A DNA stretch of 64,000 nt, from IMG/VR virus record IMGVR_UViG_3300031688_000006; one strand, written 5' to 3'. Shown here piece by piece: positions 1 through 64,000 of the stretch. Source of the stretch: an uncultured virus (IMG/VR IMGVR_UViG_3300031688_000006) (lineage: Duplodnaviria; Heunggongvirae; Uroviricota; Caudoviricetes). Under the pieces are notes generated by a model. It was given only the letters and a program-made list of their open reading frames with translations. It did not search any database and was not told the DNA's origin. The position numbers were made by a program, and so were the translations under genes. Positions within the stretch are counted from its first letter, which is position 1, and each line of letters starts with the position of its first letter.

Positions 1-2
1 AA

Positions 3-656
3 TTCTGGCAACCGTCAGAAGAAATATTGATACTTGAAGATGGAACTAAAATACTAAACGAAGAACCTTTAAACTATGTAAGACTCGATCCATTTGATAG
101 AGATTTACATGGCGAAAAGATACTAATGGAAAATGGCGAAGGTAGTTTCTTATTAGAAGATGATACTGTACCTGAGACTAGAGAATATTTCGTAACTGAA
201 AGGTCCATTGAACTAGACAATCCTTACATGTACATGGAAGATAATTCTAGAATAGTATTCGAAGACGATGTTGTTTTGATAGACGAAGAATCTGGTGAAG
301 AAGTTCACACATTCATTCCTATTGGCCCAACATTGAAAACCCTAAATATGATTGCATTTCAAAATACTTATAGAATCGGTAGATTTATGTATTTAGAATC
401 GGGCAATACTGCTGTTAATTCTGGTGGCGTAAATACAGAATATGACAGAGAAGATGAACATAGAGTCGTAATGGAAGATGGTAGTGGTTCTATATTATCA
501 GAAGAATCGGTATCAGAAGGATTAAGTATAAAACAGATGAGTGACATGACAGGTCTTTTATATGTCAGTGAGATAAACAAAAGACAAAGAAAAAGAACTA
601 ATATTGCATTCAGTTCTTATGTTAATTCATCAAATGTTTCAAATAGTGGCCTTTAG
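3..656 (+). CDS. C-terminal part of baseplate wedge protein (gp7-like), truncated by the window edge
   Basis: Frame is open from base 3; acidic (I/L)(L/M)EDG-type repeats; immediately upstream of gp8 as in T4-like phages. Confidence 0.55.
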   Translation, partial: FWQPSEEILILEDGTKILNEEPLNYVRLDPFDRDLHGEKILMENGEGSFLLEDDTVPETREYFVTERSIELDNPYMYMEDNSRIVFEDDVVLIDEESGEEVHTFIPIGPTLKTLNMIAFQNTYRIGRFMYLESGNTAVNSGGVNTEYDREDEHRVVMEDGSGSILSEESVSEGLSIKQMSDMTGLLYVSEINKRQRKRTNIAFSSYVNSSNVSNSGL

Positions 657-660
657 GCAT

Positions 661-668
661 TATAAATA
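661..668 (+). promoter_or_regulatory. T4-type late promoter TATAAATA
   Basis: Exact gp55-dependent consensus upstream of gp8. Confidence 0.8.
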
Positions 669-708
669 ATAGAACAAATATAAAGAATAACTTGGAGTTA
701 TAAAGAAA

Positions 709-2199
709 ATGGCAGCAATAATCACAGAAAAATTCAGAACGCATAATGCGAGACAGTTCATTGAAGACTTTTCAGAAAGTAATCAGAAGAATTATGTCTT
801 CATAGGTCGTTCTCACGCATGGACAGATGACACAAGTCCTCCTGCTCCGGCAAACTCAGAATCAGAAGAAATTGGAGCATTTGAAGATATGATTGCTCTC
901 AAGGCAGTTTCTTCAACAGATATCTCACATGGACTAGTTAGATACAACTGGACAACAGGTACTAAGTATGATGAATACAGAGACAACTACTCTGCTTCAA
1001 ATACAACCAATGTCACAGGTGTTTCAAACTTCTTCGATGGAAGAGGATATGTAATTACAGACGAATTCAAAGTATACAAATGTCTAAGAACAGGCGTAAA
1101 CTCAAGTAATGTTATCATTAATTCAACTGTTAAACCAACATCTGTTTCAACAACAATACCAGAAGTAACCGCAGACACAGGCGCATCTTTAGGATATATG
1201 TGGAAATTCATGTACTCAGTTACAGCTTCAGATGTTATCAAATTTGTTACTAACGACTTTATACCAGTTAAAACATTGGGTGCTAAAACATCTGTATCAG
1301 GTTCTGGTACAAATGGTGGGTTTGGTACAACCGCAACGAATGACGGTTCTGCTCAATGGGATGTAGAAACTGCCGGTGTAGATGGCGCAATCTTTCACTA
1401 TACTGTAACCGCTGCCGGTTCTGGTTATACTAGTGGTGCAAGTACTACATTTACAGTTAATGTTCCTGTACGAGGGGACGGTTCTGGTGCAGAAGTTACT
1501 CTAAGTTTTGTTTCTGGCGTTTTAGACCAAGTATATCATCGTTCGGGTACTTCTTACTGGGGTTCAGGTTATAAAAGGGCATCATTGGCAACATTAGACT
1601 CAACAGTCACAGGCATCGCAGGTGGTTCGGCCGCTACAGTTCATATACACATGTCACCAATCAATGGTCATGGTGCAAACCCAATCGAAGAATTAGGTGG
1701 TAACTATGCAATCGTAAACTCTAGATTAGAGTTTGGCGAAGGTGGTGGAGACTTCCCAACAGACAACGATTTCAGAAGAATCGGTCTTATTAAGAATCCA
1801 GTTAAATCAGATGGTGGTACTATTTCTAACCTAGACTCAATGACTGCAACAAACTTGTTGACAGTTGATAACGCTGCTTCAATCAGTGTTGATGACCTTC
1901 TTACAGATGCCGCTTCAGAATCAGCGACTACTGCCAAAGTTAGAGTCGTATCTAAAACTAGTAACACATTAAAAACTCTACCTGTCGCAAACACAGGTGG
2001 TGAATATGTCGCATTCGCTAATAGTGATGCTGTCTATAAAGCAGGCGTAAAAGTTGCTGATGTAACAGCAAGTGGTGTTTCTGCTAGTCATCCAGAGATG
2101 ACAAGATTCACAGGTCAAATACTCTATGTTGAAAATAGAGGCGCAGTATCAAGAGCCGCTGACCAGATTGAAGATATTAAACTAATTATTGAAATGTAA
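709..2199 (+). CDS. gp8: Baseplate wedge subunit gp8
   Basis: MAAIITEKFR start, YVFIGR..W, RYNW..G..YDEY, VYKCL, YMWKFMY, GHG.N...ELGG, DFRRIGLIKNP, IEDIKLIIE end. Confidence 0.9.
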   Translation: MAAIITEKFRTHNARQFIEDFSESNQKNYVFIGRSHAWTDDTSPPAPANSESEEIGAFEDMIALKAVSSTDISHGLVRYNWTTGTKYDEYRDNYSASNTTNVTGVSNFFDGRGYVITDEFKVYKCLRTGVNSSNVIINSTVKPTSVSTTIPEVTADTGASLGYMWKFMYSVTASDVIKFVTNDFIPVKTLGAKTSVSGSGTNGGFGTTATNDGSAQWDVETAGVDGAIFHYTVTAAGSGYTSGASTTFTVNVPVRGDGSGAEVTLSFVSGVLDQVYHRSGTSYWGSGYKRASLATLDSTVTGIAGGSAATVHIHMSPINGHGANPIEELGGNYAIVNSRLEFGEGGGDFPTDNDFRRIGLIKNPVKSDGGTISNLDSMTATNLLTVDNAASISVDDLLTDAASESATTAKVRVVSKTSNTLKTLPVANTGGEYVAFANSDAVYKAGVKVADVTASGVSASHPEMTRFTGQILYVENRGAVSRAADQIEDIKLIIEM

Positions 2200-2203
2200 T
2201 ACA

Positions 2204-2223
2204 GGGAGTTTAACTCCCATTTT
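2204..2223 (+). terminator. Probable intrinsic terminator
   Basis: GGGAGTT-T-AACTCCC followed by ATTTT. Confidence 0.55.
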
Positions 2224-2257
2224 ACATTACTTTTAAATTTTTAAAGAAGAATAAACT

Positions 2258-5200
2258 ATGTCAGAAAAAACAGACTTAAATATATCACCATACTACGATG
2301 ACTACAATGAGGATAATAATTATCACAAAGTTCTATTTAGAGCAGGTAGACCACTACAGGCAAGAGAACTAACTCAGTCACAATCTATCTTACAGAACCA
2401 AATACAGAAATTTGGTAATCACATGTTCAAAGAGGGTTCGATTGTAAATGGTGCTGAATCAGATATCGATATGGATGTCGAATTCGCCAAAGTCGAGGCA
2501 GTTAATCCTAACTCTTCTGGCACCGCCGATGTCGCTACTTATCTAAGTTCTTCAGTAACTAAACTATTGCAAGGAGAGACATCTGGCGTAGTCGCACAGG
2601 TGGTAAAAACAGTTGCACAAACCGGAACAGATTCAGACACACTCATAGTAAGATACTTACAACATGGTACAGACGGAACTTCAACTACAAATCCTTCTGA
2701 GAGATTTAATGCTGCTGAAGAGTTAATTGAAGTCAATGTTAGTGCCGCTGGTGCAGTAACAAGTGCATCAAACAACAACGAATTCAAAGTAGTTTCAGCT
2801 GGGTTAACACCAGTTGGTCGTTCATCTATTGCATCTATAAGTGAAGGTGTTGTATTCTTAAGAGGATACTTTGTTAAAGTAGATGCACAAACAATCGTAT
2901 TAGAAAAGTATAATGGCAAACCTTCTTATAGAATTGGTATTGACATTAAAGAAGAAATGATTACTTCTGGTACTGATACATCTTTACTAGATAATGCACA
3001 AGGTACAACAAACGAAAATGCCGCTGGTGCAGATAGACTTAAGTTCACATTAACACTTAATAAGTATGCCGTAAGTACTACAACTGATACAAACTTTGTA
3101 GAGTTGGGCAGAGTTAGTAATGGTGTAATTGAACTAGAAGTAAAAAGACCAGTATACAATCACATAGAAAATACACTTGCACGAAGAACATTTGATGCAA
3201 ACGGTGATTTTGTATTACAACAATTTACACATTCATTTAGAGAACATTTAAACGATGGAAGTTTCAACAGAGGATTCTACGAAGCATATCAAGGCGGAGA
3301 CGAGAGTAAAGGAGTTATGCAAATATCTCCTGGTAAAGCATATGTTAAAGGTTACTCTATCGATAAAACAGGAACAACTAATCTAGAATTCAACAAGGCA
3401 AGAACATCAGAGGCGCTTACGAATGCGAACTCTCCTGCTAGATTAGGAAACAAATTAAGAATCTTCAACGCACATACTTTACCAGAGTTTGGTGATTCAA
3501 CTACTACAAATTCATACAAAGCAATTAAACTATTTGATAAGGCAGTTGCAACTCCAGGAACACTAAACGCATATGCAGATGCAAATCATGTTGGCCATGT
3601 TGGTTTTGCGAGAGTAAGAAACATAGACGAAGAGTCAACAAGTTTCAATAACTTATATCTATTCGATATTAAGATGTTTACAATGTTATCTTGTACAGTT
3701 GCAACAAACAACTTTAAGGCAGGTGATAAAGTAACAGGTGCAACATCAAACGCAACAGGTATTGTTGCATATGAAGATGCTACAAACAATCATATCATGT
3801 TACATGATGTTGTTGGTGTATTTAAAACAACAGATGCAATCTCAGTAAAAGGACAAGGTACATACAGTTCATCTTCTACAATCACTGCTATTCGTAGTTT
3901 CCAAGTAGAAGATTCTAGAAGTGTTGGTCAAACAGCAACAGATAGTGGTGAACAAAACTTCACTGCCGATGTGGCATTAGACAATGACAAAATCATATCA
4001 GGTATAAGTACAATAACCGCTGCTGGTGCAATCACTGGTTTAGGAACTGCATTCATTACAGAATTAAGAAAGGGCGATATCGTATTAGATGGCACAGGCG
4101 CAGTTCAAATAATTAGTGCTACCCCAACAAGTAATTCAGCTGCACAAACAGTTGCAACTAGTAGTGTAGGGACTGCAACCAATGTTGCATTACTTAGACG
4201 AAGAGCAAAACTTTACAATCAAGACCAATCCGCTTCAGTATTTGCATGGCCTAGAGACCATGTAAACAAAGTAACACCTACTGAAGTTACAGTCAAGTAT
4301 CAAAAAGAATTTACAGTTGGTTCTTCTGGTGAGATAACACTCACAAAAGAATCAAACGAATCATTTGAACCAAAAAATAACGATAACTATCAATTTGCAA
4401 TTGTAAAACAATCAACGAATGCATCTAGAACAAGAAACAATGGTGTAGTATTGAAAGGCGATACTGTCGCTTCAGTCAATGTGTCTTCAGGCGAAGTTGT
4501 ATTAGGTACAGCTACTGATACTGGTGCAATAGTAAGGGCGACATATACAGTAAGTCAAACTAATCCTACTGCAAAATCAAAGAACTTGAGAGAGTACCGA
4601 ACAGTAAGATTCTCTAAGAACGATGCACACTCAGATAATCCATTCTATGGAAGTGCATATGACCACAAAGAGTTATCACTTGGCGTATCAGATGTATTTA
4701 AAATTAGAGGAATATTCGAGGCAGTTCCAGGAACAGACACAAGTGGTGTTGCAACACCTCCGAACGCAGCTATAACTATAACATCGGGTTCAATTTCAAC
4801 AGGAAACGTACTTAAGGGACAAACAACGGGTGTTCGTGCCAAACTTATTGACTGGAACGGAACTGGCAATACTGCATATTTCTACTATCTATCAACTAAT
4901 ACATTCACCGCAGGTGAAACAGTTGTTGATGAGACAACAGGTGCAATTGCAACGATAACAACATTAGGAACTAATTCTCCTGATATCACAAAAAGATATT
5001 TCTTAGACAATGGTCAAAGAGATGGTTACTATGACCACGCAAAACTTGTATTAAAACAAGGACAAACAACACCAAACAATCAGATAACAGTTATCTTTGA
5101 TATGTTTACAGGTGGTTCTGGTGATTTCTACAGTGTGAGTTCATATACAAATATTGATTACAAAGATATTCCGAACTTTTCACCAAACAAAGTAGACATA

Positions 5201-8200
5201 GGTGGGTTCGAACCAGACGGACAATTTGAACTTGCAGATGCAATGGACTTTAGACCGTCTGTTGGACAATTATTTGGTAATTCCGCATTTGGTGGGGCAG
5301 GGTTCATATTCAACATTTCAAGTATACTAGATTTATCAGATTTTGGTAGTGGTGGTAACGGTGCAGGTCATTTAATATCTCCGTTTGCATTTGATGCCAG
5401 AGACTTTGAATCAAGTAGAGCAAATATATCAGGAAACTCAAGTGCTGATATTAGTACTACTCGTGCATCTTACTCAAGATGTCCTTTGCCAACTTCAATG
5501 GTCAAAGCTAACATAGAGTTCTATGTACCTAGAATAGATAAGGTATACTTACATAGAGGTGGCGCATTTGAAGTCGCACAAGGTAACCCTAGTTTAACAC
5601 CTCAAAGACCAAATTCAATTGATGATGCATTAGAAATGTTTGAGATGTTTATACCTGCATTCACTAAAAATGTAAAACAGATTCAAGTTAGTTCTAAAGA
5701 CTACAGAAGATTTACAATGGGTGACATTGGTAAGATTAATCAAAGAGTCACAAACTTAGAAAGAATTACAGCACTATCATTATTAGAAAAAGACACGCAA
5801 ACAAAACAAATACTAGATGCAGATGGTTTCGATAGATTCAAATCTGGTTTCTTAGTAGACAACTTCAGAGGCCACAAGATTGGTGATGTATCACATCCAG
5901 ATTATCATGTTGGTATCGATACTAAACTAGGGCAGTTAAGACCACAGTCAGTATCAAACTTCTTTGATATACAATTAAACACATCTCAATCAACTGGTTA
6001 TAAACAGACTGGTGATTTAATCACATTACCGTTTACAGAAGTATCATATGTAAATCAAGATAAGGCATCGAGACATCTCAATGTTAATCCATATCATGTA
6101 TTCGCATTTATAGGTAATGTTAAATTAACACCTGGTTCTGATATATGGAATGATACAGAACAGTTACCAGAAGTTAGAATAAACAGAGAAGGAAACTTTG
6201 ACGCTGTTCTCTCAGAGAATGAAAATTCACTTGGAACGATATGGAATAACTGGCAGACTACATGGGTTGGTGAACCAATTGTTACATCAACTAACGCAGA
6301 GGCGTCAGTTCCAGGTTCGTGGTCAGGTGACCCCGCTCAAGGTGGTGAATGGGTCCAAGGTACAGTTATAACAACAGAGATTACTGAAACACCAGAGATT
6401 CAATCAAGACAAGGTGTAAATACTTCAGTAGTTGAAGACTTTGTAGAAACAAGAAACGATAGAGTTGTTAGTGTTAGTGTTATACCTTTCATTAGAAGTA
6501 GAGAGATAACCGCAGTAGGAACTAACTTAAAACCAAACACAAAACACTTTGTATACTTCGATGGTATCAGAGTAGATGGTTATGTAACACCTGGTAGTGC
6601 TGATTTCTCACAAGATGGCACAACAAGTAGAGGTGTTGGGGTAAAAACAAATGGTAATGGTAAAGTAGAATGTAAGTTCTTAATACCTAATGACCAATTC
6701 CAAAGATTCCCAACAGGACAAAGGTCACTAAAAATAACATCTAGTGCATTAAATCAAAGTAATCCTGACTCATCGGGTTCAGAGATTTATCAGGCACAAG
6801 GTCTATTAAACAGTTCACAAACAGAAGTTGTATCTACTAGAAATGGTAGAGTTATAACAGAAAGATTATCAGGCGAAAGAACAATAACGAGAAAGGGCGA
6901 AAGATTAAATGTGGAAAGTGATGGTTCATTACCACCTCCTCCGCCAATTAATCCTCCGGTACCACCAGCACCAATACCGCCGCCAATATTCATTATCAGC
7001 GAACCAGTATTAGTACCTGTTCCAGTTCCGGTCCCAGTACCTGTTCCAGTTCCGGTCCCAGTACCCGTTCCAGTTCCGGTCCCAGTAACACCGATACCGA
7101 TACCAGTAACACCTCCGGTTTTACCTCCTAGGAAAAAACCACCTCAGGTGCCAGACCTATTTGAAATACCAGATAGAATATCTAGAGCTATTGCAAGAGA
7201 AGAAGGACCAGGTTGGAAAGACCCATTGGCCGAATCATTCTTAGTAGAAGCCGATGGTGGTATGTTCTTAACATCTATCGATATATACTTTAAGACTAAG
7301 GCAACTAACTTACCTGTATCAATAGAATTGAGAAACATGGTAAATGGTTATCCAGGACAGACAACTTTACCATTCTCTATTGTAACAAAGGATCCAGATA
7401 CAGTCAACATAACAGACGATGGTTCTACTGCAACAACATTCACATTTGAATCTCCTGTTTTCCTAGAAGATAAACAAGAGTATTGTTTTGTAGTATATAC
7501 AAACTCACCAGATTACGAGTGTTTCATATCCAGAATGGGCGAAACAGACTTAATCACTGGTCAAACAATATCAGGACAACCATACGCTGGTTCATTATTC
7601 TTATCGCAGAATGCATCCACATGGACAGCAGAACAAACAGACGACTTGAAATTCAATATGAAGGCTGCTAAATTCACTAGGAATTCTACTGCCAACATAG
7701 TATTTGAAAACGAACATTTACCTCCAAGACCATTACAGAATAACTCAGTTGAGACATACAGTGACCAATCATTCTTTAGAGTGTATAGTTACGCACATGG
7801 AATGTATGATACAACTTCGAATGTTGTAATATATGGTATACAAGGAGACAAAAAGAACGGTGTCTTAACAGTCGCAGTTGCATCAACGACAGGAACTCCT
7901 GCCGAGAACACTTACATCAATCAGAACCTTGGCACAACAGGTGGAACAGGAACTGGAATGAAAGTTGGTGGTTATGTTGTTAATTCTAGTAATGCTATTA
8001 CTGCATTTACAATCAGTGACCCAGGTGTTGGTTATACCGCAGCTGACACACTAACAGTAGCAGGATTAAATAATAGTGCCTCTGGTACATTTACAGTCAG
8101 TTCTGTTGGAGATACCTTAGGTGGTATTCCAGTGGCTGCAATGAATAAGGTGTTTAGTAGTCTAACTAATTATGGCATAGATTCATTTGCCTGTACACCA

Positions 8201-9049
8201 GACTTATCATCATATAATTTAGATTATAGTAACGCAGTAGAATCAACAATTGGTGGAGGCGAAAACGCATTCGCTACTACTAACATGTATTACGATGTAC
8301 TGCATACAATGATACCATCTTTAACATTTAAAGATACTACAATGTTGTCAAGTGTTAGAAGAACAGGAACAAATTCACCTGAGTCAACTGCATTAGATAC
8401 AACATACACAATGCGTTCTACTAATGATTTCATAACATTGAATGATAATAACTATTTTGAGAAACCTAGTATTATCGCATCAAGTATTAATGAACAAGAA
8501 GAAGTAACTGGTGGGCCAACTAATAAATCATTCGAGTGTAGATTACAGTTTAATACTACTAATCAGAACTTATCACCAGTGATTGATGTTGGTACTATTG
8601 GTGCATTGGGTATCATGAATAGAATCAACGATATTGATTCTGCTTCTGATTTACCAACTGCTATGCCGTACATCGATTCAACAGAACCCGATGGCGACAA
8701 CAACGCAATGGTATACATAACAAGAAAAGTTAATCTTAAGAATCCTGCAACATCTTTAAAAGTAATCGCAGATAACTTTAGACCACCTGAATCTGATTTG
8801 AAATTCATGTTTAAGATATTGAAGAATGACGAGACAACACCTATCGATGACTTAGGGTTCGAATACTTCAATACGACAGGTGCGCCAGATGTAGTAACAG
8901 AACAAGATGCAAGAAACTTTAAAGAGTATGAATATACTGCCGAAGGTCTGCCAGAGTTCACAGGTTTTGTAGTTAAAATTGTTGGACAATCAAGTAATAC
9001 TTCGATTATTCCTCTAGTGACTGCATTAAGGTGTATCGCACTTGCCTAA
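2258..9049 (+). CDS. Large virion structural protein (DUF4815/VrlC-like)
   Basis: N-terminal LNISPYYDDY..YHKVLFRAGRPLQARELTQ.QSILQNQI, DRFKSGFLVDNF and DPLAESFLV motifs of the 2000+ aa protein that follows gp8 in marine T4-like phages. Confidence 0.8.
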   Translation: MSEKTDLNISPYYDDYNEDNNYHKVLFRAGRPLQARELTQSQSILQNQIQKFGNHMFKEGSIVNGAESDIDMDVEFAKVEAVNPNSSGTADVATYLSSSVTKLLQGETSGVVAQVVKTVAQTGTDSDTLIVRYLQHGTDGTSTTNPSERFNAAEELIEVNVSAAGAVTSASNNNEFKVVSAGLTPVGRSSIASISEGVVFLRGYFVKVDAQTIVLEKYNGKPSYRIGIDIKEEMITSGTDTSLLDNAQGTTNENAAGADRLKFTLTLNKYAVSTTTDTNFVELGRVSNGVIELEVKRPVYNHIENTLARRTFDANGDFVLQQFTHSFREHLNDGSFNRGFYEAYQGGDESKGVMQISPGKAYVKGYSIDKTGTTNLEFNKARTSEALTNANSPARLGNKLRIFNAHTLPEFGDSTTTNSYKAIKLFDKAVATPGTLNAYADANHVGHVGFARVRNIDEESTSFNNLYLFDIKMFTMLSCTVATNNFKAGDKVTGATSNATGIVAYEDATNNHIMLHDVVGVFKTTDAISVKGQGTYSSSSTITAIRSFQVEDSRSVGQTATDSGEQNFTADVALDNDKIISGISTITAAGAITGLGTAFITELRKGDIVLDGTGAVQIISATPTSNSAAQTVATSSVGTATNVALLRRRAKLYNQDQSASVFAWPRDHVNKVTPTEVTVKYQKEFTVGSSGEITLTKESNESFEPKNNDNYQFAIVKQSTNASRTRNNGVVLKGDTVASVNVSSGEVVLGTATDTGAIVRATYTVSQTNPTAKSKNLREYRTVRFSKNDAHSDNPFYGSAYDHKELSLGVSDVFKIRGIFEAVPGTDTSGVATPPNAAITITSGSISTGNVLKGQTTGVRAKLIDWNGTGNTAYFYYLSTNTFTAGETVVDETTGAIATITTLGTNSPDITKRYFLDNGQRDGYYDHAKLVLKQGQTTPNNQITVIFDMFTGGSGDFYSVSSYTNIDYKDIPNFSPNKVDIGGFEPDGQFELADAMDFRPSVGQLFGNSAFGGAGFIFNISSILDLSDFGSGGNGAGHLISPFAFDARDFESSRANISGNSSADISTTRASYSRCPLPTSMVKANIEFYVPRIDKVYLHRGGAFEVAQGNPSLTPQRPNSIDDALEMFEMFIPAFTKNVKQIQVSSKDYRRFTMGDIGKINQRVTNLERITALSLLEKDTQTKQILDADGFDRFKSGFLVDNFRGHKIGDVSHPDYHVGIDTKLGQLRPQSVSNFFDIQLNTSQSTGYKQTGDLITLPFTEVSYVNQDKASRHLNVNPYHVFAFIGNVKLTPGSDIWNDTEQLPEVRINREGNFDAVLSENENSLGTIWNNWQTTWVGEPIVTSTNAEASVPGSWSGDPAQGGEWVQGTVITTEITETPEIQSRQGVNTSVVEDFVETRNDRVVSVSVIPFIRSREITAVGTNLKPNTKHFVYFDGIRVDGYVTPGSADFSQDGTTSRGVGVKTNGNGKVECKFLIPNDQFQRFPTGQRSLKITSSALNQSNPDSSGSEIYQAQGLLNSSQTEVVSTRNGRVITERLSGERTITRKGERLNVESDGSLPPPPPINPPVPPAPIPPPIFIISEPVLVPVPVPVPVPVPVPVPVPVPVPVPVTPIPIPVTPPVLPPRKKPPQVPDLFEIPDRISRAIAREEGPGWKDPLAESFLVEADGGMFLTSIDIYFKTKATNLPVSIELRNMVNGYPGQTTLPFSIVTKDPDTVNITDDGSTATTFTFESPVFLEDKQEYCFVVYTNSPDYECFISRMGETDLITGQTISGQPYAGSLFLSQNASTWTAEQTDDLKFNMKAAKFTRNSTANIVFENEHLPPRPLQNNSVETYSDQSFFRVYSYAHGMYDTTSNVVIYGIQGDKKNGVLTVAVASTTGTPAENTYINQNLGTTGGTGTGMKVGGYVVNSSNAITAFTISDPGVGYTAADTLTVAGLNNSASGTFTVSSVGDTLGGIPVAAMNKVFSSLTNYGIDSFACTPDLSSYNLDYSNAVESTIGGGENAFATTNMYYDVLHTMIPSLTFKDTTMLSSVRRTGTNSPESTALDTTYTMRSTNDFITLNDNNYFEKPSIIASSINEQEEVTGGPTNKSFECRLQFNTTNQNLSPVIDVGTIGALGIMNRINDIDSASDLPTAMPYIDSTEPDGDNNAMVYITRKVNLKNPATSLKVIADNFRPPESDLKFMFKILKNDETTPIDDLGFEYFNTTGAPDVVTEQDARNFKEYEYTAEGLPEFTGFVVKIVGQSSNTSIIPLVTALRCIALA
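6931..7150 (+). repeat. Pro-rich / (PV)n low-complexity insert built on a 24-nt tandem unit
   Basis: PPPPPINPPVPPAPIPPP...PVPVPVPV; unit CCAGTTCCGGTCCCAGTACCYGTT repeated from 7022. Confidence 0.9.
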
Positions 9050-9257
9050 GATAATACAGAAAGTGGAAGGATTTTCAGACCTAATTAGGGATGAAACCTC
9101 TCACGCTATTGTCAATACGAATGATGAACAGTATAGATTGACAATTAGAAGAAGAGAGTTAATGAGAACTCAAAAGAATGAAATAAATACTCTTAAGATA
9201 GAGATAACAGAAATTAAAAACTTATTAAAAGATATAGTAGAGAAATTACATGGCTAA
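9042..9257 (+). CDS. Small conserved phage protein with C-terminal coiled coil
   Basis: KVEG..DLIRDE.S.AIVN motif, typical of the gene downstream of the DUF4815 gene. Confidence 0.65.
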   Translation: MPKIIQKVEGFSDLIRDETSHAIVNTNDEQYRLTIRRRELMRTQKNEINTLKIEITEIKNLLKDIVEKLHG

Positions 9258-11913
9258 AACAGTAGACAACTTCGCAACAATTGAAGACTTTAGAACCACC
9301 TACAACGAACTCGCATTTGATGTGGGTGATGTTTCTGGTCTAAGGGATGGATTAAAGACTGGAAACAACGGAACAATAGTTGATGCTGTCAATGTCTTAG
9401 AAGACAAACAGTTCTTCTTCCAAGAGTTCGTATTTGTTGCAACAAACAATCAGGTCGAATTTACAGGAATAGATAGTTTCTCGAATGACTTAATCTTTGT
9501 AAAAGATAAGATTCAAGTATTCAAGAATGAAAGACATTTGATAGAAGATGTAGATTTCATCATTTCTAGTCCTACAGGAACTGGTGCTCACAAGGGTGTA
9601 ACACTAACAGGTACTTATGCATCTGGTCAAGCCAATGCAATGTCCGCTAACGATAGACTACACACATATTCATACACTGGTGCATTCGTAGGAACAAACA
9701 TTGCAAATGCTGTCGCCTCTTTCTTTCAGAAGACAGTTGAAGAGACAATTTATAACTCTAACTCGAATGGTGTAATTCTAAATGGTGACAGTTCATCACC
9801 TACAACTTTACTAGAATCTGGTTATACAATACAACTTGCCGGTAAAACTTTCGCAGAAGAAGATATATTACTCACAACAGGTAAGACACTAACTGCTCCC
9901 ACTATCACTGATTCTACAATGAGTATCAATAGTGGTTCTATAACAGGCGCAGTCAACGGAACATTCTCAGGATTCTTAGACATCGAAGGTAACATCGATG
10001 TAAATGGTATAACTAATTTAGATGTTGTAGACATTGATGGTGCAGTAGATATGGCATCATCACTAGCAGTTGCCGGCAATACAGACTTAAATGCAAATCT
10101 TACAGTAGACGGAAACACAACATTAGGTAACGCCGCTACTGATAATATAACATTCACAGGTAAAGCTGCTTCTAATTTAAGACCAAATGCTAATAACACA
10201 TATTCATTGGGTCTATCAACAGCAAGATGGTCAAATGTATATTCACAACTTGCAGATGTTACTGGAATTGCAACAGTAGGAACTCTAACAGACGGAACAT
10301 TAAGTATCACTGGCGGAGACATTACAGGTGTCGATGATATAACAGGTGCTGTAAACTCAGTATTCAAATCAGATATCAATAAAGTTAATGAAGTCAAAGA
10401 TTTTGATGGTACTCACACAATATTAAGAACAACAACCGACTCTCACGGTGTTGCTAATCGTGGTCATTTAGTTGGAACAGTTGACACTTTAAGTAATCAT
10501 ACAACAGCAGGTTTAGCAGAAGATGCAAGTGCAACAGTATCAAGTAAAACAATGTATTTTACCGATGCAAGAGTTCTAACAAAAATAAATTCTACGAATA
10601 TCGATGCATTGAGTAACGTAACCAACTCATCGCTTGCAAATGATGACGTTTTACTGTATAATGGTAGTGCATGGGCAAATACAAACATGCAAGAAAGAGT
10701 TGAAGATATCGCTGGTGCAATGTTCACTGGTAATACTGAAACAGGTCTCTCAGTCACATACAACGATGCTTCGGGTAAAACAAATCTAGTAGTTGCAGAT
10801 TCAGACTTTGCGATAACTGGTGCAGTCACAGGTACTGTAACTCAGACTGCAAAGGGTAATGTAACGATTGATACTGCATTAACACCAATCAATCTTTCGA
10901 CACTAACAGATGCAACTGTAACAAGTCCTGCGACTGACCATATTCTAGTCTATACTTCTAGTAACAAATTTGAAAATACACCTCTCGCAGAGAAAGTAGA
11001 AGATGTAGTTGGTGCAATGTTTACTGGTAATACTGAAACAGGTCTTAGTGTTGTATACGATGACAGTTCAAACGACATCAATGTTGTTGTAGATAATTCA
11101 AACTTCGCCTTAACAGGCAAAGTATCAGGTACTGCTACTCAGACTGCAAAAGGTAATGTATCTATTGCAACGACAGTCAATCTTGCATTATCAGACCTTC
11201 CTTCAATCTCTTTAACTAATTTAGCAGATGCAACTATAACATCTGCCGCTTCTGACCACATCTTAGTACATGATGGCAGTGATTTTAAAAACATTGATAT
11301 TAAAGAGAAGGTACAAGACATTGCTGGTGCAATGTTCACATCAACAAATACCGAAACAGGTCTTACTGTTACTTATCAAGATGGTACAAACGACATAGAT
11401 GTTGTTGTAGATAATTCAAACTTCGCCTTAACAGGTAAAGTTACTGGTACTGCAACTCAGACTGCAAAGGGTAATGTATCCATTGCAACATCAGTTAATC
11501 TTGCATTAGCAGACCTTCCTGCAATAACTTTAGAAAACTTAAGTAATGTTAATACTGGCGCAGGCGTTGGCCAAGTATTAGGATACAATGGGTCCTCATG
11601 GGGTCCTATTAATCAGAGTACAACTACAGATTCCACTACTGAGGGAACGAATAAATACTTTACAGATGGAAGAGTCAATGATGTCATTATTGCTGGTACA
11701 GGTCTTGCAAAGTCCTATAATGCCAACGCAGATGGCGGTACCGATACTTCTATAGATGGCAGAGTGACCATGTCAGTAAATACTAGTAATGGTGTTAAAA
11801 TAGATGGTGATGATGTCGAATTAGATTACAGTGTGATAACAGACTCGGATTTATCTGGTGGTCTACCAAGTGGCTCAGGTAAATCTGTTGGTCATTTGTT
11901 CTTTTTAGTATAG
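9250..11913 (+). CDS. Tail fibre / virion fibre protein 1
   Basis: Gly/Thr/Asn-rich beta repeats; three copies of the VEDxxGAMFTGNTETGLxVxY...TQTAKGNV module; ends in GGLPSGSGKSVGHLFFLV. Confidence 0.7.
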   Translation: MAKTVDNFATIEDFRTTYNELAFDVGDVSGLRDGLKTGNNGTIVDAVNVLEDKQFFFQEFVFVATNNQVEFTGIDSFSNDLIFVKDKIQVFKNERHLIEDVDFIISSPTGTGAHKGVTLTGTYASGQANAMSANDRLHTYSYTGAFVGTNIANAVASFFQKTVEETIYNSNSNGVILNGDSSSPTTLLESGYTIQLAGKTFAEEDILLTTGKTLTAPTITDSTMSINSGSITGAVNGTFSGFLDIEGNIDVNGITNLDVVDIDGAVDMASSLAVAGNTDLNANLTVDGNTTLGNAATDNITFTGKAASNLRPNANNTYSLGLSTARWSNVYSQLADVTGIATVGTLTDGTLSITGGDITGVDDITGAVNSVFKSDINKVNEVKDFDGTHTILRTTTDSHGVANRGHLVGTVDTLSNHTTAGLAEDASATVSSKTMYFTDARVLTKINSTNIDALSNVTNSSLANDDVLLYNGSAWANTNMQERVEDIAGAMFTGNTETGLSVTYNDASGKTNLVVADSDFAITGAVTGTVTQTAKGNVTIDTALTPINLSTLTDATVTSPATDHILVYTSSNKFENTPLAEKVEDVVGAMFTGNTETGLSVVYDDSSNDINVVVDNSNFALTGKVSGTATQTAKGNVSIATTVNLALSDLPSISLTNLADATITSAASDHILVHDGSDFKNIDIKEKVQDIAGAMFTSTNTETGLTVTYQDGTNDIDVVVDNSNFALTGKVTGTATQTAKGNVSIATSVNLALADLPAITLENLSNVNTGAGVGQVLGYNGSSWGPINQSTTTDSTTEGTNKYFTDGRVNDVIIAGTGLAKSYNANADGGTDTSIDGRVTMSVNTSNGVKIDGDDVELDYSVITDSDLSGGLPSGSGKSVGHLFFLV

Positions 11914-11923
11914 TGAAACAATT

Positions 11924-13561
11924 ATGTCAGATGATATTTTTATAAAACAGGACCAAGTTATAGGGCAACAACCCTTTATTAGTCAGACTGCGGTCAGTGG
12001 ACAAGCATATACAACATCACAAAGAGTCTATCAAGTTCCATCGATTGGACAGACTCCGTTTACATATGTAAATCGTACTCCTACTATAACACAAACGGCT
12101 TTAAATGTTCAGAATCCTTCAACTTATCAACATAGAAGTCCATTAACTTATCAACATAGAAGTCCGTCAACTTACAATCATAGAAGTCCTTTTACATATA
12201 ATCATAGGTCTCCGTTTACATATAACGCAAGACAACCGGCCAGCTATCAACATCAATCGCCTTCGACTTATCAGGTTAGTTATTCAAGACGAGAATCGTC
12301 TAACTATGACCATAGAAGTCCGTTTATAACGCAGGTTTCTAGAAGCGCACAAGAACCTAATATTACTCAGACTAGAACTCCGTTGATTTATCAACATCAA
12401 AGTACGTTTACCTATGACCATAGAAGTCCGTTGACATATGACCATAGGTCACCTGTTATTAGTCAGTCTACTTACAACCATAGAGAACCTATAATTTATC
12501 AAAGTAGAACCTCCGTGCAGAGTTCGTTTACTTATCAACATAGAAGTCCGTTTACTTACGACCATAGAGAACCAAGTACATATAATCATAGGTCATCTTT
12601 TCAGAGTCCGTTGATTTATCAACATCAAAGTCCTGCGACATATAATCATAGGTCATCTTTTCAAAGTCCGTTTACTTACGACCATAGAAGTCCGTTGACA
12701 TATGACCATAGGTCTCCGTTTATTTACCAAAACACTGCAAGTAAACAGACTACCGTTACTTACAACCATAGGTCGCCGTTGACATATGACCACAGGTCGC
12801 CGTTGACATATGACCATAGGTCACCATTTACATATGACCACAGAAGTCCTTTGACATATGACCATAGAAGTCCGTTGACATATAACCATAGGTCACCATT
12901 TACATATAGTAGAAGAACTCCTTTCATCTTTGATGGTGTAGATGGAGATGACGCTGGAGATAATTCAACAACTTGGGGTCCAGGCGATAGTAGTGCAATT
13001 GCATATGTTTCTGCTTCAGATGTAACTAGTAATCGTCTTTGGGATTCTACAGTAAATTCCAGTTCCGCATCTGGTGCTCACAATGCAAATTGCCAAATGA
13101 TTTTTAATTATCAAACAACTGGTTCAAACGCTAACACCCTTAGGGCCCGATGGCACATGGACAAATCAGCTCAAAGTACACAAATATCAAGATATGAAGA
13201 CTTTATTCAAAGTCATAGTCCAAGTGGTATCGATAGTTCTTGGTCATGGGATGTTAAATGGGAAACTACAACTGCGAGTCCAGGGTATTTCACCTCGAAT
13301 AACAACGGTATTGGAACCGGACCAAGTCTTGCTGAAGATACTTATCATAATGTATGGAATGGAACCACTGCTACTCAAAGACTATTCAAGTGGGAAGGTA
13401 GTACTTCTAACCAATCCGAGGCAGAAGTTAATCTTATCTCAGCTAATGTGAAATTCACTGTAAGAATATCGAAATCTGGAGAAACTTCTTTGTTTACATC
13501 GACTACAGCGCAATCGGTGTCAGTCTTCGTACTTAATACTGGCGGCGGAGGAGGTCCATAA
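11924..13561 (+). CDS. Mirror-pair 1 strand A: RSPxTYxH repeat protein with ~200-aa C-terminal globular domain
   Basis: aa 15-330 Pro-anchored 8/12-aa repeats; Trp/Ser/Thr-rich C-terminal domain ending TGGGGGP. Confidence 0.85.
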   Translation: MSDDIFIKQDQVIGQQPFISQTAVSGQAYTTSQRVYQVPSIGQTPFTYVNRTPTITQTALNVQNPSTYQHRSPLTYQHRSPSTYNHRSPFTYNHRSPFTYNARQPASYQHQSPSTYQVSYSRRESSNYDHRSPFITQVSRSAQEPNITQTRTPLIYQHQSTFTYDHRSPLTYDHRSPVISQSTYNHREPIIYQSRTSVQSSFTYQHRSPFTYDHREPSTYNHRSSFQSPLIYQHQSPATYNHRSSFQSPFTYDHRSPLTYDHRSPFIYQNTASKQTTVTYNHRSPLTYDHRSPLTYDHRSPFTYDHRSPLTYDHRSPLTYNHRSPFTYSRRTPFIFDGVDGDDAGDNSTTWGPGDSSAIAYVSASDVTSNRLWDSTVNSSSASGAHNANCQMIFNYQTTGSNANTLRARWHMDKSAQSTQISRYEDFIQSHSPSGIDSSWSWDVKWETTTASPGYFTSNNNGIGTGPSLAEDTYHNVWNGTTATQRLFKWEGSTSNQSEAEVNLISANVKFTVRISKSGETSLFTSTTAQSVSVFVLNTGGGGGP

Positions 13562-14673
13562 TGGCAACAGGACAACAACCACTAATATCGCAGGCACAAC
13601 AACCGGTAATTAGAAACCAACAAGAACCTAATATTAGAAACCAACAAGAACCTAATATCAGAAGTCAGCAAGAGCCCAATATTAGAAGTCAACAAGAGCC
13701 CAATATTAGAGTTCAGCAAGAGCCTAATATTAGAAATACTCAACAGCCTTCGATATATCAGAATTCTGTAAATTCTCAACAACCTAATATTAGAAATCAG
13801 CAAGAACCTAATATCAGAGTTGGTCAGGAAACTAATCAACAACCTAATATTAGAAATCAGCAAGAACCTAATATTCGTTCAAAACAAGTAACAGCACAAC
13901 AACCTACTATTAAGAATGCACAAAGTCCTTATATTAGAAATGCCCAAGACCCAAGCATAAGAACTGGTCAGGCGACAGTACAACAACCTAGTATTGCGAA
14001 TCTACAGTCTCCTTTAATTGCAAGAGCATCAATAGCCTCGCAAGAACCTAACATTAGAAGTCAACAAGAACCTAATATTAGAGTAAGTCGAGAACCAAAT
14101 ATTGCAAGTAGTCAGCAACCTAGTATTACTCAGACTAGAAGTCCCTTTATCTATAGGCACCCAATTAACGCTCAAGAACCTAACACTAGAGTACACCAGT
14201 CACCGGTGATTTCACAGGCGATTGCGAATAATCAACAACCTAATATTAGGGATGCTCAGACACCTTATATTGCTACTGGTCAAGAACCTAACATTAGAAA
14301 TCAACAAGAACCCAACATTAGAAATAATCAAGAACCTAACATTAGAAATCAACAAGAACCTAATATTAGAAGTAAACGAAGTCCTTCTATTGCACAACAA
14401 CCTACTATAAGTCAGCAACCTTATATTGCTAATGCACAACAAACTTATCAATTTACAACTGCGGTGCAACAAACTTACTTCCATAGGTCTCCGTTCATTT
14501 ACCAATCGAATACTAACAGTAATAGACCAATAGGTCCAGTTGCAAAAGTTAAAGGAGTATTCATAAAAGATGCTGATGGTACCGTAAAACCATCAACAAA
14601 AGTATTCGTTAAGAAAGACAGTTCAACAGTTGAGAAAATACATCAAGTACCTGCAACAGACTTTAACAAATAG
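13561..14673 (+). CDS. Mirror-pair 1 strand B: QEPNIRxQ repeat protein with C-terminal beta adaptor
   Basis: aa 5-320 repeats; TAATG overlap with previous gene; C-terminal KVKGVFIKDADGTVK..KVFVKKD. Confidence 0.85.
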   Translation: MATGQQPLISQAQQPVIRNQQEPNIRNQQEPNIRSQQEPNIRSQQEPNIRVQQEPNIRNTQQPSIYQNSVNSQQPNIRNQQEPNIRVGQETNQQPNIRNQQEPNIRSKQVTAQQPTIKNAQSPYIRNAQDPSIRTGQATVQQPSIANLQSPLIARASIASQEPNIRSQQEPNIRVSREPNIASSQQPSITQTRSPFIYRHPINAQEPNTRVHQSPVISQAIANNQQPNIRDAQTPYIATGQEPNIRNQQEPNIRNNQEPNIRNQQEPNIRSKRSPSIAQQPTISQQPYIANAQQTYQFTTAVQQTYFHRSPFIYQSNTNSNRPIGPVAKVKGVFIKDADGTVKPSTKVFVKKDSSTVEKIHQVPATDFNK

Positions 14674-14690
14674 GATGACTAAATAGTAAT

Positions 14691-15023
14691 ATGGCTATAC
14701 TCGCAAATTTATTCATTGACCAAGGAACAGACTTCACTATTGTAGTCGATGTTTCAGATGCAACAGGAGAGATTTTAAATCTTTCAGGTTATGTTTCTGC
14801 TGGTCAAATTAGAAAGACTTACGGTTCTTCAACCGTTTCAGCGACATTCACTACTACCAATGCAAACGCTACAGGTAAAGTAACCATGTCTTTGACTGAT
14901 ACTCAAACTTCAGCATTAGAATCTGGAAGATATGTTTATGATATGAACATAACCAGTGCTAGTGGTGTAACTACAAGAGTTGTCGAGGGCCAAGCAATCA
15001 TAACACCAGGAGTGACAAGATAA
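14691..15023 (+). CDS. Conserved virion-associated protein (BppU N-terminal-like Ig fold)
   Basis: NLFIDQGTDF, GQIRK, GRYVYD, RVVEG motifs; late-promoter-like ACTAAATA at 14678. Confidence 0.6.
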   Translation: MAILANLFIDQGTDFTIVVDVSDATGEILNLSGYVSAGQIRKTYGSSTVSATFTTTNANATGKVTMSLTDTQTSALESGRYVYDMNITSASGVTTRVVEGQAIITPGVTR

Positions 15024-15262
15024 TGGCAATCAAGGGAGTCGTATCTAGAGTCGCAACTATAGGTGGTGTATTGTCCAATACAACAAATTTAAGAGCAAAA
15101 CAGGTGACTGTTGGTGCTCAAGGTAACAATGACATTTCTGCCAAGTCAATCAATGAACTATCAGATGTAAATGCAACCGAAACTGATAATGGTCTTCTCT
15201 CATATGACCTATCGTCAGATAAGTGGACAACTACTACTACTATAGACGGCGGAACATTTTAG
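15023..15262 (+). CDS. Small fibre-associated protein ending IDGGTF
   Basis: LSDVN...GLLSYD...KW repeat typical of fibres; C-terminal IDGGTF. Confidence 0.65.
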   Translation: MAIKGVVSRVATIGGVLSNTTNLRAKQVTVGAQGNNDISAKSINELSDVNATETDNGLLSYDLSSDKWTTTTTIDGGTF

Positions 15263-15289
15263 TTTACTAAATAATAGTAACAAATCAAG

Positions 15290-15372
15290 GATACCGACCA
15301 GTGAAGGTATCGACCCACATTGTGAGTGGACTGAATTTATATTATGTAATCACGACTCAGGAGTGCTGAGTC
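15290..15372 (+). other. Three-hairpin structured leader (candidate cis-regulatory RNA)
   Basis: GATACC/GGTATC, CCAC/GTGG and GACTCAG/CTGAGTC stems downstream of ACTAAATA (15266). Confidence 0.45.
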
Positions 15373-15407
15373 AAAACAATTAATTTAATTTTTATAGGAA
15401 AATAAAA

Positions 15408-17135
15408 ATGGCAACAGTAATTCAAATCAAAAGAAGTACAGGTTCCGCGGCTCCTTCAACTAGTAATCTAAGTGAAGGTGAAATGGCGTATGTACAAGAT
15501 AGAAGTAATTCTGGCGCATCTGCTAAACTATTCATCGAGTCAGTCGATGCCAGTAATAATGCAGCTATCCACTCAGTGGGTGGTAAGTATTATACTGATA
15601 TCGTTGACGGAACTTCAGCAACACCTGCTAACTTAAAAGTTGGTAATGGTTCTACTGCTGGTGCAACTTTACAAATCATGGAAGACTCCGATAACGGAAC
15701 AAACTTCGTTGGTCTTAAAGCTGCAGATGCTCTTGGAGCATCAGTAACTTTCACACTACCTAGTGCTGATGGTTCAAATGGACAAGTTATAGGAACAGAT
15801 GGTTCAGGAAGTCTTTCTTTCGTATCAACAACTTCAACCCTTGCTGGTGGTAGTGATGTAAGCATCACATCTGCTGCTGATGGAGCGATGTTATTATATG
15901 ATACAGGAACATCAAAATGGATCGATAATGTAATGTCTGGAGACGCCACTATGGCTGACACAGGTGTTCTAACTATTGGATCCCAAAAAGTCCTCAACTC
16001 TATGTTGGCTGACGATGCAGTTGGAGCTGATGAATTAGCTTCTAACGCAGTCGTAACGGCATCTATCGTTGACGCAAACGTAACAACTGCAAAAATCGCT
16101 GACGATGCTGTAGATGCTGATAAATTAGCATCAAGTGCCGTAGTATTCGCTTCATTAGCGGGTGCATTGGTTCAGGCATCTGGTGAAGCTTTCGCAGATA
16201 ACGACACAACTTTAATGACTTCAGCTGCTATTCAGGACAAAATCCAAGCATTAGCAACTACAGAAGACTTAGACCTTGCAGGTGATAGTGGAACTGGTGC
16301 AGTCGATTTAGACTCTCAGTCACTAACAGTCTCTGGTACAGCAAACGAAGTTGAAACAAGTGTTAGTGGAACGACTATAACAGTCGGTTTACCAAACAAT
16401 GTAACAGTCGCTAACAACTTAACAGTTTCAGGAAACTTAATATCAGACGATATTACAACTGCAACTTTAACAACATCTGGTAACTTAACAGTCACAGGAA
16501 ACTTGGCAGTTAATGGTACTACAACAACAGTAAACTCTTCAACAGTAAATATCGCAGACCCAGTTTTCGAAATTGGTTCAGATAGTTCAGACGATAACCT
16601 AGACAGAGGTATCAAATTTAAGTACAACTCCGGTGGTGCTAAGATTGGTTTCTTTGGTATGGATGATACAGATGGTTCTTTTGTTGCTCTAGAAAGTGCA
16701 ACAGATAGTTCATCTACATTCTCTGGTACTGCAATGGCTGGTAAATTCGGAAACTTAACTATTGCTAACGCAACAATGAGTGGAAGTATTAACAGTTATG
16801 CAGGTACTGCTCCTACAGATGGTCAAATCCTAATTGGTGACACATCTTCAGGTTTAATGGACAAAGCTACTCTTACTGCTGGTGACGGAATCGATATCAC
16901 TAATGGTGCAGGTTCTATATCAATCAGTGCTGAACAGTCAACTGCATCTAATTTAGGTGTTGTTATTGTCGCTGCTGGTGAAGGTATGGACGTTGCTTAT
17001 AGTGGTGGAACTGCTACGATTACTGGAGAAGATGCAACAGTATCTAACAAAGGTATCGCTAGTTTTGCTACAGCAAACTTTACTGTAACAAGTGGTGCAG
17101 TGGCTATCACTGCTATTGACGGTGGAACATTCTAA
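15408..17135 (+). CDS. Tail fibre-like protein (IQIKRS N-terminus, IDGGTF C-terminus)
   Basis: MATVIQIKRSTG..AP...L.EGE N-terminal domain; ADDAV.ADEL repeats; LTVTGNL.VNGTTTTVNS fibre motif. Confidence 0.7.
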   Translation: MATVIQIKRSTGSAAPSTSNLSEGEMAYVQDRSNSGASAKLFIESVDASNNAAIHSVGGKYYTDIVDGTSATPANLKVGNGSTAGATLQIMEDSDNGTNFVGLKAADALGASVTFTLPSADGSNGQVIGTDGSGSLSFVSTTSTLAGGSDVSITSAADGAMLLYDTGTSKWIDNVMSGDATMADTGVLTIGSQKVLNSMLADDAVGADELASNAVVTASIVDANVTTAKIADDAVDADKLASSAVVFASLAGALVQASGEAFADNDTTLMTSAAIQDKIQALATTEDLDLAGDSGTGAVDLDSQSLTVSGTANEVETSVSGTTITVGLPNNVTVANNLTVSGNLISDDITTATLTTSGNLTVTGNLAVNGTTTTVNSSTVNIADPVFEIGSDSSDDNLDRGIKFKYNSGGAKIGFFGMDDTDGSFVALESATDSSSTFSGTAMAGKFGNLTIANATMSGSINSYAGTAPTDGQILIGDTSSGLMDKATLTAGDGIDITNGAGSISISAEQSTASNLGVVIVAAGEGMDVAYSGGTATITGEDATVSNKGIASFATANFTVTSGAVAITAIDGGTF

Positions 17136-17176
17136 GGAAACTGAGAATATTTTAATTTAATCAATAGGAGATAGAC

Positions 17177-18001
17177 ATGGCAACAGTTATACAGTTTAAA
17201 AGAAGTTCTACTCAGAACGCAGTTCCGACTACAGGCAATTTAGCCTTAGGGGAACTGGCTGTCAATACTTATCACGGTAGATTTTATACCGAGAAGAATG
17301 ATGGTTCCGCTGCTGTTGTAGAGATTGGGTCTAACCCAAAAACTCTACAAATTAATGACGCTATAACATTTCCAACCAGTGATGGTTCAAATGGACAAGT
17401 TCTTACAACCAATGGTTCAGGAACAGTTTCATTTGAAACCTTAGGTGGTTCAGGTGTTTCAATTTACAAATACACCGTTTCGGGTAACCAAACTGTATTT
17501 ACAGGTAACGATGATGACAGTAATGCATTATCTTACACTGTAGGTTCAGAACAGGTATTCTTAAATGGTGTTAAGTTGATTGATGGTGGTGCAGATTATA
17601 CTGCAACAAACACAACGACTATTACGCTGGCGGAAACTGCAATTGCAGGTGATACAGTAGAAGTAGTAGCAGTCACGGCTGCTAATTTAGTACAAGGATT
17701 CTATACAAATAGTGTCTTTAGTGCAACTACTGCTAACCAAGTATTATCAAGTAATGCAGTTACGAATAAGGGTATTAAATATGTAATTACTGCCACTCAT
17801 GCGAGTGCAGGAACACATTCAGCCGAAGTATTATTAATCAATGATGGATCCAGTGCATATTTCGTCCAATATGGCGATATATTCAGTGCTGCTTCATTAT
17901 TTTCGTTGACTGCTGATGTTAATTCAGGAAACATGAGACTCTTATGTACACCTGCTAACACCAACACAACGGTTAATACTTTCCAAATAAGACAATCATA
18001 G
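17177..18001 (+). CDS. Fibre-associated protein
   Basis: MATVIQFKRS...L..GELAVN N-terminus; FPTSDGSNGQVL; shared C-terminal KY...H..E.L..HDG...QYG domain. Confidence 0.65.
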   Translation: MATVIQFKRSSTQNAVPTTGNLALGELAVNTYHGRFYTEKNDGSAAVVEIGSNPKTLQINDAITFPTSDGSNGQVLTTNGSGTVSFETLGGSGVSIYKYTVSGNQTVFTGNDDDSNALSYTVGSEQVFLNGVKLIDGGADYTATNTTTITLAETAIAGDTVEVVAVTAANLVQGFYTNSVFSATTANQVLSSNAVTNKGIKYVITATHASAGTHSAEVLLINDGSSAYFVQYGDIFSAASLFSLTADVNSGNMRLLCTPANTNTTVNTFQIRQS

Positions 18002-18012
18002 GGGGATAGAAA

Positions 18013-18423
18013 ATGGCTATAACAAGAAGTTTTAAACTTGCTGAATTTATTCGTCACATGTCTTATAACTCTAGTACAGATAGGATAGAAACAGTAAAAG
18101 AAATACAAGATGAGAATACATCAACGGGCGGAGTCACTAAGACTGCAACTACTGAATTTTCACTTGACAATTTTACTCATGCTACCTATAGAGCTGCGAG
18201 ATATATCGTGGCTATGTCAGAGGGAAGTAATTTCCATTCAACGGAGATAATGTTGGTACATGATGGTTCCACTGTTACTTTAACACAATACGGAACACTG
18301 AAAGATACTAACTTAGCGACATTTGATGCAGACATTAGTGGCACAACTGTTAGACTATTATGCACACCTGCGAGTACAAACTCAACGGTCATAAAGTTCA
18401 ACAGAACTACAGTAGAAGCTTAA
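18013..18423 (+). CDS. Fibre-associated protein, paralogue of the C-terminal domain of 17177 and 18501
   Basis: YRAARY...HSTEIMLVHDG...QYG...DISG..VRLLCTPA. Confidence 0.65.
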   Translation: MAITRSFKLAEFIRHMSYNSSTDRIETVKEIQDENTSTGGVTKTATTEFSLDNFTHATYRAARYIVAMSEGSNFHSTEIMLVHDGSTVTLTQYGTLKDTNLATFDADISGTTVRLLCTPASTNSTVIKFNRTTVEA

Positions 18424-18442
18424 ATACAGTAATTTATTATGT

Positions 18443-18468
18443 AAAGGGGACTTTTAGTCCCCTTTTTT
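18443..18468 (+). terminator. Intrinsic terminator
   Basis: AAAGGGGAC-TTTTA-GTCCCCTTT plus T-tract. Confidence 0.85.
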
Positions 18469-18500
18469 GAGCTCAATATAAAAATAACATAAATAACACC

Positions 18501-19319
18501 ATGGCATCAAAAGTAAAATTTTTCGCAGATTTAGGTGTTCAGTCGAAACTAAACACCCAAGTAGATGGCGACCTCACTGTTGCAGGTAACTTGACTGTTA
18601 CCGGAAATTCACTAACCGTTAATTCGACCACAACTTCTGTTGGCGATTCTATGTTCGAATTCGCAAATCAGAATACTGAAGCAGATTTAATCGATATTGG
18701 TTTCTACGGAAACTATAACGATGGTTTATCAGATGGTGGTGCATCTGAATACACAGGTCTATTCAGAGATGCATCGGATTCTACATGGACATTATTTGAT
18801 GGTTTAGAAGTAGAACCAGGGACTACAGTTAATACTAGTGGTTCGGGTTACGCACTTGCTGATTTAAAACTTGGAGATTTGACATCTTCAACATTGACGG
18901 CAGCTGGGTTACTATATCCTACTTCAGATGGTTCTAACAATCAAGTCTTAATGACTAATGGTTCAGGACAATTATCGTTTCAAGATGCTGGGTCAGGATT
19001 GACAGCAGGTACAGTCACAACAACTTCTACCACTATCACGAATTTAGACACGATGGCAATTGCAAGTTATAGGGGTGCAAAGTACACTGTAACAGTCTCA
19101 GACGCTACAGGAGGCGATTACGAGATAACAGAGATACATGTGATACATGACGGCACTAATGCGAGTATAACGCAGTTTGGTACAGTATTACAGGGTACTT
19201 CTAGTGAGTTGGGAACATTCTCAGTAGATATTGATTCAGGAAATCTAAGATTAAGAGTTACATCCTCCTCTTCTAATTCAACTGTATACAACTTCAAGAG
19301 AATCGACCACTCAACATAA
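18501..19319 (+). CDS. Fibre-associated protein
   Basis: GNLTVTG fibre motif, YTGLFRDASD, same C-terminal domain as 17177 and 18013. Confidence 0.65.
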   Translation: MASKVKFFADLGVQSKLNTQVDGDLTVAGNLTVTGNSLTVNSTTTSVGDSMFEFANQNTEADLIDIGFYGNYNDGLSDGGASEYTGLFRDASDSTWTLFDGLEVEPGTTVNTSGSGYALADLKLGDLTSSTLTAAGLLYPTSDGSNNQVLMTNGSGQLSFQDAGSGLTAGTVTTTSTTITNLDTMAIASYRGAKYTVTVSDATGGDYEITEIHVIHDGTNASITQFGTVLQGTSSELGTFSVDIDSGNLRLRVTSSSSNSTVYNFKRIDHST

Positions 19320-19369
19320 AAAAAGTCATTATTTTTTATAGTAAGTAATGGTTTAGAACATCACCAATC

Positions 19370-19377
19370 TATAAATA
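19370..19377 (+). promoter_or_regulatory. Late promoter TATAAATA
   Basis: Exact consensus upstream of the 19419 operon. Confidence 0.75.
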
Positions 19378-19418
19378 ATAGTATTAATTACTAACACTTT
19401 TACAAAAGGACACAAAGA

Positions 19419-19637
19419 ATGGCAACAACACAAACATTTGTAATCGAGTATGGGTTATCAGTTGGGTCATCAGAAGTTATCAATTCGAGTGGAAAAATCG
19501 CCGCAGGCGCTATGACCAACATTGATACCGATGATATCGCTGAGGGTTCATCTTCACTTTACTTTACTTCAGGAAGATTCAATAGTTCTTTTGATACAAG
19601 ACTATCTAATGCCACTATAGATGGAGGCACTATCTAA
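19419..19637 (+). CDS. Small fibre-associated protein ending IDGGTI
   Basis: FVIEYGLSVG N-terminus similar to the next gene; TDDIAEG..LYFT..R motif. Confidence 0.65.
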   Translation: MATTQTFVIEYGLSVGSSEVINSSGKIAAGAMTNIDTDDIAEGSSSLYFTSGRFNSSFDTRLSNATIDGGTI

Positions 19638-22207
19638 TGACAAGTAAGAATTTCATAATCAAAAACGGCTTAACAGTAGGAACTACTGAAGTCATAACAT
19701 CTGCTGGTGTAGTTACTGGTGCAGGTGTCAACGAGGCAGTTGACGATAGAGTCAATTCACTATTAACAGCAGGTGCAGGCATTGGGCTTGCATATGATGA
19801 CGCTGCTGGAACATTGACAATCACAGGTAATGTTGGGGACATCACAGGCGTAAACGCTGGTGCTGGTCTAACAGGAACTGCAACATCTGGTGATGCAACA
19901 CTAAACATTGGTGCTGGTACAGGTATTACTGTAAACGCCGATAACATTGCAATCAATTTCAAAGACGAAGACAATATGTCTTCAAACAGTGCAACTCATG
20001 CCGCTACTCAACAATCAGTCAAGGCATATGTAGATTCACAAATACAAACCAAAGATAATACAGACGAAATCACTGAAGGTTCAAATCTTTACTTTACAAA
20101 TGAAAGAGTAGATGACAGAGTTAATGCATTACTAGTTGCCGGAACAGGTATTACATCTACATACGATGATGCCGCTGGAACACTTACACTTAACGGACAA
20201 GTTGGTGATGTAACAAGTGTCGTATCAGGAACTGGTCTAACAGGTGGTGGAACGAGTGGTGATGTAACAGTAAATGTTGTTGGTGGTACAGGTATAATCG
20301 CAAATGCGAATGATATCGCAATCGATACTTCTGTAACAGTAGATTTAACTACTAGTCAAACACTTTCAGGCAAAACACTAACATCTCCAATCTTAAATAC
20401 TGCTCTATCTGGTACTGCATTCTTAGACGAAGACGACTTCTCAAGTAATGCGAATGATAAAGTTGCATCTCAACAATCTATTAAAACATATGTTGATGCA
20501 TCTGTTGCCGCTAAAGACAATACAGACGAGATAACAGAAGGTTCAAGTAACTTATACTTTACAAATGCAAGAGCAGACGCTAGAATAACTAACGCATTAG
20601 TTGACGAAGACAATATGGCTTCAGATAGTGCTACTAAAGTTGCATCACAACAAAGTATTAAGGCATATGTAGATTCAAGTGTTGCCGCTAAAGATAATAC
20701 AGACGAAATTACAGAAGGTTCAAACCTTTATCACACCACTGCAAGAGCAAGAGCATCTATAAGTGCTGGTGGTGACTTAGCATACAACAGTACAACTGGT
20801 GTAATGAGTTTCACGAACGATGCAGGAGATATTTCTTCAGTAGTCGCTGGAACTGGTACAACAGGTGGCGGAACTGCTGGTGATGTAACAATAAATGTTA
20901 TTGGCGGAGAAGGTATCACTGCAAACGCAAACGATATCGCATTATCATCCTCAGTTGCTGGTGATGGTCTTGCATTCTCATCTGGTGTTTTGAATGTAGA
21001 AGTAGACGATAGTTCTATAGAAACAAGTTCAGATACATTACAAGTAAAAGCAGGTGGTGTTACTAACGCCATGTTGGCAGGTTCTATTTCAAATGCTAAC
21101 CTTGCAGGTTCAATCGCAAACGCAAAATTGGCCAACTCATCAATTACAATAGACGGAAGTGCTGTTGCATTGGGTGGTTCAATTACTACTAATAACACAC
21201 AACTTACACAAGAAAATGTAGAAGACTTTGTTGGTGGTATGTTAGATGGTACCGAAACAGGTATCTCTGTATCATACGATGACACTGCTGGTAATCTTGA
21301 TTTTGTCGTAAGTGGTGTCACAAATGCCATGTTGGCTGGTTCAATCAACCAAGACAAACTTGCAGGTTCAATTGCAAACGCAAAACTTGCTAACAGTGTA
21401 ATAACGATTGATGGTCAATCTACTGCATTGGGTGGTTCAGTCACAACAACTAATACACAAAGAAGTCAAGAAGAAATTGAAGACTTCGTTGGTGGTATGC
21501 TAGATGGTACCGAAACAGGTATCTCAGTATCATATGATGATACAGATGGCAACATCGACTTTGTTGTAGACAACTCAGACTTCGCTCTAACAGGCGATGT
21601 TACTGGTACTGTTACTCAGACTGCAAAAGGTAATGTGTCTATTTCAACAACAATCGCTGCTAACTCAGTTGCACTTGGCTCAGATACAACAGGTAATTAT
21701 ATTGCCGCTGTGAGTGCAGGTACTGGTATCTCAGTAAGTGGTTCTGGTGAAGGCGCAACATCAACAGTCAGTATTGGACAGGCAGTTGCAACATCCGATA
21801 ATGTTCAGTTTGCAAACTTAGTGTTATCAGGCAACTTAACAGTTAATGGTGCAACAACTACAGTTAGTTCAACTAACACAGCAATCGAAGATGCATTGAT
21901 AGAATTAGGGACAGGTACTTCAGGTACGCCTTCTAACGATGCTGGTTTTGTTATTGAAAGAGGAAGTTCCGACAATGTATTCATTGGTTGGGACGAGAGT
22001 GCAGATGCTATAACATTTGGTACTGGTAGTTTTACTGGTGCATCTACAGGTAATTTAAGTATTACACCAAGTGCAGTTAATACAGGCGCCTTGACGATTA
22101 CTAATGCTAGTAACTCAGGCGGAACTGCGAGAAACATATTTCAGTCAACATCAGCTCCAGGCGGAAGTGATGGCGCAGTTGGCGATTTATGGGTTCTCTA
22201 CTCTTAA
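19637..22207 (+). CDS. Tail fibre / virion fibre protein 2
   Basis: Repeated TDEITEGSNLYFT.xR, GDITxVxAGxGLTG and EDFVGGMLDGTETGISVSYDD modules; ends STSAPGGSDGAVGDLWVLYS. Confidence 0.75.
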   Translation: MTSKNFIIKNGLTVGTTEVITSAGVVTGAGVNEAVDDRVNSLLTAGAGIGLAYDDAAGTLTITGNVGDITGVNAGAGLTGTATSGDATLNIGAGTGITVNADNIAINFKDEDNMSSNSATHAATQQSVKAYVDSQIQTKDNTDEITEGSNLYFTNERVDDRVNALLVAGTGITSTYDDAAGTLTLNGQVGDVTSVVSGTGLTGGGTSGDVTVNVVGGTGIIANANDIAIDTSVTVDLTTSQTLSGKTLTSPILNTALSGTAFLDEDDFSSNANDKVASQQSIKTYVDASVAAKDNTDEITEGSSNLYFTNARADARITNALVDEDNMASDSATKVASQQSIKAYVDSSVAAKDNTDEITEGSNLYHTTARARASISAGGDLAYNSTTGVMSFTNDAGDISSVVAGTGTTGGGTAGDVTINVIGGEGITANANDIALSSSVAGDGLAFSSGVLNVEVDDSSIETSSDTLQVKAGGVTNAMLAGSISNANLAGSIANAKLANSSITIDGSAVALGGSITTNNTQLTQENVEDFVGGMLDGTETGISVSYDDTAGNLDFVVSGVTNAMLAGSINQDKLAGSIANAKLANSVITIDGQSTALGGSVTTTNTQRSQEEIEDFVGGMLDGTETGISVSYDDTDGNIDFVVDNSDFALTGDVTGTVTQTAKGNVSISTTIAANSVALGSDTTGNYIAAVSAGTGISVSGSGEGATSTVSIGQAVATSDNVQFANLVLSGNLTVNGATTTVSSTNTAIEDALIELGTGTSGTPSNDAGFVIERGSSDNVFIGWDESADAITFGTGSFTGASTGNLSITPSAVNTGALTITNASNSGGTARNIFQSTSAPGGSDGAVGDLWVLYS

Positions 22208-22234
22208 TAAATAACCATTTAAGGATTATATAAT

Positions 22235-24196
22235 ATGGCGACAGGTTCACAAAAGGTCAAAACACCCACAGGTTGGAATTCTACAAGAGGTGCATGGGTA
22301 AAAACTGCATCAGGTACTTGGAAAGATGCAGAACAAATCTATGTCAAGACTCCAACAGGTTGGAATAACGCATCAGGACAGGCAAGTGTCCAACAACCTT
22401 ATCCGTACATTGCTAACAATCAAGAACCCAATATAAGAAATAGGCAAAACCCTTATCCTTATATTGCTAATGCTCAAGAACCGAATATAAGAGATGCACA
22501 ACAACCGTATCCTTATATTGCTAATGCTCAAGAGCCTAATATTAGAGATGCAAGACAACCTGCGATTTATCAAAATCCAGTAAGCGCACAAGAACCTAAT
22601 ATTAGAAACCAACAAGAACCTAATATTAGAAGTCAACAAGAACCTAATATTAGACCGGCGAGACAACCTTCTACATATCAACATAGAAGTCCGTCAACAT
22701 ATAGAGACCCTAGAACATATCAACATCCGACTACCTATCAGCATAGAAGTCCTTTGACTTATCAGCATAGAAGTCCGTTGACATATAACCATAGGTCGCC
22801 GTTGATTTATCAACATCAATCGCCTTCTACATATAGTAATAGACAACCTAGTACATATAATCATAGGTCACCTTATCAGAGTCCGTTTACTTACAATCAT
22901 AGAAGTCCGTTGACATATAACCATAGGTCACCGTTTACATATCGTAATCCGTTTACCTATAACCATAGAAGTCCTCTAACATATAACCATAGGTCTCCTT
23001 ATAGAAGTCCGTTCACTTATCAACATAGAGAACCGAACACTTATAACCATAGGTCACCTTATCAGAGTCCGTTCACTTATCAACATAGAGAACCGAACAC
23101 TTATAACCATAGGTCACCGTTTACATATCGTAATCCGTTTACCTATAACCATAGAAGTCCTTTAACATATAATCATAGAAGTCCTTACACTTATAACCAT
23201 AGGTCACCGTTTACTTACCGTAATCCGAGTACCTATAACCATAGAAGTCCTTCAACATATAATCATAGAAGTCCTTACACTTATAACCATAGGTCGCCAT
23301 TTACATATCGTAATCCGTTCACCTATCGTAATCCGTTTACATATAACCATAGGTCACCGTTTACATATCGTAATCCATTTACCTATCGTAATCCGTTTAC
23401 ATATAATCATAGGTCGCCGTTTACATATCGTAATCCGTTTACCTATCAGTTGCCGTTCACATATAACGCAAGACAACCGTTTACATATAACGCAAGACAA
23501 CCAGGCACATATAACAACAGACAACCGTTCACTTACAATCATAGAGAACCGTATACTGTTAATGCAAGACAACCGTTTACATATAATGCTCGTACTGGAG
23601 TTAATGTCCAATCTGTTGGACAACAACCAAGTATTTACTCATTCCGTAACCCGTTCAACTTCCCAGGTGGTGGCGGAGGTTGCTTCGCTCCAGGTTCATT
23701 GATATGGCTTGCAGATGGAAGTCATTCGCCTATTGAAGATTGTGTTCTTGGTCAATATGTAATGACTTGGAACGAAAGTACAAAACTTCTAGAACCTAGA
23801 GAGATATCTCTAATCATGCAACCAAGAATGTGTCCTATATTTGATGTTACATTCTCAGATGGAAGAGTATTACAAATGACTGATACTCATCCATTAATGT
23901 TACCAAATGGTCAATGGGGTGCATTAGATGTTGAGAAATCAGTTAGAGAACATGAATGGATGCAAGATATAGAAACTCATGAAATCGCAATTGGCGATAG
24001 TATCTTTAGTATGTTAGATGGTATAATGTTTGACAGACAAGATGAAATGGGCTTAGAAATAGTATCTGTAGAAGAACATTCAGAGATGGAAGTACATAAC
24101 TTAAGTGGAGTTCAAGACAACAATAACTTCTTTGTTAATGGAATGCTCGCTCATAACTTTGGTAATCAGTTCCAGTCTCCACAGGTTAAGAACTAA
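22235..24196 (+). CDS. Mirror-pair 2 strand C: N-terminal VKT..GW adaptor, 418-aa repeat array, C-terminal Hint domain
   Basis: aa 1-52 three VKTxxGxW repeats; aa 53-470 QEPNIR then RSPFTYNH repeats; GGGGG-CFAPG...TDTHP...FFVNGMLAHN. Confidence 0.85.
   Translation: MATGSQKVKTPTGWNSTRGAWVKTASGTWKDAEQIYVKTPTGWNNASGQASVQQPYPYIANNQEPNIRNRQNPYPYIANAQEPNIRDAQQPYPYIANAQEPNIRDARQPAIYQNPVSAQEPNIRNQQEPNIRSQQEPNIRPARQPSTYQHRSPSTYRDPRTYQHPTTYQHRSPLTYQHRSPLTYNHRSPLIYQHQSPSTYSNRQPSTYNHRSPYQSPFTYNHRSPLTYNHRSPFTYRNPFTYNHRSPLTYNHRSPYRSPFTYQHREPNTYNHRSPYQSPFTYQHREPNTYNHRSPFTYRNPFTYNHRSPLTYNHRSPYTYNHRSPFTYRNPSTYNHRSPSTYNHRSPYTYNHRSPFTYRNPFTYRNPFTYNHRSPFTYRNPFTYRNPFTYNHRSPFTYRNPFTYQLPFTYNARQPFTYNARQPGTYNNRQPFTYNHREPYTVNARQPFTYNARTGVNVQSVGQQPSIYSFRNPFNFPGGGGGCFAPGSLIWLADGSHSPIEDCVLGQYVMTWNESTKLLEPREISLIMQPRMCPIFDVTFSDGRVLQMTDTHPLMLPNGQWGALDVEKSVREHEWMQDIETHEIAIGDSIFSMLDGIMFDRQDEMGLEIVSVEEHSEMEVHNLSGVQDNNNFFVNGMLAHNFGNQFQSPQVKN
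23681..24157 (+). other. Hint (intein-like) autoprocessing domain, 159 aa, no endonuclease
   Basis: Cys1 (CFAPGSLIWLADG), block B TxxH (TDTHP), terminal HN; +1 residue is Phe. Confidence 0.85.
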
Positions 24197-24242
24197 TGAA
24201 TCTAATAATCAATAAAAACATGATAGTAAGGGGTAATATCTA

Positions 24243-25571
24243 ATGCCACAACAACCGGTAATAGCAAACGCTCGAGCGAGTGTCAGGTCCCCTAGTATAG
24301 GACAACAACCTTACATTGCAAATGGTCAAACTCCATTTATTCAACCTACGCAGGGTCCTGCTATAAGAAACGGCCAGACACCGTACATCGCTAATAGTCA
24401 GACGCCTTATATTGCTAATGGACAGACACCTTATATTGCTAATGCGAGGTCGCCTAGAAACGGTCAATCGCCTAGTAATGCACAAGAACCTAATATTAGA
24501 AGTGCTCAGTCACCTAGTAATGCTCAGTCACCTAGTAACGCACAAGAACCTAACATTAGAAGTGCCCAGTCACCTAGTAATGCTCAGTCACCTAGTAACG
24601 CACAAGAACCGAACATTAGGTCTATACAAGAACCTAATATTAGAAACAATCAGCAACCTAATATTAGAAATGCTCAGACGCCTAGTAACGCACAAGAACC
24701 GAACATTAGGTCTATACAAGAACCTAATATTAGAGCTCAACAAGAACCTAATATTAGAAGTGCCCAGTCACCTAGTAACGCACAAGAACCTAATATAAGA
24801 AGTTATCAGTCTCCTTATATTGCGAGCGCACAACAGTCTGCTCAAGAACCTAATATAAGAAGTTATCAGTCTCCTTATATTGCGAATGCTCAGCAAACAG
24901 CACAACAACCTAACATTAGAAACCAACAAGAACCTAATATTAGAAATGGTCAGTCACCTAGTAATGCACAAGAACCTAACATTAGAAGTCAACAAGAACC
25001 TAATATTCGTTCAGCACAACAATCAGCACAAGAGCCGAATATCAGAAATGCTCAGACTCCTTATATTGCGAATGCACAAAATCCATTTGCTAGAAGTCAA
25101 CAAGAACCTAACATTAGAAACCAACAAGAACCTAATATTAGAGCTCAACAAGAACCTAATATAAGAAACAGACAGACTACTTCTAATTATCAGAATCCTG
25201 TAAATGCTCAGAATCCATTTATTAGAAATGCTCAGACACCATTTACATATGACCATAGAAGTCCGTTGACATATGACCATAGGTCACCATTGACTTACAA
25301 TCATAGAAGTCCGTTTACTTACAGAAATCCTTCAAGTAGTCAGACTCCGTTTACTTATGACCATAGAAGTCCTTCGACATATGCTAGACAAGGTCAAACA
25401 CCTTTCACATATCAACATCAAAGTCCTTCAACATATGCTAGACAAGGTCAAACACCTTCTACTTATGACCATAGAAGTCCTTCGACATATGCTAGACAAG
25501 GTCAGACAACTGTTATCCGTGGGGATGGTGTTCTATCGCAAACGTGGCCAGGCACTCCTATATCGTCATAA
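24243..25571 (+). CDS. Mirror-pair 2 strand D: 418-aa repeat array
   Basis: aa 3-420 QEPNIR/QSPSNA then RSPxTYDH repeats; almost no non-repeat sequence. Confidence 0.85.
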   Translation: MPQQPVIANARASVRSPSIGQQPYIANGQTPFIQPTQGPAIRNGQTPYIANSQTPYIANGQTPYIANARSPRNGQSPSNAQEPNIRSAQSPSNAQSPSNAQEPNIRSAQSPSNAQSPSNAQEPNIRSIQEPNIRNNQQPNIRNAQTPSNAQEPNIRSIQEPNIRAQQEPNIRSAQSPSNAQEPNIRSYQSPYIASAQQSAQEPNIRSYQSPYIANAQQTAQQPNIRNQQEPNIRNGQSPSNAQEPNIRSQQEPNIRSAQQSAQEPNIRNAQTPYIANAQNPFARSQQEPNIRNQQEPNIRAQQEPNIRNRQTTSNYQNPVNAQNPFIRNAQTPFTYDHRSPLTYDHRSPLTYNHRSPFTYRNPSSSQTPFTYDHRSPSTYARQGQTPFTYQHQSPSTYARQGQTPSTYDHRSPSTYARQGQTTVIRGDGVLSQTWPGTPISS

Positions 25572-25598
25572 ATATAAGACAATTTAGGAATTTACATT

Positions 25599-27167
25599 AT
25601 GAGTATCAAAAGCAAATCATTCGAGCATACAAAGGAATTACTCCAAGGACTCGACCCAACAGATAAGAGTTTTCATCTACAGTTGGGTCAGTTCGATGTT
25701 CTAAAAGACTACAAAGAAACCGACACATACAAATCATTAAAGTATGTTACAGAGAATCACACCGGAAAACTAAAACAAGTTAAATGGGGTGACATGACTA
25801 AACTAATCAAGGAAGAGAAATTTCTTGGTTGGAATAAACTACAGTCCCATGCATGGGCATATCATTACTTTCTACCCCACGGATATACTGCACCACCTGA
25901 AACTCCTGTACCAGGAATTTCGTCCATGGATTTCAAAAATTCAAATAACGAATATCAGAAGATGCAAGACTTCACTGATAAAGACTTTGACGACCAACAG
26001 AATAACAGTATCAACTCTGTATATTATCATGGCGCCAAGGCTCATTGGTTAGTAGACAGTATCAGAGAAGAGGGTTTATGGAATGCGATTCAAGGCACCG
26101 TAAGTACAGCAGGTAAAAATCGTCATGGAGAATTGATGTATCAGTTATCAATACATCCAGGTTCAGTTCGTTCTGGTGTATTTGAAACAATGAATGACCC
26201 AAATTTAGATTTATGGATATGGGACAATCATGATGCTATACCTTTGCCAGAGACATCTATAGATGATATGATTGATGAGATGAAAGGACAACTTGTAGAA
26301 CGAGATGCAGAACACTATTCAATATCTTTTGCATATACTCGTGGTTACTTAGAGATACATAGTGACTTGTTGAAGATGAACTTCAGAGGAAGTGTAACCG
26401 ATTATAACATGAAAGTGAACCAGTTGTCAAAGGGTAAACATCTAAACATATACATTGGTTATGATTCTAGACATACTAATATCGCTGAGTTAAGTGCAAA
26501 GTGTGTTAAAAGTAGTATATTATCTGGTGCCGGTAGAGGCGATGTGCATGATATGTTGGGAGATTGGACTCCTGAGGTTAAGTATCTTGACATATCAAAG
26601 ATTCCAGAGTATACTAGAGAGTATGCAGCTCAATCAACAGAGTTCACATATAGTAGATTCTTAATTCCTTACTTAGAAAACTATGAAGGATTTAGTATTT
26701 TTATTGATGATGATATACTATTCAATGAAAGTATCTTACCAATGTTCTACTACTTAGACTTAGATGATGCAGTTGCATGTGTACAGTATGATTTTGATAG
26801 TTATGCTGAAACAAAATTTAACGGTGAAAAGAATGTATCTTACCCTAAAAAACTTTGGTCATCATTAATGATATTTAATAATGGTCACGAAGACTGTAAG
26901 AAACTTACACCAGAAGTTGTTAATACTGAAAGTGGTAAATATCTACATCAATTCGAATGGACAGATAAGATATCAGAGATACCAGAGTGGTATGTTATAA
27001 CAGAAGGACACGATACAATAGAAGATAAGTGGCGTGCTTGTGCTGTACATTACACACGAGGCGGTCCTTGGATTGAGGGTATGGATACCTCTCAGATAGA
27101 ACACCTAAATATGTATGAGAAATTAAGAAACAAACATCAACCAAAAGAGGTGTTTAAGTGGTCTTAA
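25599..27167 (+). CDS. Two-domain protein with C-terminal GT-A glycosyltransferase (GT8-like)
   Basis: IYIGYDSR, STEFTYSRFLIPYL, FIDDDILF (DxD), KLWSSLMIFN, VHYTRGGPW; N-terminal domain weakly ParB/Srx-like. Confidence 0.75.
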   Translation: MSIKSKSFEHTKELLQGLDPTDKSFHLQLGQFDVLKDYKETDTYKSLKYVTENHTGKLKQVKWGDMTKLIKEEKFLGWNKLQSHAWAYHYFLPHGYTAPPETPVPGISSMDFKNSNNEYQKMQDFTDKDFDDQQNNSINSVYYHGAKAHWLVDSIREEGLWNAIQGTVSTAGKNRHGELMYQLSIHPGSVRSGVFETMNDPNLDLWIWDNHDAIPLPETSIDDMIDEMKGQLVERDAEHYSISFAYTRGYLEIHSDLLKMNFRGSVTDYNMKVNQLSKGKHLNIYIGYDSRHTNIAELSAKCVKSSILSGAGRGDVHDMLGDWTPEVKYLDISKIPEYTREYAAQSTEFTYSRFLIPYLENYEGFSIFIDDDILFNESILPMFYYLDLDDAVACVQYDFDSYAETKFNGEKNVSYPKKLWSSLMIFNNGHEDCKKLTPEVVNTESGKYLHQFEWTDKISEIPEWYVITEGHDTIEDKWRACAVHYTRGGPWIEGMDTSQIEHLNMYEKLRNKHQPKEVFKWS

Positions 27168-27192
27168 AGAAAAATTAAATTATGGAGTTATT

Positions 27193-27744
27193 ATGAATAT
27201 GTTAATTTATTGTGAGAATGGTCATCTTACTATCAGAAAACCAAATGGCCTAGAATGGAGACATGAGAATGTCGACAAACCAGAATTGGGATTTGACTAT
27301 GATGTTTTAATCTATGATGATATCGAAGTTAAGATTATGGAGTGGAAAGACGATGTTCAGTTTGATGACCAAGTTAAACTTTCACTTACAGATGTAGAGT
27401 CAGATGCAATTGAGAATTACATTGAGAATTCTACACCACCTAATGATGTAACATTAGCAAATCAATACAGTCAACAAATCAATGATGTTTGTAGAGAGTA
27501 TACAGAACAACAAATGAATTCTTATGGATTCGAAAGTTTAGTAGATACTATGGCAGCTGCGAGAGATGGTTCAAATCATCCTTTAAGGTCAGATGCAAGA
27601 CGAGCATTAGAATACTATGATGTAATGTGGAATATTTACATCAATGTAATGAATGAAGTCAAGGCAACTAGAGAAGATTTATTACCAAATGTTGATGACT
27701 TCATTAATAGATTTCCTCAACCGCAACAAGCATTGATTGAATAG
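27193..27744 (+). CDS. Hypothetical protein, possibly tail-fibre assembly/chaperone-like
   Basis: GGAG SD; helical C-terminal half; located after the fibre genes. Confidence 0.45.
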   Translation: MNMLIYCENGHLTIRKPNGLEWRHENVDKPELGFDYDVLIYDDIEVKIMEWKDDVQFDDQVKLSLTDVESDAIENYIENSTPPNDVTLANQYSQQINDVCREYTEQQMNSYGFESLVDTMAAARDGSNHPLRSDARRALEYYDVMWNIYINVMNEVKATREDLLPNVDDFINRFPQPQQALIE

Positions 27745-27748
27745 TAGT

Positions 27749-28492
27749 ATGTCTAAGTTTGACTTAGAAATAGTTGAGATAGATAAACCCTTTGCTATCC
27801 AAGAGATGCCTTTGGGAAATAAAATCTATGTGATTGATGACTATCTTGAACCAGCGATACATCGTTGGGTTCATAAAACTATTAGTCAAGGACCTAGATG
27901 GTCTAAATCGAATCAAGTAAACGCACAACATCCTACAGGTTTACCGCACCACTCCCTTTGGGGAGCATCTTTCTTTAAGACAGATAATAATGGCGCACCG
28001 ATGATGGAAAAGGGCGAAAATGATTGGACAACTGAGTCCGCTAGATGGTTTAATAGAAGAATATGTACAGATTTTCAATTCAAATGGAAAAGATTTCAAT
28101 ACATGGGCACCAATTCTCAGACTCATGGTCAACACGGAACAACTCACTCAGATTGTGCAGCTGAAGATGATTGGAACATATCGTTTCTATATTATTACAA
28201 CACATTCTGGAATCCTGCATGGGGTGGTGATTTAAGATTCTATGAACCCGATGTTTATCAAGCAGGTTTAGACGGTAGAGATGAACACATAGAAAAACAT
28301 TCAATAGGCAGTGTCGAGTTTAAACCAAACAGACTATTGATGTTTGACGGAAGAATACCTCATGGTGCAGATGCACCAAATTCTAGGGCCAGATACGCAG
28401 ACAGATGTTCTATAGTACTTAGAGGTGACGAAATAGAACTTATTGAAAAGGAAGAATTATATAATGCCAACGATAGATTTCACTACATTTAA
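27749..28492 (+). CDS. 2OG-Fe(II) oxygenase
   Basis: HSD...WGGDLRFY...FKPNRLLMFDGRIPH...R (HxD/H/R triad). Confidence 0.8.
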   Translation: MSKFDLEIVEIDKPFAIQEMPLGNKIYVIDDYLEPAIHRWVHKTISQGPRWSKSNQVNAQHPTGLPHHSLWGASFFKTDNNGAPMMEKGENDWTTESARWFNRRICTDFQFKWKRFQYMGTNSQTHGQHGTTHSDCAAEDDWNISFLYYYNTFWNPAWGGDLRFYEPDVYQAGLDGRDEHIEKHSIGSVEFKPNRLLMFDGRIPHGADAPNSRARYADRCSIVLRGDEIELIEKEELYNANDRFHYI

Positions 28493-29336
28493 CGAAGAGA
28501 GTCTTAGAGACTTTAAACCGGTTTTAGCTAAATCTCTAGCACCCGATTGGTTTAAAAAGATGAAAGTCTTTCAACACGATAGAGGTAAGAGAATGCAAAC
28601 TATTCGTGCTTGTCCTGCTATGGATGACTGGTTAAAATCTGGTTGGTTGATTCTTGCAAATAGAGACATGGAAGTTAATGTAGATGGTCCCTTTACATAT
28701 ACAACTGATGCTGAAGAGAATGAAAAGAAAAGTGGTACTAACGAATTTCAAGATTCCAGAAAACAAGGTCAGGCATCTCCTTCTCATCCAGCAGGTCAGT
28801 TTGGTTATGCATTTAGTTATCTAGGTGAAGACGGTCCAGTTAAAGATGCATTTAAAATGAGAAATGCCTGGAACATAATAACACCTAAAGGGTATTCATG
28901 TTTTTACTTAGACCCATTTCTATTTCAAAACAATCACTTCGCAACATGGCAGGGTGTTATAGATACAGACGACTTTAATATCAATCAAGACAATTCACAA
29001 ATTATTTTCTATCCCAAAGTTAAACACTCCTTTGTTATACCAAAAGGAACTCCTTTGGTTCAAATCATACCGTTCAAAAGAGAAGAGTGGGTGGCAACAT
29101 ATCAATTAAAAGATGAGAAGTCCTGGCACACCGACAGAGGTGAAAACAGACATCAAGATTTGCCTGGAATGGATGAAATAAATAGAACTAAGTATGCCAA
29201 ACTTACAGATGAGAATCCAAATCAAATGGGTGCTTACAGAGCTGAAGGTCATTGGAAAAGTAAAGGTAAAAACTTTAAAGAAATGGAACCACCACCAGAG
29301 TGTCCGTTTCATAAAGGAGATGTAGATGGCGATTAA
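28464..29336 (+). CDS. Conserved phage protein (DUF6065 / dUTPase-like beta fold)
   Basis: CPAMDD...GW, W.I.TPKGYS, GVIDTD, IPKGTPLVQIIPFKRE motifs. Confidence 0.55.
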   Translation: MPTIDFTTFNEESLRDFKPVLAKSLAPDWFKKMKVFQHDRGKRMQTIRACPAMDDWLKSGWLILANRDMEVNVDGPFTYTTDAEENEKKSGTNEFQDSRKQGQASPSHPAGQFGYAFSYLGEDGPVKDAFKMRNAWNIITPKGYSCFYLDPFLFQNNHFATWQGVIDTDDFNINQDNSQIIFYPKVKHSFVIPKGTPLVQIIPFKREEWVATYQLKDEKSWHTDRGENRHQDLPGMDEINRTKYAKLTDENPNQMGAYRAEGHWKSKGKNFKEMEPPPECPFHKGDVDGD

Positions 29337-30036
29337 ATTATTCAGTCCAGCAGTAATATGTATGAGACAATGGTTGAGAGAACCAGAAGATAAAGTAGAA
29401 GGACTTACTCCTGAATATTTCGAACTATTGAAGAACGAAATGGATGCGATGAGAACGAGAGACCCACAAGGAAGAAATAGGTCTAATGCTGGTCATGGTT
29501 GGCAGTCAAATGATGGTATAGATAATAATCCCATATTCAATAAGTTGATGAGAAACATTAAGAAGATGGCTCAGAACGAACTGTTAGGATACTGTGGATT
29601 TGTACCTGGTGCTGGTCAAGTTAATATGCATAATGCTTGGGGAAACATAAACTACAAACATGGATTCAATCAACCTCATTTACATAATGGGTGTAGTTAT
29701 TCTGGTGCTTGTTATATCAATGCAGATGGTGATGAAGGTGATATTAGATTCATAGAGACGGCAAAACATTTTGTGGGTATGCCTGTGGGTACTCCTAGAA
29801 TGGAAGAGTCGTGGGGTATACAACCTAAAACAGGAGACATAGTTTTGTTCCCTAGTGGGTTGATGCATATGGTATCAGTAAACACGACAGATAAAGATAG
29901 ATATAGTATCTCATTCAACATGGACTTGAGTGTACCTGAAAATGATAGAGCCAGTTTCATTGATGATGATGAGGCAAAGATAGAAAAACTTGATAATATT
30001 TTCAAAACAGACCACTTCGGCAAGCTTATTCAGTAG
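29326..30036 (+). CDS. Putative 2OG-Fe(II) oxygenase (TIGR02466-like)
   Basis: W.NIN..., PHLH, SGACY, P.TGDIVLFPSGLMH.V, RYSISFN. Confidence 0.8.
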   Translation: MAIKLFSPAVICMRQWLREPEDKVEGLTPEYFELLKNEMDAMRTRDPQGRNRSNAGHGWQSNDGIDNNPIFNKLMRNIKKMAQNELLGYCGFVPGAGQVNMHNAWGNINYKHGFNQPHLHNGCSYSGACYINADGDEGDIRFIETAKHFVGMPVGTPRMEESWGIQPKTGDIVLFPSGLMHMVSVNTTDKDRYSISFNMDLSVPENDRASFIDDDEAKIEKLDNIFKTDHFGKLIQ

Positions 30037-30057
30037 CACATATTCATAAATAACGGT

Positions 30058-30318
30058 ATGGATATAGTCGTAGACCCACATTTACTTTGGAACATCGTTT
30101 TAACTGTTGTTGTAATTCCTGTCGGATGGATGATTCGAGGAATCTTTGCTGAACAGAAAAGAATGGATATTCTAATCAACAAAACACGAGAAGAAATTGC
30201 CAAAGAGTATGTTACCAGAGAACAAATGGAACAGACATTTCAGCGTATTATAGACTCAATCGAGCGTATAGACGAGAAGATAGATAGACTTCAAACCAAA
30301 ACTTTCTTCCAAGATTAA
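30058..30318 (+). CDS. Small membrane-anchored coiled-coil protein
   Basis: N-terminal hydrophobic helix; YVTREQ..; RIDEKIDRL. Confidence 0.6.
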   Translation: MDIVVDPHLLWNIVLTVVVIPVGWMIRGIFAEQKRMDILINKTREEIAKEYVTREQMEQTFQRIIDSIERIDEKIDRLQTKTFFQD

Positions 30319-30324
30319 ATTTAC

Positions 30325-30358
30325 TATAAATAGTAGTATAAACAGGAAATACTACTAT
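30325..30358 (+). promoter_or_regulatory. Late promoter overlapping a start-codon-occluding hairpin for gp13
   Basis: TATAAATA 30325-30332; 10-bp stem ATAGTAGTAT/ATACTACTAT with AGGA in the loop. Confidence 0.7.
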
Positions 30359-31172
30359 GGCAAAACCAAACAGTAAAGCAACATTTAAAGAATACATCAA
30401 GAGGAAACTTGGTGCGCCAATCTTGGAAATCAACATTGATGATGACCAATTTGATGATAGAATAGACGAGGCTCTACAATATTTCCATAACTACCACTAT
30501 GATGGTACTCTTAAGACTTATCTCAAACATCAGGTAACTAGTGCCAAGAAAACTGGTATGAAAACCAACGAGACTGAAACAGAATCAGCCGCAGGTACTC
30601 AGTACTACAACAATGAACAATTCGCTACTCAACAAAACTATATTGTTTTACCAGAGTCAGTCATTGCAGTATTAAACATATTCCCATTCGCAGACAAGTC
30701 TGCCCTAAACATGTTTGACATGAGATATCAATTAAGATTGAATGACCTATTCAGTCTAAATTCAACTAACATGTTGAATTATCAAATGGCACAACAACAC
30801 ATTCAGTTAATGAACGATGTTCTTATAGGTAGAACACCCATTAACTACAACCAACACCAGAACAGACTATATCTCCATATGGATGGAAATATGATAAACG
30901 ATGGCGAATGGTTAATTATAGAATGTTATAGAAAAATAGACCCAAATGACTTTACAGATGTATACAACGATATGTGGTTAAAGAAATACGCCACTGCATT
31001 ATGTAAGTATCAGTGGGGCGAAAACTTATCTAAGTTCTCTGGTATTGCACTTCCGGGCGGAATTACACTAGACGGACAACAGATGAAAGACGAAGCCAAA
31101 GAAGAGATTCAAAGATTAGAAGACGAATCAAGATTGAATCATGACATGTTGCCTATGGACATGATGGGTTAA
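30357..31172 (+). CDS. gp13: Neck protein gp13
   Basis: LGAPILEINIDDDQ..DRIDEALQYF..YHYDG; KYQWGENLSKF.G..LPGG. Confidence 0.92.
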   Translation: MAKPNSKATFKEYIKRKLGAPILEINIDDDQFDDRIDEALQYFHNYHYDGTLKTYLKHQVTSAKKTGMKTNETETESAAGTQYYNNEQFATQQNYIVLPESVIAVLNIFPFADKSALNMFDMRYQLRLNDLFSLNSTNMLNYQMAQQHIQLMNDVLIGRTPINYNQHQNRLYLHMDGNMINDGEWLIIECYRKIDPNDFTDVYNDMWLKKYATALCKYQWGENLSKFSGIALPGGITLDGQQMKDEAKEEIQRLEDESRLNHDMLPMDMMG

Positions 31173-31178
31173 TAAATT

Positions 31179-32030
31179 ATGCCTACTAATGTATTTTTCA
31201 ACCATGCAGTAAACTCAGAACAACATCTTTACGAAGATTTAGTTGTAGAGTCACTTAGATTCTATGGTCATGACTGCATGTACTTACCTCGACAAGTTAT
31301 CGAAGAGGATAGTATACTCAATGAAGATGTTCAATCTAAATTTGGTGATGCGTATGGTGTTGAGATGTACATCGAAAGTACAGATGGATTCGAAGGCGAA
31401 GGAGACTTAATGTCTAAGTTTGGTCTACAGATAAGAGACCAGGCAACATTCGTAATCGCATTAAGAACATGGGAAAGATTCATATCATTAGATTCAAACC
31501 TTGCAACATCATTTAGACCCAACGAAGGAGATTTAATTTACTTCCCTCTTAGTGGTTCAATGTTTGAGATAAAATTTGTAGAACACGAAGACCCATTCTA
31601 TCAAGTAGGTAAACTATTTGTATTTAAGATGAGATGTGAACTATTTGAATACAGTCAAGAAGACTTTGACACTGGTGTTGCTGATATAGACCTCATAGAA
31701 GACGAACAGGCATACTCATTAAATATGACAATGACATCTGGAAATTCTCAAGACTATATTGCTAATGAGAATCTTTCTCTTAGTGGTACAGTTGTTGCAG
31801 AAGTCGTATCTTGGAATCAACCAACAAGTAAACTACTTGCGAAAGATATCACAACAACACTACAAGTTGGTGATGTGCTAAATGGTGCCAATGGTGCAAC
31901 ATTTACTATTGGTTCAATAGACGACAGAATGACATTTAACAATGATGCAGCTGCTCAAAACTTAGACTTTGAGAATAAAGATTCATCATACTTAGACTTG
32001 AGTGAAACAAATCCATTTGGAGAACCATAA
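31179..32030 (+). CDS. gp14: Neck protein gp14
   Basis: EQHLYEDLVVESLRFYG, SKFGLQIRD, RPNEGDLIYFP, NPFG. Confidence 0.92.
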   Translation: MPTNVFFNHAVNSEQHLYEDLVVESLRFYGHDCMYLPRQVIEEDSILNEDVQSKFGDAYGVEMYIESTDGFEGEGDLMSKFGLQIRDQATFVIALRTWERFISLDSNLATSFRPNEGDLIYFPLSGSMFEIKFVEHEDPFYQVGKLFVFKMRCELFEYSQEDFDTGVADIDLIEDEQAYSLNMTMTSGNSQDYIANENLSLSGTVVAEVVSWNQPTSKLLAKDITTTLQVGDVLNGANGATFTIGSIDDRMTFNNDAAAQNLDFENKDSSYLDLSETNPFGEP

Positions 32031-33067
32031 TGTTCGGAACATATTTTTACAATGAAACTATAAAGAGGTGTGTATCAGTCTTTGGTACAATGTTCAATAA
32101 TATAGAGTTTAAGAAAGTCAAGGCAGACGGAACAATTCTGTCTTCCCCTATGGTACCAATATCATATGGACCAAAACAAAAATTCTTAGATAGAATATCA
32201 GAAGAAGCAAATCTGTCTGATAGGAATAGGAGTGCAATATCGTTGCCAAGGATGGCATTTGAACTTACAGGTTTTGAATACGATGTGCAAAGACAACAGA
32301 ATAAACTCATAAGAGCTGTCAAACCTGTCATGGAATCAAATGGCAAGAAAGGGTTTCAATACGCACCTGCACCATACAACTTAAATTTCACATTGTCTAT
32401 TCTAACTAAGAACATGAACGATGCACTACAAATAGTAGAACAGATATTACCATATTTTCAACCAGAGTATACAGTCACAATGAAAATGGTTGACTCCATG
32501 GCAGACCATAGAGATGTACCCATAGTTCTAAACTCTGTATCATTCCAAGACGATTACGAAGGTTCTATGGAAGATAGAAGAGTTATAGAGTATACTTTAG
32601 ACTTCACAATGAAGACATACTTCTTTGGTCCTATCTATACTGGTAACATAATTAAAAGTGTTGTTGAAAGAACTTACATTGGTGACAACTCTAATACATT
32701 TACATCATCAACAATAGGTGCCTCAGGATTAGTCAAAGAGGTTAAACACTATGAACCTGCTTTTGCAGAGTCATCTAACTTAGTAAACAACACCTCCACA
32801 GTCACCTTTCCTACTGCAATAAATACTAGTATATCGGTAGGTGATGAAGTATTTGGAACTAATCTTACAACAAACCCAACGATAACGAGTATCGCAGCTA
32901 ACAAATTATCTATAGTACTAAGTGCAGCTGTCAACATGACATCCGCAATCAACAAGTTACAGTTTGTGGGTTCAGTAGATGCAGATGACACATTTGTTGT
33001 CGCAGAGAATGTCACATTCTATGACGATGGTGTTAAAGATGATTACAGTGAAGAAGACAATAGTTAA
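32030..33067 (+). CDS. gp15: Tail sheath stabiliser / completion protein gp15
   Basis: YFYNETIK...FGTMFN, VPISYGPKQK, LPRMAFE, QIVEQILPYFQP. Confidence 0.92.
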   Translation: MFGTYFYNETIKRCVSVFGTMFNNIEFKKVKADGTILSSPMVPISYGPKQKFLDRISEEANLSDRNRSAISLPRMAFELTGFEYDVQRQQNKLIRAVKPVMESNGKKGFQYAPAPYNLNFTLSILTKNMNDALQIVEQILPYFQPEYTVTMKMVDSMADHRDVPIVLNSVSFQDDYEGSMEDRRVIEYTLDFTMKTYFFGPIYTGNIIKSVVERTYIGDNSNTFTSSTIGASGLVKEVKHYEPAFAESSNLVNNTSTVTFPTAINTSISVGDEVFGTNLTTNPTITSIAANKLSIVLSAAVNMTSAINKLQFVGSVDADDTFVVAENVTFYDDGVKDDYSEEDNS

Positions 33068-33069
33068 AT

Positions 33070-33465
33070 ATGAATGAAATAGATGAAACATTAGATGGCC
33101 TTCTAAATATAGAATCGGAAATCAAAAAAGAAACAAGAGTAGTTACACTTCCAACTCGACATGAGAACATGGAAACAGACTACAAGTACGCTAGAGAAAA
33201 TCTGTATGGACTCGTAGAAAGAGGACAAGATGCAATCGAAGGCATACTACAATTATCAAAAGAAACAGAACACCCTCGTGCATATGAAGTTGCAGGTCAG
33301 TTAATCAAAACAGTGGGTGAAACAGCAGAGAAACTTCTAGATTTACAGAGTAAAATGAAGAAGTTAGAGGGCGAAGAACAACAGAAGATAGGACAACAAC
33401 ACAATCATTTGTATGTTGGGTCAACTTCTGAATTACAGAAGTTCTTAAAAAAGAACAAAGACTAA
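33070..33465 (+). CDS. gp16: Terminase small subunit gp16
   Basis: DYKYARENLY, HPRAYEVAGQLIK, VGSTSELQK. Confidence 0.9.
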   Translation: MNEIDETLDGLLNIESEIKKETRVVTLPTRHENMETDYKYARENLYGLVERGQDAIEGILQLSKETEHPRAYEVAGQLIKTVGETAEKLLDLQSKMKKLEGEEQQKIGQQHNHLYVGSTSELQKFLKKNKD

Positions 33466-33468
33466 AAT

Positions 33469-35064
33469 ATGGTTCAAGCGAAGAACGAAGGTTACTTAGG
33501 TAACAATTTAATCAAAAGGGCGGGTACAGAAACTAAGTACACCCAAGAACAGATAGCAGAATATCAAAAATGTTCTTCAGACCCATGCCACTTTATTGAA
33601 AACTATACTCAGATTATATCACTAGACGAAGGTTTAGTGCCATTTAAACTCCGTGGTTATCAAGATAAACTCATAAATCACTTCAATGACAATAGATTTA
33701 ACGTAGTTCTTGCAGCCAGACAGAGTGGTAAATCAATAACATCATGTGCTTACTTACTATGGTTCATATTGTTCACTCCAGAAGTCACCGTTGCTGTTCT
33801 GGCGAACAAAGGTGCGATTGCCAGAGAGATGGTGTCTCGTATCGTAACCATGCTGGAGACCGTTCCCTTCTTCTTACAGCCGGGTGTTAAAATACTAAAC
33901 AAAGGTAACATAGAGTTCGGCAATGATAGTAAACTAGTCGCAGCCGCAACATCTTCAAGTTCTATTCGTGGTATGTCTATTAACATGCTATATCTAGATG
34001 AGTTTGCATTCGTAGAAGATGCAGAGACCTTCTATACTGCAACATATCCAGTGGTAACATCGGGTAAAGACTCTAAGGTTATCATCACCTCGACTGCGAA
34101 CGGTGTTGGTAACATGTTTCATAAGATATATGAGAGTGCAATACACAAACAATCAGAATATGAAGCATTTACTATTGGGTGGCAAGATGTTCCTGGTCGT
34201 GATGAGGCATGGAAGAAACAGACTATTGCAAACACCTCAGAGGCGCAGTTTGAACAAGAGTATGGTAACTCATTCTTAGGAACAGGTAATACTCTTATCA
34301 ACGCAGACACCTTATTGGGTATGAGAGCCCTAGACGGTGAATGGCATAAAGACGGTCTAACAGTATATGATAAACCAATGGAGAATCATAACTATGTAGT
34401 TACAGTCGATGTATCACAAGGAAGAGGGTTTGATTACTCTACTTTTAGTATCTTCGATGTGTCTCAGAGACCGTTTAAACAAGTTTGTACTTATAGAGAT
34501 AACATGATTAGCCCCATGCTGTTTCCGGATTTAATAAATAAGTACTGTAGTAGATATAATGAAGCTTTAGTTATTATAGAAAATAACGCAGAAGGTTCGA
34601 TGGTCGCTACACAATTGCATTATGATGTAGAATATCCAAATGTTTTCGTTCAAGGAATGACACATGCAAAGGATATCGGCATTACAATGTCTAGAAAAAT
34701 TAAGAGAGTTGGATGTTCCACTCTCAAAGAACTATTAGAAGAGAATAGACTCACTGTAGTAGATAGACCGACAATAACAGAGTTAATGACTTTTGTTAAT
34801 AAAGGGTCGTCTTTTGAGGCAGATAGAGGGTATCATGATGATATGGTGATGAATTGTGTATTATTTGCATGGTTTGTTACTACAGAATTTTTTACGCATC
34901 TGACAGATACCGCTGTAAAAGACTTGTTATACTCAGAACAACAAAAGATGATTGAGGATGATATGTTACCAGCAGGGGTATTCGGTGATAACTATGGGGC
35001 TGAGACGATTGTTGACTCTCAAGGACAGGCATGGTCAGTTGCACAACAAGAAAAACTCCTCTAA
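33469..35064 (+). CDS. gp17: Terminase large subunit gp17
   Basis: ARQSGKS Walker A, LDEFAF Walker B, STANG, HDDMVM. Confidence 0.95.
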   Translation: MVQAKNEGYLGNNLIKRAGTETKYTQEQIAEYQKCSSDPCHFIENYTQIISLDEGLVPFKLRGYQDKLINHFNDNRFNVVLAARQSGKSITSCAYLLWFILFTPEVTVAVLANKGAIAREMVSRIVTMLETVPFFLQPGVKILNKGNIEFGNDSKLVAAATSSSSIRGMSINMLYLDEFAFVEDAETFYTATYPVVTSGKDSKVIITSTANGVGNMFHKIYESAIHKQSEYEAFTIGWQDVPGRDEAWKKQTIANTSEAQFEQEYGNSFLGTGNTLINADTLLGMRALDGEWHKDGLTVYDKPMENHNYVVTVDVSQGRGFDYSTFSIFDVSQRPFKQVCTYRDNMISPMLFPDLINKYCSRYNEALVIIENNAEGSMVATQLHYDVEYPNVFVQGMTHAKDIGITMSRKIKRVGCSTLKELLEENRLTVVDRPTITELMTFVNKGSSFEADRGYHDDMVMNCVLFAWFVTTEFFTHLTDTAVKDLLYSEQQKMIEDDMLPAGVFGDNYGAETIVDSQGQAWSVAQQEKLL

Positions 35065-35079
35065 AGAGTTCTTAGATAA

Positions 35080-35095
35080 TATAAATATATAAATA
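35080..35095 (+). promoter_or_regulatory. Tandem late promoters TATAAATA x2
   Basis: TATAAATATATAAATA upstream of gp18. Confidence 0.75.
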
Positions 35096-35146
35096 AAAGT
35101 GTAAACAACTTTTACAATGTAACAAATACATTAACAGGAGAAAAGT

Positions 35147-37150
35147 ATGGCATTTCAAGTTTCACCAGGCGTTCAAGTCAAAGAGATTGACTTATCGAAT
35201 GTTGTTCCAGCAGTATCCTCAACAAGAGGTGGATTCGCTGGCGTATTCCAATGGGGACCTGTTGATGAGGTAAAAACCCTTTCAGATGGACAACAACTAG
35301 TTGAAGAATTCTACAAACCAGCAGACAATAACGCATCTGTTGAAGACTTCTACACTGCCGAGTCTTTCCTGAGATATGGGTCTTCATTATCAGTAGTTAG
35401 AATATCTAACACTGGTCTATTTAACGCAAACGCATCAGGCAACTCAGCAACATTATTAAAACATTCAGATGACTATGTAAACACCTATAAATCAGGTGGA
35501 CAAAATGGTACAGTAGGAAAATGGGTGGCAAGATACGCAGGCGCTTTAGGTAACTCACTTAAAGTTTCAATGTGTGCATCTTCCAACGCATATTTCAATG
35601 ACGCTGTAACTGCTGTCAACAATGGGTCAGGCTACGCAGTTGGTTCTACTTCAGTAGTAACCGATGCAGGCGCATCATTCTTAGTTGGCGACATCATCAA
35701 ATTCACAAATCATTCAACGCATTATTCAGTTGAAGGAATCGCATCACAAACATTAACAATCAAGGCATTAGGTCAACCCGCTGGGACTGGTCTTACAACT
35801 GCTATTGTTGATAATGAAAATATTGATAGATTTTGGGAACACTATGCATTGTTTGACAAGGCACCAGGAACATCAGCAGGGGCCACATTAGTTGGTTCTG
35901 TAAATGATGAAGTCCATGTTGTCGTATCAGACGAAGATGGTCTATTCACAGGCACTAAAGGTGCTGTGTTAGAATCACACGCATTCTTATCATTAGGGTC
36001 AGATGCAAAAGACTCAACAGGTAATTCAAATTATTATAAAGATGTGTTAGAGAGAGAATCTACACATGTATGGTGGTCTGGTCATTCAACAGGAGTTTAC
36101 GCTTCTGCTAATGAGACTAGAACATTGCAACAGGCAGTTAGTACTGCTTTCACTAGACCCGCTCTTCCAGAGAGTACATCACTAACTGGTGGTGCAGATG
36201 GAAGAAAAAATTCAACAGTCGCACAAAAAACCGCTGCTTGGGATACACATTTTGCTGATGCAGAAACAATAGATATCTCATTCTTAGTAGTTGGTTCAAC
36301 ATTGAGTGACGCTGGGGGTGGTTCTGAGTCAGAAGTAGATACAGTTGCAAACCATAATTCATTAGTAAACAGTGCAATACAACTCGTAGAGTTAAGAAAA
36401 GACTGTATTGCAATTGCATCACCTAGAAAAACTTCAGTAGTTGGTGTCGCAAGTGAATCAACTCAATCAACAAATGTTAAGGCAGATTACGCAAATTGCA
36501 CATCTAGTTCTTACGCAGTATTCGACAGTGGTTGGACTTATCAATACGAGAAGTACAACGACAAATATTGTTGGATTCCTGCATGTGGACACACCGCAGG
36601 CATCATGGCAAGAAGTGACTTACTTCAAGACCCATGGTTCTCACCTGCTGGGTTCTCAAGAGGACAGTACTTAGGTATCACTAAACTTGCTTTCAATCCG
36701 AAACAAGCATCTAGAGATGACCTATATCGTGCAAGAATTAATCCGATAGTTACATTCCCTGGACAGGGTACTGTACTATTTGGTGATAAGACTGCATTAA
36801 CAAGTCCTAGTGCATTCGATAGAATCAATGTAAGAAGACTATTCATCGTATTAGAAAAGGCAATCGCTACTGCGGCTAAAGCTCAATTGTTTGAATTTAA
36901 CGATTCATTCACAAGGGCTCAATTCCGTGCAAGTGTAGAACCTTTCTTAAGAGATGTGAAGAACAGAAGAGGTTTAGTAGACTTCTCAGTAGTTTGTGAC
37001 GAAACAAACAATACAGATGCAGTTCAAGATAGAAACGAATTCGTTTGTTCAATATTCTTGAAACCTGCTAAATCAATCAACTACATAACTTTAAACTTTG
37101 TTGCCGCTAGAAGTGGTGTTCAGTTTGAAGAAATTTACGGCGCAGTATAA
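35147..37150 (+). CDS. gp18: Tail sheath protein gp18
   Basis: SPGVQVKEIDL, FQWGP, PWFSPAG..RG, FDRINVRRLF, FEFND.FTR. Confidence 0.95.
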   Translation: MAFQVSPGVQVKEIDLSNVVPAVSSTRGGFAGVFQWGPVDEVKTLSDGQQLVEEFYKPADNNASVEDFYTAESFLRYGSSLSVVRISNTGLFNANASGNSATLLKHSDDYVNTYKSGGQNGTVGKWVARYAGALGNSLKVSMCASSNAYFNDAVTAVNNGSGYAVGSTSVVTDAGASFLVGDIIKFTNHSTHYSVEGIASQTLTIKALGQPAGTGLTTAIVDNENIDRFWEHYALFDKAPGTSAGATLVGSVNDEVHVVVSDEDGLFTGTKGAVLESHAFLSLGSDAKDSTGNSNYYKDVLERESTHVWWSGHSTGVYASANETRTLQQAVSTAFTRPALPESTSLTGGADGRKNSTVAQKTAAWDTHFADAETIDISFLVVGSTLSDAGGGSESEVDTVANHNSLVNSAIQLVELRKDCIAIASPRKTSVVGVASESTQSTNVKADYANCTSSSYAVFDSGWTYQYEKYNDKYCWIPACGHTAGIMARSDLLQDPWFSPAGFSRGQYLGITKLAFNPKQASRDDLYRARINPIVTFPGQGTVLFGDKTALTSPSAFDRINVRRLFIVLEKAIATAAKAQLFEFNDSFTRAQFRASVEPFLRDVKNRRGLVDFSVVCDETNNTDAVQDRNEFVCSIFLKPAKSINYITLNFVAARSGVQFEEIYGAV

Positions 37151-37161
37151 GGAGTAATTAG

Positions 37162-37659
37162 ATGGCAAGTATAGACCAATTCAAAGCACAACTTTTAGGT
37201 GGTGGGCCCAGAGCTAACCGATTTAGAGTTTTTATACCTAGAACAGGTAACAAGATTGAATTTTTATGTCAATCAGCACAAATTCCCGCTGCTACATTAG
37301 GTGTTGTAGAACAACAGTTCAGAGGACATACACTGAAACTCGCAGGAGACAGAACATTTGAACCTTGGACAGTAACAATAATTAATGACGTAGAATTCTC
37401 ATCAAGGACTGCTCTAGAAGGATGGCAAACAGACATCCAAGCACTAGACAGTGGTGAGGGACAAACTAATTTAGATTACCTAGTAGACAGAGCATTTGTC
37501 GAACAATTAAACAAAGACGATTCAGTCCTTGCAAGATACGAATTCTTTAATATGTTTCCCACCTCTATTGGTGCGATTGACTTATCTTACGAGACAGTTG
37601 ATACATTGGAGACATTTGATGTTGAATTCCAGTACTCGCATTGGGAAAGAGTTCTTTAA
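37162..37659 (+). CDS. gp19: Tail tube protein gp19
   Basis: GGPRANRF, KLAGDRTFEPWTVTIIND, F.VEFQY. Confidence 0.93.
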   Translation: MASIDQFKAQLLGGGPRANRFRVFIPRTGNKIEFLCQSAQIPAATLGVVEQQFRGHTLKLAGDRTFEPWTVTIINDVEFSSRTALEGWQTDIQALDSGEGQTNLDYLVDRAFVEQLNKDDSVLARYEFFNMFPTSIGAIDLSYETVDTLETFDVEFQYSHWERVL

Positions 37660-37704
37660 AAATAAAGTGAAATTAACGCCTAATTGGGTGTTATAAATAT
37701 AGTT

Positions 37705-39237
37705 ATGGATATTTTAGGATTTGAAATTACTCGTAAGAAAGACGAGTTACGAACAACGGATGTGGCCAAGAAAACGGCCACTTCATTTGTTGCACCGCAG
37801 GAAGATGATGGCACGCCCATTATTCAACAATCACCAGGCGGTTATATATCAGGTGGGGCATATGGTTCCTACATCGATATGGAAGGTGGTATCAAGAATG
37901 AGGTCGCCCTCATTAGAAGATACCGAGAAACATCTCTTGTACCTGAGTGTGACATTGCTATAGAAGATATAGTAAATGAATGTATAGTTTCAGATACCCA
38001 AGATAGAGTAGTCTCGTTAGACTTGAGAGATGTAGATTTATCAGATGCAATTCAGAAGAAAATGCATGCTGAGTTTAGGGAAATTCTTTCCTTAATGAAA
38101 TTTCATCAAAATTCGCACGAGATATTCAGAAAATGGTATGTCGATGGTCGTATCTACTTCCACAAAATAGTAGATTCCAAGAGACCTCAGGCAGGCATGG
38201 TTGATATTAGAAATATTGACCCATTAAAAGTTAAGAAAGTTCGTAATGTCGAGAAAGAGAAAGACGCAAAAACAAAAATCGATGTTATTAAGAGAGTTGA
38301 AGAGTTTTATGTCTTCAACGACAAAGGATTTGATAAAGGTAGTGCCTCAGAAGGTTCTACAGTAAGAATTGCACCAGAGGCAATCAGTTATACTACTTCG
38401 GGTATGTTAGATTACACGAAGAATGTTGTAATTGGATACTTACACAAGGCATTGAAGACTGCAAATCAGTTATCAATGATGGAAGATGCACTTGTTATTT
38501 ACAGAATATCAAGGGCACCAGAAAGAAGAATATTCTATATTGATGTTGGTAACTTGCCAAAAGCTAAGGCAGAACAATATCTTGCAGATACTATGAACAG
38601 GTATAGAAATAAACTTGTTTATAATGCAGATACGGGCGAAGTTAAAGACGATAGAAAACATCAATCAATGTTAGAAGACTTCTGGTTACCTAGAAGAGAA
38701 GGTGGCAGAGGAACAGAGATTACGACTCTTCCAGGTGGACAAAACTTGGCTGAGATAGAAGATATAGAATACTTCAAGAAGAAGTTATATCGTTCTCTGA
38801 ATGTTCCTACTTCAAGACTTGAGGCCGAGAATGGTTTCAATATGGGTAGGGCATCTGAAATCAGTAGAGATGAACTTAAGTTTAATAAGTTCACCAGTAG
38901 ACTGCAAACTAAGTTTGCTAGACTATTTACTGATTTACTTAGAACACAAATGATTTTAAAGAACATTGTATCAGGTGCAGAATTTGATGCAATAAAAGAT
39001 TTCATACATTATGATTTTGCGACAGACAATCACTTTCAAGAATTAAAAGAAGGTGAGATTATAAGAGAAAGATTAGATATTCTCTCACAGGCTGAGTCAT
39101 TTATTGGTAAATATTTTTCTGATGATTATATCAGAAAGCATGTACTTCGTTTTACAGACGATGATATTTCTAGAATACAGAAAGAAATAGATTCAGAAGG
39201 ACATGATAGTGAAGAAGAAGAAGGAGATGACTACTAA
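37705..39237 (+). CDS. gp20: Portal protein gp20
   Basis: WYVDGR, YRISRAPERRIFYIDVGNLPK.KAEQY, EDFWLPRREGGRGTEI; late promoter at 37692. Confidence 0.95.
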   Translation: MDILGFEITRKKDELRTTDVAKKTATSFVAPQEDDGTPIIQQSPGGYISGGAYGSYIDMEGGIKNEVALIRRYRETSLVPECDIAIEDIVNECIVSDTQDRVVSLDLRDVDLSDAIQKKMHAEFREILSLMKFHQNSHEIFRKWYVDGRIYFHKIVDSKRPQAGMVDIRNIDPLKVKKVRNVEKEKDAKTKIDVIKRVEEFYVFNDKGFDKGSASEGSTVRIAPEAISYTTSGMLDYTKNVVIGYLHKALKTANQLSMMEDALVIYRISRAPERRIFYIDVGNLPKAKAEQYLADTMNRYRNKLVYNADTGEVKDDRKHQSMLEDFWLPRREGGRGTEITTLPGGQNLAEIEDIEYFKKKLYRSLNVPTSRLEAENGFNMGRASEISRDELKFNKFTSRLQTKFARLFTDLLRTQMILKNIVSGAEFDAIKDFIHYDFATDNHFQELKEGEIIRERLDILSQAESFIGKYFSDDYIRKHVLRFTDDDISRIQKEIDSEGHDSEEEEGDDY

Positions 39238-39413
39238 TGTCAGAAATAGCTAAACAAATAGTGGACCAAATAGAGTCCGGAAAATTACAAGATGCCCAGG
39301 ATAGTATACATCAAGGTATCAAACAAAAGGCTGCTGACCAGGTCGACATGAAAAGAGTCGAAATGTCAGTTGATTGGACAAATGGCGAAAACTTGGGAAC
39401 AGATAACAACTAG
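39237..39413 (+). CDS. Small prohead core protein (gp67-like position), not in ORF track
   Basis: 58-aa ORF MSEIAKQIVDQIESGKLQDAQ... coupled to the gp20 stop (TAATG), with AGGAG SD. Confidence 0.6.
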   Translation: MSEIAKQIVDQIESGKLQDAQDSIHQGIKQKAADQVDMKRVEMSVDWTNGENLGTDNN

Positions 39414-39690
39414 TCTTAATGAAGCGAAGTTTAAACTTCCCTCAGGACAGACTGAAGTTAAGAAGGCTACTGAAAAAGTAGGCGGTAAAACTCTGGACAT
39501 AAGGTTTGGCGAAGATAAACGAGGCAAGATTCATGTTTATGTTAATACAGTCTCAATGGGAGACCCATACAGAAACATGAAAGAAGCTGAAAAAGAGATG
39601 AAGCATATAAAAATGGTAATGAAACAAATGAATGAAGACGACATCTCATTAAAGGAAATTTTAGGAGTTATAAATGAAACTAATATCTGA
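39382..39690 (+). CDS. Prohead core protein (gp68-like position)
   Basis: Lys-rich ORF between the gp67-like gene and gp21. Confidence 0.5.
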   Translation: MAKTWEQITTSLNEAKFKLPSGQTEVKKATEKVGGKTLDIRFGEDKRGKIHVYVNTVSMGDPYRNMKEAEKEMKHIKMVMKQMNEDDISLKEILGVINETNI

Positions 39691-40327
39691 ATTTGTTGAT
39701 TACGCAATTGAACCAGTAATCGTAGAAGAAAACGAGAAAGGTGAAAAAGAATATTTCATCGAAGGTGTATTCATGCAGGCTGATATTAAAAACAGAAATG
39801 GCCGTGTATACCCTAAAGAAGTCATGAAAAAAGAAGTAGACCGATATTGCAGAGAGTTCGTAGAGAAAGGACGTGCATTCGGTGAGTTGGGACATCCAGA
39901 TGGACCAACAATTAATTTAGACAAAGTATCTCACATGATAACAAAATTAGAAGAAGATGGCTCTAATTTCATGGGAAGAGCAAAGATTTTAAGCACTCCA
40001 AATGGTCAAATCGTAAGAAATTTGATTAATGATGGTGCAAAACTTGGCGTATCATCACGAGGTTTGGGTTCGCTCGAACAAAGAGGTGGTGCCCAATATG
40101 TTAAAGGCGATTTTCAACTTGCAACCGCAGCTGATATCGTTGCAGACCCCTCCGCACCTGAGGCCTTCGTTGAAGGAATCATGGAAGGTGTAGAATGGGT
40201 CTATGAGTCTGGTGTACTAAGAGCTAGAGATGTTGAAGTAATGCGTGATACTTTGCGTAATACCAAAATGAACAAACTCGAAGAAACCAAACTAAAAATG
40301 TGGAAAAAGTTCGTAGAGAACCTATAA
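39674..40327 (+). CDS. gp21: Prohead protease gp21
   Basis: IEGVFMQA..KNRNGRVY, GELGHP, GVSSRGLGS, D.VADPSAP.A. Confidence 0.95.
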   Translation: MKLISEFVDYAIEPVIVEENEKGEKEYFIEGVFMQADIKNRNGRVYPKEVMKKEVDRYCREFVEKGRAFGELGHPDGPTINLDKVSHMITKLEEDGSNFMGRAKILSTPNGQIVRNLINDGAKLGVSSRGLGSLEQRGGAQYVKGDFQLATAADIVADPSAPEAFVEGIMEGVEWVYESGVLRARDVEVMRDTLRNTKMNKLEETKLKMWKKFVENL

Positions 40328-40372
40328 TATATAAATAAAAGAGTTAAGCTAAAACTCAAACAGGAGAAAAAA

Positions 40373-41743
40373 ATGGCAGATTTAGAAAAATCCCTAGAAC
40401 AAGCGATAGAAGAGGCTATGAAACAGCCGACTGATAAAGCTCAAAAAGGTGACTCAAAACCTGTTAAGCAAGGTTCATCCGACGCCGCCAAAATTGAAGG
40501 TGGTAAGGCTGAAGTCGTCAAACCAGAAGAAAATCCTGTTGACAAAGCAGTTGCATCAGTTAAGAGCGCAGAGAAAGGAACCAAAGAAGTTAGTGGCGAC
40601 CCACAACAGAAAGGTGAATCCCCTGCCGAGAAGCAACCTAAGTTGAAGAATGTTAAAGAAGAAGAAGTATCTGAATCAGAGAAACCTTCTAAGATGCAAA
40701 CTATCAAGGCTATGGTCAACGCAATGAAGGATATGAGTAAATCAGATTTACAAGCAATGCATTCTAAAATGGATGACAGTGAAGATGATGAAGACTCAAA
40801 AGAGGTTGACGAATCCTTGACTAAAGCAGAGATTGCGAGAAGCATCGTAGAATTCTTAAAGAATTCAGACGAAGAAACAGTCGAAGAAACTTACAATTCA
40901 ATTATTGAAGCTAAGAAAGAAGAAGACGAAGACGAAGAAGATGAGGACGAAGATGAAGATGAGAAGGATGTTAAAGAATCCTCCGATATCGATTCCGACC
41001 TTGTTGAGATGGAAATAGAAGACGACCTATCTAAAATCTCAGAAGCACTTGACCTATCAGAAGAAAATTCTGAGAAAGCAAGAGTTATCTTTAAGGCTGC
41101 AGTTACTTCTAAAGTGGCAGAAATAAAAGAAGCGTTAGAAACAACTTATTCAAATAATTTAAAAACCTCAGTAGAAACTGTTAAAGGCGACCTAACGGAA
41201 GCAGTTGACAAGTATCTATCGTATTGTGCAGAAGAGTGGACGAAAGAAAACGAACTTGCTATAGAAAGAGGTTTGAGGTCAGAGATGACAGATAACTTTA
41301 TTGATGGACTTAAAACATTGTTCGTAGAACATTATGTTGAGATTCCAGAAGATAAATACAATGTTATTGATGAACTCGCAAATCGTCTTGATGAGATGGA
41401 AGATAAACTAGACAACGAAGTATCTAAAAATATGGATGTTGTTCAAGAAAACGACCAACTCAAAAGAGGCAATGTGATAATTGAGGCCTGTAAAGACCTT
41501 ACTGAATCACAAACAGAGAAGATGAATTCACTTGCAGAAGGTGTAGATTTCATTAGTGCTGAAGACTTTAGTGATAAAGTTCAAGAACTAAAGAATGCTT
41601 ACTTTCCAAAAGATGGAAACATCGCTGAAGATACTGTAGTAGAAGAAGGAACTGGTGATTTCTCAGAAGAGAATGAAGTCAGACTTGACCCTGCAATGAA
41701 TGCTTATACTTCAGCAATTAGTAAACTAAAACCTTTAGGATAA
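40373..41743 (+). CDS. gp22: Prohead scaffold protein gp22
   Basis: Acidic coiled coil; VDKYL.Y..EEW..EN.LAIE.G; lies between gp21 and gp23; late promoter at 40330. Confidence 0.88.
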   Translation: MADLEKSLEQAIEEAMKQPTDKAQKGDSKPVKQGSSDAAKIEGGKAEVVKPEENPVDKAVASVKSAEKGTKEVSGDPQQKGESPAEKQPKLKNVKEEEVSESEKPSKMQTIKAMVNAMKDMSKSDLQAMHSKMDDSEDDEDSKEVDESLTKAEIARSIVEFLKNSDEETVEETYNSIIEAKKEEDEDEEDEDEDEDEKDVKESSDIDSDLVEMEIEDDLSKISEALDLSEENSEKARVIFKAAVTSKVAEIKEALETTYSNNLKTSVETVKGDLTEAVDKYLSYCAEEWTKENELAIERGLRSEMTDNFIDGLKTLFVEHYVEIPEDKYNVIDELANRLDEMEDKLDNEVSKNMDVVQENDQLKRGNVIIEACKDLTESQTEKMNSLAEGVDFISAEDFSDKVQELKNAYFPKDGNIAEDTVVEEGTGDFSEENEVRLDPAMNAYTSAISKLKPLG

Positions 41744-41773
41744 TCTAAAGGTTTAATTAATAGGAAAAAACAA

Positions 41774-43081
41774 ATGTTTTTATCAGAAAACTTACAAGAA
41801 AAGTGGAGCCCGATTCTAGAACACTCCGATTTACCAAAAATCGAAGACAACTACAAAAGAGCAGTCACAGCAGTAATTCTTGAGAACCAAGAGAAAGCCC
41901 TAAACGAAGATAGAGCTACTCTCTCAGAAGCTGCACCTATTAATGCTACTGGTTCTGCCATATCTAACTGGGATCCAATCCTAATTAGTTTAGTGCGTAG
42001 AGCCATGCCAAATCTCGTTGCTTACGACATTTGCGGTGTTCAACCGATGACTGGTCCTACAGGACTTATCTTTGCTATGAAAGCAAGATATAACGATTAC
42101 CCAACTCAATCTGCTGACAGATTGAAACAGACAGAAGCTATGGGTGTACTTGAAGTACAACAAGCATCTGCTACTGCTGAAAATGCAGTTGCCGGCAACT
42201 ATGCCGCTGTTGAAGGTGATCCATTTGCTAGTTCGAGTGCGTATGCTAACGCAACTCCTACTGGTATGAGCACAGCTACATCAGAAGCATTAGGCGACAC
42301 AGGAACTAACGATTTCGCCGAAATGTCATTTACAATTGAGAAATCAACTGTAACTGCTGTATCTAGAGCATTAAAAGCCGAATACACACTCGAACTTGCA
42401 CAAGACTTAAAAGCTATCCACGGTCTTGACGCTGAATCTGAGTTGGCAAACATCCTTTCTTCTGAAATCCTTGCTGAAATAAACAGGGAAGTAGTAAGAA
42501 ACGTGAATATACAAGCTAAGACTGGTGCCACAGGCACTGCATCTGCTGGTACATTCAACTTAGATGTTGACGCTAACGGAAGATGGTCAGTTGAGAAGTT
42601 CAAAGGTTTGTTATTCCAAATCGAAAGAGAATCAAACGTAATTGCTAAAGAAACTCGTAGAGGTAAAGGTAACTTTATTCTATGTTCTTCAGACGTTGCA
42701 TCTGCTCTTTCAATGGCAGGCGTATTAGATTACGCTCCAGCACTTTCAACTTCTTTGAATGTTGATGACACAGGCAATACATTTGCTGGTGTTCTTAACG
42801 GAAGAGTTAAAGTGTATATCGATCCATATGCTGGGTCTGATTACATGACAGTTGGTTATAGAGGTTCAAACCCATATGACGCTGGTATGTTCTATTGCCC
42901 TTACGTTCCATTACAAATGGTTCGTGCAGTTGGTGAGAACACATTCCAACCGAAAATTGGTTTTAAAACAAGATACGGAATGGTATCTAATCCTTTTGTT
43001 GGTGCTACACCTGCAAACGGAATGGCCACTGCTGGTACAAACCAATACTACAGAAAGATTGCAGTTTCAAACATCCTGTAA
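41774..43081 (+). CDS. gp23: Major capsid protein gp23
   Basis: LVRRAMPNL.AYD.CGVQPM.GPTGLIFAM, RALKAEYT.ELAQDLKAIHGLDAE.EL, FQPKIGFKTRYG. Confidence 0.97.
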   Translation: MFLSENLQEKWSPILEHSDLPKIEDNYKRAVTAVILENQEKALNEDRATLSEAAPINATGSAISNWDPILISLVRRAMPNLVAYDICGVQPMTGPTGLIFAMKARYNDYPTQSADRLKQTEAMGVLEVQQASATAENAVAGNYAAVEGDPFASSSAYANATPTGMSTATSEALGDTGTNDFAEMSFTIEKSTVTAVSRALKAEYTLELAQDLKAIHGLDAESELANILSSEILAEINREVVRNVNIQAKTGATGTASAGTFNLDVDANGRWSVEKFKGLLFQIERESNVIAKETRRGKGNFILCSSDVASALSMAGVLDYAPALSTSLNVDDTGNTFAGVLNGRVKVYIDPYAGSDYMTVGYRGSNPYDAGMFYCPYVPLQMVRAVGENTFQPKIGFKTRYGMVSNPFVGATPANGMATAGTNQYYRKIAVSNIL

Positions 43082-43112
43082 ACTTAGTAGTTTCGAATTT
43101 ATTCGAATTAAG

Positions 43113-43139
43113 AAGGGACTCTCAGAGTCCCTTTTTTTT
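43113..43139 (+). terminator. Intrinsic terminator after gp23
   Basis: AAGGGACTC-TCA-GAGTCCCTT plus T-tract. Confidence 0.9.
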
Positions 43140-43191
43140 AGCGTACTAAATACTACTGTACAATACAGTACGACACACACACGGAGAAAGT

Positions 43192-43413
43192 ATGAACAAT
43201 ACACAACCTAAAAGTGGCTTTGAAATCAGAGCCGATTTACTTCAACAGAGTGAGAGTATACTCACTGGAAACATATATAGAAATAATGATTCTATCGTCC
43301 AACATAACGATAATTTCCCAAACGATAAGAAACCATTAGGTGACCAATTCGTTTCCACGGAAGATGTTATTTCAACTGCAAGATTATTAAACGAATTTGT
43401 AAACGAGAAGTAA
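43192..43413 (+). CDS. Hypothetical protein in its own transcription unit
   Basis: GGAG SD; SGFEIRADLL motif; flanked by terminators. Confidence 0.65.
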   Translation: MNNTQPKSGFEIRADLLQQSESILTGNIYRNNDSIVQHNDNFPNDKKPLGDQFVSTEDVISTARLLNEFVNEK

Positions 43414-43419
43414 AACTTT

Positions 43420-43441
43420 AGGGGACTTCGGTCCCCTTTTC
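43420..43441 (+). terminator. Intrinsic terminator with UUCG tetraloop
   Basis: AGGGGAC-TTCG-GTCCCCT-TTT. Confidence 0.9.
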
Positions 43442-43455
43442 ACATAAATAGTATT

Positions 43456-44001
43456 ATGGGTATAAAAACAGATATAAACAAATCGATACTAAACAGAAAT
43501 AACTTTAGACTTTTAATAGATAAAGTTCCTACTGTAGAGTATTATGTAAGAACAGTAAACATACCAGGTGTTCAATTTGGTGAGACTGTTCAGTCAGCGG
43601 GTGTTGGTCTAGATGCATTCTTTCCAGGCGATAAGGCATCATTTGATACATTAGAAGTATCATTCTTAGTAGACGAAGACTTAGAGAACTTTGTTGAGAT
43701 GTACAACTGGATAGACTCTATCGTACCCCTAAGTGACCCAAAACTATATGGCACATACACGGATACTGCCGTGACTAGAACGAATGTTCTTGCATCTATT
43801 GATAACGATAGAAATCAGTACTCAGATATAACACTAGTTATAAACACAAATAAAAATTTACCTAATAGATACATAAGATTTCATGATGCATTCCCTACAT
43901 CGCTAGGGTCAATCGAATTGGAATCAGGCGCAGATGCCGAACCGGCAGTAGTCAATGTATCATTTAGATTTTCGTATTACGAGATAAAAACCACCTCGTA
44001 A
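43456..44001 (+). CDS. gp3: Tail tube terminator / completion protein gp3
   Basis: NFRL.I..P.VEY....NIPG, FLVDEDLEN..E..NWI, F.DAFP.SL; position before uvsY. Confidence 0.82.
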   Translation: MGIKTDINKSILNRNNFRLLIDKVPTVEYYVRTVNIPGVQFGETVQSAGVGLDAFFPGDKASFDTLEVSFLVDEDLENFVEMYNWIDSIVPLSDPKLYGTYTDTAVTRTNVLASIDNDRNQYSDITLVINTNKNLPNRYIRFHDAFPTSLGSIELESGADAEPAVVNVSFRFSYYEIKTTS

Positions 44002-44032
44002 TTTACTACAAACTGTAGTATAATAGTATATT

Positions 44033-44476
44033 ATGAACTTAGAACAATTGAAAGCAGAATGGGAAAAGGATTGTGAGATAGACGATATCGAACTTGATAC
44101 GGCATCTTTACATGTACCCAAATTACACGCAAAATACTCAGACCTATTAACCAGTAAAATCTTACTGTTAAAGAAATACAACCAAGACTACAACGAACTA
44201 CTTAAGTATAAGTGGATGTGGTTCAATGGTAAACTTGACGATGATTTGATTAAAAAGTTTGGTTGGCAAACAGACCCATTTGATGGTCTAAAAATAATGA
44301 AAACAGACTTTAATTACTTCTTCAACTCTGATAAAGATTTAGTCGAATTACAAGCTAAGATTGACTATTTACAAGTCACTGTTGACTTTGTAAAGAGATG
44401 CATGGATAATATCACATGGAGACATCAAACAATTAAGAACACAATAGAATGGCGTAAGTTCATGGCAGGCCAATAA
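44033..44476 (+). CDS. uvsY: Recombination mediator UvsY
   Basis: W.KD..ID...LD..SL..PKLHAKY; I..R...IKN.IEW.KF.AG. Confidence 0.9.
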   Translation: MNLEQLKAEWEKDCEIDDIELDTASLHVPKLHAKYSDLLTSKILLLKKYNQDYNELLKYKWMWFNGKLDDDLIKKFGWQTDPFDGLKIMKTDFNYFFNSDKDLVELQAKIDYLQVTVDFVKRCMDNITWRHQTIKNTIEWRKFMAGQ

Positions 44477-45171
44477 TGAACCTTAAGAAATTCGCAATGA
44501 TATATCCTAGTTATCTAACTGAACATGAATGTGATACAATTCAAGCATTCTCTGAAAGATATGAAGAGGTTGTATCTGGTACAGGCAATAACGAGAACGA
44601 TCCAGATGCTGAAAAGTTTCAGAATAATAATCAAGGAAACGTAGATGACAATATCAGACAATCGGATGTCAGATGGTTAATACATAACGAGTTTCCATTC
44701 GAGATTTCAGACAAAATAGAAAAAGGAATCAACATGGCGTCAGCTGATGCTGGTTGGTTACATCAATGGGACTATGTAGAACATCATCAATACACGACAT
44801 ATAGACATAGACCAGATGCACGAGTAACTGGAGACTTCTACACATGGCATACAGATTCAAGCGATGAACCGCAATCTGCCGGTGGCAAATACAGAAAGTT
44901 AAGTTCTACTATTCAATTATCAAATCCAGAAGACTATGAGGGTGGATTGTTTCAGTGGATAGAACCAAGAGGAATGTTCGATATGTTGAGAAACAGCGAA
45001 AGTCTTCAGACTGTTTCTGTTGATGAATTTATTCAAACTGTTCCATTCAGTGGAAAAGAAAGAGGAAGTCTTATAGTATTTCCTTCTTTTGTACATCACC
45101 AAGTAACGCCAGTTACCAGAGGGACTAGGGTATCACTAGTCAGTTGGTTCCATGGACAACCTTATGTCTAA
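44476..45171 (+). CDS. 2OG-Fe(II) oxygenase (PKHD-type)
   Basis: YTWHTD, RKLS..IQLS.PEDYEGG, VFPSFVHHQVTPVTRGTR.SLV.W. Confidence 0.88.
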   Translation: MNLKKFAMIYPSYLTEHECDTIQAFSERYEEVVSGTGNNENDPDAEKFQNNNQGNVDDNIRQSDVRWLIHNEFPFEISDKIEKGINMASADAGWLHQWDYVEHHQYTTYRHRPDARVTGDFYTWHTDSSDEPQSAGGKYRKLSSTIQLSNPEDYEGGLFQWIEPRGMFDMLRNSESLQTVSVDEFIQTVPFSGKERGSLIVFPSFVHHQVTPVTRGTRVSLVSWFHGQPYV

Positions 45172-46570
45172 TCTAGTCACCGTCTCAAAGGTAGACGAGT
45201 GTTTTCTAAAAGTAAATTGCGATAAAGGTCTTGCAAGAGACTTATACGATTTCTTTTCATTTACTGTACCTGGCGCTAAGTTCATGCCGTCATACAAAAA
45301 CAAATGGTGGGATGGTAAAGTAAGACTATTCTCTCTAAAAACTCAGAAGATATACATAGGTCTACTACCCTACATTGACGAGTTTTGTAGAGAAAGAGGA
45401 TTTGATTTTGAGGGCGTAGAAGATGTCATCGGACACAAACATAAACTCAAAGATTGGAATGTAGAAGACTTAAACTTACCCTTTGCTCCTAGAGATTACC
45501 AACTCGAAGCGTTCCATGAGACAGTCAAGTATGGTAGACAACTTCTTTTGTCTCCTACGGCGTCTGGCAAGTCTTTAATCATATATATGATAGCCAGATA
45601 CTACAACATGAAAACAATTATAATTGTTCCTACTACATCGTTGGTAGAACAAATGACAAAGGATTTCCACGAGTATGGATATGATAAACAAGTATGTAAA
45701 ATTTATAGTGGTCAACCTGTATTCCCTGCTGACATTACGGTTACTACATGGCAGAGTTTTGCTAAAGCACCTAAAGAGGTCATGCAATCGTTTGAAGTAG
45801 TAATAGGAGATGAGGCACATCTATTCAAGGCACAAACACTCAAAGGCATATTAGAGAAGATGAAGACCACTGCAATTAGAGTTGGTCTCACAGGAACATT
45901 AGACGGTACAGAAGTTCATAGACTACAACTAGAGGGACTATTTGGTCCTGTTAAGAAAGTAGTAACTTCGGCACAACTTATGGAAGAAGGAACTATTGCT
46001 AATCTGAAAATTGATTGTCTTATACTCCGTCATACTAAACAGAAGAAAATGTCGTATCAAGATGAGATGGACTACTTAGTCGGCAATGATAGTCGGAACG
46101 AATTCATATGTAATCTAGTCTATTCACTGAAAGGAAACACTCTAGTATTGTTTCAGTTTGTAGAGAAACATGGGGTTCTACTGCATAAGAAGATGTTTGA
46201 GAGATTGGGTGATAAACTACATTATGTATATGGTGGTACAGATGTAGAAGACAGAGAGAACGTAAGAGAAGTCGTGGAACAGGCCAGTGATAATGTCATA
46301 CTAGCGTCATACGGAACTTTCTCAACTGGAGTAAACATTAAGAGAATAGATAATGTTGTATTCGCAAGTCCCTCTAAGTCGAGAATAAGAAATTTACAAT
46401 CAATTGGTCGTGGTCTTCGTAAGGCAGAAGGTAAGACTGAGATGAGGTTATTTGATATATCAGATGACCTACAATGTGAAAATCATACTTTAAACCACCT
46501 GAAAGAACGGATAAATATATATAACGAAGAAAGTTTTTCATATGAACTCAAACAATTTGACCTTAAATGA
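45164..46570 (+). CDS. uvsW: DNA helicase UvsW
   Basis: WDGK.RLF, SPTASGKS, DEAH, GLTGT, QSIGRGLR. Confidence 0.95.
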   Translation: MSNLVTVSKVDECFLKVNCDKGLARDLYDFFSFTVPGAKFMPSYKNKWWDGKVRLFSLKTQKIYIGLLPYIDEFCRERGFDFEGVEDVIGHKHKLKDWNVEDLNLPFAPRDYQLEAFHETVKYGRQLLLSPTASGKSLIIYMIARYYNMKTIIIVPTTSLVEQMTKDFHEYGYDKQVCKIYSGQPVFPADITVTTWQSFAKAPKEVMQSFEVVIGDEAHLFKAQTLKGILEKMKTTAIRVGLTGTLDGTEVHRLQLEGLFGPVKKVVTSAQLMEEGTIANLKIDCLILRHTKQKKMSYQDEMDYLVGNDSRNEFICNLVYSLKGNTLVLFQFVEKHGVLLHKKMFERLGDKLHYVYGGTDVEDRENVREVVEQASDNVILASYGTFSTGVNIKRIDNVVFASPSKSRIRNLQSIGRGLRKAEGKTEMRLFDISDDLQCENHTLNHLKERINIYNEESFSYELKQFDLK

Positions 46571-47061
46571 CATCACCTACAGATTTAGTACCAAATAGAT
46601 ACGAAGTAATAAAACTCAAAGACGGAGCAGAAATAGTCGGAATGACTAGAGACTGTGGAGATTACTTAGAGATAACATTACCTATGATATGTCAGTTATC
46701 TATTGTACCAGGAACACCAAGAACAAACGCAGTGTTTTACCCTTACTCACCATTGAGTTCGGACGAGAGAGTTCAATTACCAAAGTCACAAGTCGTTCAT
46801 AGAAATCTAATGAATCCTCAGTTTATAGAATTCTATGACAATGCATCAAGCAAATGGTTTGATATGATTGAGAACCAAAGTATACCTCTAATGACCAAAC
46901 AAGACGAAAAGGTTGCAGATAGAATGAGAGGCGCTCTTAATGATATGATGAGTAAATACCAACACTTAGATGATGCGGACTTAGACAGAGCCTTAGAAGA
47001 TTTAGAATTCGAAGATGATTTCGATGAAGATTATATAATCGACAAGAAGAAATTACATTAG
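46567..47061 (+). CDS. Conserved hypothetical protein downstream of uvsW
   Basis: IKLKDG.EI Sm-like start; ends KKKLH. Confidence 0.6.
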   Translation: MTSPTDLVPNRYEVIKLKDGAEIVGMTRDCGDYLEITLPMICQLSIVPGTPRTNAVFYPYSPLSSDERVQLPKSQVVHRNLMNPQFIEFYDNASSKWFDMIENQSIPLMTKQDEKVADRMRGALNDMMSKYQHLDDADLDRALEDLEFEDDFDEDYIIDKKKLH

Positions 47062-47146
47062 GCTTTTGAAATGACTAAATAAGTGCGTATAACTTTGAGT
47101 TATATACATTTATCATTATAATTTATATATTTAAACTGGAGATACC

Positions 47147-47311
47147 ATGTCAGCTGCAATCAGATTGATTCAGAAGAGCATGGTGGGACGATTCGAAGAC
47201 CTGAAAGAAGTGCTACCCAGCATCATAGAAGCAATTGAGTTTATGACACTATTGACTCTTCCTGTTTTATTACCGTTTTTCATTATGTTTATGTCGAAAG
47301 GCATTGTATAG
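47147..47311 (+). CDS. Small membrane protein (54 aa), not in ORF track
   Basis: GGAG SD; MSAAIRLIQKS...FMTLLTLPVLLPFFIMFM. Confidence 0.6.
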   Translation: MSAAIRLIQKSMVGRFEDLKEVLPSIIEAIEFMTLLTLPVLLPFFIMFMSKGIV

Positions 47312-47409
47312 TGTCTAACAAGACCAAAACAAACTTACAAGACACAGCAGAGGTGGCAACACTTCTGTTTGTGTTCTGTATATCTATAATAGGATTGGTA
47401 CCAGCATGA
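47311..47409 (+). CDS. Small membrane peptide (32 aa), not in ORF track
   Basis: GTG start overlaps previous stop; VATLLFVFCISIIGLV; stop overlaps next ATG. Confidence 0.45.
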   Translation: MSNKTKTNLQDTAEVATLLFVFCISIIGLVPA

Positions 47410-47660
47410 AACACGATTCATGGAAAAGACCGAAAGATATGGTATATGCCGAATACAGGCAGGAAGACCTTAATTTCAACTCACTAAATATAGTAGAAGA
47501 TGCAACTCCTGAAGAAGTTGATGAGTGGATGAACACTGATTACTTTATGAAAGGCGAATTCGATGTAATGAAATTGTTCGTACTAGTTCCTGCATTGATT
47601 CAAGTTACAGTATTTTTTATGATGCTCTTTATGTTTTATGTCAATAGTCTCTTTTATTAG
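47406..47660 (+). CDS. Small C-terminally anchored membrane protein
   Basis: C-terminal LFVLVPALIQVTVFFMMLFMFYV. Confidence 0.6.
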   Translation: MKHDSWKRPKDMVYAEYRQEDLNFNSLNIVEDATPEEVDEWMNTDYFMKGEFDVMKLFVLVPALIQVTVFFMMLFMFYVNSLFY

Positions 47661-47811
47661 AAAAACGCTCAAACTCATGTTTGGGTTAGGTAAGTCTGAA
47701 GACTTTGAGATAAGTATACTTAATATACTGATAATAGCTCTATTATTAGGAAGTATGTTTGTAGTAGGTAATGGATTACTCCTTATATGGATCCTGACCC
47801 TGGCGACATAA
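47638..47811 (+). CDS. Small membrane protein (57 aa, DUF2970-like), not in ORF track
   Basis: MFGLG...DF then a long hydrophobic helix. Confidence 0.5.
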   Translation: MSIVSFIRKTLKLMFGLGKSEDFEISILNILIIALLLGSMFVVGNGLLLIWILTLAT

Positions 47812-47925
47812 TTAGTTTATCATGCAATTTGCATCCTAACAAGGGGGTTTTCAAATTAATTATAATTTAATTAACTTAAAAAACCACTATCCCTACAACA
47901 ACTAATCTAGTATAATAAGTACATC

Positions 47926-48468
47926 ATGGCAAAAAACGCAAAAACACAAGAACACTATGTTAATAACAAAGAGTTCACAGCCGCAGTCGCCGAGTTCAAC
48001 GCAAAAGTAGTACTCGCCCTGGCCGAAGGTAAAACACCTCCAAGAATGTCTAATTACATAGGAGAGTGCATCTATAAGATTGCTACTCGACTATCTACAA
48101 GACCAAATTTTATAAACTACACTTACAGAGACGAAATGATATGTGATGGCATAGAAAACTGCATCCAATATATCAAGAACTTTAATGTAGAAAAATCTAA
48201 TAATGCATTCGCATATATTACACAAATCTGTTACTATGCTTTCTTAAGAAGAATACAGAAAGAAAAGAAACAAGTCTATATCAAACAACAAGTCATATCA
48301 GACATAACACAAGAAACACTGGATTCTATCGATGGTGATACCACCGGTATGGTCAACACCAATGTAGAGTGGATGCAAGATAACATGAATCATGTTTCTT
48401 ACGAACCACGCAAATCCAAAAGAGAAAAAGTCAAAAAAGAAAAAGGTTTAGATAAATTTACTGAATGA
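47926..48468 (+). CDS. gp55: Late transcription sigma factor gp55
   Basis: HYVNNKEF, YIGEC..KIA..LS.RPNF.NYTYRDEMI.DGIENC, AFAY.TQI.YYAFLRRI.KEKKQ. Confidence 0.95.
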   Translation: MAKNAKTQEHYVNNKEFTAAVAEFNAKVVLALAEGKTPPRMSNYIGECIYKIATRLSTRPNFINYTYRDEMICDGIENCIQYIKNFNVEKSNNAFAYITQICYYAFLRRIQKEKKQVYIKQQVISDITQETLDSIDGDTTGMVNTNVEWMQDNMNHVSYEPRKSKREKVKKEKGLDKFTE

Positions 48469-49532
48469 AAATAGCGATACTTAACGATACACATGCTGGT
48501 GTTCGTGGTGATATGTTGGAGATGTCCAAATATCAAGGAAGATTCTACAAAGAGATATTCTTCCCATACCTAGACGAACACAACATAACACAAATCTTAC
48601 ACTTGGGTGATTACTTCGATAGACGAAAGTTTGTCAACTTTGTAACACTTGAAGCAAATAGAGAACACTTTATTAAACCCATGTTAGAGAGAGGCATCTC
48701 TATGGATTTGATACTGGGTAATCATGATGTATATTACAAGAATACAAATACTGTAAATGCACCAGACTTACTACTATTTGAAAGTGATAATATCAATGTG
48801 ATACATCATCCTATTGTCAAAGAATACGATGGAGTTAACCTTGCACTTGTACCTTGGATTAATAACGAGAACTATGCCGACAGTATAGATTTTCTATTGA
48901 GTGCAAACGCAGATACATGTATGGGTCACTTCGAGATAGAAGGTGCATTGATGATGCCTGGAATGACATGTCAACATGGTCTAGACCACACATATCTAAA
49001 ACGATTCGATAAAGTTTATAGTGGTCACTTTCATCAAAAGTCAGAAGTAAAGAACATTAAGTATCTTGGTTCTCAAATGGAGTTCACATGGTCAGACTAT
49101 GGTGATAACAAATACTTCCATATCTTTGATACAGATACACGAGAGATGTTACCAGTACATAATCCATTAACAATGTTCGAGAAAGTCTTTTACGATGATA
49201 GTAAAGAGACATTTGAAACAATCAATAACAAAGACTATTCTAAGTACAAAGGTAAATTCTGTAAAGTAATAGTAGTAAACAAAGACAACCCATATTGGTT
49301 CGACTCAATGGTCGACAAACTTCATGCAGCCAATCCTTTGCATGTTGTCGTAGTTGATGACCACAAACATATGGACTTGATGGACGACAATGATATAGAA
49401 GGAGTAGAAGATACTCTTACCATACTAGAAAAGTATGTTGATGGCTTAGAAATACAAGGTCAGAAAAAACCCCTTCTGGAAATGATGACTTCGTTGTATA
49501 ATGAAGCACTTGAAGAACACAATTACCTATGA
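48465..49532 (+). CDS. gp47: Recombination endonuclease subunit gp47 (Mre11-like)
   Basis: DTHAG, LGDYFDRR, GNHD, SGHFH metallophosphoesterase motifs. Confidence 0.95.
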   Translation: MKIAILNDTHAGVRGDMLEMSKYQGRFYKEIFFPYLDEHNITQILHLGDYFDRRKFVNFVTLEANREHFIKPMLERGISMDLILGNHDVYYKNTNTVNAPDLLLFESDNINVIHHPIVKEYDGVNLALVPWINNENYADSIDFLLSANADTCMGHFEIEGALMMPGMTCQHGLDHTYLKRFDKVYSGHFHQKSEVKNIKYLGSQMEFTWSDYGDNKYFHIFDTDTREMLPVHNPLTMFEKVFYDDSKETFETINNKDYSKYKGKFCKVIVVNKDNPYWFDSMVDKLHAANPLHVVVVDDHKHMDLMDDNDIEGVEDTLTILEKYVDGLEIQGQKKPLLEMMTSLYNEALEEHNYL

Positions 49533-51247
49533 TTAATTTTAGCAAAATACGATACAAGAACTTGTTATCGTCTGGAAACACATTTACTAGTTTCGACCTA
49601 GACAGGTCGCAGACAACATTAATTGTTGGAGATAATGGTGCAGGTAAGTCTACACTATTAGATGCATTGTGTTTCGTATTGTACGGTAAAGGTTTTCGTA
49701 ATCTTAAAAAAGACTTATTGGTAAACTCTATCAACCAGAAAGACATGGTAGTAGAGATAGAATTTACAGTTGGTAGAAAATCATACAAAGTTATTCGTGG
49801 TGCAAAACCAAATAAGTTTGAGTTATATGTCAATGATACAATGCTCAATCAAGATGCGACAGTCAGAGATTATCAAGAACACTTAGAGAAGAACATCCTA
49901 AAGATGTCCTTTCGTTCATTCACTCAAGTTGCAGTATTAGGTTCAGCTAACTTCACTCCTTTCATGCAATTAAAGTCAGTAGAAAGACGAAGACTAGTAG
50001 AAGACCTACTCGACATATCTATATTCTCAACCATGCAAGACATTCTCAAGAAGAGAGTTACACAACATAATATAGATGTCAGAGAAACCAAACACAACAC
50101 CGAACTATTAGAAGAAAGAATAAATGGTCTCAATGAACAAGTAAATCTACTCTCAAAGTCTCGTGATAAGAAAGTAGAGAAGTATCAAAATACAATAAAA
50201 GAAACTCAGGATAACATAGACTCTGTTATGGGAGTCATTAAACTAAATACTGAGGTGGTAAAAGAGAAGAGACATTCTATCTCAGACAAAGACCCACAAG
50301 GTGACAGATTAAAACAGGCCTTAGACTTAGAGAGTAAACTAGAGTCTTCACAAAGAAAGGCACTTAAAGAAATAGAATTCTACAAAAACAATGATGATTG
50401 TCCAACTTGCAAACAGGGATTAGATGAACAGCATAAGAAGAAACACATTAAAGATAAATCAGATAAGGTCAGCGAGCTCAAGGCGGCGGTGCTTTCAATT
50501 AACGAAACAATCGATGCCTCAAGAAATAGAATGGCAGAAATCAACGCTGTCCTCGGAGACATCGAAGAAGTCCAAAGACAAATAGGTTTACACCAAACAG
50601 AGATTTTATCTAATCAAAAGTACATAGAGAAATTGAATCAGGAAATCAGTGACTTAAAGAGTGAAGTTAATTCTGAGACTGGTGTAAATGATAAACTCAG
50701 TAGTGCTGAAGATGACCTAGATAAATTACATTCTAAGAAAGAAAGTCTTACAGATAGACAACATTACTTTGACCTTGCAACAACCTTACTCAGAGACCAA
50801 GGTGTAAGACAAAGAATAATTAAACAATATGTTCCTGTAATGAACAAGATGATTAACAAGTATCTTGCAAATTTGGAATTCTATGTCGGGTTTGAATTGA
50901 ATGAATCATTTGAAGAAACAATCAAATCCAGATTTAGAGATGTATTTAAGTATGATAATTTCTCACAAGGAGAAAAGATGAGAATTGACCTTGCATTGTT
51001 GTTCACATGGAGAGCAGTCGCAAGAATCAAGAACTCAGTCAATACAAACATACTTATACTTGACGAGGTATTTGACTCCTCTTTAGATTCACAAGGTACA
51101 GATGACTTCTTGAAGTTACTGAACTCACTGAATGAGAAGACAAATGCATTTATTATCTCCCATAAAGGAGACCAACTATATGATAAGTTTGAAGAAGTGG
51201 TTCGATTTGAGAAACACAAGAACTTCAGCCGTATCGCAATTTCATAA
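49529..51247 (+). CDS. gp46: Recombination ATPase subunit gp46 (Rad50-like)
   Basis: GDNGAGKST, CPTC zinc hook, FSQGEKMRID signature, LDEVFD, ISH. Confidence 0.95.
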   Translation: MINFSKIRYKNLLSSGNTFTSFDLDRSQTTLIVGDNGAGKSTLLDALCFVLYGKGFRNLKKDLLVNSINQKDMVVEIEFTVGRKSYKVIRGAKPNKFELYVNDTMLNQDATVRDYQEHLEKNILKMSFRSFTQVAVLGSANFTPFMQLKSVERRRLVEDLLDISIFSTMQDILKKRVTQHNIDVRETKHNTELLEERINGLNEQVNLLSKSRDKKVEKYQNTIKETQDNIDSVMGVIKLNTEVVKEKRHSISDKDPQGDRLKQALDLESKLESSQRKALKEIEFYKNNDDCPTCKQGLDEQHKKKHIKDKSDKVSELKAAVLSINETIDASRNRMAEINAVLGDIEEVQRQIGLHQTEILSNQKYIEKLNQEISDLKSEVNSETGVNDKLSSAEDDLDKLHSKKESLTDRQHYFDLATTLLRDQGVRQRIIKQYVPVMNKMINKYLANLEFYVGFELNESFEETIKSRFRDVFKYDNFSQGEKMRIDLALLFTWRAVARIKNSVNTNILILDEVFDSSLDSQGTDDFLKLLNSLNEKTNAFIISHKGDQLYDKFEEVVRFEKHKNFSRIAIS

Positions 51248-51255
51248 ATAAAACC

Positions 51256-51891
51256 ATGTATCAATTAATAGAAGAAGCATCAAAAGTACTAAGAACTCCA
51301 CCTCCGGAGTTTGACTTTGAAAATCCACCAGAAGACCCAATTGAAATTGCCAAGAACATGGCAGAGGCAATGGACAAATTTGGAGGTTTAGGACTCTCAT
51401 GTAATCAAGTTGGATTACCGTATAGAATGTTTGTTATGAGAACAATGCATGAAGGCGATAAAGAATCAAAAGTCATCGCATACTATAATCCTAAGTTGAC
51501 ACGAGTGTCACAAGATACAGACTTAATGAAAGAGGGGTGTTTATCATTCCCAGACCTATTCTTAATGATTAAAAGGTCTAAAATGATAGAATTCACATAT
51601 CAAGATGAAACCGGTGAAGAGAAGAGTGCAATGCTAGAAGGCGTTGGTGCAAGATGTGTTCAACATGAGATTGACCACTTGAATGGAATCTTATTTTTAC
51701 AAAGGGCGTCAAGATTAAAACTTGAGAGAGCTCAAAAGGCTCGAGTAAAAGAAAAAAAGAAAAGAATAGAATATGAAAGAAGAATCGCACTTGCAAAATA
51801 CTTCCAAGAGTTGCAGTCCTCCAAGAATGCTGAAATATCTAATGATGCCGGAGAAGTGTCAACAGATAATAGAGTTTCACAAGAGTCATAG
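51256..51891 (+). CDS. def: Peptide deformylase
   Basis: GLGLSCNQVG, EGCLS, QHEIDHLNG motifs. Confidence 0.92.
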   Translation: MYQLIEEASKVLRTPPPEFDFENPPEDPIEIAKNMAEAMDKFGGLGLSCNQVGLPYRMFVMRTMHEGDKESKVIAYYNPKLTRVSQDTDLMKEGCLSFPDLFLMIKRSKMIEFTYQDETGEEKSAMLEGVGARCVQHEIDHLNGILFLQRASRLKLERAQKARVKEKKKRIEYERRIALAKYFQELQSSKNAEISNDAGEVSTDNRVSQES

Positions 51892-52414
51892 ACACTTACA
51901 AGCTGTAGGAGATGGGTCTGATTACTTCGGTATCAGACTTATGCACATCCACAATCCTGACATTAGACAATGGGTCTTTGAAGTCATGGTGGATTTAATT
52001 GGTGAAATAAGAAAAACATCTGACCAGATAGTATTTCCAGAAATGGTGGCAATCAATGAATGGCCGATTGGTGGCATTCAAGACCCACACCTAGACACCT
52101 ATTCTAATCAACAATTCGAAGCCGGTACCGAAGAAACTCATCCTGCCAGAGAGTGGACTTGTATTCTATATCTAAATGATGACTTCAACGGTGGCAGAAC
52201 TTATGTGCCAGATGGAGAGACATATGAACCAGAGATGGGTTCAGGTCTACTATTTCAAGGAATCTACATACCTCATGGTGTGACAAAAGTGAGAAGAAAC
52301 TCACGACACACAATCTCATTATGGTTCACAACTGATTCGTCCAGAGTCATGCCCATATATCCAGTAAGAGACTTAGGTCTCAACGAAGACAACATCCGAC
52401 ACCAACCAGAATAA
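51827..52414 (+). CDS. 2OG-Fe(II) oxygenase (prolyl 4-hydroxylase-like); start uncertain
   Basis: PHLD, ILYLNDDFNGG, HGV..V....R.T...W. Confidence 0.8.
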   Translation: MLKYLMMPEKCQQIIEFHKSHRHLQAVGDGSDYFGIRLMHIHNPDIRQWVFEVMVDLIGEIRKTSDQIVFPEMVAINEWPIGGIQDPHLDTYSNQQFEAGTEETHPAREWTCILYLNDDFNGGRTYVPDGETYEPEMGSGLLFQGIYIPHGVTKVRRNSRHTISLWFTTDSSRVMPIYPVRDLGLNEDNIRHQPE

Positions 52415-52429
52415 CCCTAGTTTCTCTAG

Positions 52430-52462
52430 GGGTTGACAGCGACCCTCGCTTTTTGTTACCAT
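52430..52462 (+). promoter_or_regulatory. Sigma70-type early promoter, copy 1
   Basis: GGG-TTGACA-N18-TACCAT with TGn extension. Confidence 0.7.
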
Positions 52463-52489
52463 TATCCTATAATGAAAAAAGGAGATAAC

Positions 52490-52690
52490 ATGTCAAACAT
52501 TAAAAACATTAAAGACCACATCTTAAACGATGTACTATTCCTTGCAGAAGGGGACATATGGAATGTCATTTTTGCAATTCAGGAAGAATTCGGTATTGCA
52601 AAAGTACCAAGTCCTACTGGTGGTGAAAGGGGTTTCATCAATAGACTAGTAGATTTAAGATTCAAACAAGCAATAGAGGTGTCAGTATAA
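52490..52690 (+). CDS. Hypothetical early protein
   Basis: AAGGAG SD before ATG at 52490. Confidence 0.6.
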   Translation: MSNIKNIKDHILNDVLFLAEGDIWNVIFAIQEEFGIAKVPSPTGGERGFINRLVDLRFKQAIEVSV

Positions 52691-52977
52691 TGCCGAAGTT
52701 TAACGACCAAACAAAGGTCGCTGGAAGACTCTACAACAGGTGGAGTGTTACTGGCACATTTAATACGACTCAAGATGCAGTCGAGAAATACAAGAGTCAA
52801 TTCAAAATTGTAGACGGCGTAGTTCGTTGGGAATCTAATGAAGAGATTCCTTTTGGTGATTTGTTATTAGATTTCTGTGAAGCTGGTCTGATTAGTCCGA
52901 AACAAGTAAGAGTTTCTTCAGAGGTCAGAGAAAAAGAAACTGATGAGTTTTGGGAAAGATTTGGACTTGGGGCCTAG
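52690..52977 (+). CDS. Hypothetical early protein
   Basis: Coupled to previous gene; VVRW.SN...PF.D.L motif. Confidence 0.6.
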   Translation: MPKFNDQTKVAGRLYNRWSVTGTFNTTQDAVEKYKSQFKIVDGVVRWESNEEIPFGDLLLDFCEAGLISPKQVRVSSEVREKETDEFWERFGLGA

Positions 52978-53010
52978 GGGTTGACAATGACCTTCACTTT
53001 TTGATAGGAT
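52978..53010 (+). promoter_or_regulatory. Sigma70-type early promoter, copy 2
   Basis: GGG-TTGACA-N18-TAGGAT. Confidence 0.75.
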
Positions 53011-53016
53011 ATAAAC

Positions 53017-55398
53017 ATGACAGAAAAACTTAAAAACCAAAAAGACTCACTCGCAAGATTAATGGCAACAGAAAATCTTACGATTGTACATAAGAAAATA
53101 CCAACTGCATACTTTGATGTTAAGAATAGGGTACTCGCTTGTCCTACTTTCAAAGAAGACATTTCTCCAGAACTATATGATTTGTTCATGGGGCATGAAG
53201 TTGGCCATGCACTGAATACTCCTTACGAGGGACTTCATTCCACACTAGTTGAGAATAGAACCCTTAAGGGTTATCTTAATGTTGTCGAAGATGTAAGAAT
53301 CGAGAAGGCAATCAAACAAAAATATCAAGGGTTGAGAACTTCTTTCTTTAAGGCATACAATGAACTTATGGAAAAGAACTTCTTCGGCATCGAGGGTAGA
53401 GACTTACAAGAACTTGCACTGATTGACAAAATCAATCTGATTACTAAGTGTGGTTCTAGAGTCAATATCAAACTTACTTCTGAAGAACAAACATTCTTAG
53501 ATATGGCAGAGGCATGTAAGACTTGGGAAGAAGTTGTCGCTTGTGCTAATTCAATCTATGATTACTCTAAAGAAAACGAAGACAGAACTGAAGAAGACGA
53601 AAAACTTTCTACTATGCCGATGCCTGATATCGAAGAGTCAGATGACGAAGAAGACGATGATGCAGAATCAAATCAGATGCCTGGTGAATATGACGAATCA
53701 GAAGAAGAGTCTAAAGAAGAAGACGAGAAGGCAAAGGCCGAGTCAGATGTAGATGAGAAAGGCGAAGAGACTGATAACGAATTAAAAGAACTTGGTGCTA
53801 AGGGTGGCAAGTTCGAAGGCACTTACGATGAGTTAGATGGTGCTAGAGAGTCAATCACCGAACACTTTGCACACAACAACGAAGACGACTTTGTTGACGA
53901 AACTGCAACCATAAAAACTAATGTCGACTTGAGAACTAGATTCAAAGAAGCTGACATAGACTCTATGCTTTACTCTCACAAACAAGTTGCCGCTGATTGG
54001 CAAGAATGGTTAGTCGCTGGTGACTTCGACAAAAAGATGGCCGAAGATGCTTACTACACTGAAGACCACAAAACTGAGGCTCTTGAAGAGAGAAGTAACA
54101 CTATTCTTCTTGGCAAACATTACAGAAAACATCTTCAAAACAAAAACAAAAAGATTGTTGCCCACATGGCAAAAGAGTTCGAGTTAAGACAAAATGCACA
54201 TAGAAGTGCCAAGGCATATACAGGCACTAGTGGTGACCTTGATATGAATAGACTTGCTAAGTATCAGATTGTAGATGACATTTTCAAAAGAGTCACATAC
54301 ATTCCAGACGGCAAGAATCATGGTGTCAATGTTTTACTTGACTGGTCTGGTTCTATTCACAATGAATGTGCCGACATGTTAGAACAATCAATTATACTTT
54401 CAGAGTTCTGTAGAAAAGTAAACATTCCTTACAGAGTGTATCTCTTCTCAGATTCTATCGCAAGACAAGACAGATATGACTATGCAAGTGGCAAGGCAAA
54501 ACTAGTTGAGATTATGACCAACGAAATGTCTAACAGAAAATACTCAGAGATTCTAGATTACTTATGTTGCATCCTAGTTGGCAGAATGCATGATGACCTT
54601 CAGTCAGTATGGGGTACTTCACCAAAGGCTGTGAAACTTGCTGATGAGTACAATGCAATATTCAGTTCAATTCAACAATGGGATACTGATATTTCATACT
54701 GGAGAGATACAAGATTCTCAAGACATTGTTGTCCTGAGAACTACAGATTAGGTGGCACGCCTCTTGACGAGTGTTTAGTTGCTATGAGAAAATTCTTACC
54801 AGAGTTTAACAGACAGTATGGTATTGAGAAATCAATTCTAACAATTATCACCGATGGGTTCAGTTTCAGAAGTGACTTCTTTGAAGAGTCAACTGAAGAA
54901 CAAAGAGATTATAAGGCTCAGGCAGGCGATGACTACTACTGGTCTTCTAACAGAACAAGAAGTTTCATCGACCCATACATCAACAAGAACTTCCTTTACA
55001 CAACTAGTAACGGTTATGGCAGAAACGACTTCGAGAAGACTCAGAACATATTAGAGTGGATATCAGAGACTTGCAATGTCACCGTGACAGGATACTTTGT
55101 CTTCACCAAGAAGAGAGACTTCCAGTCAATGGGTGAATACATCATGCCTAACTTTTGGGAACATGTTGACGGGTTGTGGAAAGATATGAGAAAATCAGGT
55201 GTAGTTGTTGACACCAAGGGTTACAACAAATTGTTCTTGACCACTGCATCTAATCTTGCCACGACAGGCGATGACGAACTTGACGAAGAGTTCATTGGTG
55301 CAAACAAAAACAGAATCACTGCCGCTTTCAAAAGAAATCAGAGAGGCAAATCAACATCAAGATTTCTAACTAACGAATTTATAAAGGAGATTGCATAA
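53017..55398 (+). CDS. CobT-like protein: HEXXH metallopeptidase-like N-terminus plus VWA domain
   Basis: HEVGHAL, NVVED.RIE, acidic linker, DWSGS MIDAS, GGTPL, ITDG. Confidence 0.8.
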   Translation: MTEKLKNQKDSLARLMATENLTIVHKKIPTAYFDVKNRVLACPTFKEDISPELYDLFMGHEVGHALNTPYEGLHSTLVENRTLKGYLNVVEDVRIEKAIKQKYQGLRTSFFKAYNELMEKNFFGIEGRDLQELALIDKINLITKCGSRVNIKLTSEEQTFLDMAEACKTWEEVVACANSIYDYSKENEDRTEEDEKLSTMPMPDIEESDDEEDDDAESNQMPGEYDESEEESKEEDEKAKAESDVDEKGEETDNELKELGAKGGKFEGTYDELDGARESITEHFAHNNEDDFVDETATIKTNVDLRTRFKEADIDSMLYSHKQVAADWQEWLVAGDFDKKMAEDAYYTEDHKTEALEERSNTILLGKHYRKHLQNKNKKIVAHMAKEFELRQNAHRSAKAYTGTSGDLDMNRLAKYQIVDDIFKRVTYIPDGKNHGVNVLLDWSGSIHNECADMLEQSIILSEFCRKVNIPYRVYLFSDSIARQDRYDYASGKAKLVEIMTNEMSNRKYSEILDYLCCILVGRMHDDLQSVWGTSPKAVKLADEYNAIFSSIQQWDTDISYWRDTRFSRHCCPENYRLGGTPLDECLVAMRKFLPEFNRQYGIEKSILTIITDGFSFRSDFFEESTEEQRDYKAQAGDDYYWSSNRTRSFIDPYINKNFLYTTSNGYGRNDFEKTQNILEWISETCNVTVTGYFVFTKKRDFQSMGEYIMPNFWEHVDGLWKDMRKSGVVVDTKGYNKLFLTTASNLATTGDDELDEEFIGANKNRITAAFKRNQRGKSTSRFLTNEFIKEIA

Positions 55399-55631
55399 TG
55401 CAAATGATAGGTACAATAAACATAGACAAATTTCAAGAAGCTATACAACAGGTCGGTAAAGGACCGTGTGTAAAATTTGATTGCCCAAGACAACAAGCTT
55501 GTGGCGAAGAAGAGGTTGAATGCAAGGCATTTAGATTTTGGGTCAATAACGATTCATACACTACAATGAGAAAAGGTCTGAAGACTTCTATTGCAATTGA
55601 CATGGAAAGATTACTAAAAGAAATTGAATAG
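55398..55631 (+). CDS. Small Cys-containing hypothetical protein
   Basis: PC...CP....C......C..F pattern. Confidence 0.55.
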   Translation: MQMIGTINIDKFQEAIQQVGKGPCVKFDCPRQQACGEEEVECKAFRFWVNNDSYTTMRKGLKTSIAIDMERLLKEIE

Positions 55632-55663
55632 GGTTGACAATGACCCTCGCTTTTTGATAGGAT
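55631..55663 (+). promoter_or_regulatory. Sigma70-type early promoter, copy 3
   Basis: GGG-TTGACA-N18-TAGGAT. Confidence 0.75.
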
Positions 55664-55702
55664 GGAAACTGATGAGAAAAACTACTTTAACGGAGACAAA
55701 TT

Positions 55703-56917
55703 ATGAGTAAGTGGACATACGACCCAACAGAGTCGATTAATATAGGGAATGCAAATTTCCACCTGACACCTGACAGGAAAGAATTTATTCAGGCATTAAA
55801 GGAAAAATATCCGAATCAATTGCAATTCACGAAAGAGCAATTCAATTCGCTAGGACATTTTCCATATTGGCTGAAGTCAAACAGGTATAACTTTAAAGAT
55901 GGTTCAGTCTTTAATCTTCAACCTATTCTTGCTGTCGATAATAACGGCACGACTATTGCAGTTTCTAATAAACCAGAACCTCTTGCAGTTCCTCAGATTA
56001 AGAGGGTTCAGCAGATGCCTGTTGCCGCTCAATCTGAGAGTGTGAATATCATGAGTGATGTCAAAATCATTCCTGAGAAAATGTCAAACTATGTACCTTT
56101 TGGTCATGCTAAAGATGTTAAGAACATTCTTAAATCTAAGATATTCTTTCCATTCTTTGTGACAGGTCTTTCAGGTAATGGTAAAACATTAATGATTGAA
56201 CAAACTTGTGCTCAGTTGAAGAGAGAACTCTTCAGAGTCAATATCACTATTGAGACAGACGAAGACGACCTAATGGGTGGTCACACTTTACAGAATGGTA
56301 ACATCATCTTCAGAGAAGGTCCAGTTATCAAGGCAATGAGAAAAGGCGCTGTCCTTCTTCTTGACGAAGTAGACTTAGGGTCTAACAAAATGATGTGCTT
56401 ACAATCAGTTCTTGAAGGTAAAGGTTACCTAATCAAGAAGACTGGTGAGTGGGTTACACCGACTCCTGGTTTCACTGTTGTCGCAACTGCCAACACTAAG
56501 GGCCAAGGGTCTGAGGATGGCAAGTTCATTGGTACTCAAATCATGAATGAGGCGATGCTCGAAAGATTCGCTATCACCATGCAACAAGAATACCCACCTG
56601 TGACTGTTGAGAGAAACATTCTGAAACAAGAAATGGCTTTGACTGGAGATGCTGACGATGACTTCGTTAAGAAACTAGTTGATTGGGCTGACATAATCAG
56701 AAAGACTTATTACGAAGGCGCCATTGATGATGTGATTACAACCAGAAGGTTAGTTCACATCGTTAGTGCTTACAAGATGTTTGGTGACAAACTCAAGGCA
56801 ATTACAATGTGCATATCTAGATTCGATGAAGAAACTAGAAACGCTGTTCTCGACCTTTACACTAAAGTCGATGATGGTGTGCATTTAGAAAACCCTGTTG
56901 ACGAAACAGACTCTTAA
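55703..56917 (+). CDS. cobS: CobS-like MoxR-family AAA+ ATPase
   Basis: GLSGNGKT, ETDEDDL.GG, LLLDEVD, ATANTKG.G, NEA.LERF, TRRLVHI. Confidence 0.88.
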   Translation: MSKWTYDPTESINIGNANFHLTPDRKEFIQALKEKYPNQLQFTKEQFNSLGHFPYWLKSNRYNFKDGSVFNLQPILAVDNNGTTIAVSNKPEPLAVPQIKRVQQMPVAAQSESVNIMSDVKIIPEKMSNYVPFGHAKDVKNILKSKIFFPFFVTGLSGNGKTLMIEQTCAQLKRELFRVNITIETDEDDLMGGHTLQNGNIIFREGPVIKAMRKGAVLLLDEVDLGSNKMMCLQSVLEGKGYLIKKTGEWVTPTPGFTVVATANTKGQGSEDGKFIGTQIMNEAMLERFAITMQQEYPPVTVERNILKQEMALTGDADDDFVKKLVDWADIIRKTYYEGAIDDVITTRRLVHIVSAYKMFGDKLKAITMCISRFDEETRNAVLDLYTKVDDGVHLENPVDETDS

Positions 56918-56926
56918 GAGTATAAT
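56898..56926 (+). promoter_or_regulatory. Sigma70-type promoter
   Basis: TTGACG-N17-TATAAT. Confidence 0.7.
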
Positions 56927-56933
56927 GATTAAT

Positions 56934-57242
56934 ATGGGTTTATTTACTAAGTCAAAAATCAAAGTCCAACGAGGCATTGACTACAAATACAATGAGGGAG
57001 AACTTCTAAAAGAGTTCTCTCAATATGTAGATTCAACTTATGACCAACACTACAGTCTGAACAAGTATCAGGCAACTGAATTCATTATGGATGCAGGACA
57101 CGGTGAAGGTTTTTGTATTGGGAATATTTTAAAGTATGCCCAACGATATGGCAAAAAGGGTGGGAAAAATCGTGCCGACCTTTTGAAAGTAATTCATTAT
57201 GGATTCCTTGCTTTAAATAATCACGATAAAAATGGAGACTAA
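56934..57242 (+). CDS. DUF3310-like protein
   Basis: YV..TY..HY, GEGFC.GNILKYA.RYGKK.G....DL.K..HY. Confidence 0.75.
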   Translation: MGLFTKSKIKVQRGIDYKYNEGELLKEFSQYVDSTYDQHYSLNKYQATEFIMDAGHGEGFCIGNILKYAQRYGKKGGKNRADLLKVIHYGFLALNNHDKNGD

Positions 57243-57245
57243 GAA

Positions 57246-57911
57246 ATGAAAATTTCAAGTGAAACAAAGGCGATATTAAAAAACTTCGCTACAATTAATT
57301 CGGGTATCAAAGTAGATTCAGGCAATCAACTTAAGACGATATCTAACATGAAGAATATTCTGGCTATCGCTACGATACCAGAAACATTCGACAAGTCATT
57401 TAGTATCTACAATCTTGTAGAATTTCTAGGTGCAACTAGTCTATTAGAGAATCCAGAATTCAATTTCAATGATGCGTCATTGAGTATTGCTGATGCTGAT
57501 ACATCTCTAACTTACTTCTATGCCTCAGAGGGTATGGTCACTTCACCAGAGAAGATGATTACTATGCCACAGGCAGAGATTAATATAGAGTTATCTTCTA
57601 CACTTCTAACTGAATTGCAAAAGGCAGCTTCAGTATTGGGTGTTAATGATTTGATACTTACATCTGATGGGACTAAAATTCAGATGCAAGTAACTGATAA
57701 GAAGAATACAACTTCAAACACATTCAGTAGAGTTGTGGGCGAAGGCAATGGTGACACATTCACCATGAACTTCAAGATTGAGAACTTGAAAGTTTTAGAT
57801 GGCAACTACTCAGTCGCAGTATCCTCAAAAGGCATATCTCATTTCAATAATAAAGATTTGGCTTTAGAATACTTTATTGCTTTAGAACCAGATAGTTCTT
57901 ACAGCGCTTAG
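57246..57911 (+). CDS. gp45: Sliding clamp gp45
   Basis: MKIS.ET..ILKNFATINSGI, F.IY.L.EFL, YFIALE. Confidence 0.93.
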   Translation: MKISSETKAILKNFATINSGIKVDSGNQLKTISNMKNILAIATIPETFDKSFSIYNLVEFLGATSLLENPEFNFNDASLSIADADTSLTYFYASEGMVTSPEKMITMPQAEINIELSSTLLTELQKAASVLGVNDLILTSDGTKIQMQVTDKKNTTSNTFSRVVGEGNGDTFTMNFKIENLKVLDGNYSVAVSSKGISHFNNKDLALEYFIALEPDSSYSA

Positions 57912-57928
57912 GCATAAATACTTATGTG

Positions 57929-58018
57929 TGAAACAGCGCCAGTCTCCGCTACTTTCATGGGAGTATTAGAATCTCATCATCAATGGTCTAATACACGAAC
58001 ACTCGGAGGGGTTTGTTC
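57929..58018 (+). other. Structured intergenic region (candidate ncRNA or leader of gp44)
   Basis: Three stem-loops after CATAAATA (57913). Confidence 0.4.
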
Positions 58019-58027
58019 TTCTTAATT

Positions 58028-58972
58028 ATGAATACAAAAGAATTTTTATATGTAGAAAAGTATCGTCCAACTATCATTGCCGATACTATACTACCCAAAG
58101 GCGTTAAGAAAACATTCCGAGAGTTTGTTTCTAATAACGAGATACCAAATCTGATGCTTTGTGGTTCACAAGGTACAGGCAAAACAACAGTCGCTAAGGC
58201 ACTCTGTAACGAGTTAGGAGCTGATTTCATTGTCATCAATGGCAGTGACGAAGGCCGACTTATCGACACTTTGCGAACAAAGATTAAAAACTTCGCTTCT
58301 ACTGTATCTCTTCAAGGTGGCCCGAAAGTGGTCATACTTGATGAAGCAGATTACATATCTGCTGACTCAGTACAACCTGCATTGAGAAACTTCATAGAAG
58401 AGTTCTCAAGTAACTGTAGGTTTATCTTTACATGTAACTACAAGAATCGAATCATTGCACCTCTACATAGTAGATGTACTGTAATTGATTTCACAATACC
58501 CAAGAACGAAAAACAAGCACTCGCAATGGGTGGCCTTGATAGACTAAAATCTATATGTGACAATGAGGGTATTCAGTATGATGAAAAGGTATTAGTAGAA
58601 CTTATACTAAAGTTCTTTCCAGATTTCAGACGATGTATCAACGAAGTTCAACGATATGGTGCAAGTGGTGTAATAGATAGTGGGCTACTAGCGACATTAT
58701 CAGAAGAAAAACTCACACCATTGATTGATATGATTGCAGGTAAAAACTGGGGCGCCATGAGAAAATGGGTTGCTCAGAATTCTGATAATGATTTCAATGG
58801 CTTATATCGTAAGGTATTTGATGCACTCGAACAAAGATTAGAACCAAGTTCTATACCTGCAGCTGTTTTGTTCATCGCTGATTATCAGTACAAGGCTGCA
58901 TTCGCTATGGATTCAGAAATTAACTTCACTGCATGTCTCACCGAGATTATGTCAGAGTGCAAGTTTAAGTGA
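58028..58972 (+). CDS. gp44: Clamp loader large subunit gp44
   Basis: VEKYRP, G.GKTT, INGSDE, ILDEAD, SRC, FPDFRR. Confidence 0.95.
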   Translation: MNTKEFLYVEKYRPTIIADTILPKGVKKTFREFVSNNEIPNLMLCGSQGTGKTTVAKALCNELGADFIVINGSDEGRLIDTLRTKIKNFASTVSLQGGPKVVILDEADYISADSVQPALRNFIEEFSSNCRFIFTCNYKNRIIAPLHSRCTVIDFTIPKNEKQALAMGGLDRLKSICDNEGIQYDEKVLVELILKFFPDFRRCINEVQRYGASGVIDSGLLATLSEEKLTPLIDMIAGKNWGAMRKWVAQNSDNDFNGLYRKVFDALEQRLEPSSIPAAVLFIADYQYKAAFAMDSEINFTACLTEIMSECKFK

Positions 58973-59070
58973 TTGAATTATTAGTATGGAGTTTAATAGT
59001 AATTACATGGGCAACATATGGTATGCATGTAATAAAAGAGTATGTGAGAAATCACATTGATGGAGAATGA
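58969..59070 (+). CDS. Small membrane peptide (33 aa), not in ORF track
   Basis: GTGA overlap with gp44 stop; LLVWSLIVITWATYG. Confidence 0.45.
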   Translation: MIELLVWSLIVITWATYGMHVIKEYVRNHIDGE

Positions 59071-59071
59071 A

Positions 59072-59485
59072 ATGAAAGTAGAACCAATAATGAAAAAACC
59101 AAGTCTATTAAGAAGACTTGCATTTGCACTTGTCAACGGTTGGCGAAGAGTTATGGATGTGAAATATAATCCATTAAAATATATACCTGACCCAAGTTTA
59201 CAAACTTACTTTATGTTAGTTTTGTTTACTGTATGGAGTGTGTTCTTCGGGTTTCTGGCTGCAAACTACTTAGGGTTCTTTAACTACAATACTCTAATCA
59301 GTATCATCATACATATTGCAATACTATTACCGTTAGCATTTACCAATGCAATCTTTGTAGATGCAGAGAGAGATGGACACAAATGGTTAAAAGAATGGAC
59401 AGAAGAAAGAAACAGATACCGTATTGTTGCTAACAGACTCAAAACTAAAAACTTAGTTATGTGGAATCCAAACGAAGAAGCATAA
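59072..59485 (+). CDS. Membrane protein with two TM helices
   Basis: VMD..YNPL..IPD...Q..ML.L...WS..F; GGAG SD. Confidence 0.65.
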   Translation: MKVEPIMKKPSLLRRLAFALVNGWRRVMDVKYNPLKYIPDPSLQTYFMLVLFTVWSVFFGFLAANYLGFFNYNTLISIIIHIAILLPLAFTNAIFVDAERDGHKWLKEWTEERNRYRIVANRLKTKNLVMWNPNEEA

Positions 59486-59604
59486 TGGGTAAATTAAGAC
59501 AGTGGTTCATGAGATGGTTTGACAATCAACTTGAAAAGTCCTTTCAAAGAACTGCGGATAGAATAAACAAAGAAACCCAAGAAGCAAACAATGACACAAT
59601 ATAA
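59485..59604 (+). CDS. Small hypothetical peptide (39 aa), not in ORF track
   Basis: TAATG coupling; fills the gap between neighbours. Confidence 0.4.
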   Translation: MGKLRQWFMRWFDNQLEKSFQRTADRINKETQEANNDTI

Positions 59605-59857
59605 CGAAACAGTAGATAGACAGAGGAGATTAATCCTAGCACACGAATGGGCAAATGGCGTTAAGTCGCTTCATGCACATTCATTAACATCTTGTTGGTA
59701 TGATACTAGGGGTAACGATGGTTCGGTACTCGATATAGAATTCAATAATGGTGTTGTCAAGAGAGAAGTTAGAGAGACAGGCGAAATTGTTTTCTTTGGC
59801 GAACCTCTCAATGATGAAGAACTCCTTAAAACTTTCGGAGCTCATACAGGAAAGTAA
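59591..59857 (+). CDS. Hypothetical protein
   Basis: Fits tightly in the operon before gp62. Confidence 0.55.
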   Translation: MTQYNETVDRQRRLILAHEWANGVKSLHAHSLTSCWYDTRGNDGSVLDIEFNNGVVKREVRETGEIVFFGEPLNDEELLKTFGAHTGK

Positions 59858-60250
59858 ATGTCCAAACGAAATCCTTTCGACTTCGTTAAGTCGGTCTCTT
59901 ACGACAAAAAAGATATCATGGTTGATGATATCGAAGAGAAAGCATATCAACCATTCCTAATCAATAAGGCATTATCTTATCACCAAGATGCAGTCTTTCT
60001 AGTAAACGAGATGAATACCAGACATAGCACTGGCCACCGTCTTCAATACTGTTTTTTCATAAATACTCTTAGAAAACGACAAAGATTTTCTAAATGGCAC
60101 AAACCTTTCGAAAGTAAGAAAGTGGAAACTGTAAAGAGCGCCTTCGGTGTCTCTTCACAAAGGGCCAAAGAATATCTTGAGTTATTAAGTGATAAACAGT
60201 ATCGTGACTTGAAAGACAGTATGAAAATTGGTGGAAAGAATAATGGATGA
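59858..60250 (+). CDS. gp62: Clamp loader small subunit gp62
   Basis: Y.PF.IN..LS...D.....NEMN, Q..F..N..RKR.RFSKW. Confidence 0.9.
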   Translation: MSKRNPFDFVKSVSYDKKDIMVDDIEEKAYQPFLINKALSYHQDAVFLVNEMNTRHSTGHRLQYCFFINTLRKRQRFSKWHKPFESKKVETVKSAFGVSSQRAKEYLELLSDKQYRDLKDSMKIGGKNNG

Positions 60251-60653
60251 CTTATTAGAATCAGTAAAAGACTTAGTAGAAATAACATTTCCTGAAAAGG
60301 ATGACTTCTTAAAGATAAGAGAAACTCTATCTAGAATAGGTGTAGCGTCTCGAAAAGAAAAGGAACTCTTTCAGTCATGTCATATACTACACAAAAGGGG
60401 CAAGTACTACATTGTCCACTTCAAAGAGTTATTCAAACTCGATGGCAAACAAACAAACTTTGACGAATCAGATGTCGCTAGACGAAACACTATTGTCGAT
60501 TTATTAAGACAATGGAACCTTGTCAAGGTACTTGACTCAAAGAAAATAGAAGAGCCTAGAGCGCCACTCTCTCAGATTAAGGTTATACCTTATAAAGAAA
60601 AGAGTCAGTGGAAACTCACACAAAAATACTCAATAGGCACTAACATAAACTAA
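60243..60653 (+). CDS. regA: Translational repressor RegA
   Basis: DDFLKIRETL.RIGVASRK...L.QSCHILHK.G.YYIVHFKELF.LDG. Confidence 0.95.
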   Translation: MDDLLESVKDLVEITFPEKDDFLKIRETLSRIGVASRKEKELFQSCHILHKRGKYYIVHFKELFKLDGKQTNFDESDVARRNTIVDLLRQWNLVKVLDSKKIEEPRAPLSQIKVIPYKEKSQWKLTQKYSIGTNIN

Positions 60654-60692
60654 ATATCCTTGTTATAAATCAATTAATAACAGGAGTATTAT

Positions 60693-60866
60693 ATGTTGGA
60701 ATTTCTTCAATGGATAATTGCTTGGGTACAAGTGTTACCTTGGTTAGTAATGGGTGCATCTCTAGTTGCAGCTCTTACACCTACACCAGTTGATGATGGC
60801 ATAGTCAAGAAAGCTTATAAACTGCTTGATTGGGTCGCATTAAATGTTGGAAAAGCAAAGGACTAA
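60693..60866 (+). CDS. Small membrane protein (57 aa, holin-like TPTPxDD family), not in ORF track
   Basis: AGGAG SD; GASLVAALTPTPVDD...LDWVALNVGKAK. Confidence 0.6.
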   Translation: MLEFLQWIIAWVQVLPWLVMGASLVAALTPTPVDDGIVKKAYKLLDWVALNVGKAKD

Positions 60867-60886
60867 AAAGTTCTATAAAAACCCCC

Positions 60887-60915
60887 TTTACAAATCAATG
60901 GAACTTCGATATACT
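60887..60915 (+). promoter_or_regulatory. Sigma70-type promoter
   Basis: TTTACA-N17-TATACT. Confidence 0.6.
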
Positions 60916-60945
60916 GGAGATTCATAATTTCAATAGGAGTATATT

Positions 60946-61236
60946 ATGGAATACGCAATTGCAATTGTAGTGTTATTTGTTATTGTTTACGCTTATCTCA
61001 ATAGAGATGAAAGTGGTACTACAACTTCATCGGCTCCTGCTCCGGTTTCAAAACCAAGAGTAGTAAAGTCTGGTGTTGTTGTAGATAAAAACAATAATGG
61101 TGTTACATCTAAGGCTGAACTTAAGACATTAACTAAAGTCCAGTTACTAGAACTTGCTGATAAACAATCACTGAAGGTAAAACGAAGTGGTTCTAAGGCA
61201 GCTGTAATCAACGAGATACACTCGCAGTTAAAGTAA
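60946..61236 (+). CDS. Membrane-anchored protein with C-terminal Rho-N/HeH-like motif
   Basis: N-terminal TM; L..LTK.QL.ELA....L.......K..VI..I. Confidence 0.6.
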   Translation: MEYAIAIVVLFVIVYAYLNRDESGTTTSSAPAPVSKPRVVKSGVVVDKNNNGVTSKAELKTLTKVQLLELADKQSLKVKRSGSKAAVINEIHSQLK

Positions 61237-61254
61237 GTCCTCACAAGGACACTG

Positions 61255-61283
61255 AAAGGGACTCATCTGAGTCCCTTTTTTTT
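61255..61283 (+). terminator. Intrinsic terminator
   Basis: AAAGGGACTCA-TC-TGAGTCCCTTT plus T-tract. Confidence 0.88.
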
Positions 61284-61307
61284 AGCCTCTAGATAACAGT
61301 CAATTTG

Positions 61308-61315
61308 TATAAATA
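61308..61315 (+). promoter_or_regulatory. Late promoter heading the curli-like operon
   Basis: TATAAATA just upstream of the 61321 start. Confidence 0.7.
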
Positions 61316-61320
61316 AGAGT

Positions 61321-61617
61321 ATGGAAGAGATTTTTAATCTAATAGGTGAAGTGGGTGCCCCAATTGCAGGAAGTATTCTGATGGGTTTCTTCATCTTTAT
61401 AGTCATCAAACAGATACTAGAAGGTGTAGTAGACTCAATATCGACTTTAACAATGTTTTGTAAGTCGTTAGAGAATAGGGCAAGAACCATGTCAAACGAA
61501 ATGATTAAGATAGACCTGTTAGTTTCATCAGCGTTGGAATTAAGACCAGACATAGAACGAATCGCTAGAGCAGAGAACTTCATAGAAGACGAAAAACTAG
61601 ATGTAAGGAGAGATTGA
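61321..61617 (+). CDS. Membrane protein with coiled coil (paralogue of next gene)
   Basis: I..VG.PI...MGFFIF.VI. Confidence 0.65.
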   Translation: MEEIFNLIGEVGAPIAGSILMGFFIFIVIKQILEGVVDSISTLTMFCKSLENRARTMSNEMIKIDLLVSSALELRPDIERIARAENFIEDEKLDVRRD

Positions 61618-61886
61618 TGGATATCGCTCAAGTTATATCTGATTACGGATTCCCAATAGTCATGTCAGTAGGACTTGGCTATTTCATATATTATATTTGG
61701 TGGTTTGTAGGTGAAAAACTAGAACCCGAAATTGAAAAGATGCATTTTCAATTGATTAAAGTAATAGACCAGACAAGAATGTTAGACCAAGATTTGATAA
61801 GATTACAACAGAAAGTTGATGTAGTTTTAGAAATGAAGGAGAATATGAAAGTACAAAGGTTACAAGAAGAGGCGAAACGAAAATGA
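61617..61886 (+). CDS. Membrane protein with coiled coil
   Basis: I.DYGFPI...LGYFIYYIW; RMLDQDLIRL..KV. Confidence 0.65.
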   Translation: MDIAQVISDYGFPIVMSVGLGYFIYYIWWFVGEKLEPEIEKMHFQLIKVIDQTRMLDQDLIRLQQKVDVVLEMKENMKVQRLQEEAKRK

Positions 61887-62371
61887 ACAAATATTTAGTC
61901 ACAGCAATACTATTCGGTGGAATATTCTTTATGAGCGCTATAAGTGCTGATATCGTACACAAATTTAAGAACCCTAGTTTCAGTGGTCAAGGTACTGCAT
62001 CTCATTACCTAACTGTTGAGAACCAAGAGTTCACAAGAAAAAAAGAAATCATGGATTCACTTGAAGCTGCAAGAAAGGCTGCCGAGAGAGCTGAAGACAA
62101 TACAACCATGGCAAAATTTATTCGTAACCTAGAGAGTAGAATCTATTCTCAGATGGCAAAACAATTAGTCGAATCAATGTTTTCAAACGATGGTTCAGTA
62201 AGATTTGGTTCATTTGTTCTAGAAGGAAATACAGTAACTTATGAGGTTATAACCAATGACGATGGTACAGAGATGATTAGAATGACTATTATTGCTGAAG
62301 ACGGAACGACCTCAGTTATTGAGATACCTGTAGGAACTGGAAACTTTGGCCAAGACCCAGACTTGGGATAA
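61883..62371 (+). CDS. csgF: Curli assembly component CsgF-like
   Basis: Signal peptide then IVHKFKNPSFSG (CsgF NPxFGG-like); F..NL.SRIYSQ.A.QL. Confidence 0.8.
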   Translation: MNKYLVTAILFGGIFFMSAISADIVHKFKNPSFSGQGTASHYLTVENQEFTRKKEIMDSLEAARKAAERAEDNTTMAKFIRNLESRIYSQMAKQLVESMFSNDGSVRFGSFVLEGNTVTYEVITNDDGTEMIRMTIIAEDGTTSVIEIPVGTGNFGQDPDLG

Positions 62372-62374
62372 TAG

Positions 62375-63346
62375 ATGATAACTAGATTCATATTATCTGC
62401 CTTACTTCTCCTGACAGGATGTGCCTCAATACCTCAGTGGAGTGAAGACCCTAAAGATTGTAACTATGAGAATGGTTTCAACAAAGATGTATTCACTGGC
62501 ATAAACAAAGTAATGTCCAGAAAATACATTTGTATTGACCAACCAACTGTTGTTAGATTGCCTTCTCATTTGGCATTATTGAATCTTCCTGCTGCTGACC
62601 AAAAACCTGTTGTCGCAGTATACAATTTTATAGATAAGACAGGTCAAAGAAAACCAGAGAGTAATCTCGCATCATTCTCTACTGCTGTAACTCAAGGTGC
62701 AACCGAAATGGTTATTGATGCACTCAAAACGGCAGGTAACGGACAATGGTTTAGAGTTGTTGAGAGAAACGGTATAGACAACTTAGTTCGAGAAAGACAG
62801 ATTATTAGAAGTGCAAGAAAAGATTTCGCCAAGGCAAGTGGCGAAGAGAAGTACCAAGAATTAGCGCCATTACTATTTGCAGGAATTGTAATAGAAGGTG
62901 GCATAATAGGCTATGATTCCAATTTACTAACAGGTGGTCGAGGTGCAAGAACCCTCGGGATTGGTTTTAGTCGACAGTATCGTCAAGATGCTGTTACAGT
63001 TTCTATGAGGGCAGTTAGTGTTCTCACAGGCGAAGTTTTGTTAAATGTCCAAACGAGAAAGACTATCCTTTCTTATGGTTCAGGTGGAGATGTATTCCGA
63101 TTCATTGAAGAAGGAACACAACTTATCGAAATTGAGGACGGAGTGGGTAATAATGAGTCCGTGACATACGCAGTACGAACAGCTATCGAGGCTGCCGTAC
63201 TGGAATTAATCTACCAAGGACACGATAGGCGTCTTTGGAAAATAAAGGACGGTCATCGACATCCTCATGAGGCTTCAGGTAAAAATGAGTTACATGAGTT
63301 AGAAGATGATTCTACTTTATCAACAGGAGAAGAAGAAAATGAATAA
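62375..63346 (+). CDS. csgG: Curli secretion channel CsgG
   Basis: Lipobox LTGC; VAVYNF.D.TGQRKP, FSTAVTQG, WF.VVER..IDNL..ERQIIR, EGGIIGYDSN..TGG.GAR.LGIG. Confidence 0.92.
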   Translation: MITRFILSALLLLTGCASIPQWSEDPKDCNYENGFNKDVFTGINKVMSRKYICIDQPTVVRLPSHLALLNLPAADQKPVVAVYNFIDKTGQRKPESNLASFSTAVTQGATEMVIDALKTAGNGQWFRVVERNGIDNLVRERQIIRSARKDFAKASGEEKYQELAPLLFAGIVIEGGIIGYDSNLLTGGRGARTLGIGFSRQYRQDAVTVSMRAVSVLTGEVLLNVQTRKTILSYGSGGDVFRFIEEGTQLIEIEDGVGNNESVTYAVRTAIEAAVLELIYQGHDRRLWKIKDGHRHPHEASGKNELHELEDDSTLSTGEEENE

Positions 63347-64000
63347 AATTTTAAGTATTTTATTGCTAATGTCGACACCATTCGTTTTTGCCGCTGCTAC
63401 TGATGATAACGAAGTTATGGTAACCCAAGTTGGAGACACATTGAAATTATATGTAGACCAAATTGGTTTTGGTAACAAAATGGGACTGAATAACTTCAGT
63501 TCTGGTTCCGGTGCAAATATGACCGTAACTGGTGTTTCCATGGAATTCGATATCGACATGATAGGTAACCAAAACTTACTGTTTGGTCCGGTCATTGCTG
63601 ATTCATCAAAGTACCGTGTATTAATGACAGGTTCAAGTAACTCTATCGATTGGAACATTGGTGCCACCGGTTCAGCTGACGACTCAGACATTAATTTCAA
63701 CATGACTGGAAGTTCAAATACATATGATTTGGACCAAGGAAAGGTTGCAACCGCAGAGAGACTCAATGCAGATTTAGTCCTTATCGGAAGTAGTAATGTT
63801 TGGGATATAGATTGGGAGGCAAACGATTTAACATGGAACTTTGATGTTACTGGTGCTTCTAATAATATCAATACATTGCAGAAAGATGGTGCTCATACAA
63901 TTAATTTTGACCACACTGGCGACAGTGCTGACGTTGACATAATCCAGGTATCTGGTACATGTGTCTCAGGCGGCGGAGGGTGTGCAACACCTAATTCAAA
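63339..64000 (+). CDS. Secreted curlin-like repeat protein, truncated by window end, not in ORF track
   Basis: MNKILSILLLMSTPFVFA signal peptide; recurring xGxxN turns (QIGFGN, MIGNQN, MTGSSN x2, LIGSSN, VTGASN); open frame to 64000. Confidence 0.65.
   Translation, partial: MNKILSILLLMSTPFVFAAATDDNEVMVTQVGDTLKLYVDQIGFGNKMGLNNFSSGSGANMTVTGVSMEFDIDMIGNQNLLFGPVIADSSKYRVLMTGSSNSIDWNIGATGSADDSDINFNMTGSSNTYDLDQGKVATAERLNADLVLIGSSNVWDIDWEANDLTWNFDVTGASNNINTLQKDGAHTINFDHTGDSADVDIIQVSGTCVSGGGGCATPNS

Follow-up and report, generated by a model that had tools for sequence, protein, structure and literature searches.

Genes A and B, two adjacent genes of an uncultured marine myovirus, probably encode the two arms of a single long, split β-hairpin fiber, in which the protein chains would run antiparallel and in register, with the tip located at the turn. 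The pair lies in the host-recognition cluster of the phage and was found in a 64,000-nucleotide stretch of viral DNA (IMG/VR record IMGVR_UViG_3300031688_000006), which is referred to here in its entirety as the window. Prolines recur along a repeat arm in each protein, and their spacing in A is the mirror image of their spacing in B. The mirror is conserved in related gene pairs, is accompanied by covariation between facing residues, and has natural one-gene counterparts in which both arms are carried on a single chain.

The two genes occupy the coordinates given by the original prediction, both on the + strand (Table 1), and repeats of this kind are confined within the window to A and B and to a second pair, genes C and D. 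A TAATG reported earlier at 13559-13563 is confirmed by the overlap of the A stop codon (TAA, 13559-13561) with the B start codon (ATG, 13561-13563), and the GGAGGAGG at the junction corresponds to Gly codons of the A C-terminus. Most relatives have the same stop/start overlap or a 1-3 nt gap between A and B, and the gap is 41 nt in one contig (L016). A programmed frameshift fusing A to B was considered and rejected, as the junction has no visible slippery heptamer and its geometry varies among relatives. The A arm is built chiefly from HRSPxTYx-type 8-mers and follows a conserved N-terminal cap, and the B arm consists chiefly of QQEPNIRx 8-mers. Within A, the serine of the HRSP motif is encoded nine times by AGT and seven times by TCN, so the motif is conserved as protein and not as DNA. 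This codon variation under a conserved motif, together with the recurrence of the DNA in metagenomes, establishes A and B as real coding genes. Relatives of A are found in viral and metagenome contigs, and those of B fall into 186 protein clusters at E <= 1e-5, none of which carries a functional name. The tip domain of A differs among relatives (24-70% identity, alignment A5) and is a candidate host-range determinant. Gene C matches the Hint/intein-like family PF14890 with E 2.3e-6 and 27.9 bits, under the Pfam cutoff of 35.8; its sequence elements GGGGG-C, TDTH and AHN may correspond to the N-terminal Cys, the TxxH block and the terminal His-Asn of Hint/intein domains.

Table 1. Features of the A/B region and of the second gene pair, in window coordinates.
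Feature	Coordinates	Strand	Description
Gene A	11924-13561	+	545 aa ORF; N-terminal cap, repeat arm, C-terminal all-β tip domain
A repeat arm	12050..12928	+	About aa 43-335; unit lengths 4, 8, 12
A tip domain	12929..13558	+	aa 336-545; begins at conserved FDGVDGDD motif
A/B junction	13547..13563	+	GGAGGAGG 6 nt upstream of B start; stop/start overlap TAATG 13559-13563
Gene B	13561-14673	+	370 aa ORF; repeat arm, then conserved C-terminal module
B repeat arm	13561..14541	+	aa 1-327; mirror partner of A arm
B C-terminal module (AKVKGVF...EKIHQ)	14542..14670	+	Alignment A3; near-invariant over 21 relatives
Gene C (pair 2, context)	22235..24196	+	653 aa; PNIR-type units followed by PxTY-type ones, next GGGGG-Cys and a Hint/intein-like domain
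Gene D (pair 2, context)	24243..25571	+	442 aa; mirror partner of C, other spacing pattern than A/B

The source phage is a marine T4-like myovirus, whose MCP shares 66% identity with that of Methylophilales phage Melnitz and 64% with that of Pelagibacter phage HTVC008M. A and B are located between a DUF4815/VrlC-like gene (2258-9049) and the gp13/14 neck genes (30357 onward), and neighboring proteins match tail-fiber PHROGs. Passages of PMC7029224 name the region between these markers the 'host recognition cluster'. A and B are thus members of a host-recognition/tail-fiber gene cluster of a tailed phage, and given this location their product is most likely a tail-fiber-like appendage. At least 14 marine metagenome runs contain near-identical DNA of the pair, as do contigs from two RNA-library runs; the latter do not prove transcription. 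No indel variants were seen among the environmental contigs matching the A/B region, and many contig 'joints' over the region are repeat-induced assembly joins. Searches of 50,697 phage records by megablast and tblastn, with a BLAST low-complexity filter that may hide repeats, gave no match to the A tip domain or to the 5-kb region, and the only match to B in these records, a 30%-identical repeat in Salmonella phage SEN22, was taken as spurious. No match to profile A3 appeared in HTVC008M, Melnitz, Mosig or S-SKS1, an empty answer that carries little weight, and no cultured phage carrying the pair was found among the phage records and these named genomes.

The mirror places each residue of A opposite the residue of B whose position is 340 minus its own. 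Measured back from P333, the prolines of A stand at cumulative distances of 0, 8..48, 68, 76, 84, 96, 104, 116, 124, 144, 156, 164, 180, 188, 200, 220, 228..268, 280, 288, 294 and 316; measured forward from P7, those of B stand at 0, 8..56, 68, 76, 88, 96, 108, 116, 124, 136, 144, 156, 164..188, 194, 200, 208, 220..268, 274, 280, 304 and 316. With the repeat regions picked by eye, a single offset brings 26 of the 30 prolines of A onto prolines of B, as compared to a mean of 15.5 (sd 2.3) in spacing shuffles, of which 1 in 2000 reached 26. When the regions were bounded by conserved motifs, 27 of 31 coincided (z 4.9), and a Needleman-Wunsch alignment that scored prolines alone was ungapped over 323 columns and also gave 27 coincidences. 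The best forward, unmirrored comparison of A with B gave 21 coincidences, versus 26-27 for the mirrored one. The statistic for this pair is among the weakest of the set (z 4.8-4.9), because both arm ends are runs of plain 8-mers. In the second pair, the C/D mirror contains 50 coincidences, a count reached in 0 of 2000 shuffles, and the cross pairs are at chance (A/D 13, shuffle mean 16.4; C/B 17, shuffle mean 18.2). The claim that A and B follow a different pattern from pair 2 is therefore upheld, as C/D is itself mirrored and neither cross pair exceeds its shuffle mean, and so is the extension of the match to 316, where A P17 faces B P323. The spacing series previously read from the two arms (8x7, 12, 8, 8, 4, ...) captures a real coincidence, but its exact unit list is partly interpretive. 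Specifically, the series is a common refinement of the A and B proline lists, in which all A prolines up to 288 fall on a boundary, three 8+4 splits carry a proline in one partner only, and two 6+6 steps of B (at 194 and 274) are fused into 12. Cross pairs match no better than chance, as would be expected if irregular spacing were a barcode by which partners are chosen; however, matched unit lengths would be needed on steric grounds alone.

Conservation of the mirror was followed in 18 + 5 gene pairs from among the matches listed. It is present in all 18 of the related gene pairs tested (z 2.9 to 11.5) and is kept throughout, over arm lengths of 200 to 354 residues, with the A arm exceeding the B arm by 7-9 aa in 17 of the 18. 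The best mirror score of an arm is obtained with its own partner or with a relative of the same pattern. Among relatives of pair 2, the lengths of the C arm and D change jointly (477/442, 508/472 and 522/488). Twelve of the 18 pairs align without an internal gap over 229-343 columns, and unmatched gaps between partners occur in the other six: 21 aa in L025, 8 aa in L004, and 1-3 aa in L006, L016, L024 and L035. Tolerance of unmatched indels, which the original prediction had set against its own reading, is thus weakly apparent in these six pairs, and either strict register is not absolute or some of the contigs are variants or assembly errors. The nearest record compared (G001) encodes all four proteins and differs by a single residue in A and a single residue in D, a near-identity that offers no recent indels to compare. 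In L003, the match to B of the window lies at offset 98 instead of 4, a shift which means that 94 tip-proximal residues are missing from both of its arms.

Beyond their spacing, the arms obey a strict two-residue period. All arm prolines share one parity (even/odd counts are 0/31 for A of the window and 50/0 for A of L007), with 31 of 31 prolines at odd positions in A aa 1-335, and because every proline in an arm shares this parity the period never breaks. Unit lengths are all even (4, 6, 8, 10 or 12). Tyr, Phe and His lie on the parity opposite to proline, Ile lies on the proline parity, and 172 of 189 PxTY units contain a His, which shares its face with Phe and Tyr. The units of the two chains are also matched in type. 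PNIR units of the A-chain face PxTY units of the B-chain in 57 of 59 instances, those of the B-chain face PxTY units of the A-chain in 128 of 146, and PNIR never faces PNIR (0 cases). PxTY faces PxTY in 52 cases, so the code is not a strict two-letter one, and other facing types include PYPYIA opposite ARQGQTPFTY-like units and NPV opposite NPV. In 9 non-redundant pairs, 106 unit pairs are complementary, as compared to 70.0 in shuffles (sd 4.7, maximum 84; 2000 shuffles). A compensatory swap is visible between L003 and L033, which share their spacing: over a block of ~7 units, L003 has PxTY in its A-chain opposite PNIR in its B-chain, and the arrangement is reversed in L033. At the residue level, position P+1 of the PxTY-chain covaries with P-3 of the PNIR-chain, with a mutual information z of 31.7 over 189 distinct unit pairs, a value that is inflated by shared ancestry, since neither the unit pairs of one relative nor those of different relatives are independent of one another. 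In 201 unit pairs from 14 gene pairs, Leu faces Gln in 48 of 53 instances, Phe faces Ala, Gly or Lys in 87 of 95 (Gln in 2), and Ser faces Ala or Asn in 38 of 41. This code of unit types and residues, which the original prediction had missed, may be as important as spacing. Its core reading, in which the partners are A with B and C with D, each pair being antiparallel and exactly in register, is strongly supported by the mirror in all 18 pairs, the type complementarity, the L003/L033 swap and the residue covariation.

These rules bear directly on an explanation in which A and B make no contact, each lying, in opposite orientations, along a third periodic virion component or forming a disordered spacer whose mirror was inherited from a single-chain ancestor and spread by tip-cassette recombination. 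Because the tip-proximal segments of the two arms adjoin in the DNA, one exchange can replace them together, and the absence of 94 tip-proximal residues from both arms of L003 fits such an event; moreover, AlphaFold2 renders the arms as unstructured (pLDDT 31 in a single-chain relative). We nevertheless regard this explanation as improbable. The window contains no third gene with the same pattern, A-D alone carrying the repeats, and strict parity over >300 residues argues against disorder. Repeat arrays readily gain and lose units, so an unselected mirror should decay, and the type complementarity and the L:Q, F:A/G/K and S:A/N rules are hard to explain unless the arms touch.

A mirror could also arise at the level of nucleic acid, either because B derives from the antisense strand of A by inverted duplication, since an inverted repeat yields mirrored spacing without protein selection, or because the two coding regions form a long-range RNA helix. 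When B is set against the reverse complement of A in mirror register, 36.2% of positions are identical (background 25.9%, sd 2.5), and Watson-Crick plus G-U pairing reaches 45.6% (background 33.3%, sd 2.5). However, a non-biological control, A reversed but uncomplemented, scores 38.1%, as high or higher, which shows that the raised identity arises as two periodic sequences fall into register, and 45.6% pairing is far short of a helix. In addition, the PNIR unit reads as PxTY in no antisense frame, and the chain-switched block of L033 resembles the B block in forward orientation. Each of the different spacing patterns has its mirror in the corresponding partner, for which continuing co-change would be needed and not a single ancient event. 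Both the DNA inverted duplication and the RNA helix were therefore rejected, largely refuted by the reversed control and the low pairing, and we consider an origin of this kind exceedingly improbable.

The split-hairpin reading can be described as follows. The A arm (about aa 43-335) would lie beside the B arm (aa 1-327), residue for residue and in opposite directions, with both in an extended β-type conformation and bound directly to each other, presumably at 1:1. The variable C-terminal β domain of A would sit at the turn and form the distal tip, where it may bind a receptor. At the other end, the conserved N-terminus of A (alignment A2) would meet the conserved C-terminal module of B, and this is probably the end that attaches to the virion, of which the fiber would form part. 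Register and partner fit would be set by three nested complementarities: equal unit lengths across the pair, complementary unit types (PNIR:PxTY, PYPYIA:ARQGQTPFTY-like and NPV:NPV), and matched facing residues (L:Q, F:A/G/K and S:A/N). It is an evenly balanced proposition that A and B constitute a protein 'duplex', two polypeptides that zip antiparallel over >300 residues by sequence-readable rules, with changes compensated as in an RNA helix. Fully extended, such a duplex would be about 100 nm long.

Natural one-gene relatives from marine metagenomes (e.g. P0001, P0002 and P0008) join an A-like N-terminus to a B-like C-terminus and contain complementary arms of about 150 aa. Three of 14 such proteins possess an internal mirror with z 5.3-7.2 and seven more with z 2.2-4.5; it is absent in the remaining 4 of 14. 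They share with A/B the A N-terminus, the B C-terminal module, the unit types and the mirrored, complementary arms, and differ in being encoded by one gene, in their shorter arms and in being unannotated and undescribed. In place of the A tip domain, they carry a central segment of ~140 aa outside the mirror.

Searches of family and structure databases placed the proteins in no described group. Pfam and PHROGs contain no family for A, B or D. A match of B to Pfam PF22178 (Gp5_trimer_C) has E 0.0023 and 18.5 bits, under the cutoff of 30.9; no other Pfam family touches B, and A, C and D have no match to PF22178. Profiles A2 and A3 gave 0 matches at E <= 1 against all PDB chains, and the sole match in the ESM Atlas is an unnamed viral cluster at 0.75. 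The A tip domain was modeled by AlphaFold2 as all β (pLDDT 76.8, pTM 0.79). Foldseek found no PDB match to this model at E <= 0.001, and VIA-align over 48,161 chains returned generic β sandwiches throughout, with a best Z of 4.3; as neither search gave a clear structural relative, the fold was left without assignment. For the single-chain relative P0008, an alignment of 13 rows led to an unusable AlphaFold2 model (mean pLDDT 31.2). A complex prediction for A 145-345 with B 1-195 scored 0.00 in both runs with the fold of the partner uncertain, but it used separate alignments and no controls, and says nothing for or against binding.

The hairpin could further assemble into an A3B3 trimer of hairpins, a six-stranded antiparallel β needle resembling the tip of T4 gp37 but far longer and made by two genes, with its aromatic/His face buried and possibly bearing metal sites. 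Phage fibers are usually trimers, Phe faces Ala or Gly across the A/B pair, and the His of most PxTY units lies on the Phe/Tyr face. According to the parts of PMC6957217 that describe the gp37 needle, domain D10 comprises residues 811-881 and 1010-1026, with the chain extending to the tip and then returning; His residues along the needle coordinate seven irons, and β-strand G921 packs on F970 of another subunit. The trimer is nonetheless a tentative and rather doubtful proposal. Neither profile matched any solved chain at E <= 1, which leaves room for a relation at the level of the fold, PxTY units carry a single His (YxHRSP) with no HxH iron-binding motif in the A/B stems, and the one clue to stoichiometry is translational coupling. 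The trimer refines the hairpin fiber rather than opposing it.

If correct, the split-hairpin fiber would add a new class to the architectures of fibrous proteins and represent a new assembly principle, with register encoded by unit lengths, unit types and facing residues. It would explain how low-complexity proteins that are very long and thin meet the correct partner in the correct register, a single phage would use two mutually orthogonal versions (A/B and C/D), and the rules could yield programmable, heterospecific, designable zippers for protein engineering. The 186 protein clusters and at least 14 metagenome runs would then mark a widespread appendage of abundant uncultured marine myoviruses. 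We found no description in the literature of a mirror-coded two-protein phage fiber or of the motifs EPNIR, HRSPFTY, QQEPNIR and PYPYIA, and the passages of PMC7029224 on repeats, proline and tail fiber mention no such proteins.

Several known systems resemble A/B in part. The arms contain no collagen-like Gly-X-Y triplets, but 8-mers with a two-residue period and little Gly. To our knowledge, known phage fibers are parallel homotrimers, and coiled coils are essentially the one known case of protein pairing coded in sequence. The C-terminal triple β-helix of T4 gp5 (PF22178) is built from VxGxxxxx repeats and, like A/B, has an 8-residue period in a phage tail protein; however, its three identical chains run parallel and lack both a mirror partner and a proline anchor, whereas the mirrored partner pattern of A/B argues for an antiparallel heteromer. 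In streptococcal antigen I/II, antiparallel pairing of Ala-rich and Pro-rich repeats forms a long stalk that ends in a globular tip domain, so that two repeat types, an antiparallel stalk and a tip domain are shared with A/B. Antigen I/II is a single chain in which an α helix pairs with a polyproline helix, it is a bacterial adhesin, and we know of no unit-by-unit length barcode in it. The T4 gp37 needle (D10-D11) differs in being a single polypeptide that forms a homotrimer, with a stem of tens of residues versus about 320, His-bound iron, no 8-residue unit code and no two-gene split, and no sequence similarity to A/B was found. From the parts of its description cited above, it would share with the proposed fiber an out-and-back antiparallel β stem, a receptor-binding part at the turn, small residues set against aromatic ones across strands, and its place in a T4-type phage fiber. 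The sequence mirror, the modeled tip domain at the C-terminus of A and the single-chain forms would all fit the gp37 topology.

When the repeat arm encoded by gene A is read backwards and that of its partner gene B forwards, their prolines coincide at a single offset, where the position in B equals 340 minus the position in A. This register pairs 26 of the 30 A prolines, as compared to 15.5 (sd 2.3) when the spacings were shuffled, and 26 or more coincidences occurred in 1 of 2000 shuffles, so the mirrored match of the original prediction is genuine. Motif-defined boundaries give 27 of 31 coincidences, an alignment that scores only prolines runs through 323 columns without a gap, and the proline ladders bear out the claimed extension of the match to 316 residues. 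The exact list of unit lengths that accompanied the claim is a common refinement of the A and B ladders, and is partly interpretive because three 8+4 splits have a proline in one partner only and two 6+6 steps of B were merged. The second gene pair, C and D, yields 50 coincidences, a number reached by 0 of 2000 shuffles, while the cross pairs A/D and C/B score at or below chance. In an alignment, the C N-terminus read backwards also lines up with the D C-terminus, so the mirror of this pair seems to extend into the terminal caps.

A nucleic-acid effect was ruled out as the cause of the mirror, as the reverse complement of A at the mirror register is 36.2% identical to B, whereas the biologically meaningless control of A reversed and left uncomplemented reaches 38.1%. 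Watson-Crick plus G-U pairing between A and B peaks at 45.6%, and these rises reflect only the register of two periodic sequences. The repeats are conserved as protein and not as DNA, because codons vary beneath the motif: the serine of HRSP is AGT nine times and TCN seven times, and Arg, Pro, Glu and Asn codons vary too. Two antisense ORFs within B, which read ...SNIRLLLISNIRFLL..., occur because the reverse complement of the unit CCTAATATTAGA is almost identical to the unit itself; they were rejected as genes and taken instead as by-products of the repeats.

Three collection scans provided, among the matches listed, 16 further complete A/B pairs, which were tested together with the A/B and C/D pairs of the window. 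The mirror is present in all 18 pairs (z 2.9 to 11.5), the window's A/B having the weakest statistics within a family that is strong overall. Twelve of the 18 align without an internal gap over 229-343 columns, L006, L016, L024 and L035 have gaps of 1-3 residues, and the sole gap in the window's C/D is one residue at the far end; unmatched gaps are found in L004 (one of 8 residues) and L025 (one of 21 residues). The A gene of L025 (1959-3260) is ~20 aa shorter than that of L024 (794-2152) and both B proteins have 271 aa, which reflects either a natural indel with no counterpart in B or a variant contig. The arms are between 200 and 354 residues long, and the A arm exceeds the B arm by 7-9 residues in 17 of the 18 pairs. 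Spacing patterns vary by lineage, and each A finds its best match in its own B, or in the B protein of a relative that shares the pattern. L003 aligns with the window's B at an offset of 98 rather than 4, and by this comparison lacks, in both arms, 94 residues proximal to the C-terminal β domain of A (the tip). Five C/D relatives follow suit: the C arm and D measure 508/472 or 522/488-489, where the window has 477/442; a single-residue gap lies at the far end, and L049 has a second one. In L031, a 561-aa protein (141-1826) has a C-type N-terminus (MASGSQKVKTPTGW...) and an A-type tip (...SSGISLR), and a B-type gene comes next; the two families seem to have exchanged modules.

The arms are matched in unit type as well as in spacing. 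We scored units at coinciding prolines across pairs, distinguishing PNIR-type (such as QQEPNIRx), PxTY-type (such as HRSPxTYx), PYPY (PYPYIA) and NPV. Of 59 PNIR units in A, 57 lie opposite PxTY in B; of 146 in B, 128 lie opposite PxTY in A; and none lies opposite another PNIR. PYPY faces PxTY-type 10-mers (21/24 and 12/13) and NPV faces NPV (11 times). PxTY is also found opposite PxTY in 52 cases, which rules out a strict two-letter code. In nine non-redundant ungapped pairs, 106 complementary unit pairs were counted, as compared to 70.0 (sd 4.7) in 2000 shuffles, none of which exceeded 84. L003 and L033 share a spacing pattern, but in a block of ~7 units the types have changed sides: A carries PxTY and B carries PNIR in L003, and A carries PNIR and B carries PxTY in L033, where the block now in A resembles that of B in forward orientation; this exchange reads as a compensatory swap. 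The strongest covariation, among 189 distinct PxTY:PNIR unit pairs, links the residue after proline in the PxTY chain to the residue three before proline in the PNIR chain (z 31.7), and further strong pairs lie close to the antidiagonal, at (-1,+1) and (-3,+3). In a set of 201 unit pairs from 14 gene pairs, Leu is opposite Gln in 48 of 53 cases, Phe opposite Ala, Gly or Lys in 87 of 95 (Gln in only 2) and Ser opposite Ala or Asn in 38 of 41, and these rules recur in both families. As the unit pairs are related by descent the z-scores are inflated, and it is the pattern across lineages that argues for facing-residue rules and for co-evolution of the paired arms.

The prolines of every arm occupy one parity (even/odd counts of 0/31, 44/0, 50/0 and so on), which Ile shares, and Tyr, Phe and His occupy the other. 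All unit lengths are even, and the two-residue period persists without slip over 240-480 residues, as the two faces of a β strand would give; the arms thus look like unbroken extended strands. Two attempts at structure prediction gave nothing usable for the arms. A two-stranded antiparallel sheet tolerates proline only where its NH points outward, and evenly spaced facing prolines would fit such sites. We propose a hairpin fiber in which the A arm would run outward to a distal tip and the B arm back, 320 fully extended residues spanning roughly 100 nm (arithmetic at ~0.33 nm per residue, not a measurement). The A N-terminus and the near-invariant C-terminal module of B would make up the proximal end, where the fiber plausibly attaches. 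Because the tip-proximal arm halves are contiguous in the DNA, one recombination could swap the tip with the adjoining arms, and the L003 offset suggests that such joint exchange would help to preserve the mirror as patterns diversify.

Related proteins point to the same arrangement in one chain. A search with B returned 186 clusters (E <= 1e-5), all unnamed or 'hypothetical', mostly from marine metagenomes and many with a Hint domain. We looked for an internal mirror in fourteen single-chain proteins (~446-532 aa), thirteen of which start with an A-like N-terminus and end in a B-like C-terminal module, whereas the C-terminus of P0015 is D-like. The mirror is clear in three (z 5.3-7.2), moderate in seven (z 2.2-4.5) and absent in four of the 14, and where present it joins two ~150-residue arms of complementary unit types. 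A and B thus resemble the separate halves of a hairpin that is a single polypeptide in other phages, the break in the window falling directly after the A tip. C ends in GGGGG-Cys and a Hint/intein-like domain in which TDTH and AHN motifs can be recognized (its match to Pfam Intein_splicing, E 2.3e-6, is below cutoff); Phe follows its His-Asn, so that self-cleavage seems likelier than classical splicing, which appears improbable. A-like proteins that carry a tip and a C-terminal Hint domain also occur (P0121-P0125), and the putative autoprocessing domain is located exactly at the chain break between the arms.

The A tip varies among relatives (24-70% identity) and is all β in an AlphaFold2 model (pLDDT 76.8, pTM 0.79), with which fold searches found no clear structural relative; the B module is nearly invariant in the alignment. 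The terminal Gly codons of A (GGC GGC GGA GGA GGT) double as a Shine-Dalgarno-like GGAGG, with 6 nt separating the GGAGGAGG stretch from the B start codon. C-termini rich in Gly are seen again among aligned A relatives, and the conserved poly-Gly may serve B translation as much as the protein.

Repeat genes and associated features of the window
Feature	Coordinates	Length	Remarks
DUF4815 (VrlC-like) gene	2258-9049	2263 aa	On one side of the repeat genes
Gene A	11924-13561	545 aa	Short conserved N-terminus, ~290 residues of HRSPxTYx-type units, 210-aa C-terminal domain
Gly-rich A C-terminus	13540-13563		GGGGGP
A stop/B start overlap	13559-13563		TAATG
Gene B	13561-14673	370 aa	~300 residues of QQEPNIRx-type units, conserved C-terminal module
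Antisense ORFs in B	13582-13863 (-), 14212-14505 (-)
Gene directly 3' of B	14691-15023	110 aa	phrog_3304, E 4.9e-23
Gene C (pair 2)	22235-24196		Both unit types
C N-terminus	22235-22400		KVKTPTGW repeats
C Hint/intein-like region	23660-24196		aa 477-653
Gene D (pair 2)	24243-25571		Both unit types
D C-terminus	25500-25571		TWPGTP
Neck genes	From 30357 on		On the other side of the repeat genes

The window comes from a marine T4-like myovirus. Among its genes are those for neck, sheath, portal, scaffold, major capsid, terminase and replication proteins, and the major capsid protein shares 66.4% identity with its counterpart in Methylophilales phage Melnitz and 64.4% with the one in Pelagibacter phage HTVC008M. 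The repeat genes are flanked by the DUF4815 (VrlC-like) gene and the neck genes, an interval that in pelagimyophages and cyanomyophages forms the hypervariable 'host recognition cluster' with the tail fibers (PMC7029224). Genes adjoining A-D match tail-fiber PHROGs; the gene directly 3' of B matches 'L-shaped tail fiber protein assembly', and its product is a candidate assembly chaperone for the fiber. A homolog (109 aa) is kept after B in L006 and L007. The DUF4815 protein contains an extended (PV)n run within a Pro-rich linker at ~aa 1470-1530. Near-identical DNA is present in at least 14 marine metagenome runs. In a single study, two RNA-library runs contain contigs that extend over much of A and B, one spanning the junction (12868-13638), and transcription is only hinted at by them.

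A search of main texts in mostly non-subscription literature found no published description of mirror-matched repeat proteins or of these unit motifs. The closest functional analog of the proposed A/B hairpin is the out-and-back β needle of T4 gp37, which has its head at the turn and small residues packed against aromatic ones (PMC6957217). gp37 is one chain in a short, iron-binding homotrimer without a unit code, and a PDB sequence and profile search found no sequence relation between A/B and the solved gp37 chains. The 8-residue β-helix of gp5, whose Pfam match to B is below threshold, is a parallel homotrimer, in contrast to the antiparallel pairing proposed for A/B. The antigen I/II stalk pairs two repeat types, as proposed for A/B, but does so within a single chain, by packing an α helix against a polyproline helix.

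Follow-up and report, generated by a model that had tools for sequence, protein, structure and literature searches.

Mirror-ordered repeat proteins encoded by adjacent genes of a T4-like marine myovirus, probable partner strands of an antiparallel fibre shaft

In the window, a stretch of 64,000 nucleotides of DNA from an uncultured member of the Caudoviricetes (IMG/VR record IMGVR_UViG_3300031688_000006), two pairs of adjacent genes, A1+B1 and A2+B2, encode tandem-repeat proteins in which the order of units in one chain mirrors that in the other. The mirror register, the covariation of facing residues, the conservation of both in relatives and an even periodicity are observed here, with no cause at the DNA level. 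Together, these properties indicate that the two proteins of each pair probably supply both strands of a single fibre shaft, joined in a long antiparallel two-chain beta-ladder. All four genes were identified from open reading frames (ORFs) and their translations and lie on the plus strand. Their setting, with tail-fibre genes around them, is that of a host-recognition cluster of a T4-like marine myovirus (PMC7029224). The genes and their parts are as follows.

A1: 11924-13561, plus strand, 545 aa.
A1 repeat array: residues 39-335, nt 12038-12928, mainly 8-residue TYxHRSPx ('H-type') units, from the proline map and mirror alignment.
A1 C-terminal tip domain: residues 336-545, variable, with GGGGGP at its end, from the tip-domain alignment.
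B1: 13561-14673, plus strand, 370 aa.
B1 repeat array: residues 7-311, mainly xQQEPNIR ('Q-type') units, mirroring A1 with i+j = 340.
A2, whole gene: 22235-24196, plus strand.
A2 conserved N-terminal domain and repeat array: 22235-23665, plus strand, residues 1-50 and 55-477, respectively.
A2 C-terminal cap: 23666-24196, plus strand, poly-Gly, then an autoprocessing domain of the Hint (intein-like) kind from Cys484.
B2: 24243-25571, plus strand, 442 aa.
B2 repeat array: residues 5-413, mirroring A2 with i+j = 478.

The stop codon of A1 overlaps the start codon of B1 (TAATG) and a GGAGG lies just 5' of it, which suggests that translation of these genes is coupled. The A2 array passes from Q-type and YPYIAN units to H-type, 6-residue TYRNPF and ARQP units, and the B2 array from Q-type, AQSPSN and QTPYIAN units to H-type units. 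As the same two unit families occur in both chains, A and B are probably homologous. B2 ends in a conserved VIRGDG..WPGTPISS. The last 50 residues of B1 contain a hairpin-like motif (VKGVFIKD...VFVKK) that is common to the N-terminal domain of A2, suggesting a role of B1 in virion attachment; a domain of the A2 type also starts an unrelated fibre-like protein of 1295 aa.

When the register is fixed from proline positions alone, A1(i) faces B1(340-i) without net indel across about 290 residues, and A2(i) faces B2(478-i) in the same way across about 410 residues. In this antiparallel alignment, 27 of the 31 prolines of A1 match one of the 37 prolines of B1, and 50 of the 61 prolines of A2 match one of the 54 of B2. 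The best parallel offsets match only 21 (pair 1) and 23 (pair 2) prolines, and the cross-pairs A1/B2 and A2/B1 at most 17. Shuffling the order of the B spacings 2000 times gave maxima of 21 and 31, so that the observed values were never reached. Mirror symmetry within a chain is weak, with at best 26/61 prolines for A2 and 22/54 for B2. The mirror pairing of the preliminary description was borne out by these comparisons, and more strongly than had been stated there. All 175 Pro-Pro spacings in the window are even, as are 3555 of 3556 in the family, which matches the two-residue period of a beta strand; only 48 of the 175 are divisible by three.

The mirror extends to the tandem arrays seen in the DNA, as 16 of 22 rows in A and 15 of 18 rows in B have a partner of the same period at the mirrored position (periods include 18, 48, 54, 60, and 90). 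Mirrored unit order would also be expected if the DNA had been duplicated in inverted form, if the coding were antisense-derived or if the mRNA of the two genes paired at long range, since nucleic-acid duplexes are antiparallel. Such an origin was tested and is extremely improbable: the DNA shows no similarity in reverse complement, where B is at most 37% identical to A over 61 shifts, compared with 38-39% for a plain reversal of B as control. The inverted repeats found measure only 16-17 nt, which is chance level, and a reverse complement cannot turn Pro codons into Pro codons.

At the level of residues, a pairing code had been proposed in which the residue before Pro (Pro-1) is Ser/Thr on one chain and Glu/Gln/Asn on the other. 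Facing units do exist as described, but the Pro:Pro unit pairs number 76 and not about 95. In 71 of them, Ser/Thr on one chain meets Glu/Gln/Asn/Asp on the other (41 with Ser/Thr on A, 30 in reverse), while none has Ser/Thr on both chains, three have an amide or acid on both, and two are of other kinds (Fisher 1e-17, a p-value that overstates independence because units are tandem-duplicated). In a separate count, 26/27 and 45/50 pairs were complementary, compared with no more than 24 and 36 when shuffled 5000 times, and complementarity fell to 49-80% when the register was shifted by 8 or 16. The individual swaps were all recovered at fixed register: REPS:QSPY (217:123), REPI:QSPL (189:151), RESS:QSPV (125:215), QEPN:RSPF (145:195), QSTF:REPN (161:179), and RTPL:QQPS (153:187) in pair 1, and REPN:QSPY twice (267:211, 287:191), RNP:QSP, and RQP:QTP in pair 2. 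The exceptions RDP:QNP (159:319) and REP:QGP (439:39) are likewise present. Arg at Pro-2 faces Gln as claimed (R:Q 60, Q:R 9, Q:Q 6, n = 75 pairs). The reported link between loss of His and loss of Arg also holds, since 46 of the 49 units with His at -3 have Arg at +3 opposite it and none of the 101 units without that His faces such an Arg.

Of 76 related IMG/VR loci that were fetched, 18 with a single repeat ORF at a contig end were left out, and the remaining 58 yielded 42 distinct adjacent pairs. In 41 of these pairs from viral metagenomes, the antiparallel match exceeds the parallel one (median ratio 1.62); the lone exception (L014) has a broken A ORF. Among pairs with whole ORFs, the sum c of facing positions ranges from 246 to 598 and the length of B scales with that of A over this 2.4-fold range. 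In some relatives, B is longer or shorter than A by whole super-repeats, reflecting either mis-assembly or tolerated mismatch. Across 930 distinct unit pairs of the family, Pro-1 is complementary in 676, Ser/Thr on both chains in 23, amide or acid on both in 113, and other in 118; S:E (181) and E:S (126) far outnumber E:E (4) and S:S (6). Because duplication and descent link the units and the loci, these counts are not independent events.

Mutual information between the chains, compared with shuffled controls, was strongly positive, in agreement with the proposed code. It peaks on the antidiagonal a+b = -2, i.e. A(i) with B(c-2-i), with the highest values for A(+1):B(-3) (1.17 bits), A(-3):B(+1) (1.02), and A(-1):B(-1) (0.90); these peaks surpass or approach the best value within a chain (1.04). 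In a mean-field direct coupling analysis (DCA; Meff 265), this antidiagonal has a mean inter-chain score of 3.35 and a+b = 0 one of 2.71, compared with -1.2 to 0.4 on all others, and all 11 pairs on a+b = -2 rank within the top 19. The second ridge, a+b = 0, may come from contacts on the diagonal, from units being matched in length or from a second interface. The physically meaningful register lies two residues off Pro:Pro, with Pro-1 directly opposite Pro-1 and each Pro opposite the Pro-2 residue of its partner.

The code is also broader than initially proposed. Complementarity at Pro-1 is real, but it is one part of a code that spans the whole ladder, and since Pro-1 shares only 0.9 of about 2.6 bits, it follows a class rule and not a one-to-one rule. 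The pair tables are symmetric on exchange of the chains (r = 0.86-0.91; counts in the two orientations are 364/351 for Y:R, 276/147 for H:N, and 212/235 for F:A), and the ladder pairs S/T:E/Q/N, H:N, Y:R, F:A/G, and L:Q are chemically sensible. The sharpest rule is F:A/G versus L:Q. In 372 distinct canonical RSP:QEP unit pairs, 171 of 174 F residues lie opposite A or G and 85 of 87 L residues opposite Q (Fisher 2e-62), and control positions lack such a dependence. Reciprocal swaps occur at orthologous positions, from QNP/QQP:QTP to QTP:QQP in loci L028, L053, and L055, from QEPNIR:HRSP to GSPYIA:NQNP twice in L057, and from ARQPAIY:SQTPFTY to NQTPFTY:ARQPGTY in L027.

If A and B formed separate homo-oligomeric fibres that never touch, their common repeat vocabulary could be due to descent, as the shared unit families and probable homology would allow, and their equal length to selection. 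Equal length alone, however, would not give a reversed unit order or obligate opposite unit types, and residue rules such as F:A/G versus L:Q at one specific pair of positions would have no explanation. Together with the weak mirror within each chain, this makes separate fibres very improbable.

In the preferred reading of a two-chain shaft, chain A would run from the virion-proximal end to the tip and chain B from the tip back. Lying side by side in physical contact at 1:1 stoichiometry, the chains would adopt beta conformation and form a continuous, bulge-free antiparallel ladder of about 290 (pair 1) and 410 (pair 2) residues, giving an extended shaft of the order of 100 nm. Complementary cross-strand pairs would set the register, with A(i) opposite B(c-2-i) and i+j = 338 and 476, respectively. 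One face of the ladder would carry S/T:E/Q/N, H:N, Y:R, and F:A/G or L:Q, while on the other each proline would lie opposite an Arg or Gln of the partner, next to T/I:N/S/Q pairs. Each unit type is matched with one obligate partner type of equal length (HRSPxTY/QEPNIR, TYRNPF/AQSPSN, ARQPFTYN/QTPYIAN, and HREPNTY/QSPYIA), making one chain the 'reverse complement' of the other. The arrays would grow by tandem duplication of super-repeats, with the A and B genes kept matched by selection for complementarity. A fused A-B form was found neither in the 42 locus pairs nor in a search for longer proteins, the latter being weak evidence.

Antiparallel pairing might also take place without a beta-ladder, in a polyproline-II, collagen-like heteromeric or other fibrous fold. 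The arrays are rich in proline (one per 4-8 residues), their conformation is not fixed by any model or solved relative, and none of the solved structures compared by sequence resembles them. This alternative is nevertheless quite improbable, given that the Pro-Pro spacings are uniformly even and seldom multiples of three, that the arrays have no Gly-X-Y pattern and are rich in T, I, Y, F, S, and N, and that the coupling is that of a residue-by-residue antiparallel ladder with alternating faces. A collagen-like fibre was rejected, as the arrays contain no GxxGxxG and only 1-9 Gly each.

Several known systems share single features with the proposed shaft. The antiparallel coiled-coil arms of SMC, Rad50, and MukB are long out-and-back rods whose returning segment mirrors the irregularities of the outgoing one, so that their register, too, is readable from sequence. 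These arms consist of alpha-helical heptads of a single chain, whereas the arrays have a two-residue period, are punctuated by Pro, and belong to two chains with complementary unit types. The C-terminus of T4 gp5, a triple-stranded beta-helix with 8-residue VxGxxxxx repeats, is likewise a fibrous module of a phage whose sequence repeats every 8 residues, but it is a parallel homotrimer, while the coupling seen here is antiparallel between two different chains. A helix of this kind was also rejected, as the match of B1 to Pfam Gp5_trimer_C reached only 18.5 bits (E 0.0023; cutoff 30.9) and no part of it passed the threshold. A further parallel is seen in the cross-strand pair preferences of beta-sheets. 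In chaperone-usher pili, donor-strand complementation is achieved by an antiparallel strand with fitting side chains, and its complementarity in size and hydrogen bonding resembles F:A/G, S:E, and Y:R. There, one short strand completes a globular fold, in contrast to a repeat-by-repeat code over hundreds of residues that co-evolves with array length.

The needle (domains D10-D11) of gp37, the tip protein of the T4 long tail fibre, as far as described in PMC6957217, is a thin, beta-structured distal part of a T4-type fibre in which the polypeptide runs out to the tip and back, with strands antiparallel along the fibre axis. D10 comprises residues 811-881 and 1010-1026, and the needle is lined by His residues that bind seven iron ions (PMC6957217). 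The arrays also have periodic His, but as single residues (23 in A1 and 24 in A2), with no HxH motif in any of the four arrays. In gp37, one chain supplies both directions of a short needle, whereas here two genes supply 290-410 residues of tandem repeats and neither chain is its own mirror. The four proteins had no match to a gp37 family in Pfam at E <= 0.01, nor to a gp37 family in PHROGs, and an Atlas lead to gp37_trimer scored 0.79, under the lead threshold of 0.9.

The two-strand shaft implies that B is kept in the mature fibre. B could instead be a length-matched, strand-complementing assembly chaperone or template, which pairs antiparallel with A during folding, holds it in register or soluble and is then released, leaving a fibre of A only. 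Covariation demands contact of A with B and not lasting association, and fibre genes of T4-like phages often precede a chaperone gene, with gp38 and gp57A serving gp37 in the account given in PMC6957217. Yet this role is unlikely: B scales with A over the whole 2.4-fold range of c and has conserved terminal motifs of its own at the proximal end, and the hairpin-like motif of B1 points to virion attachment. Moreover, a stoichiometric full-length chaperone of 370-442 aa would be unusual.

At the proposed shaft's distal end, the C-terminus of A would form a tip module. In pair 1, this would be the variable globular domain of A1, which is probably all-beta according to a low-confidence AF2 model (pLDDT 52). 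In pair 2, it would comprise a poly-Gly linker and, after it, a Hint domain that cleaves itself. Residues 484-653 of A2 belong to the Hint/intein superfamily by sequence: all 11 aligned members match Pfam Intein_splicing (best 9.3e-11; A2 of the window 7.3e-8 and 32.8 bits, slightly below the cutoff of 35.8), nine match Hint, and the cap profile matches a DnaB mini-intein (1.8e-8) and the bacterial intein-like (BIL) domain 2lwy (9e-6) in the PDB. Invariant columns in the 11 sequences are G-C (Cys1 after Gly), TxxH, and the terminal His-Asn, which is followed by Phe in ten and Leu in one and then by only 4-14 residues. As there is no +1 Cys/Ser/Thr and no downstream extein to ligate, protein splicing is not expected and a canonical splicing intein was rejected. 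In the literature searched, no description was found of a fibre chain capped at its C-terminus by a Hint domain.

Directly 3' of B2 lies a set of genes that may act on the fibre.

Five-gene cassette: 25599-30036, plus strand, assigned by Pfam, in the order GT8-like glycosyltransferase, 183-aa ORF, 2OG-Fe(II) oxygenase, 297-aa ORF, second 2OG-Fe(II) oxygenase.
2OG-Fe(II) oxygenases: 27737-28492 and 29326-30036, plus strand, above the Pfam gathering score (2OG-FeII_Oxy_3 35.1 bits and 2OG-FeII_Oxy_5 66.4 bits, cutoff 27 for each).

All five genes follow the B gene of pair-2-type loci, starting 22-145 nt from it, in each of the 31 related loci that have 4 kb or more of downstream sequence, whereas none of 10 pair-1-type loci has this arrangement. 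Their synteny with B makes them candidate fibre modifiers, and residues modified by the conserved hydroxylase and glycosyltransferase cassette may alter the pair chemistry proposed above.

A two-stranded ribbon has no clearly hydrophobic face, so that it would be an odd stable object on its own. In a wider reading, which has close to an even chance of being right, the shaft is a protein analogue of a nucleic-acid duplex, with chains of about 300-560 residues zipped over their full length by a readable pair alphabet, possibly in a modified A3B3 bundle. This alphabet would consist of S/T:E/Q/N, H:N, Y:R, F:A/G, and L:Q together with complementary unit types of three lengths. Either gene would then be predictable from the other, and the arrays would slip, expand and re-match like complementary strands. 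Three ribbons may bundle as an A3B3 fibre with periodic His/Glu sites, which the neighbouring cassette would further modify.

No paper describing a two-chain, mirror-coded fibre was found in the literature searched. If the chains pair as implied, they would represent a new architecture for phage fibres and for fibrous proteins generally, namely a heteromeric ladder of antiparallel beta strands, some 100 nm in length, in which a sequence-readable residue code sets the register. In the wider reading, they would also provide a natural template from which beta-sheet heterodimers of defined length could be programmed. The related pairs, which differ in unit order and length, offer dozens of natural 'experiments' on the rules of beta-strand pairing. 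The expansion in step of two tandem-repeat genes without DNA similarity is an evolutionary puzzle. Fibres of such marine myoviruses are essentially unannotated, and the finding concerns the host-recognition apparatus of viruses whose relatives infect the most abundant heterotrophs in the sea.

The window holds two pairs of neighbouring genes for repeat proteins, in each of which the B chain mirrors the A chain backwards:

11924-13561, + strand: A1, repeat ORF of 545 aa (pair 1)
13561-14673, + strand: B1, repeat ORF of 370 aa (pair 1)
22235-24196, + strand: A2, repeat ORF of 653 aa (pair 2)
24243-25571, + strand: B2, repeat ORF of 442 aa (pair 2)

The arrays consist of two main unit families, the 'H-type' xHRSPxTY and the 'Q-type' xQQEPNIR, together with the shorter or intermediate units TYRNPF, AQSPSN, ARQPFTYN, QTPYIAN, HREPNTY, and QSPYIA. 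When the register of the chains is set from proline positions alone, A1(i):B1(340-i) places a B1 proline opposite 27 of 31 A1 prolines, and A2(i):B2(478-i) places a B2 proline opposite 50 of 61 A2 prolines. The best parallel offsets give 21 coinciding prolines for pair 1 and 23 for pair 2, the wrong partners (A1/B2, A2/B1) at most 17, and 2000 random reorderings of the B spacings peaked at 21 and 31, below the observed 27 and 50. Irregular proline spacings (4, 6, 10, 12, and 20) recur in reversed order on the partner chain. A single mirror constant c (340 or 478) applies from one end of the arrays to the other, which leaves no net indel across about 290 residues in pair 1 and about 410 in pair 2. 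The record nearest to the window, G001, has the same four genes without any further pair.

The preliminary description had proposed that this mirror pairing extends to a residue-level code, in which Ser/Thr before the unit proline (position Pro-1) faces an amide or acid on the partner, with reciprocal swaps. All unit pairs listed there are present at the fixed proline register, and this sequence pattern was confirmed; the number of unit pairs is 76 instead of the suggested 'about 95'. In these 76 Pro:Pro unit pairs, which like all units counted here include units related by duplication and descent, Ser/Thr and Glu/Gln/Asn/Asp occupy Pro-1 on opposite chains in 71 cases, while amide/acid residues on both chains account for three, other combinations for two, and Ser/Thr on both for none. 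This complementarity was never equalled when the assignment of B units to A units was shuffled, and it drops to 49-80% when the register is shifted by 8 or 16 residues. At Pro-2, 75 pairs comprise R:Q (60), Q:R (9), and Q:Q (6). Furthermore, 46 of 49 units with His at -3 are faced by Arg at +3, as are none of the 101 units that lack this His.

Two scans of IMG/VR yielded 76 related loci; 18 were left out (single repeat ORF, contig ends), and the remaining 58 reduce to 42 different A/B pairs of adjacent genes, which are always on the same strand with 3-55 nt between them. The antiparallel proline match exceeds the best parallel one in 41 of the 42 pairs (median ratio 1.62). The single exception is locus L014, whose A ORF is broken; at L014:3857-5957 the A gene is distributed over two overlapping ORFs of 444 and 345 aa, where other relatives have one 700-aa ORF, and this split is a frameshift or sequencing error inside the repeats. 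Among pairs with whole ORFs the mirror constant takes values from 246 to 598; thus, the A and B genes vary in length in step. A compact, short-tailed pair is that of L074, with 308 and 264 aa. H-type and Q-type blocks alternate within each chain in some relatives, such as locus L031, where the opposite type is always found on the partner and short junction units face their own copies.

The residue code is also present across this family. At Pro-1, 676 of 930 distinct unit pairs of relatives are complementary, the rest being S/T:S/T (23), amide/acid on both chains (113), and other combinations (118); S:E and E:S occur 181 and 126 times, E:E and S:S four and six times. The inter-chain mutual information that such compensatory covariation should produce was found as a positive ridge at proline offsets summing to -2 (a+b, the A and B offsets from the unit prolines), with 1.17 bits for A(+1):B(-3), 1.02 for A(-3):B(+1), and 0.90 for A(-1):B(-1); the best within-chain neighbour value is 1.04 bits. 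Mean-field direct-coupling analysis of 1131 distinct contexts (effective number 265) gave mean inter-chain couplings of 3.35 at a+b = -2 and 2.71 at a+b = 0, with -1.2 to 0.4 on all other antidiagonals, and all 11 pairs of the -2 ladder are within the top 19 couplings. The ridge at a+b = 0 could be due to diagonal contacts, unit-length matching, or a second interface. The ridge at -2 identifies A(i) facing B(c-2-i) as the register with physical meaning. As read from the sequences, this register would place Pro-1 opposite Pro-1 and each proline opposite the Arg/Gln at Pro-2 of the partner.

The preferred pairs on this ladder are S:E/E:S, Q:T/T:Q, S:Q/Q:S, and N:N at (-1,-1), H:N, F:A, Y:V, and Y/F:G at (+1,-3) and (-3,+1), and Y:R at (+3,-5) and (-5,+3), while T/I is found with N/S/Q on the other face. 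Exchanging the chains leaves the pair tables nearly unchanged (r = 0.86-0.91), which is what an antiparallel pair with pseudo-twofold symmetry would show. The clearest rule for single residues comes from canonical units that are otherwise identical: among 372 distinct RSP:QEP pairs, Ala/Gly is opposite post-proline Phe in 171 of 174 cases and Gln opposite Leu in 85 of 87 (Fisher 2e-62), and three control positions are without this dependence. Relatives also have reciprocal swaps at orthologous sites within the conserved proximal end, namely QNP/QQP:QTP to QTP:QQP in L028, L053, and L055, QEPNIR:HRSP to GSPYIA:NQNP at two positions in L057, and ARQPAIY:SQTPFTY to NQTPFTY:ARQPGTY in L027.

Proline-proline spacings are even in 175 of 175 cases in the four arrays, where 48 of 175 are multiples of three, and in 3555 of 3556 cases in the relatives. 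Such even spacing fits a bulge-free extended strand, whose period is two residues, and would bring all prolines onto the same face. Facing units are always of equal length and, together with the even spacings and the coupling ladder, this leads us to read the pair as a continuous antiparallel β-ladder. Neither a Gly-X-Y pattern nor an HxH motif is present in the four arrays, and no solved structures resembling the arrays were found. A complex prediction for three copies each of A2[1-112] and B2[366-442], with custom alignments of 21/25 sequences that left out the length-mismatched loci L039, L040, L045, and L056, gave an ipSAE of 0.00 in both runs and a partner pLDDT <50, a result that weighs neither for nor against binding. 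Based on the covariation and spacing patterns, the mature fibre probably contains A and B as an antiparallel ladder; by analogy with the gp37 needle of phage T4, our guess would be that three such ribbons assemble into A3B3.

The mirror might in principle have arisen at the DNA level, as an inverted copy of one gene. The reverse complement of B is at most 37% identical to A at any of 61 shifts, which is no better than the 38-39% reached by plain reversal of B, a meaningless control, and only chance inverted repeats of 16-17 nt were detected between the genes. A DNA-level origin was therefore rejected, and the mirror exists at the protein level only. Tandem arrays in the two DNAs match: for 16 of the 22 TRF rows of A1 and A2, an array of the same period lies at the mirrored partner coordinates, and the same holds for 15 of 18 rows of B1 and B2 at mirrored A coordinates, with periods including 18, 48, 54, 60, and 90 nt. 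As the DNAs of A and B are unrelated, the matched arrays must have arisen by independent duplications that selection retained. If a slip spans a whole super-repeat, most of the pairing would be preserved, which would make co-expansion feasible. Some A/B combinations in metagenomic relatives differ by whole super-repeats of 18, 44, or 88 residues, and these are either real heterogeneity or mis-assembly by collapsed repeats. The same or nearly the same A is combined with B of different length in L039 vs L041, L031 vs L040, L044 vs L056, and L045 vs L046.

The mirror axis lies at the end of the A array and the start of B, so A extends to the tip and B returns from it. The A chains of this family carry one of three tip modules:

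Module 1: variable globular domain of the A1 type, about 205-225 aa
Module 2: poly-Gly and then a Hint domain, the A2 type (window 23666-24196)
Module 3: short Gly-rich tail, in relatives

The A1 tip domain was modelled with AF2 from a five-sequence alignment as an all-beta fold of low confidence (pLDDT 52, pTM 0.62), and a Foldseek search of this model against the PDB gave no match at E <= 0.001, with TM scores <=0.3. The intein-like Hint domain of A2 matches mini-inteins and a bacterial intein-like domain, and its Gly-Cys, TxxH, and His-Asn motifs are invariant. In A2-type domains His-Asn is followed by Phe or Leu, where the splicing nucleophile would be, so self-cleavage, predicted between Gly483 and Cys484 of A2, is expected rather than splicing. 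A1 ends with GGGGGP, and its stop codon overlaps the start of B1 (TAATG, window 13545-13563). The A1 Gly codons GGCGGAGGAGGT contain a Shine-Dalgarno-like GGAGG just upstream of this start; the poly-Gly coding sequence may thus double as the ribosome-binding site of B1, and overlap and GGAGG together suggest coupled, equimolar translation. At the proximal end, the A2 N-terminus (residues 17-38) and a C-terminal stretch of B1 have a hairpin-like motif, GxW/F-V/I-K...V/I-Y/F-VK, in common (8/22 identical; BLASTP E 1e-5 for that single comparison):

22283-22348: hairpin-like motif in A2
14548-14613: hairpin-like motif in B1

A similar N-terminus is found on the unrelated 1295-aa fibre-like protein P0094, and the motif may be a shared attachment module.

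Both pairs lie among the tail-fibre genes of a marine T4-like myovirus. The window further carries a 2263-aa VrlC-like ORF and tail-fibre-like ORFs, as well as genes for baseplate wedge, sheath, portal, scaffold, and major head proteins, the last being 63-66% identical to those of the Pelagibacter phages HTVC008M and Mosig and the Methylophilales Melnitz phages. The site, which lies between VrlC upstream and the neck genes downstream, is referred to, in a passage of PMC7029224, as the pelagimyophage 'host recognition cluster'. Other fibre-like ORFs, at 9250-11913, 15408-17135, 17177-18001, and 19637-22207, share modules; two of them start with MATVIQxKRS, and those of 887 and 856 aa both repeat a 'VEDxxGxM..G.TETG.SV.YDD' block. 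B2 is directly followed by a cassette of five genes:

25599-30036: GT8-like glycosyltransferase, two 2OG-Fe(II) oxygenases, and two unknown ORFs

All five genes follow pair-2-type B in 31 of 31 relatives with enough flank, at identities as low as 41-50%, and the cassette follows none of 10 pair-1-type loci. From this synteny it is plausible that the cassette modifies the fibre by hydroxylation and glycosylation.

Outside the metagenomic relatives, megablast of 17 kb against named phages gave just two chance matches of 42-46 nt. In tblastn searches of 50,697 phage records, for which the queries were A2, A1, and the repeat-free N-terminus of A2 and in which the BLAST low-complexity filter may mask repeat matches, nothing was found except Vibrio phage F23s1. 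This match to A2 (L077 19-450; 37% over 147 aa) covers repeats only, is antisense to the annotated feature, and is regarded as a spurious chance match. From 1.84 billion proteins, a profile of the A N-terminus retrieved 102 cluster representatives at E <= 0.001, including 56 at E <= 1e-10; the long proteins matched are unrelated eukaryotic-type repeat proteins. A search for longer proteins scored no fused single-chain A-B form, a weak indication that none exists, and the ESM Atlas gave nothing at 0.9 or above. Literature searches on tail fibres of phages, pelagimyophages, and marine myoviruses, on octapeptide or tandem repeats, and on antiparallel heterohexamers yielded no description, and in these searches the motif strings QEPNIR, HRSPFTY, YNHRSP, and PYPYIAN matched no paper.

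Functionally, the nearest known counterpart is the T4 gp37 needle, whose chain, as described in a passage of PMC6957217, runs out and back and is His-lined with iron. The A/B proteins differ from this needle in sequence, in having no HxH, and in being formed by two chains instead of a single one. In logic, the antiparallel coiled-coil arms of SMC-type proteins are closest.

Follow-up and report, generated by a model that had tools for sequence, protein, structure and literature searches.

Mirror-image repeat arrays in two adjacent phage genes, a candidate antiparallel two-chain fibre shaft

Two adjacent genes of an uncultured marine T4-like phage (Caudoviricetes; IMG/VR record IMGVR_UViG_3300031688_000006), here called C and D, encode long arrays of short proline-anchored units, and the unit order of one array appears to be that of the other read backwards. 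This raises the questions of whether the mirror is real and whether the two proteins pair along their length. The window, i.e., the whole stretch of DNA analysed, spans 64,000 nucleotides, and within it the C/D pair sits in a run of fibre genes, flanked by a VrlC-like giant gene on one side and the neck genes on the other. The accessible part of PMC7029224 calls this region the host recognition cluster. This location in a fibre and host-recognition cluster had escaped the sequence-only reading of the locus. A GT8 gene and two 2OG-Fe(II) oxygenase genes (PF13640, PF13759) directly follow the pair, and a second gene pair (pair 1) is also present in the window. The features are as follows.

22235..24196, plus strand: gene C, an intact ORF of 653 aa with base motif, repeat array, poly-Gly and Hint domain
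22235..22390, plus strand: C residues 1-52, the conserved "base" motif KVKTPTGWN...WVKT..GTWK...IYVKTPTGWN
22391..23665, plus strand: C residues 53-477, a Pro-anchored array of 4/6/8-residue units, mirror register i+j = 478
22839-23001 and 23025-23187, plus strand: internal tandem duplication in C, 186 nt (62 aa), copies 87% identical
23666..23683, plus strand: C poly-Gly G478-G482 followed by C483, reading PGGGGGCFAP, with the predicted autocleavage site between G and CF
23681..24157, plus strand: C residues 483-641, a predicted Hint/intein-type domain (Cys1, T549..H552, H640-N641; +1 residue F642)
24243..25571, plus strand: gene D, an intact ORF of 442 aa with an array from residue 2 to ~421 and a short C-terminal tail
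24716-24892 and 24902-25078, plus strand: internal duplication in D, 186 nt, copies 80% identical, the mirror image of the duplication in C
25599-27167: GT8 glycosyltransferase (PF01501, E 2.6e-5)
11924..13561, plus strand: gene A (pair 1), 545 aa, with an xTYxHRSP array and a globular C-terminal domain ending in GGGGGP
13561..14673, plus strand: gene B (pair 1), 370 aa, with a QEPNIR array and a C-terminal base-like motif; its start overlaps the stop of A

An AAGGA Shine-Dalgarno-like site lies upstream of gene C, and D has its own ribosome-binding site, AAGGGG. The base motif of C is near-invariant in every gene 1 (the C-type member of a pair) of the C/D family, regardless of array length or tip type, and shows a weak similarity of 21 aa (BLASTP E 8e-6) to the C-terminus of gene B. 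The C array begins with QEPNIR/PYIAN units and continues with xTYxHRSP units, while D starts with PYIAN, passes to QEPNIR/QSPSNA and ends in xTYDHRSP/STYARQGQ units, followed by a C-terminal tail (..VIRxDG..SQxWPGTPIxS) that is kept in relatives.

The reversed match between C and D is real. Cross-correlation of proline positions with D reversed gave a single ungapped peak at i_C + j_D = 478, where 50 of the 56 prolines of D stand opposite one of the 71 of C; the best forward register gave 24. Shuffling the order of the Pro-to-Pro intervals of D (n = 2000) yielded a mean of 19.6 coincidences (sd 2.8, maximum 31), which places the observed reversed match of the spacing vectors, as claimed by the sequence-only reading, at z = 11, and slips of the register by one unit left 39 and 30 coincidences. 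The interval table also reproduced the previously given series of 4, 6, 8, 10 and 12 residues, and the 418-aa sum and cut convention of that reading (start + end = 473) are consistent with register 478. The mirror had been called exact, which holds for the register and for the absence of gaps, but not for every anchor: proline is found on one chain only at 13 of the 63 listed anchors (e.g., the PYP doublets of C and the QQSA units of D), and the unit series at the ends depends on the choice of anchors. The internal duplications correspond as well under i+j = 478, with D 159-217 and 221-279 matching C 261-319 and 199-257, so that the 62-aa duplication in C has its mirror counterpart in D. The unit types were found to be complementary, as had been proposed, with the QEPNIR/PYIAN part of C opposite the xTYxHRSP/STYARQ part of D, and the reverse. 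Pair 1 shows the same arrangement, A 53-333 mirroring B 287-7 without a gap with 26 Pro-Pro coincidences (28 prolines in A, 34 in B; shuffle z = 6.6).

A search of IMG/VR returned 71 loci, 50 of which hold two complete adjacent repeat ORFs; the other 21, in which the pair is cut by a contig end or a single repeat ORF is present, were left out. Together with the two pairs of the window this gave 52 pairs, of which 37 are distinct (35 from IMG/VR, 2 from the window). The reversed score exceeded the forward score by far in all 37, and the mirror alignment was gapless in 30, across 21 different register constants, those of the pairs ranging from 300 to 598; the mirror is thus maintained in homologous pairs of differing array length. 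The mirror score, i.e., the best reversed count divided by the smaller proline count, averaged 0.85 for cognate and 0.49 for non-cognate pairs. Gaps were needed in seven pairs, namely L015 (1 residue), L034, L035 and L051 (multiples of 44 residues), L040, and L065 and L066, as judged by a gapped alignment script that splits long gaps into many small ones and was used solely to decide whether an alignment is gapless. These gapped pairs may be genuine intermediates with a mismatch, or repeats may have collapsed when short reads were assembled; L015, L034, L035, L040 and L051 are represented by one contig each. The even unit lengths reported for C and D extend to the whole set, the Pro-Pro spacings within the arrays of the 37 pairs being even in 3055 cases and odd in 98.

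Changes in length are matched between the two genes. In the close relative L001, which is 90% and 87% identical to the window pair, gene 1 carries insertions of 10 aa at 365-374 and of 20 aa at 435-454; the insertions predicted in gene 2 at 134-143 and 54-73 were observed at 133-142 and 55-74. Among pairs with a Hint tip, gene 1 exceeds gene 2 by 203-218 residues while gene 2 varies from 264 to 489 aa, the two lengths correlating with r = 1.000 over 9 distinct length pairs; the automatic tip-class rule had misplaced the 588/378 and 774/562 pairs, both of Hint type. Whole-protein lengths within tip classes replaced an array span set from each protein alone, which was noisy (r = 0.65) because missing prolines break the spans. 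The same two-gene design occurs with three different tip architectures, which the sequence-only reading had not noted.

The family is defined by adjacent genes on the same strand, reversed equal unit lengths, opposite unit types and conservation, all of which C and D show. It is small (172 representative clusters at E <= 0.001 in a set of 1.84 billion) and so far known solely from marine T4-like phages that are uncultured. Judged by capsid protein, the nearest relatives in culture are Methylophilales phage Melnitz and the Pelagibacter phages HTVC008M and Mosig, none of which holds a relative of D. In the phage isolate collection neither D (tblastn) nor the base motif of C had a match, and the sole match to the C array, in Vibrio phage F23s1, is spurious, being a perfect tandem repeat of 24 nt that lies at the end of the genome and is open in several frames. 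A fused single-chain "hairpin" form was rejected among the proteins examined: no fused or longer relative appeared at E <= 1e-10, which is weak evidence, and self-mirroring above the protein's own forward shift was seen in none of 106 representatives (length >= 250 aa with >= 20 Pro; 16 have >= 700 aa) and in none of the 74 proteins of the 37 pairs.

The composition of facing units follows a strict rule. Among 371 distinct facing 8-residue units, 337 join a Tyr-type with an Ile-type unit, 6 are homotypic and 28 unclassed. Within 317 distinct Tyr/Ile unit pairs, mutual information was significant mainly at odd offsets, i.e., on one face, while the even offsets are near-invariant (T 277/317, R 284/317, I 309/317). 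The covariation is local: offset 1 is coupled to offset 1 (z 26) and offset 3 (z 35), and offsets 5 and 7 of one unit to the same two offsets of the other (z 22-31), with weaker values (z 8-11) involving offset 2 of the Ile-type unit and z of ~1-4 between distant offsets; these z-scores overstate independence because distinct unit pairs share duplication and descent, which the unit-shift control addresses in part. The coupled residues include H+R versus A+A, S+N versus Q/E+Y, and F+A/G versus L+Q. In that control, the directly facing unit gave 0.55-1.13 bits and units shifted by 1 to 6 gave 0.05-0.44 bits, near the shuffle nulls of 0.03-0.39 bits.

We propose that a fibre shaft of the host-recognition cluster is probably built from C and D paired antiparallel, unit against unit. 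They would be the two chains of one heteromeric shaft, lying side by side in opposite directions at register 478, with each Pro-to-Pro unit of 4, 6 or 8 residues facing a unit of equal length and opposite type, Tyr-type (xTYxHRS) against Ile-type (NIRxxQE, YIANxQx, SNAQx). Such strictly even spacing suits extended strands of beta type, in which all prolines would point to the same side with the same hydrogen-bond parity; by beta-sheet geometry, opposed prolines would sit where the backbone NH faces away from the partner. The aperiodic order of unit lengths and types would act as a register code that penalises slipped pairing. Simple charge complementarity would not be what drives the pairing, since both arrays are net basic (49 K+R against 12 D+E in C, 35 against 20 in D). 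The base joining the virion would be formed by the conserved N-terminus of C and the C-terminus of D, and the distal tip by the end of the C array and the start of D, where the Hint domain of C may cut itself off between G482 and C483 and leave a poly-Gly end; in relatives lacking the Hint domain, gene 1 ends in poly-Gly. From the sequence pattern we infer the physical pairing, the strand geometry, the virion topology and the cleavage. The earlier claim of direct antiparallel pairing in register through sequence complementarity is partly supported. It withstood all the comparative tests able to refute it, in that the mirror is kept at different lengths, indels are compensated, facing types are opposite and covariation is confined to the facing unit; the 1:1 ratio, the beta-strand geometry and the 140 nm length that go with that claim are putative.

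Structure prediction gave no usable model of the proposed shaft. AlphaFold2 with a 6-row alignment assigned D alone a pLDDT of 30.8 and no secondary structure, and ESMFold2 on C 197-325 with D 153-281 (6-row alignments, run without controls) gave ipSAE values of 0.00 and 0.00 against a mark of 0.32, which speaks neither for nor against the pairing. D had no match among PDB sequences at E <= 1, and its best score in the ESM Atlas, which has no structural model for it, 0.83, was below the level also reached by shuffled proteins.

The stoichiometry could be that of a single C-D ribbon or of a bundle, e.g., (C-D)3. Phage fibres are typically trimeric, and among them a long two-stranded fibre would stand out. 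The same pairing may be repeated, e.g., as three C-D ribbons on a threefold axis forming a six-stranded gp37-like needle split into two genes at the tip. The near-invariant even offsets are as expected of a conserved inter-ribbon face, and in the T4 gp37 stem residues 882-931 ascend and residues 960-1009 descend, the turn between them being the tip (932-959), according to the available portion of PMC6957217. On the other hand, HxH motifs are absent from either array (0 in A, B, C and D), no Pfam match to gp37 families was obtained, and there is no second covariation peak at unit shifts 1-6. We consider a bundle possible but less likely than not. That each protein folds alone, as a homotrimeric beta-helix or solenoid with a width set by unit length, and that the profiles match through side-by-side rods or a shared length ruler with no strand-to-strand pairing, is improbable. 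Octapeptide repeats do occur in the T4 gp5 beta-helix (excerpt of PMC3004832), gene B weakly matches PF22178 (Gp5_trimer_C; E 0.0023, 18.5 bits, cut-off 30.9), and the series of unit lengths contains super-periods of three units (6,6,8 and 8,8,4, for instance); such rods, however, would need neither single 4-residue units mirrored at exact positions nor the type rule (337 vs 6) or covariation of facing units only, a gp5-type Pfam match is absent in C and D, and the failure of AlphaFold2 to fold D alone counts, weakly, in the same direction.

That failure would suit a different reading, in which both are extended, largely disordered Pro-rich proteins of the virion or host surface, serving as substrates of the glycosyltransferase and oxygenases encoded next door (GT8 and two 2OG-Fe(II) enzymes), with the mirror imposed by some other constraint. 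Since this reading predicts neither the reversed order nor opposite types, compensating indels or unit-specific covariation, we consider it very improbable; modification and pairing of C and D are compatible with each other. Least credible is a genetic by-product, in which the D array is an inverted copy of C read antisense or the arrays pair as RNA. An antisense inverted duplication does predict reversed order, equal lengths and swapped types, and possible antiparallel Watson-Crick plus G-U pairing was in slight excess, at 44% (offset -9) against 39% in the parallel control and at most 38% in 30 shuffles. Reverse-complement identity over 1254 nt was, however, just 36% (best of 121 offsets), compared with 39% for the plain-reverse control and 36% forward, and positions 22000-25700 contain just 2 short inverted repeats (16-17 nt). 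The recent duplications (80-87% identical within each gene) and the recent 10- and 20-residue indels are mirrored without reverse-complement identity, so a past inversion cannot explain ongoing co-variation, and the DNA reverse-complement and RNA-duplex explanations were both rejected.

The proposed antiparallel C-D shaft would carry at its tip a domain that had been overlooked in the sequence-only reading. C residues 483-641 resemble the Hint superfamily, which includes inteins, bacterial intein-like domains and Hedgehog C-terminal domains, in having a Cys after Gly, a TxxH motif and a terminal HN. The C tail gave a sub-threshold match to PF14890 (E 2.3e-6, 27.9 bits, cut-off 35.8) over profile positions 2-155 of 155, and PDB chains of the DnaB mini-intein (4o1r, E 1.6e-4; 1mi8, E 0.18). 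G478-G482 and C483, the N-terminal nucleophile, are invariant in 6 of 6 aligned sequences, as are the four residues T549 and H552 in QMTDTHPL, which we take to be the block B TxxH motif, and H640 and N641 in MLAHN, presumably the C-terminal His-Asn motif. The residue after N641 is F642 (invariant in 6/6), with only 12 residues beyond. As this +1 residue is Phe and not Cys, Ser or Thr, a splicing intein was rejected and cleavage only would be expected, C thus ending in a predicted self-cleaving Hint/intein-type domain. An AlphaFold2 model of C 471-653 from the single sequence was unusable (pLDDT 30.8). The Hint tail matched only helicase inteins (27-39% identity) in the phage isolate collection, and our literature search turned up no account of a repeat fibre protein that terminates in a Hint domain. 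Self-cleaving C-terminal chaperone modules can be carried by trimeric phage fibres and tailspikes, as stated in general terms in the excerpt of PMC3004832. The Hint domain of C would resemble these in being C-terminal on a fibre protein, in lying at the end from which folding probably begins and in being probably removed after helping assembly, but differs in fold and chemistry (Hint thioester against Ser-Lys peptidase), and no Pfam match to chaperone modules was found in C.

Known systems share some features with C and D. Like T4 gp37 D11 (PDB 2XGF in the available portion of PMC6957217), a host-recognition fibre of T4-like phage, the proposed shaft would be thin, with an outbound stretch against a return stretch and the tip at the turn. 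The gp37 stem, however, is described there as one chain with ~50 residues per stretch in a homotrimer with iron-binding His motifs, whereas C and D are Pro-punctuated products of separate genes with ~420 residues each and no sequence match to it. A mirror test on His, Gly and aromatic positions found no signal in the gp37 stem, which is explained by its being too short and lacking Pro anchors. The triple-stranded C-terminal beta-helix of T4 gp5, also a phage structural protein, shares an eight-residue period with a kink residue (excerpt of PMC3004832); it is presented as a homotrimer of parallel chains that have a VxGxxxxx repeat and lack a partner gene, in contrast to the Pro anchor, the aperiodic 4/6/8 mix and the mirror in a second gene of C and D. 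With this Pro anchor and no Gp5_trimer_C match, a gp5-type beta-helix was rejected for C/D, as was a collagen-like or polyproline-II structure, there being no run of at least 3 G-x-y triplets and even Pro-Pro spacing in 3055 of 3153 cases. SMC/Rad50-type arms pair antiparallel with insertions matched to keep register, and are alpha-helical and formed by one chain. C and D are like them in long antiparallel pairing with matched insertions, and unlike them in their two genes, beta-type even periodicity and discrete unit alphabet. A literature search on the repeat motif, fibre architecture and adjacent-gene coevolution found no description of mirror pairs; the chains of fibre dimers on a rope protein in the accessible part of PMC13730344 are unrelated.

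We see an even chance that these pairs constitute a protein analogue of the nucleic-acid duplex, with antiparallel recognition through a small unit alphabet and a residue sub-code; on this reading, held with the same evenly balanced confidence, the unit order would set a unique register over ~420 residues and compensating insertions would edit both strands, making the pair a natural and programmable heteroduplex fibre with its length and register encoded by the sequence. If the pairing is true, this would be the first natural case known to us of two different proteins specifying a long and unique antiparallel register by a unit code, and programmable protein fibres and rulers could be designed on the same principle. 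A Hint-type self-cleaving domain at the tip of a fibre would thereby also acquire a role that can be tested. For the phages themselves, it would mean that the length of a host-recognition fibre can change stepwise, first by a duplication in one gene and then by its mirror counterpart in the other.

The window spans structural genes of a T4-like myovirus (baseplate wedge, neck, terminase, sheath, tube, portal, prohead protease, scaffold, and major capsid) and includes C and D, two adjacent genes for proline-anchored repeat proteins. Judged by capsid protein, its closest cultured relatives are Methylophilales phage Melnitz at 66% identity, Pelagibacter phage HTVC008M at 64%, and Mosig at 63%. 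Both genes are surrounded by fibre genes, and these are bounded by a VrlC-like giant gene and the neck genes. The features concerned are the following.

2258-9049: giant ORF, 2263 aa, with DUF4815 (E 7e-63) and phrog_358
11924-14673: genes A and B, a second mirror pair; A 545 aa, B 370 aa, the start of B overlapping the stop of A
22235-24196, + strand: gene C, 653 aa, with its own Shine-Dalgarno-like site
C residues 483-641: Hint domain (intein-type, predicted to be self-cleaving), PF14890 E 2.3e-6, profile positions 2-155 of 155, 27.9 bits and thus below the curated 35.8
24243-25571, + strand: gene D, 442 aa, with its own Shine-Dalgarno-like site
25599-30036: GT8-type glycosyltransferase (PF01501, E 2.6e-5) and two 2OG-Fe(II) oxygenases (PF13640, E 2.7e-8; PF13759, E 3.3e-18), directly downstream of D

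The giant ORF seems to correspond to the VrlC-like gene at the border of the pelagimyophage host recognition cluster. A pelagimyophage study, PMC7029224, gives this name to the interval between that gene and the neck genes, which it describes as hypervariable and as containing fibres and glycosyltransferases; the words "proline" and "intein" are absent from its main text. The glycosyltransferase and the oxygenases could act in a putative hydroxylation or glycosylation of Pro-rich fibre proteins. Within 15408-19319, the N-terminus MATVIQxKRS is common to the genes at 15408 and 17177, and a C-terminal module (..VxLLCTPAxTNxTV.. / ..LRVTSSSSNSTV..) to those at 17177, 18013, and 18501. This pattern points to small fibre or adaptor proteins that form one family with swapped modules.

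When D is read backwards along C in one ungapped register (i_C + j_D = 478, the register constant of this pair), 50 of the 56 prolines of D stand opposite one of the 71 prolines of C, compared to 24 coincidences in the best forward register. Shuffling the order of the Pro-to-Pro intervals of D 2000 times gave at most 31 coincidences (mean 19.6, sd 2.8; z = 11). The sequence-only reading had called the mirror exact, and this holds for the register, which is ungapped, but not for the anchors, as proline is found on a single chain at 13 of 63 listed positions. Its series of unit lengths (4, 6, 8, 10, and 12) was recovered by the interval table, as was its pairing of complementary unit types, with the QEPNIR or PYIAN units of C opposite xTYxHRSP or STYARQ units of D, and vice versa. 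The even spacing it noted extends to the arrays of 37 pairs, with 3055 even vs 98 odd Pro-Pro spacings. The A/B pair is also mirrored without gaps, residues 53-333 of A facing 287-7 of B with 26 Pro-Pro coincidences (28 prolines in A, 34 in B; z = 6.6). Cross combinations of A with D and of C with B remained at background level, the best score in each direction lying between 14 and 17.

Searching IMG/VR with D retrieved 71 loci, of which 50 had two complete, adjacent repeat ORFs; the remaining 21 were excluded because a contig end cut them or because they held a single repeat ORF. Together with the two window pairs this gave 52 pairs, 37 of them distinct. The expectation that the mirror persists in homologous pairs of varying length was borne out for its direction, the reversed match being far above the forward one in 37/37, and only in part for its continuity, since the match was gapless in 30/37 and gapped in 7/37. 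The register constant took 21 distinct values, the lowest being 300 and the highest 598. The mean mirror score (best reversed count divided by the smaller proline count) was 0.85 for cognate and 0.49 for non-cognate pairs, and foreign partners that tied or won were near-identical relatives, exception pairs aside. In pairs with a Hint tip, the first gene exceeded the second by 203-218 residues while the second varied from 264 to 489 residues (r = 1.000; 9 distinct length pairs).

The exceptions are of several kinds. In locus L015 the second gene has one extra residue that breaks the mirror; in L034, L035, and L051 the mirror shifts by multiples of 44 residues; L040 shows a mismatch of 10 to 18 residues; and L065 and L066 carry small indels that are displaced relative to the mirror. 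L015, L034, L035, L040, and L051 are supported by one contig each, compared to up to 8 for matched forms, and these mismatched pairs may be true uncompensated intermediates or repeats collapsed in assemblies.

The mirror-pair family is small: in a set of 1.84 billion representatives, E <= 0.001 yields 172 representative clusters, and the stricter cut-offs of 1e-10 and 1e-30 leave 92 and 12, respectively. Neither D nor the C base motif had a relative in the phage isolate collection or in Melnitz, HTVC008M, and Mosig (positive control for the search method, G001), and no relative of D was found in the PDB. A fused, self-mirroring single-chain form was not found among the relatives searched, nor was a description of mirror-coded gene pairs in full-text literature searches. 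A tblastn match of Vibrio phage F23s1 to the C array was spurious, as it arose from a 24-nt tandem repeat at the genome end (positions 1-450, about 18 perfect copies, open in three + and two - frames).

Changes in one gene are accompanied by changes at the mirrored site of the other. In L001, which is 90% identical to the window in gene 1 and 87% in gene 2, gene 1 carries insertions of 10 residues at 365-374 and 20 residues at 435-454; the mirror predicts insertions in gene 2 at 134-143 and 54-73, and they were found at 133-142 and 55-74. Both window genes also contain 186-nt duplications (copies 87% identical in C and 80% in D), which superpose exactly under i + j = 478.

The same relationship was observed at the level of residues. 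Among 371 distinct facing pairs of 8-residue units, 337 oppose a Tyr-type unit (xTYxHRS) to an Ile-type unit (NIRxxQE, YIANxQx, or SNAQx), 6 are homotypic, and 28 unclassed. Inter-chain mutual information, computed on 317 distinct Tyr/Ile unit pairs, reached significance chiefly at odd offsets from the proline, which on an extended strand all point to the same side. The Tyr unit couples from offset 1 to facing offsets 1 and 3 (z 26 and 35, respectively), and from offsets 5 and 7 to facing offsets 5 and 7 (z 22-31), with weaker coupling (z 8-11) at offset 2 of the Ile-type unit and z of about 1-4 at distant offsets; these scores overstate independence, since duplication and common descent link the unit pairs. 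In the Tyr unit the even offsets are near-invariant (T, R); in the Ile-type unit this holds only for offset 6 (I). Typical coupled states are H+R vs A+A, S+N vs Q/E+Y, and F+A/G vs L+Q.

Shared descent was controlled for by pairing each unit with partner units 1 to 6 places away, which gave 0.05-0.44 bits of mutual information (shuffle nulls 0.03-0.39 bits) compared to 0.55-1.13 bits for the directly facing unit. The covariation of each unit is limited to the unit directly opposite, as direct contact predicts. A wound two-chain solenoid might add a further contact one turn along, but these shifts gave no sign of it. Reversed order, equal lengths, and swapped types would also follow from an inverted duplication translated from the antisense strand, but the reverse-complement identity of the 1254-nt arrays is 36% (best of 121 offsets), compared to 39% in the plain-reverse control and 36% forward, and inverted repeats in 22000-25700 number just two, each 16-17 nt long. 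Between C and D, Watson-Crick plus G-U pairing could reach 44%, vs 39% in the parallel control and <=38% in 30 shuffles, a small excess that is far from a duplex. The mirror does not arise at the nucleic-acid level. Pairing is not driven by charge complementarity either, as both arrays are net basic: 49 K+R vs 12 D+E plus 24 His in C (22391-23665), and 35 K+R vs 20 D+E in D (24246-25505). With such arrays, the putative C-D duplex would be strongly positive overall. For D by itself, AlphaFold2 produced no fold (pLDDT 30.8, 6-row alignment), which argues weakly against self-folding.

We infer that the most likely mechanism is direct, antiparallel, unit-by-unit pairing of C and D into a fibre shaft within the host-recognition cluster. 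Even spacing would place all prolines in one strand parity, and by general sheet geometry facing prolines would occupy putative sites with the backbone NH pointing outward. The aperiodic order of unit lengths and types would serve as a register code; after a slip of one octapeptide, Pro-Pro coincidences number 39 or 30 instead of 50. The object may be one two-chain ribbon or a bundle, e.g., three ribbons in a gp37-like needle. The closest known design is T4 gp37, which has ascending and descending stretches with a tip between; in the stem as treated in PMC6957217, these are residues 882-931 and 960-1009. The gp37 stem is, however, short, formed by one chain, and has His-metal sites, whereas C and D are two genes, and no HxH motif is present in their arrays.

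Under the mirror register, the end of the C array adjoins the start of D, and the N-terminus of C adjoins the C-terminus of D. Whatever the array length, the C/D family shows near-invariance in the first 50 residues of gene 1 and in the C-terminal tail of gene 2, a conservation that would suit an attachment base, and a base-like motif also occurs at the C-terminus of B. At the variable end, where nearly all relatives have a Gly run, gene 1 ends in one of three ways: with a Hint domain, as in C; with a globular domain plus poly-Gly, as in A (about 200 residues, ending GGGGGP); or with no domain. The Hint domain of C matches solved DnaB mini-inteins (4o1r, E 1.6e-4). Its Cys483 directly follows five glycines (G|CF), and T549..H552 and H640-N641 are invariant in 6/6 sequences. 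The residue after H640-N641 is Phe, so that, by the intein family rules on the residue following the terminal Asn, cleavage rather than splicing is expected. The domain would probably remove itself, leaving a poly-Gly end resembling that of the domain-less relatives. In the latter (L026, L034, L039, L040, L050, and others), gene 1 ends in ...GGG..EP and gene 2 starts with MPIG 10-51 nt further on. In such domain-less pairs, the distal tip would consist of the chain ends themselves.
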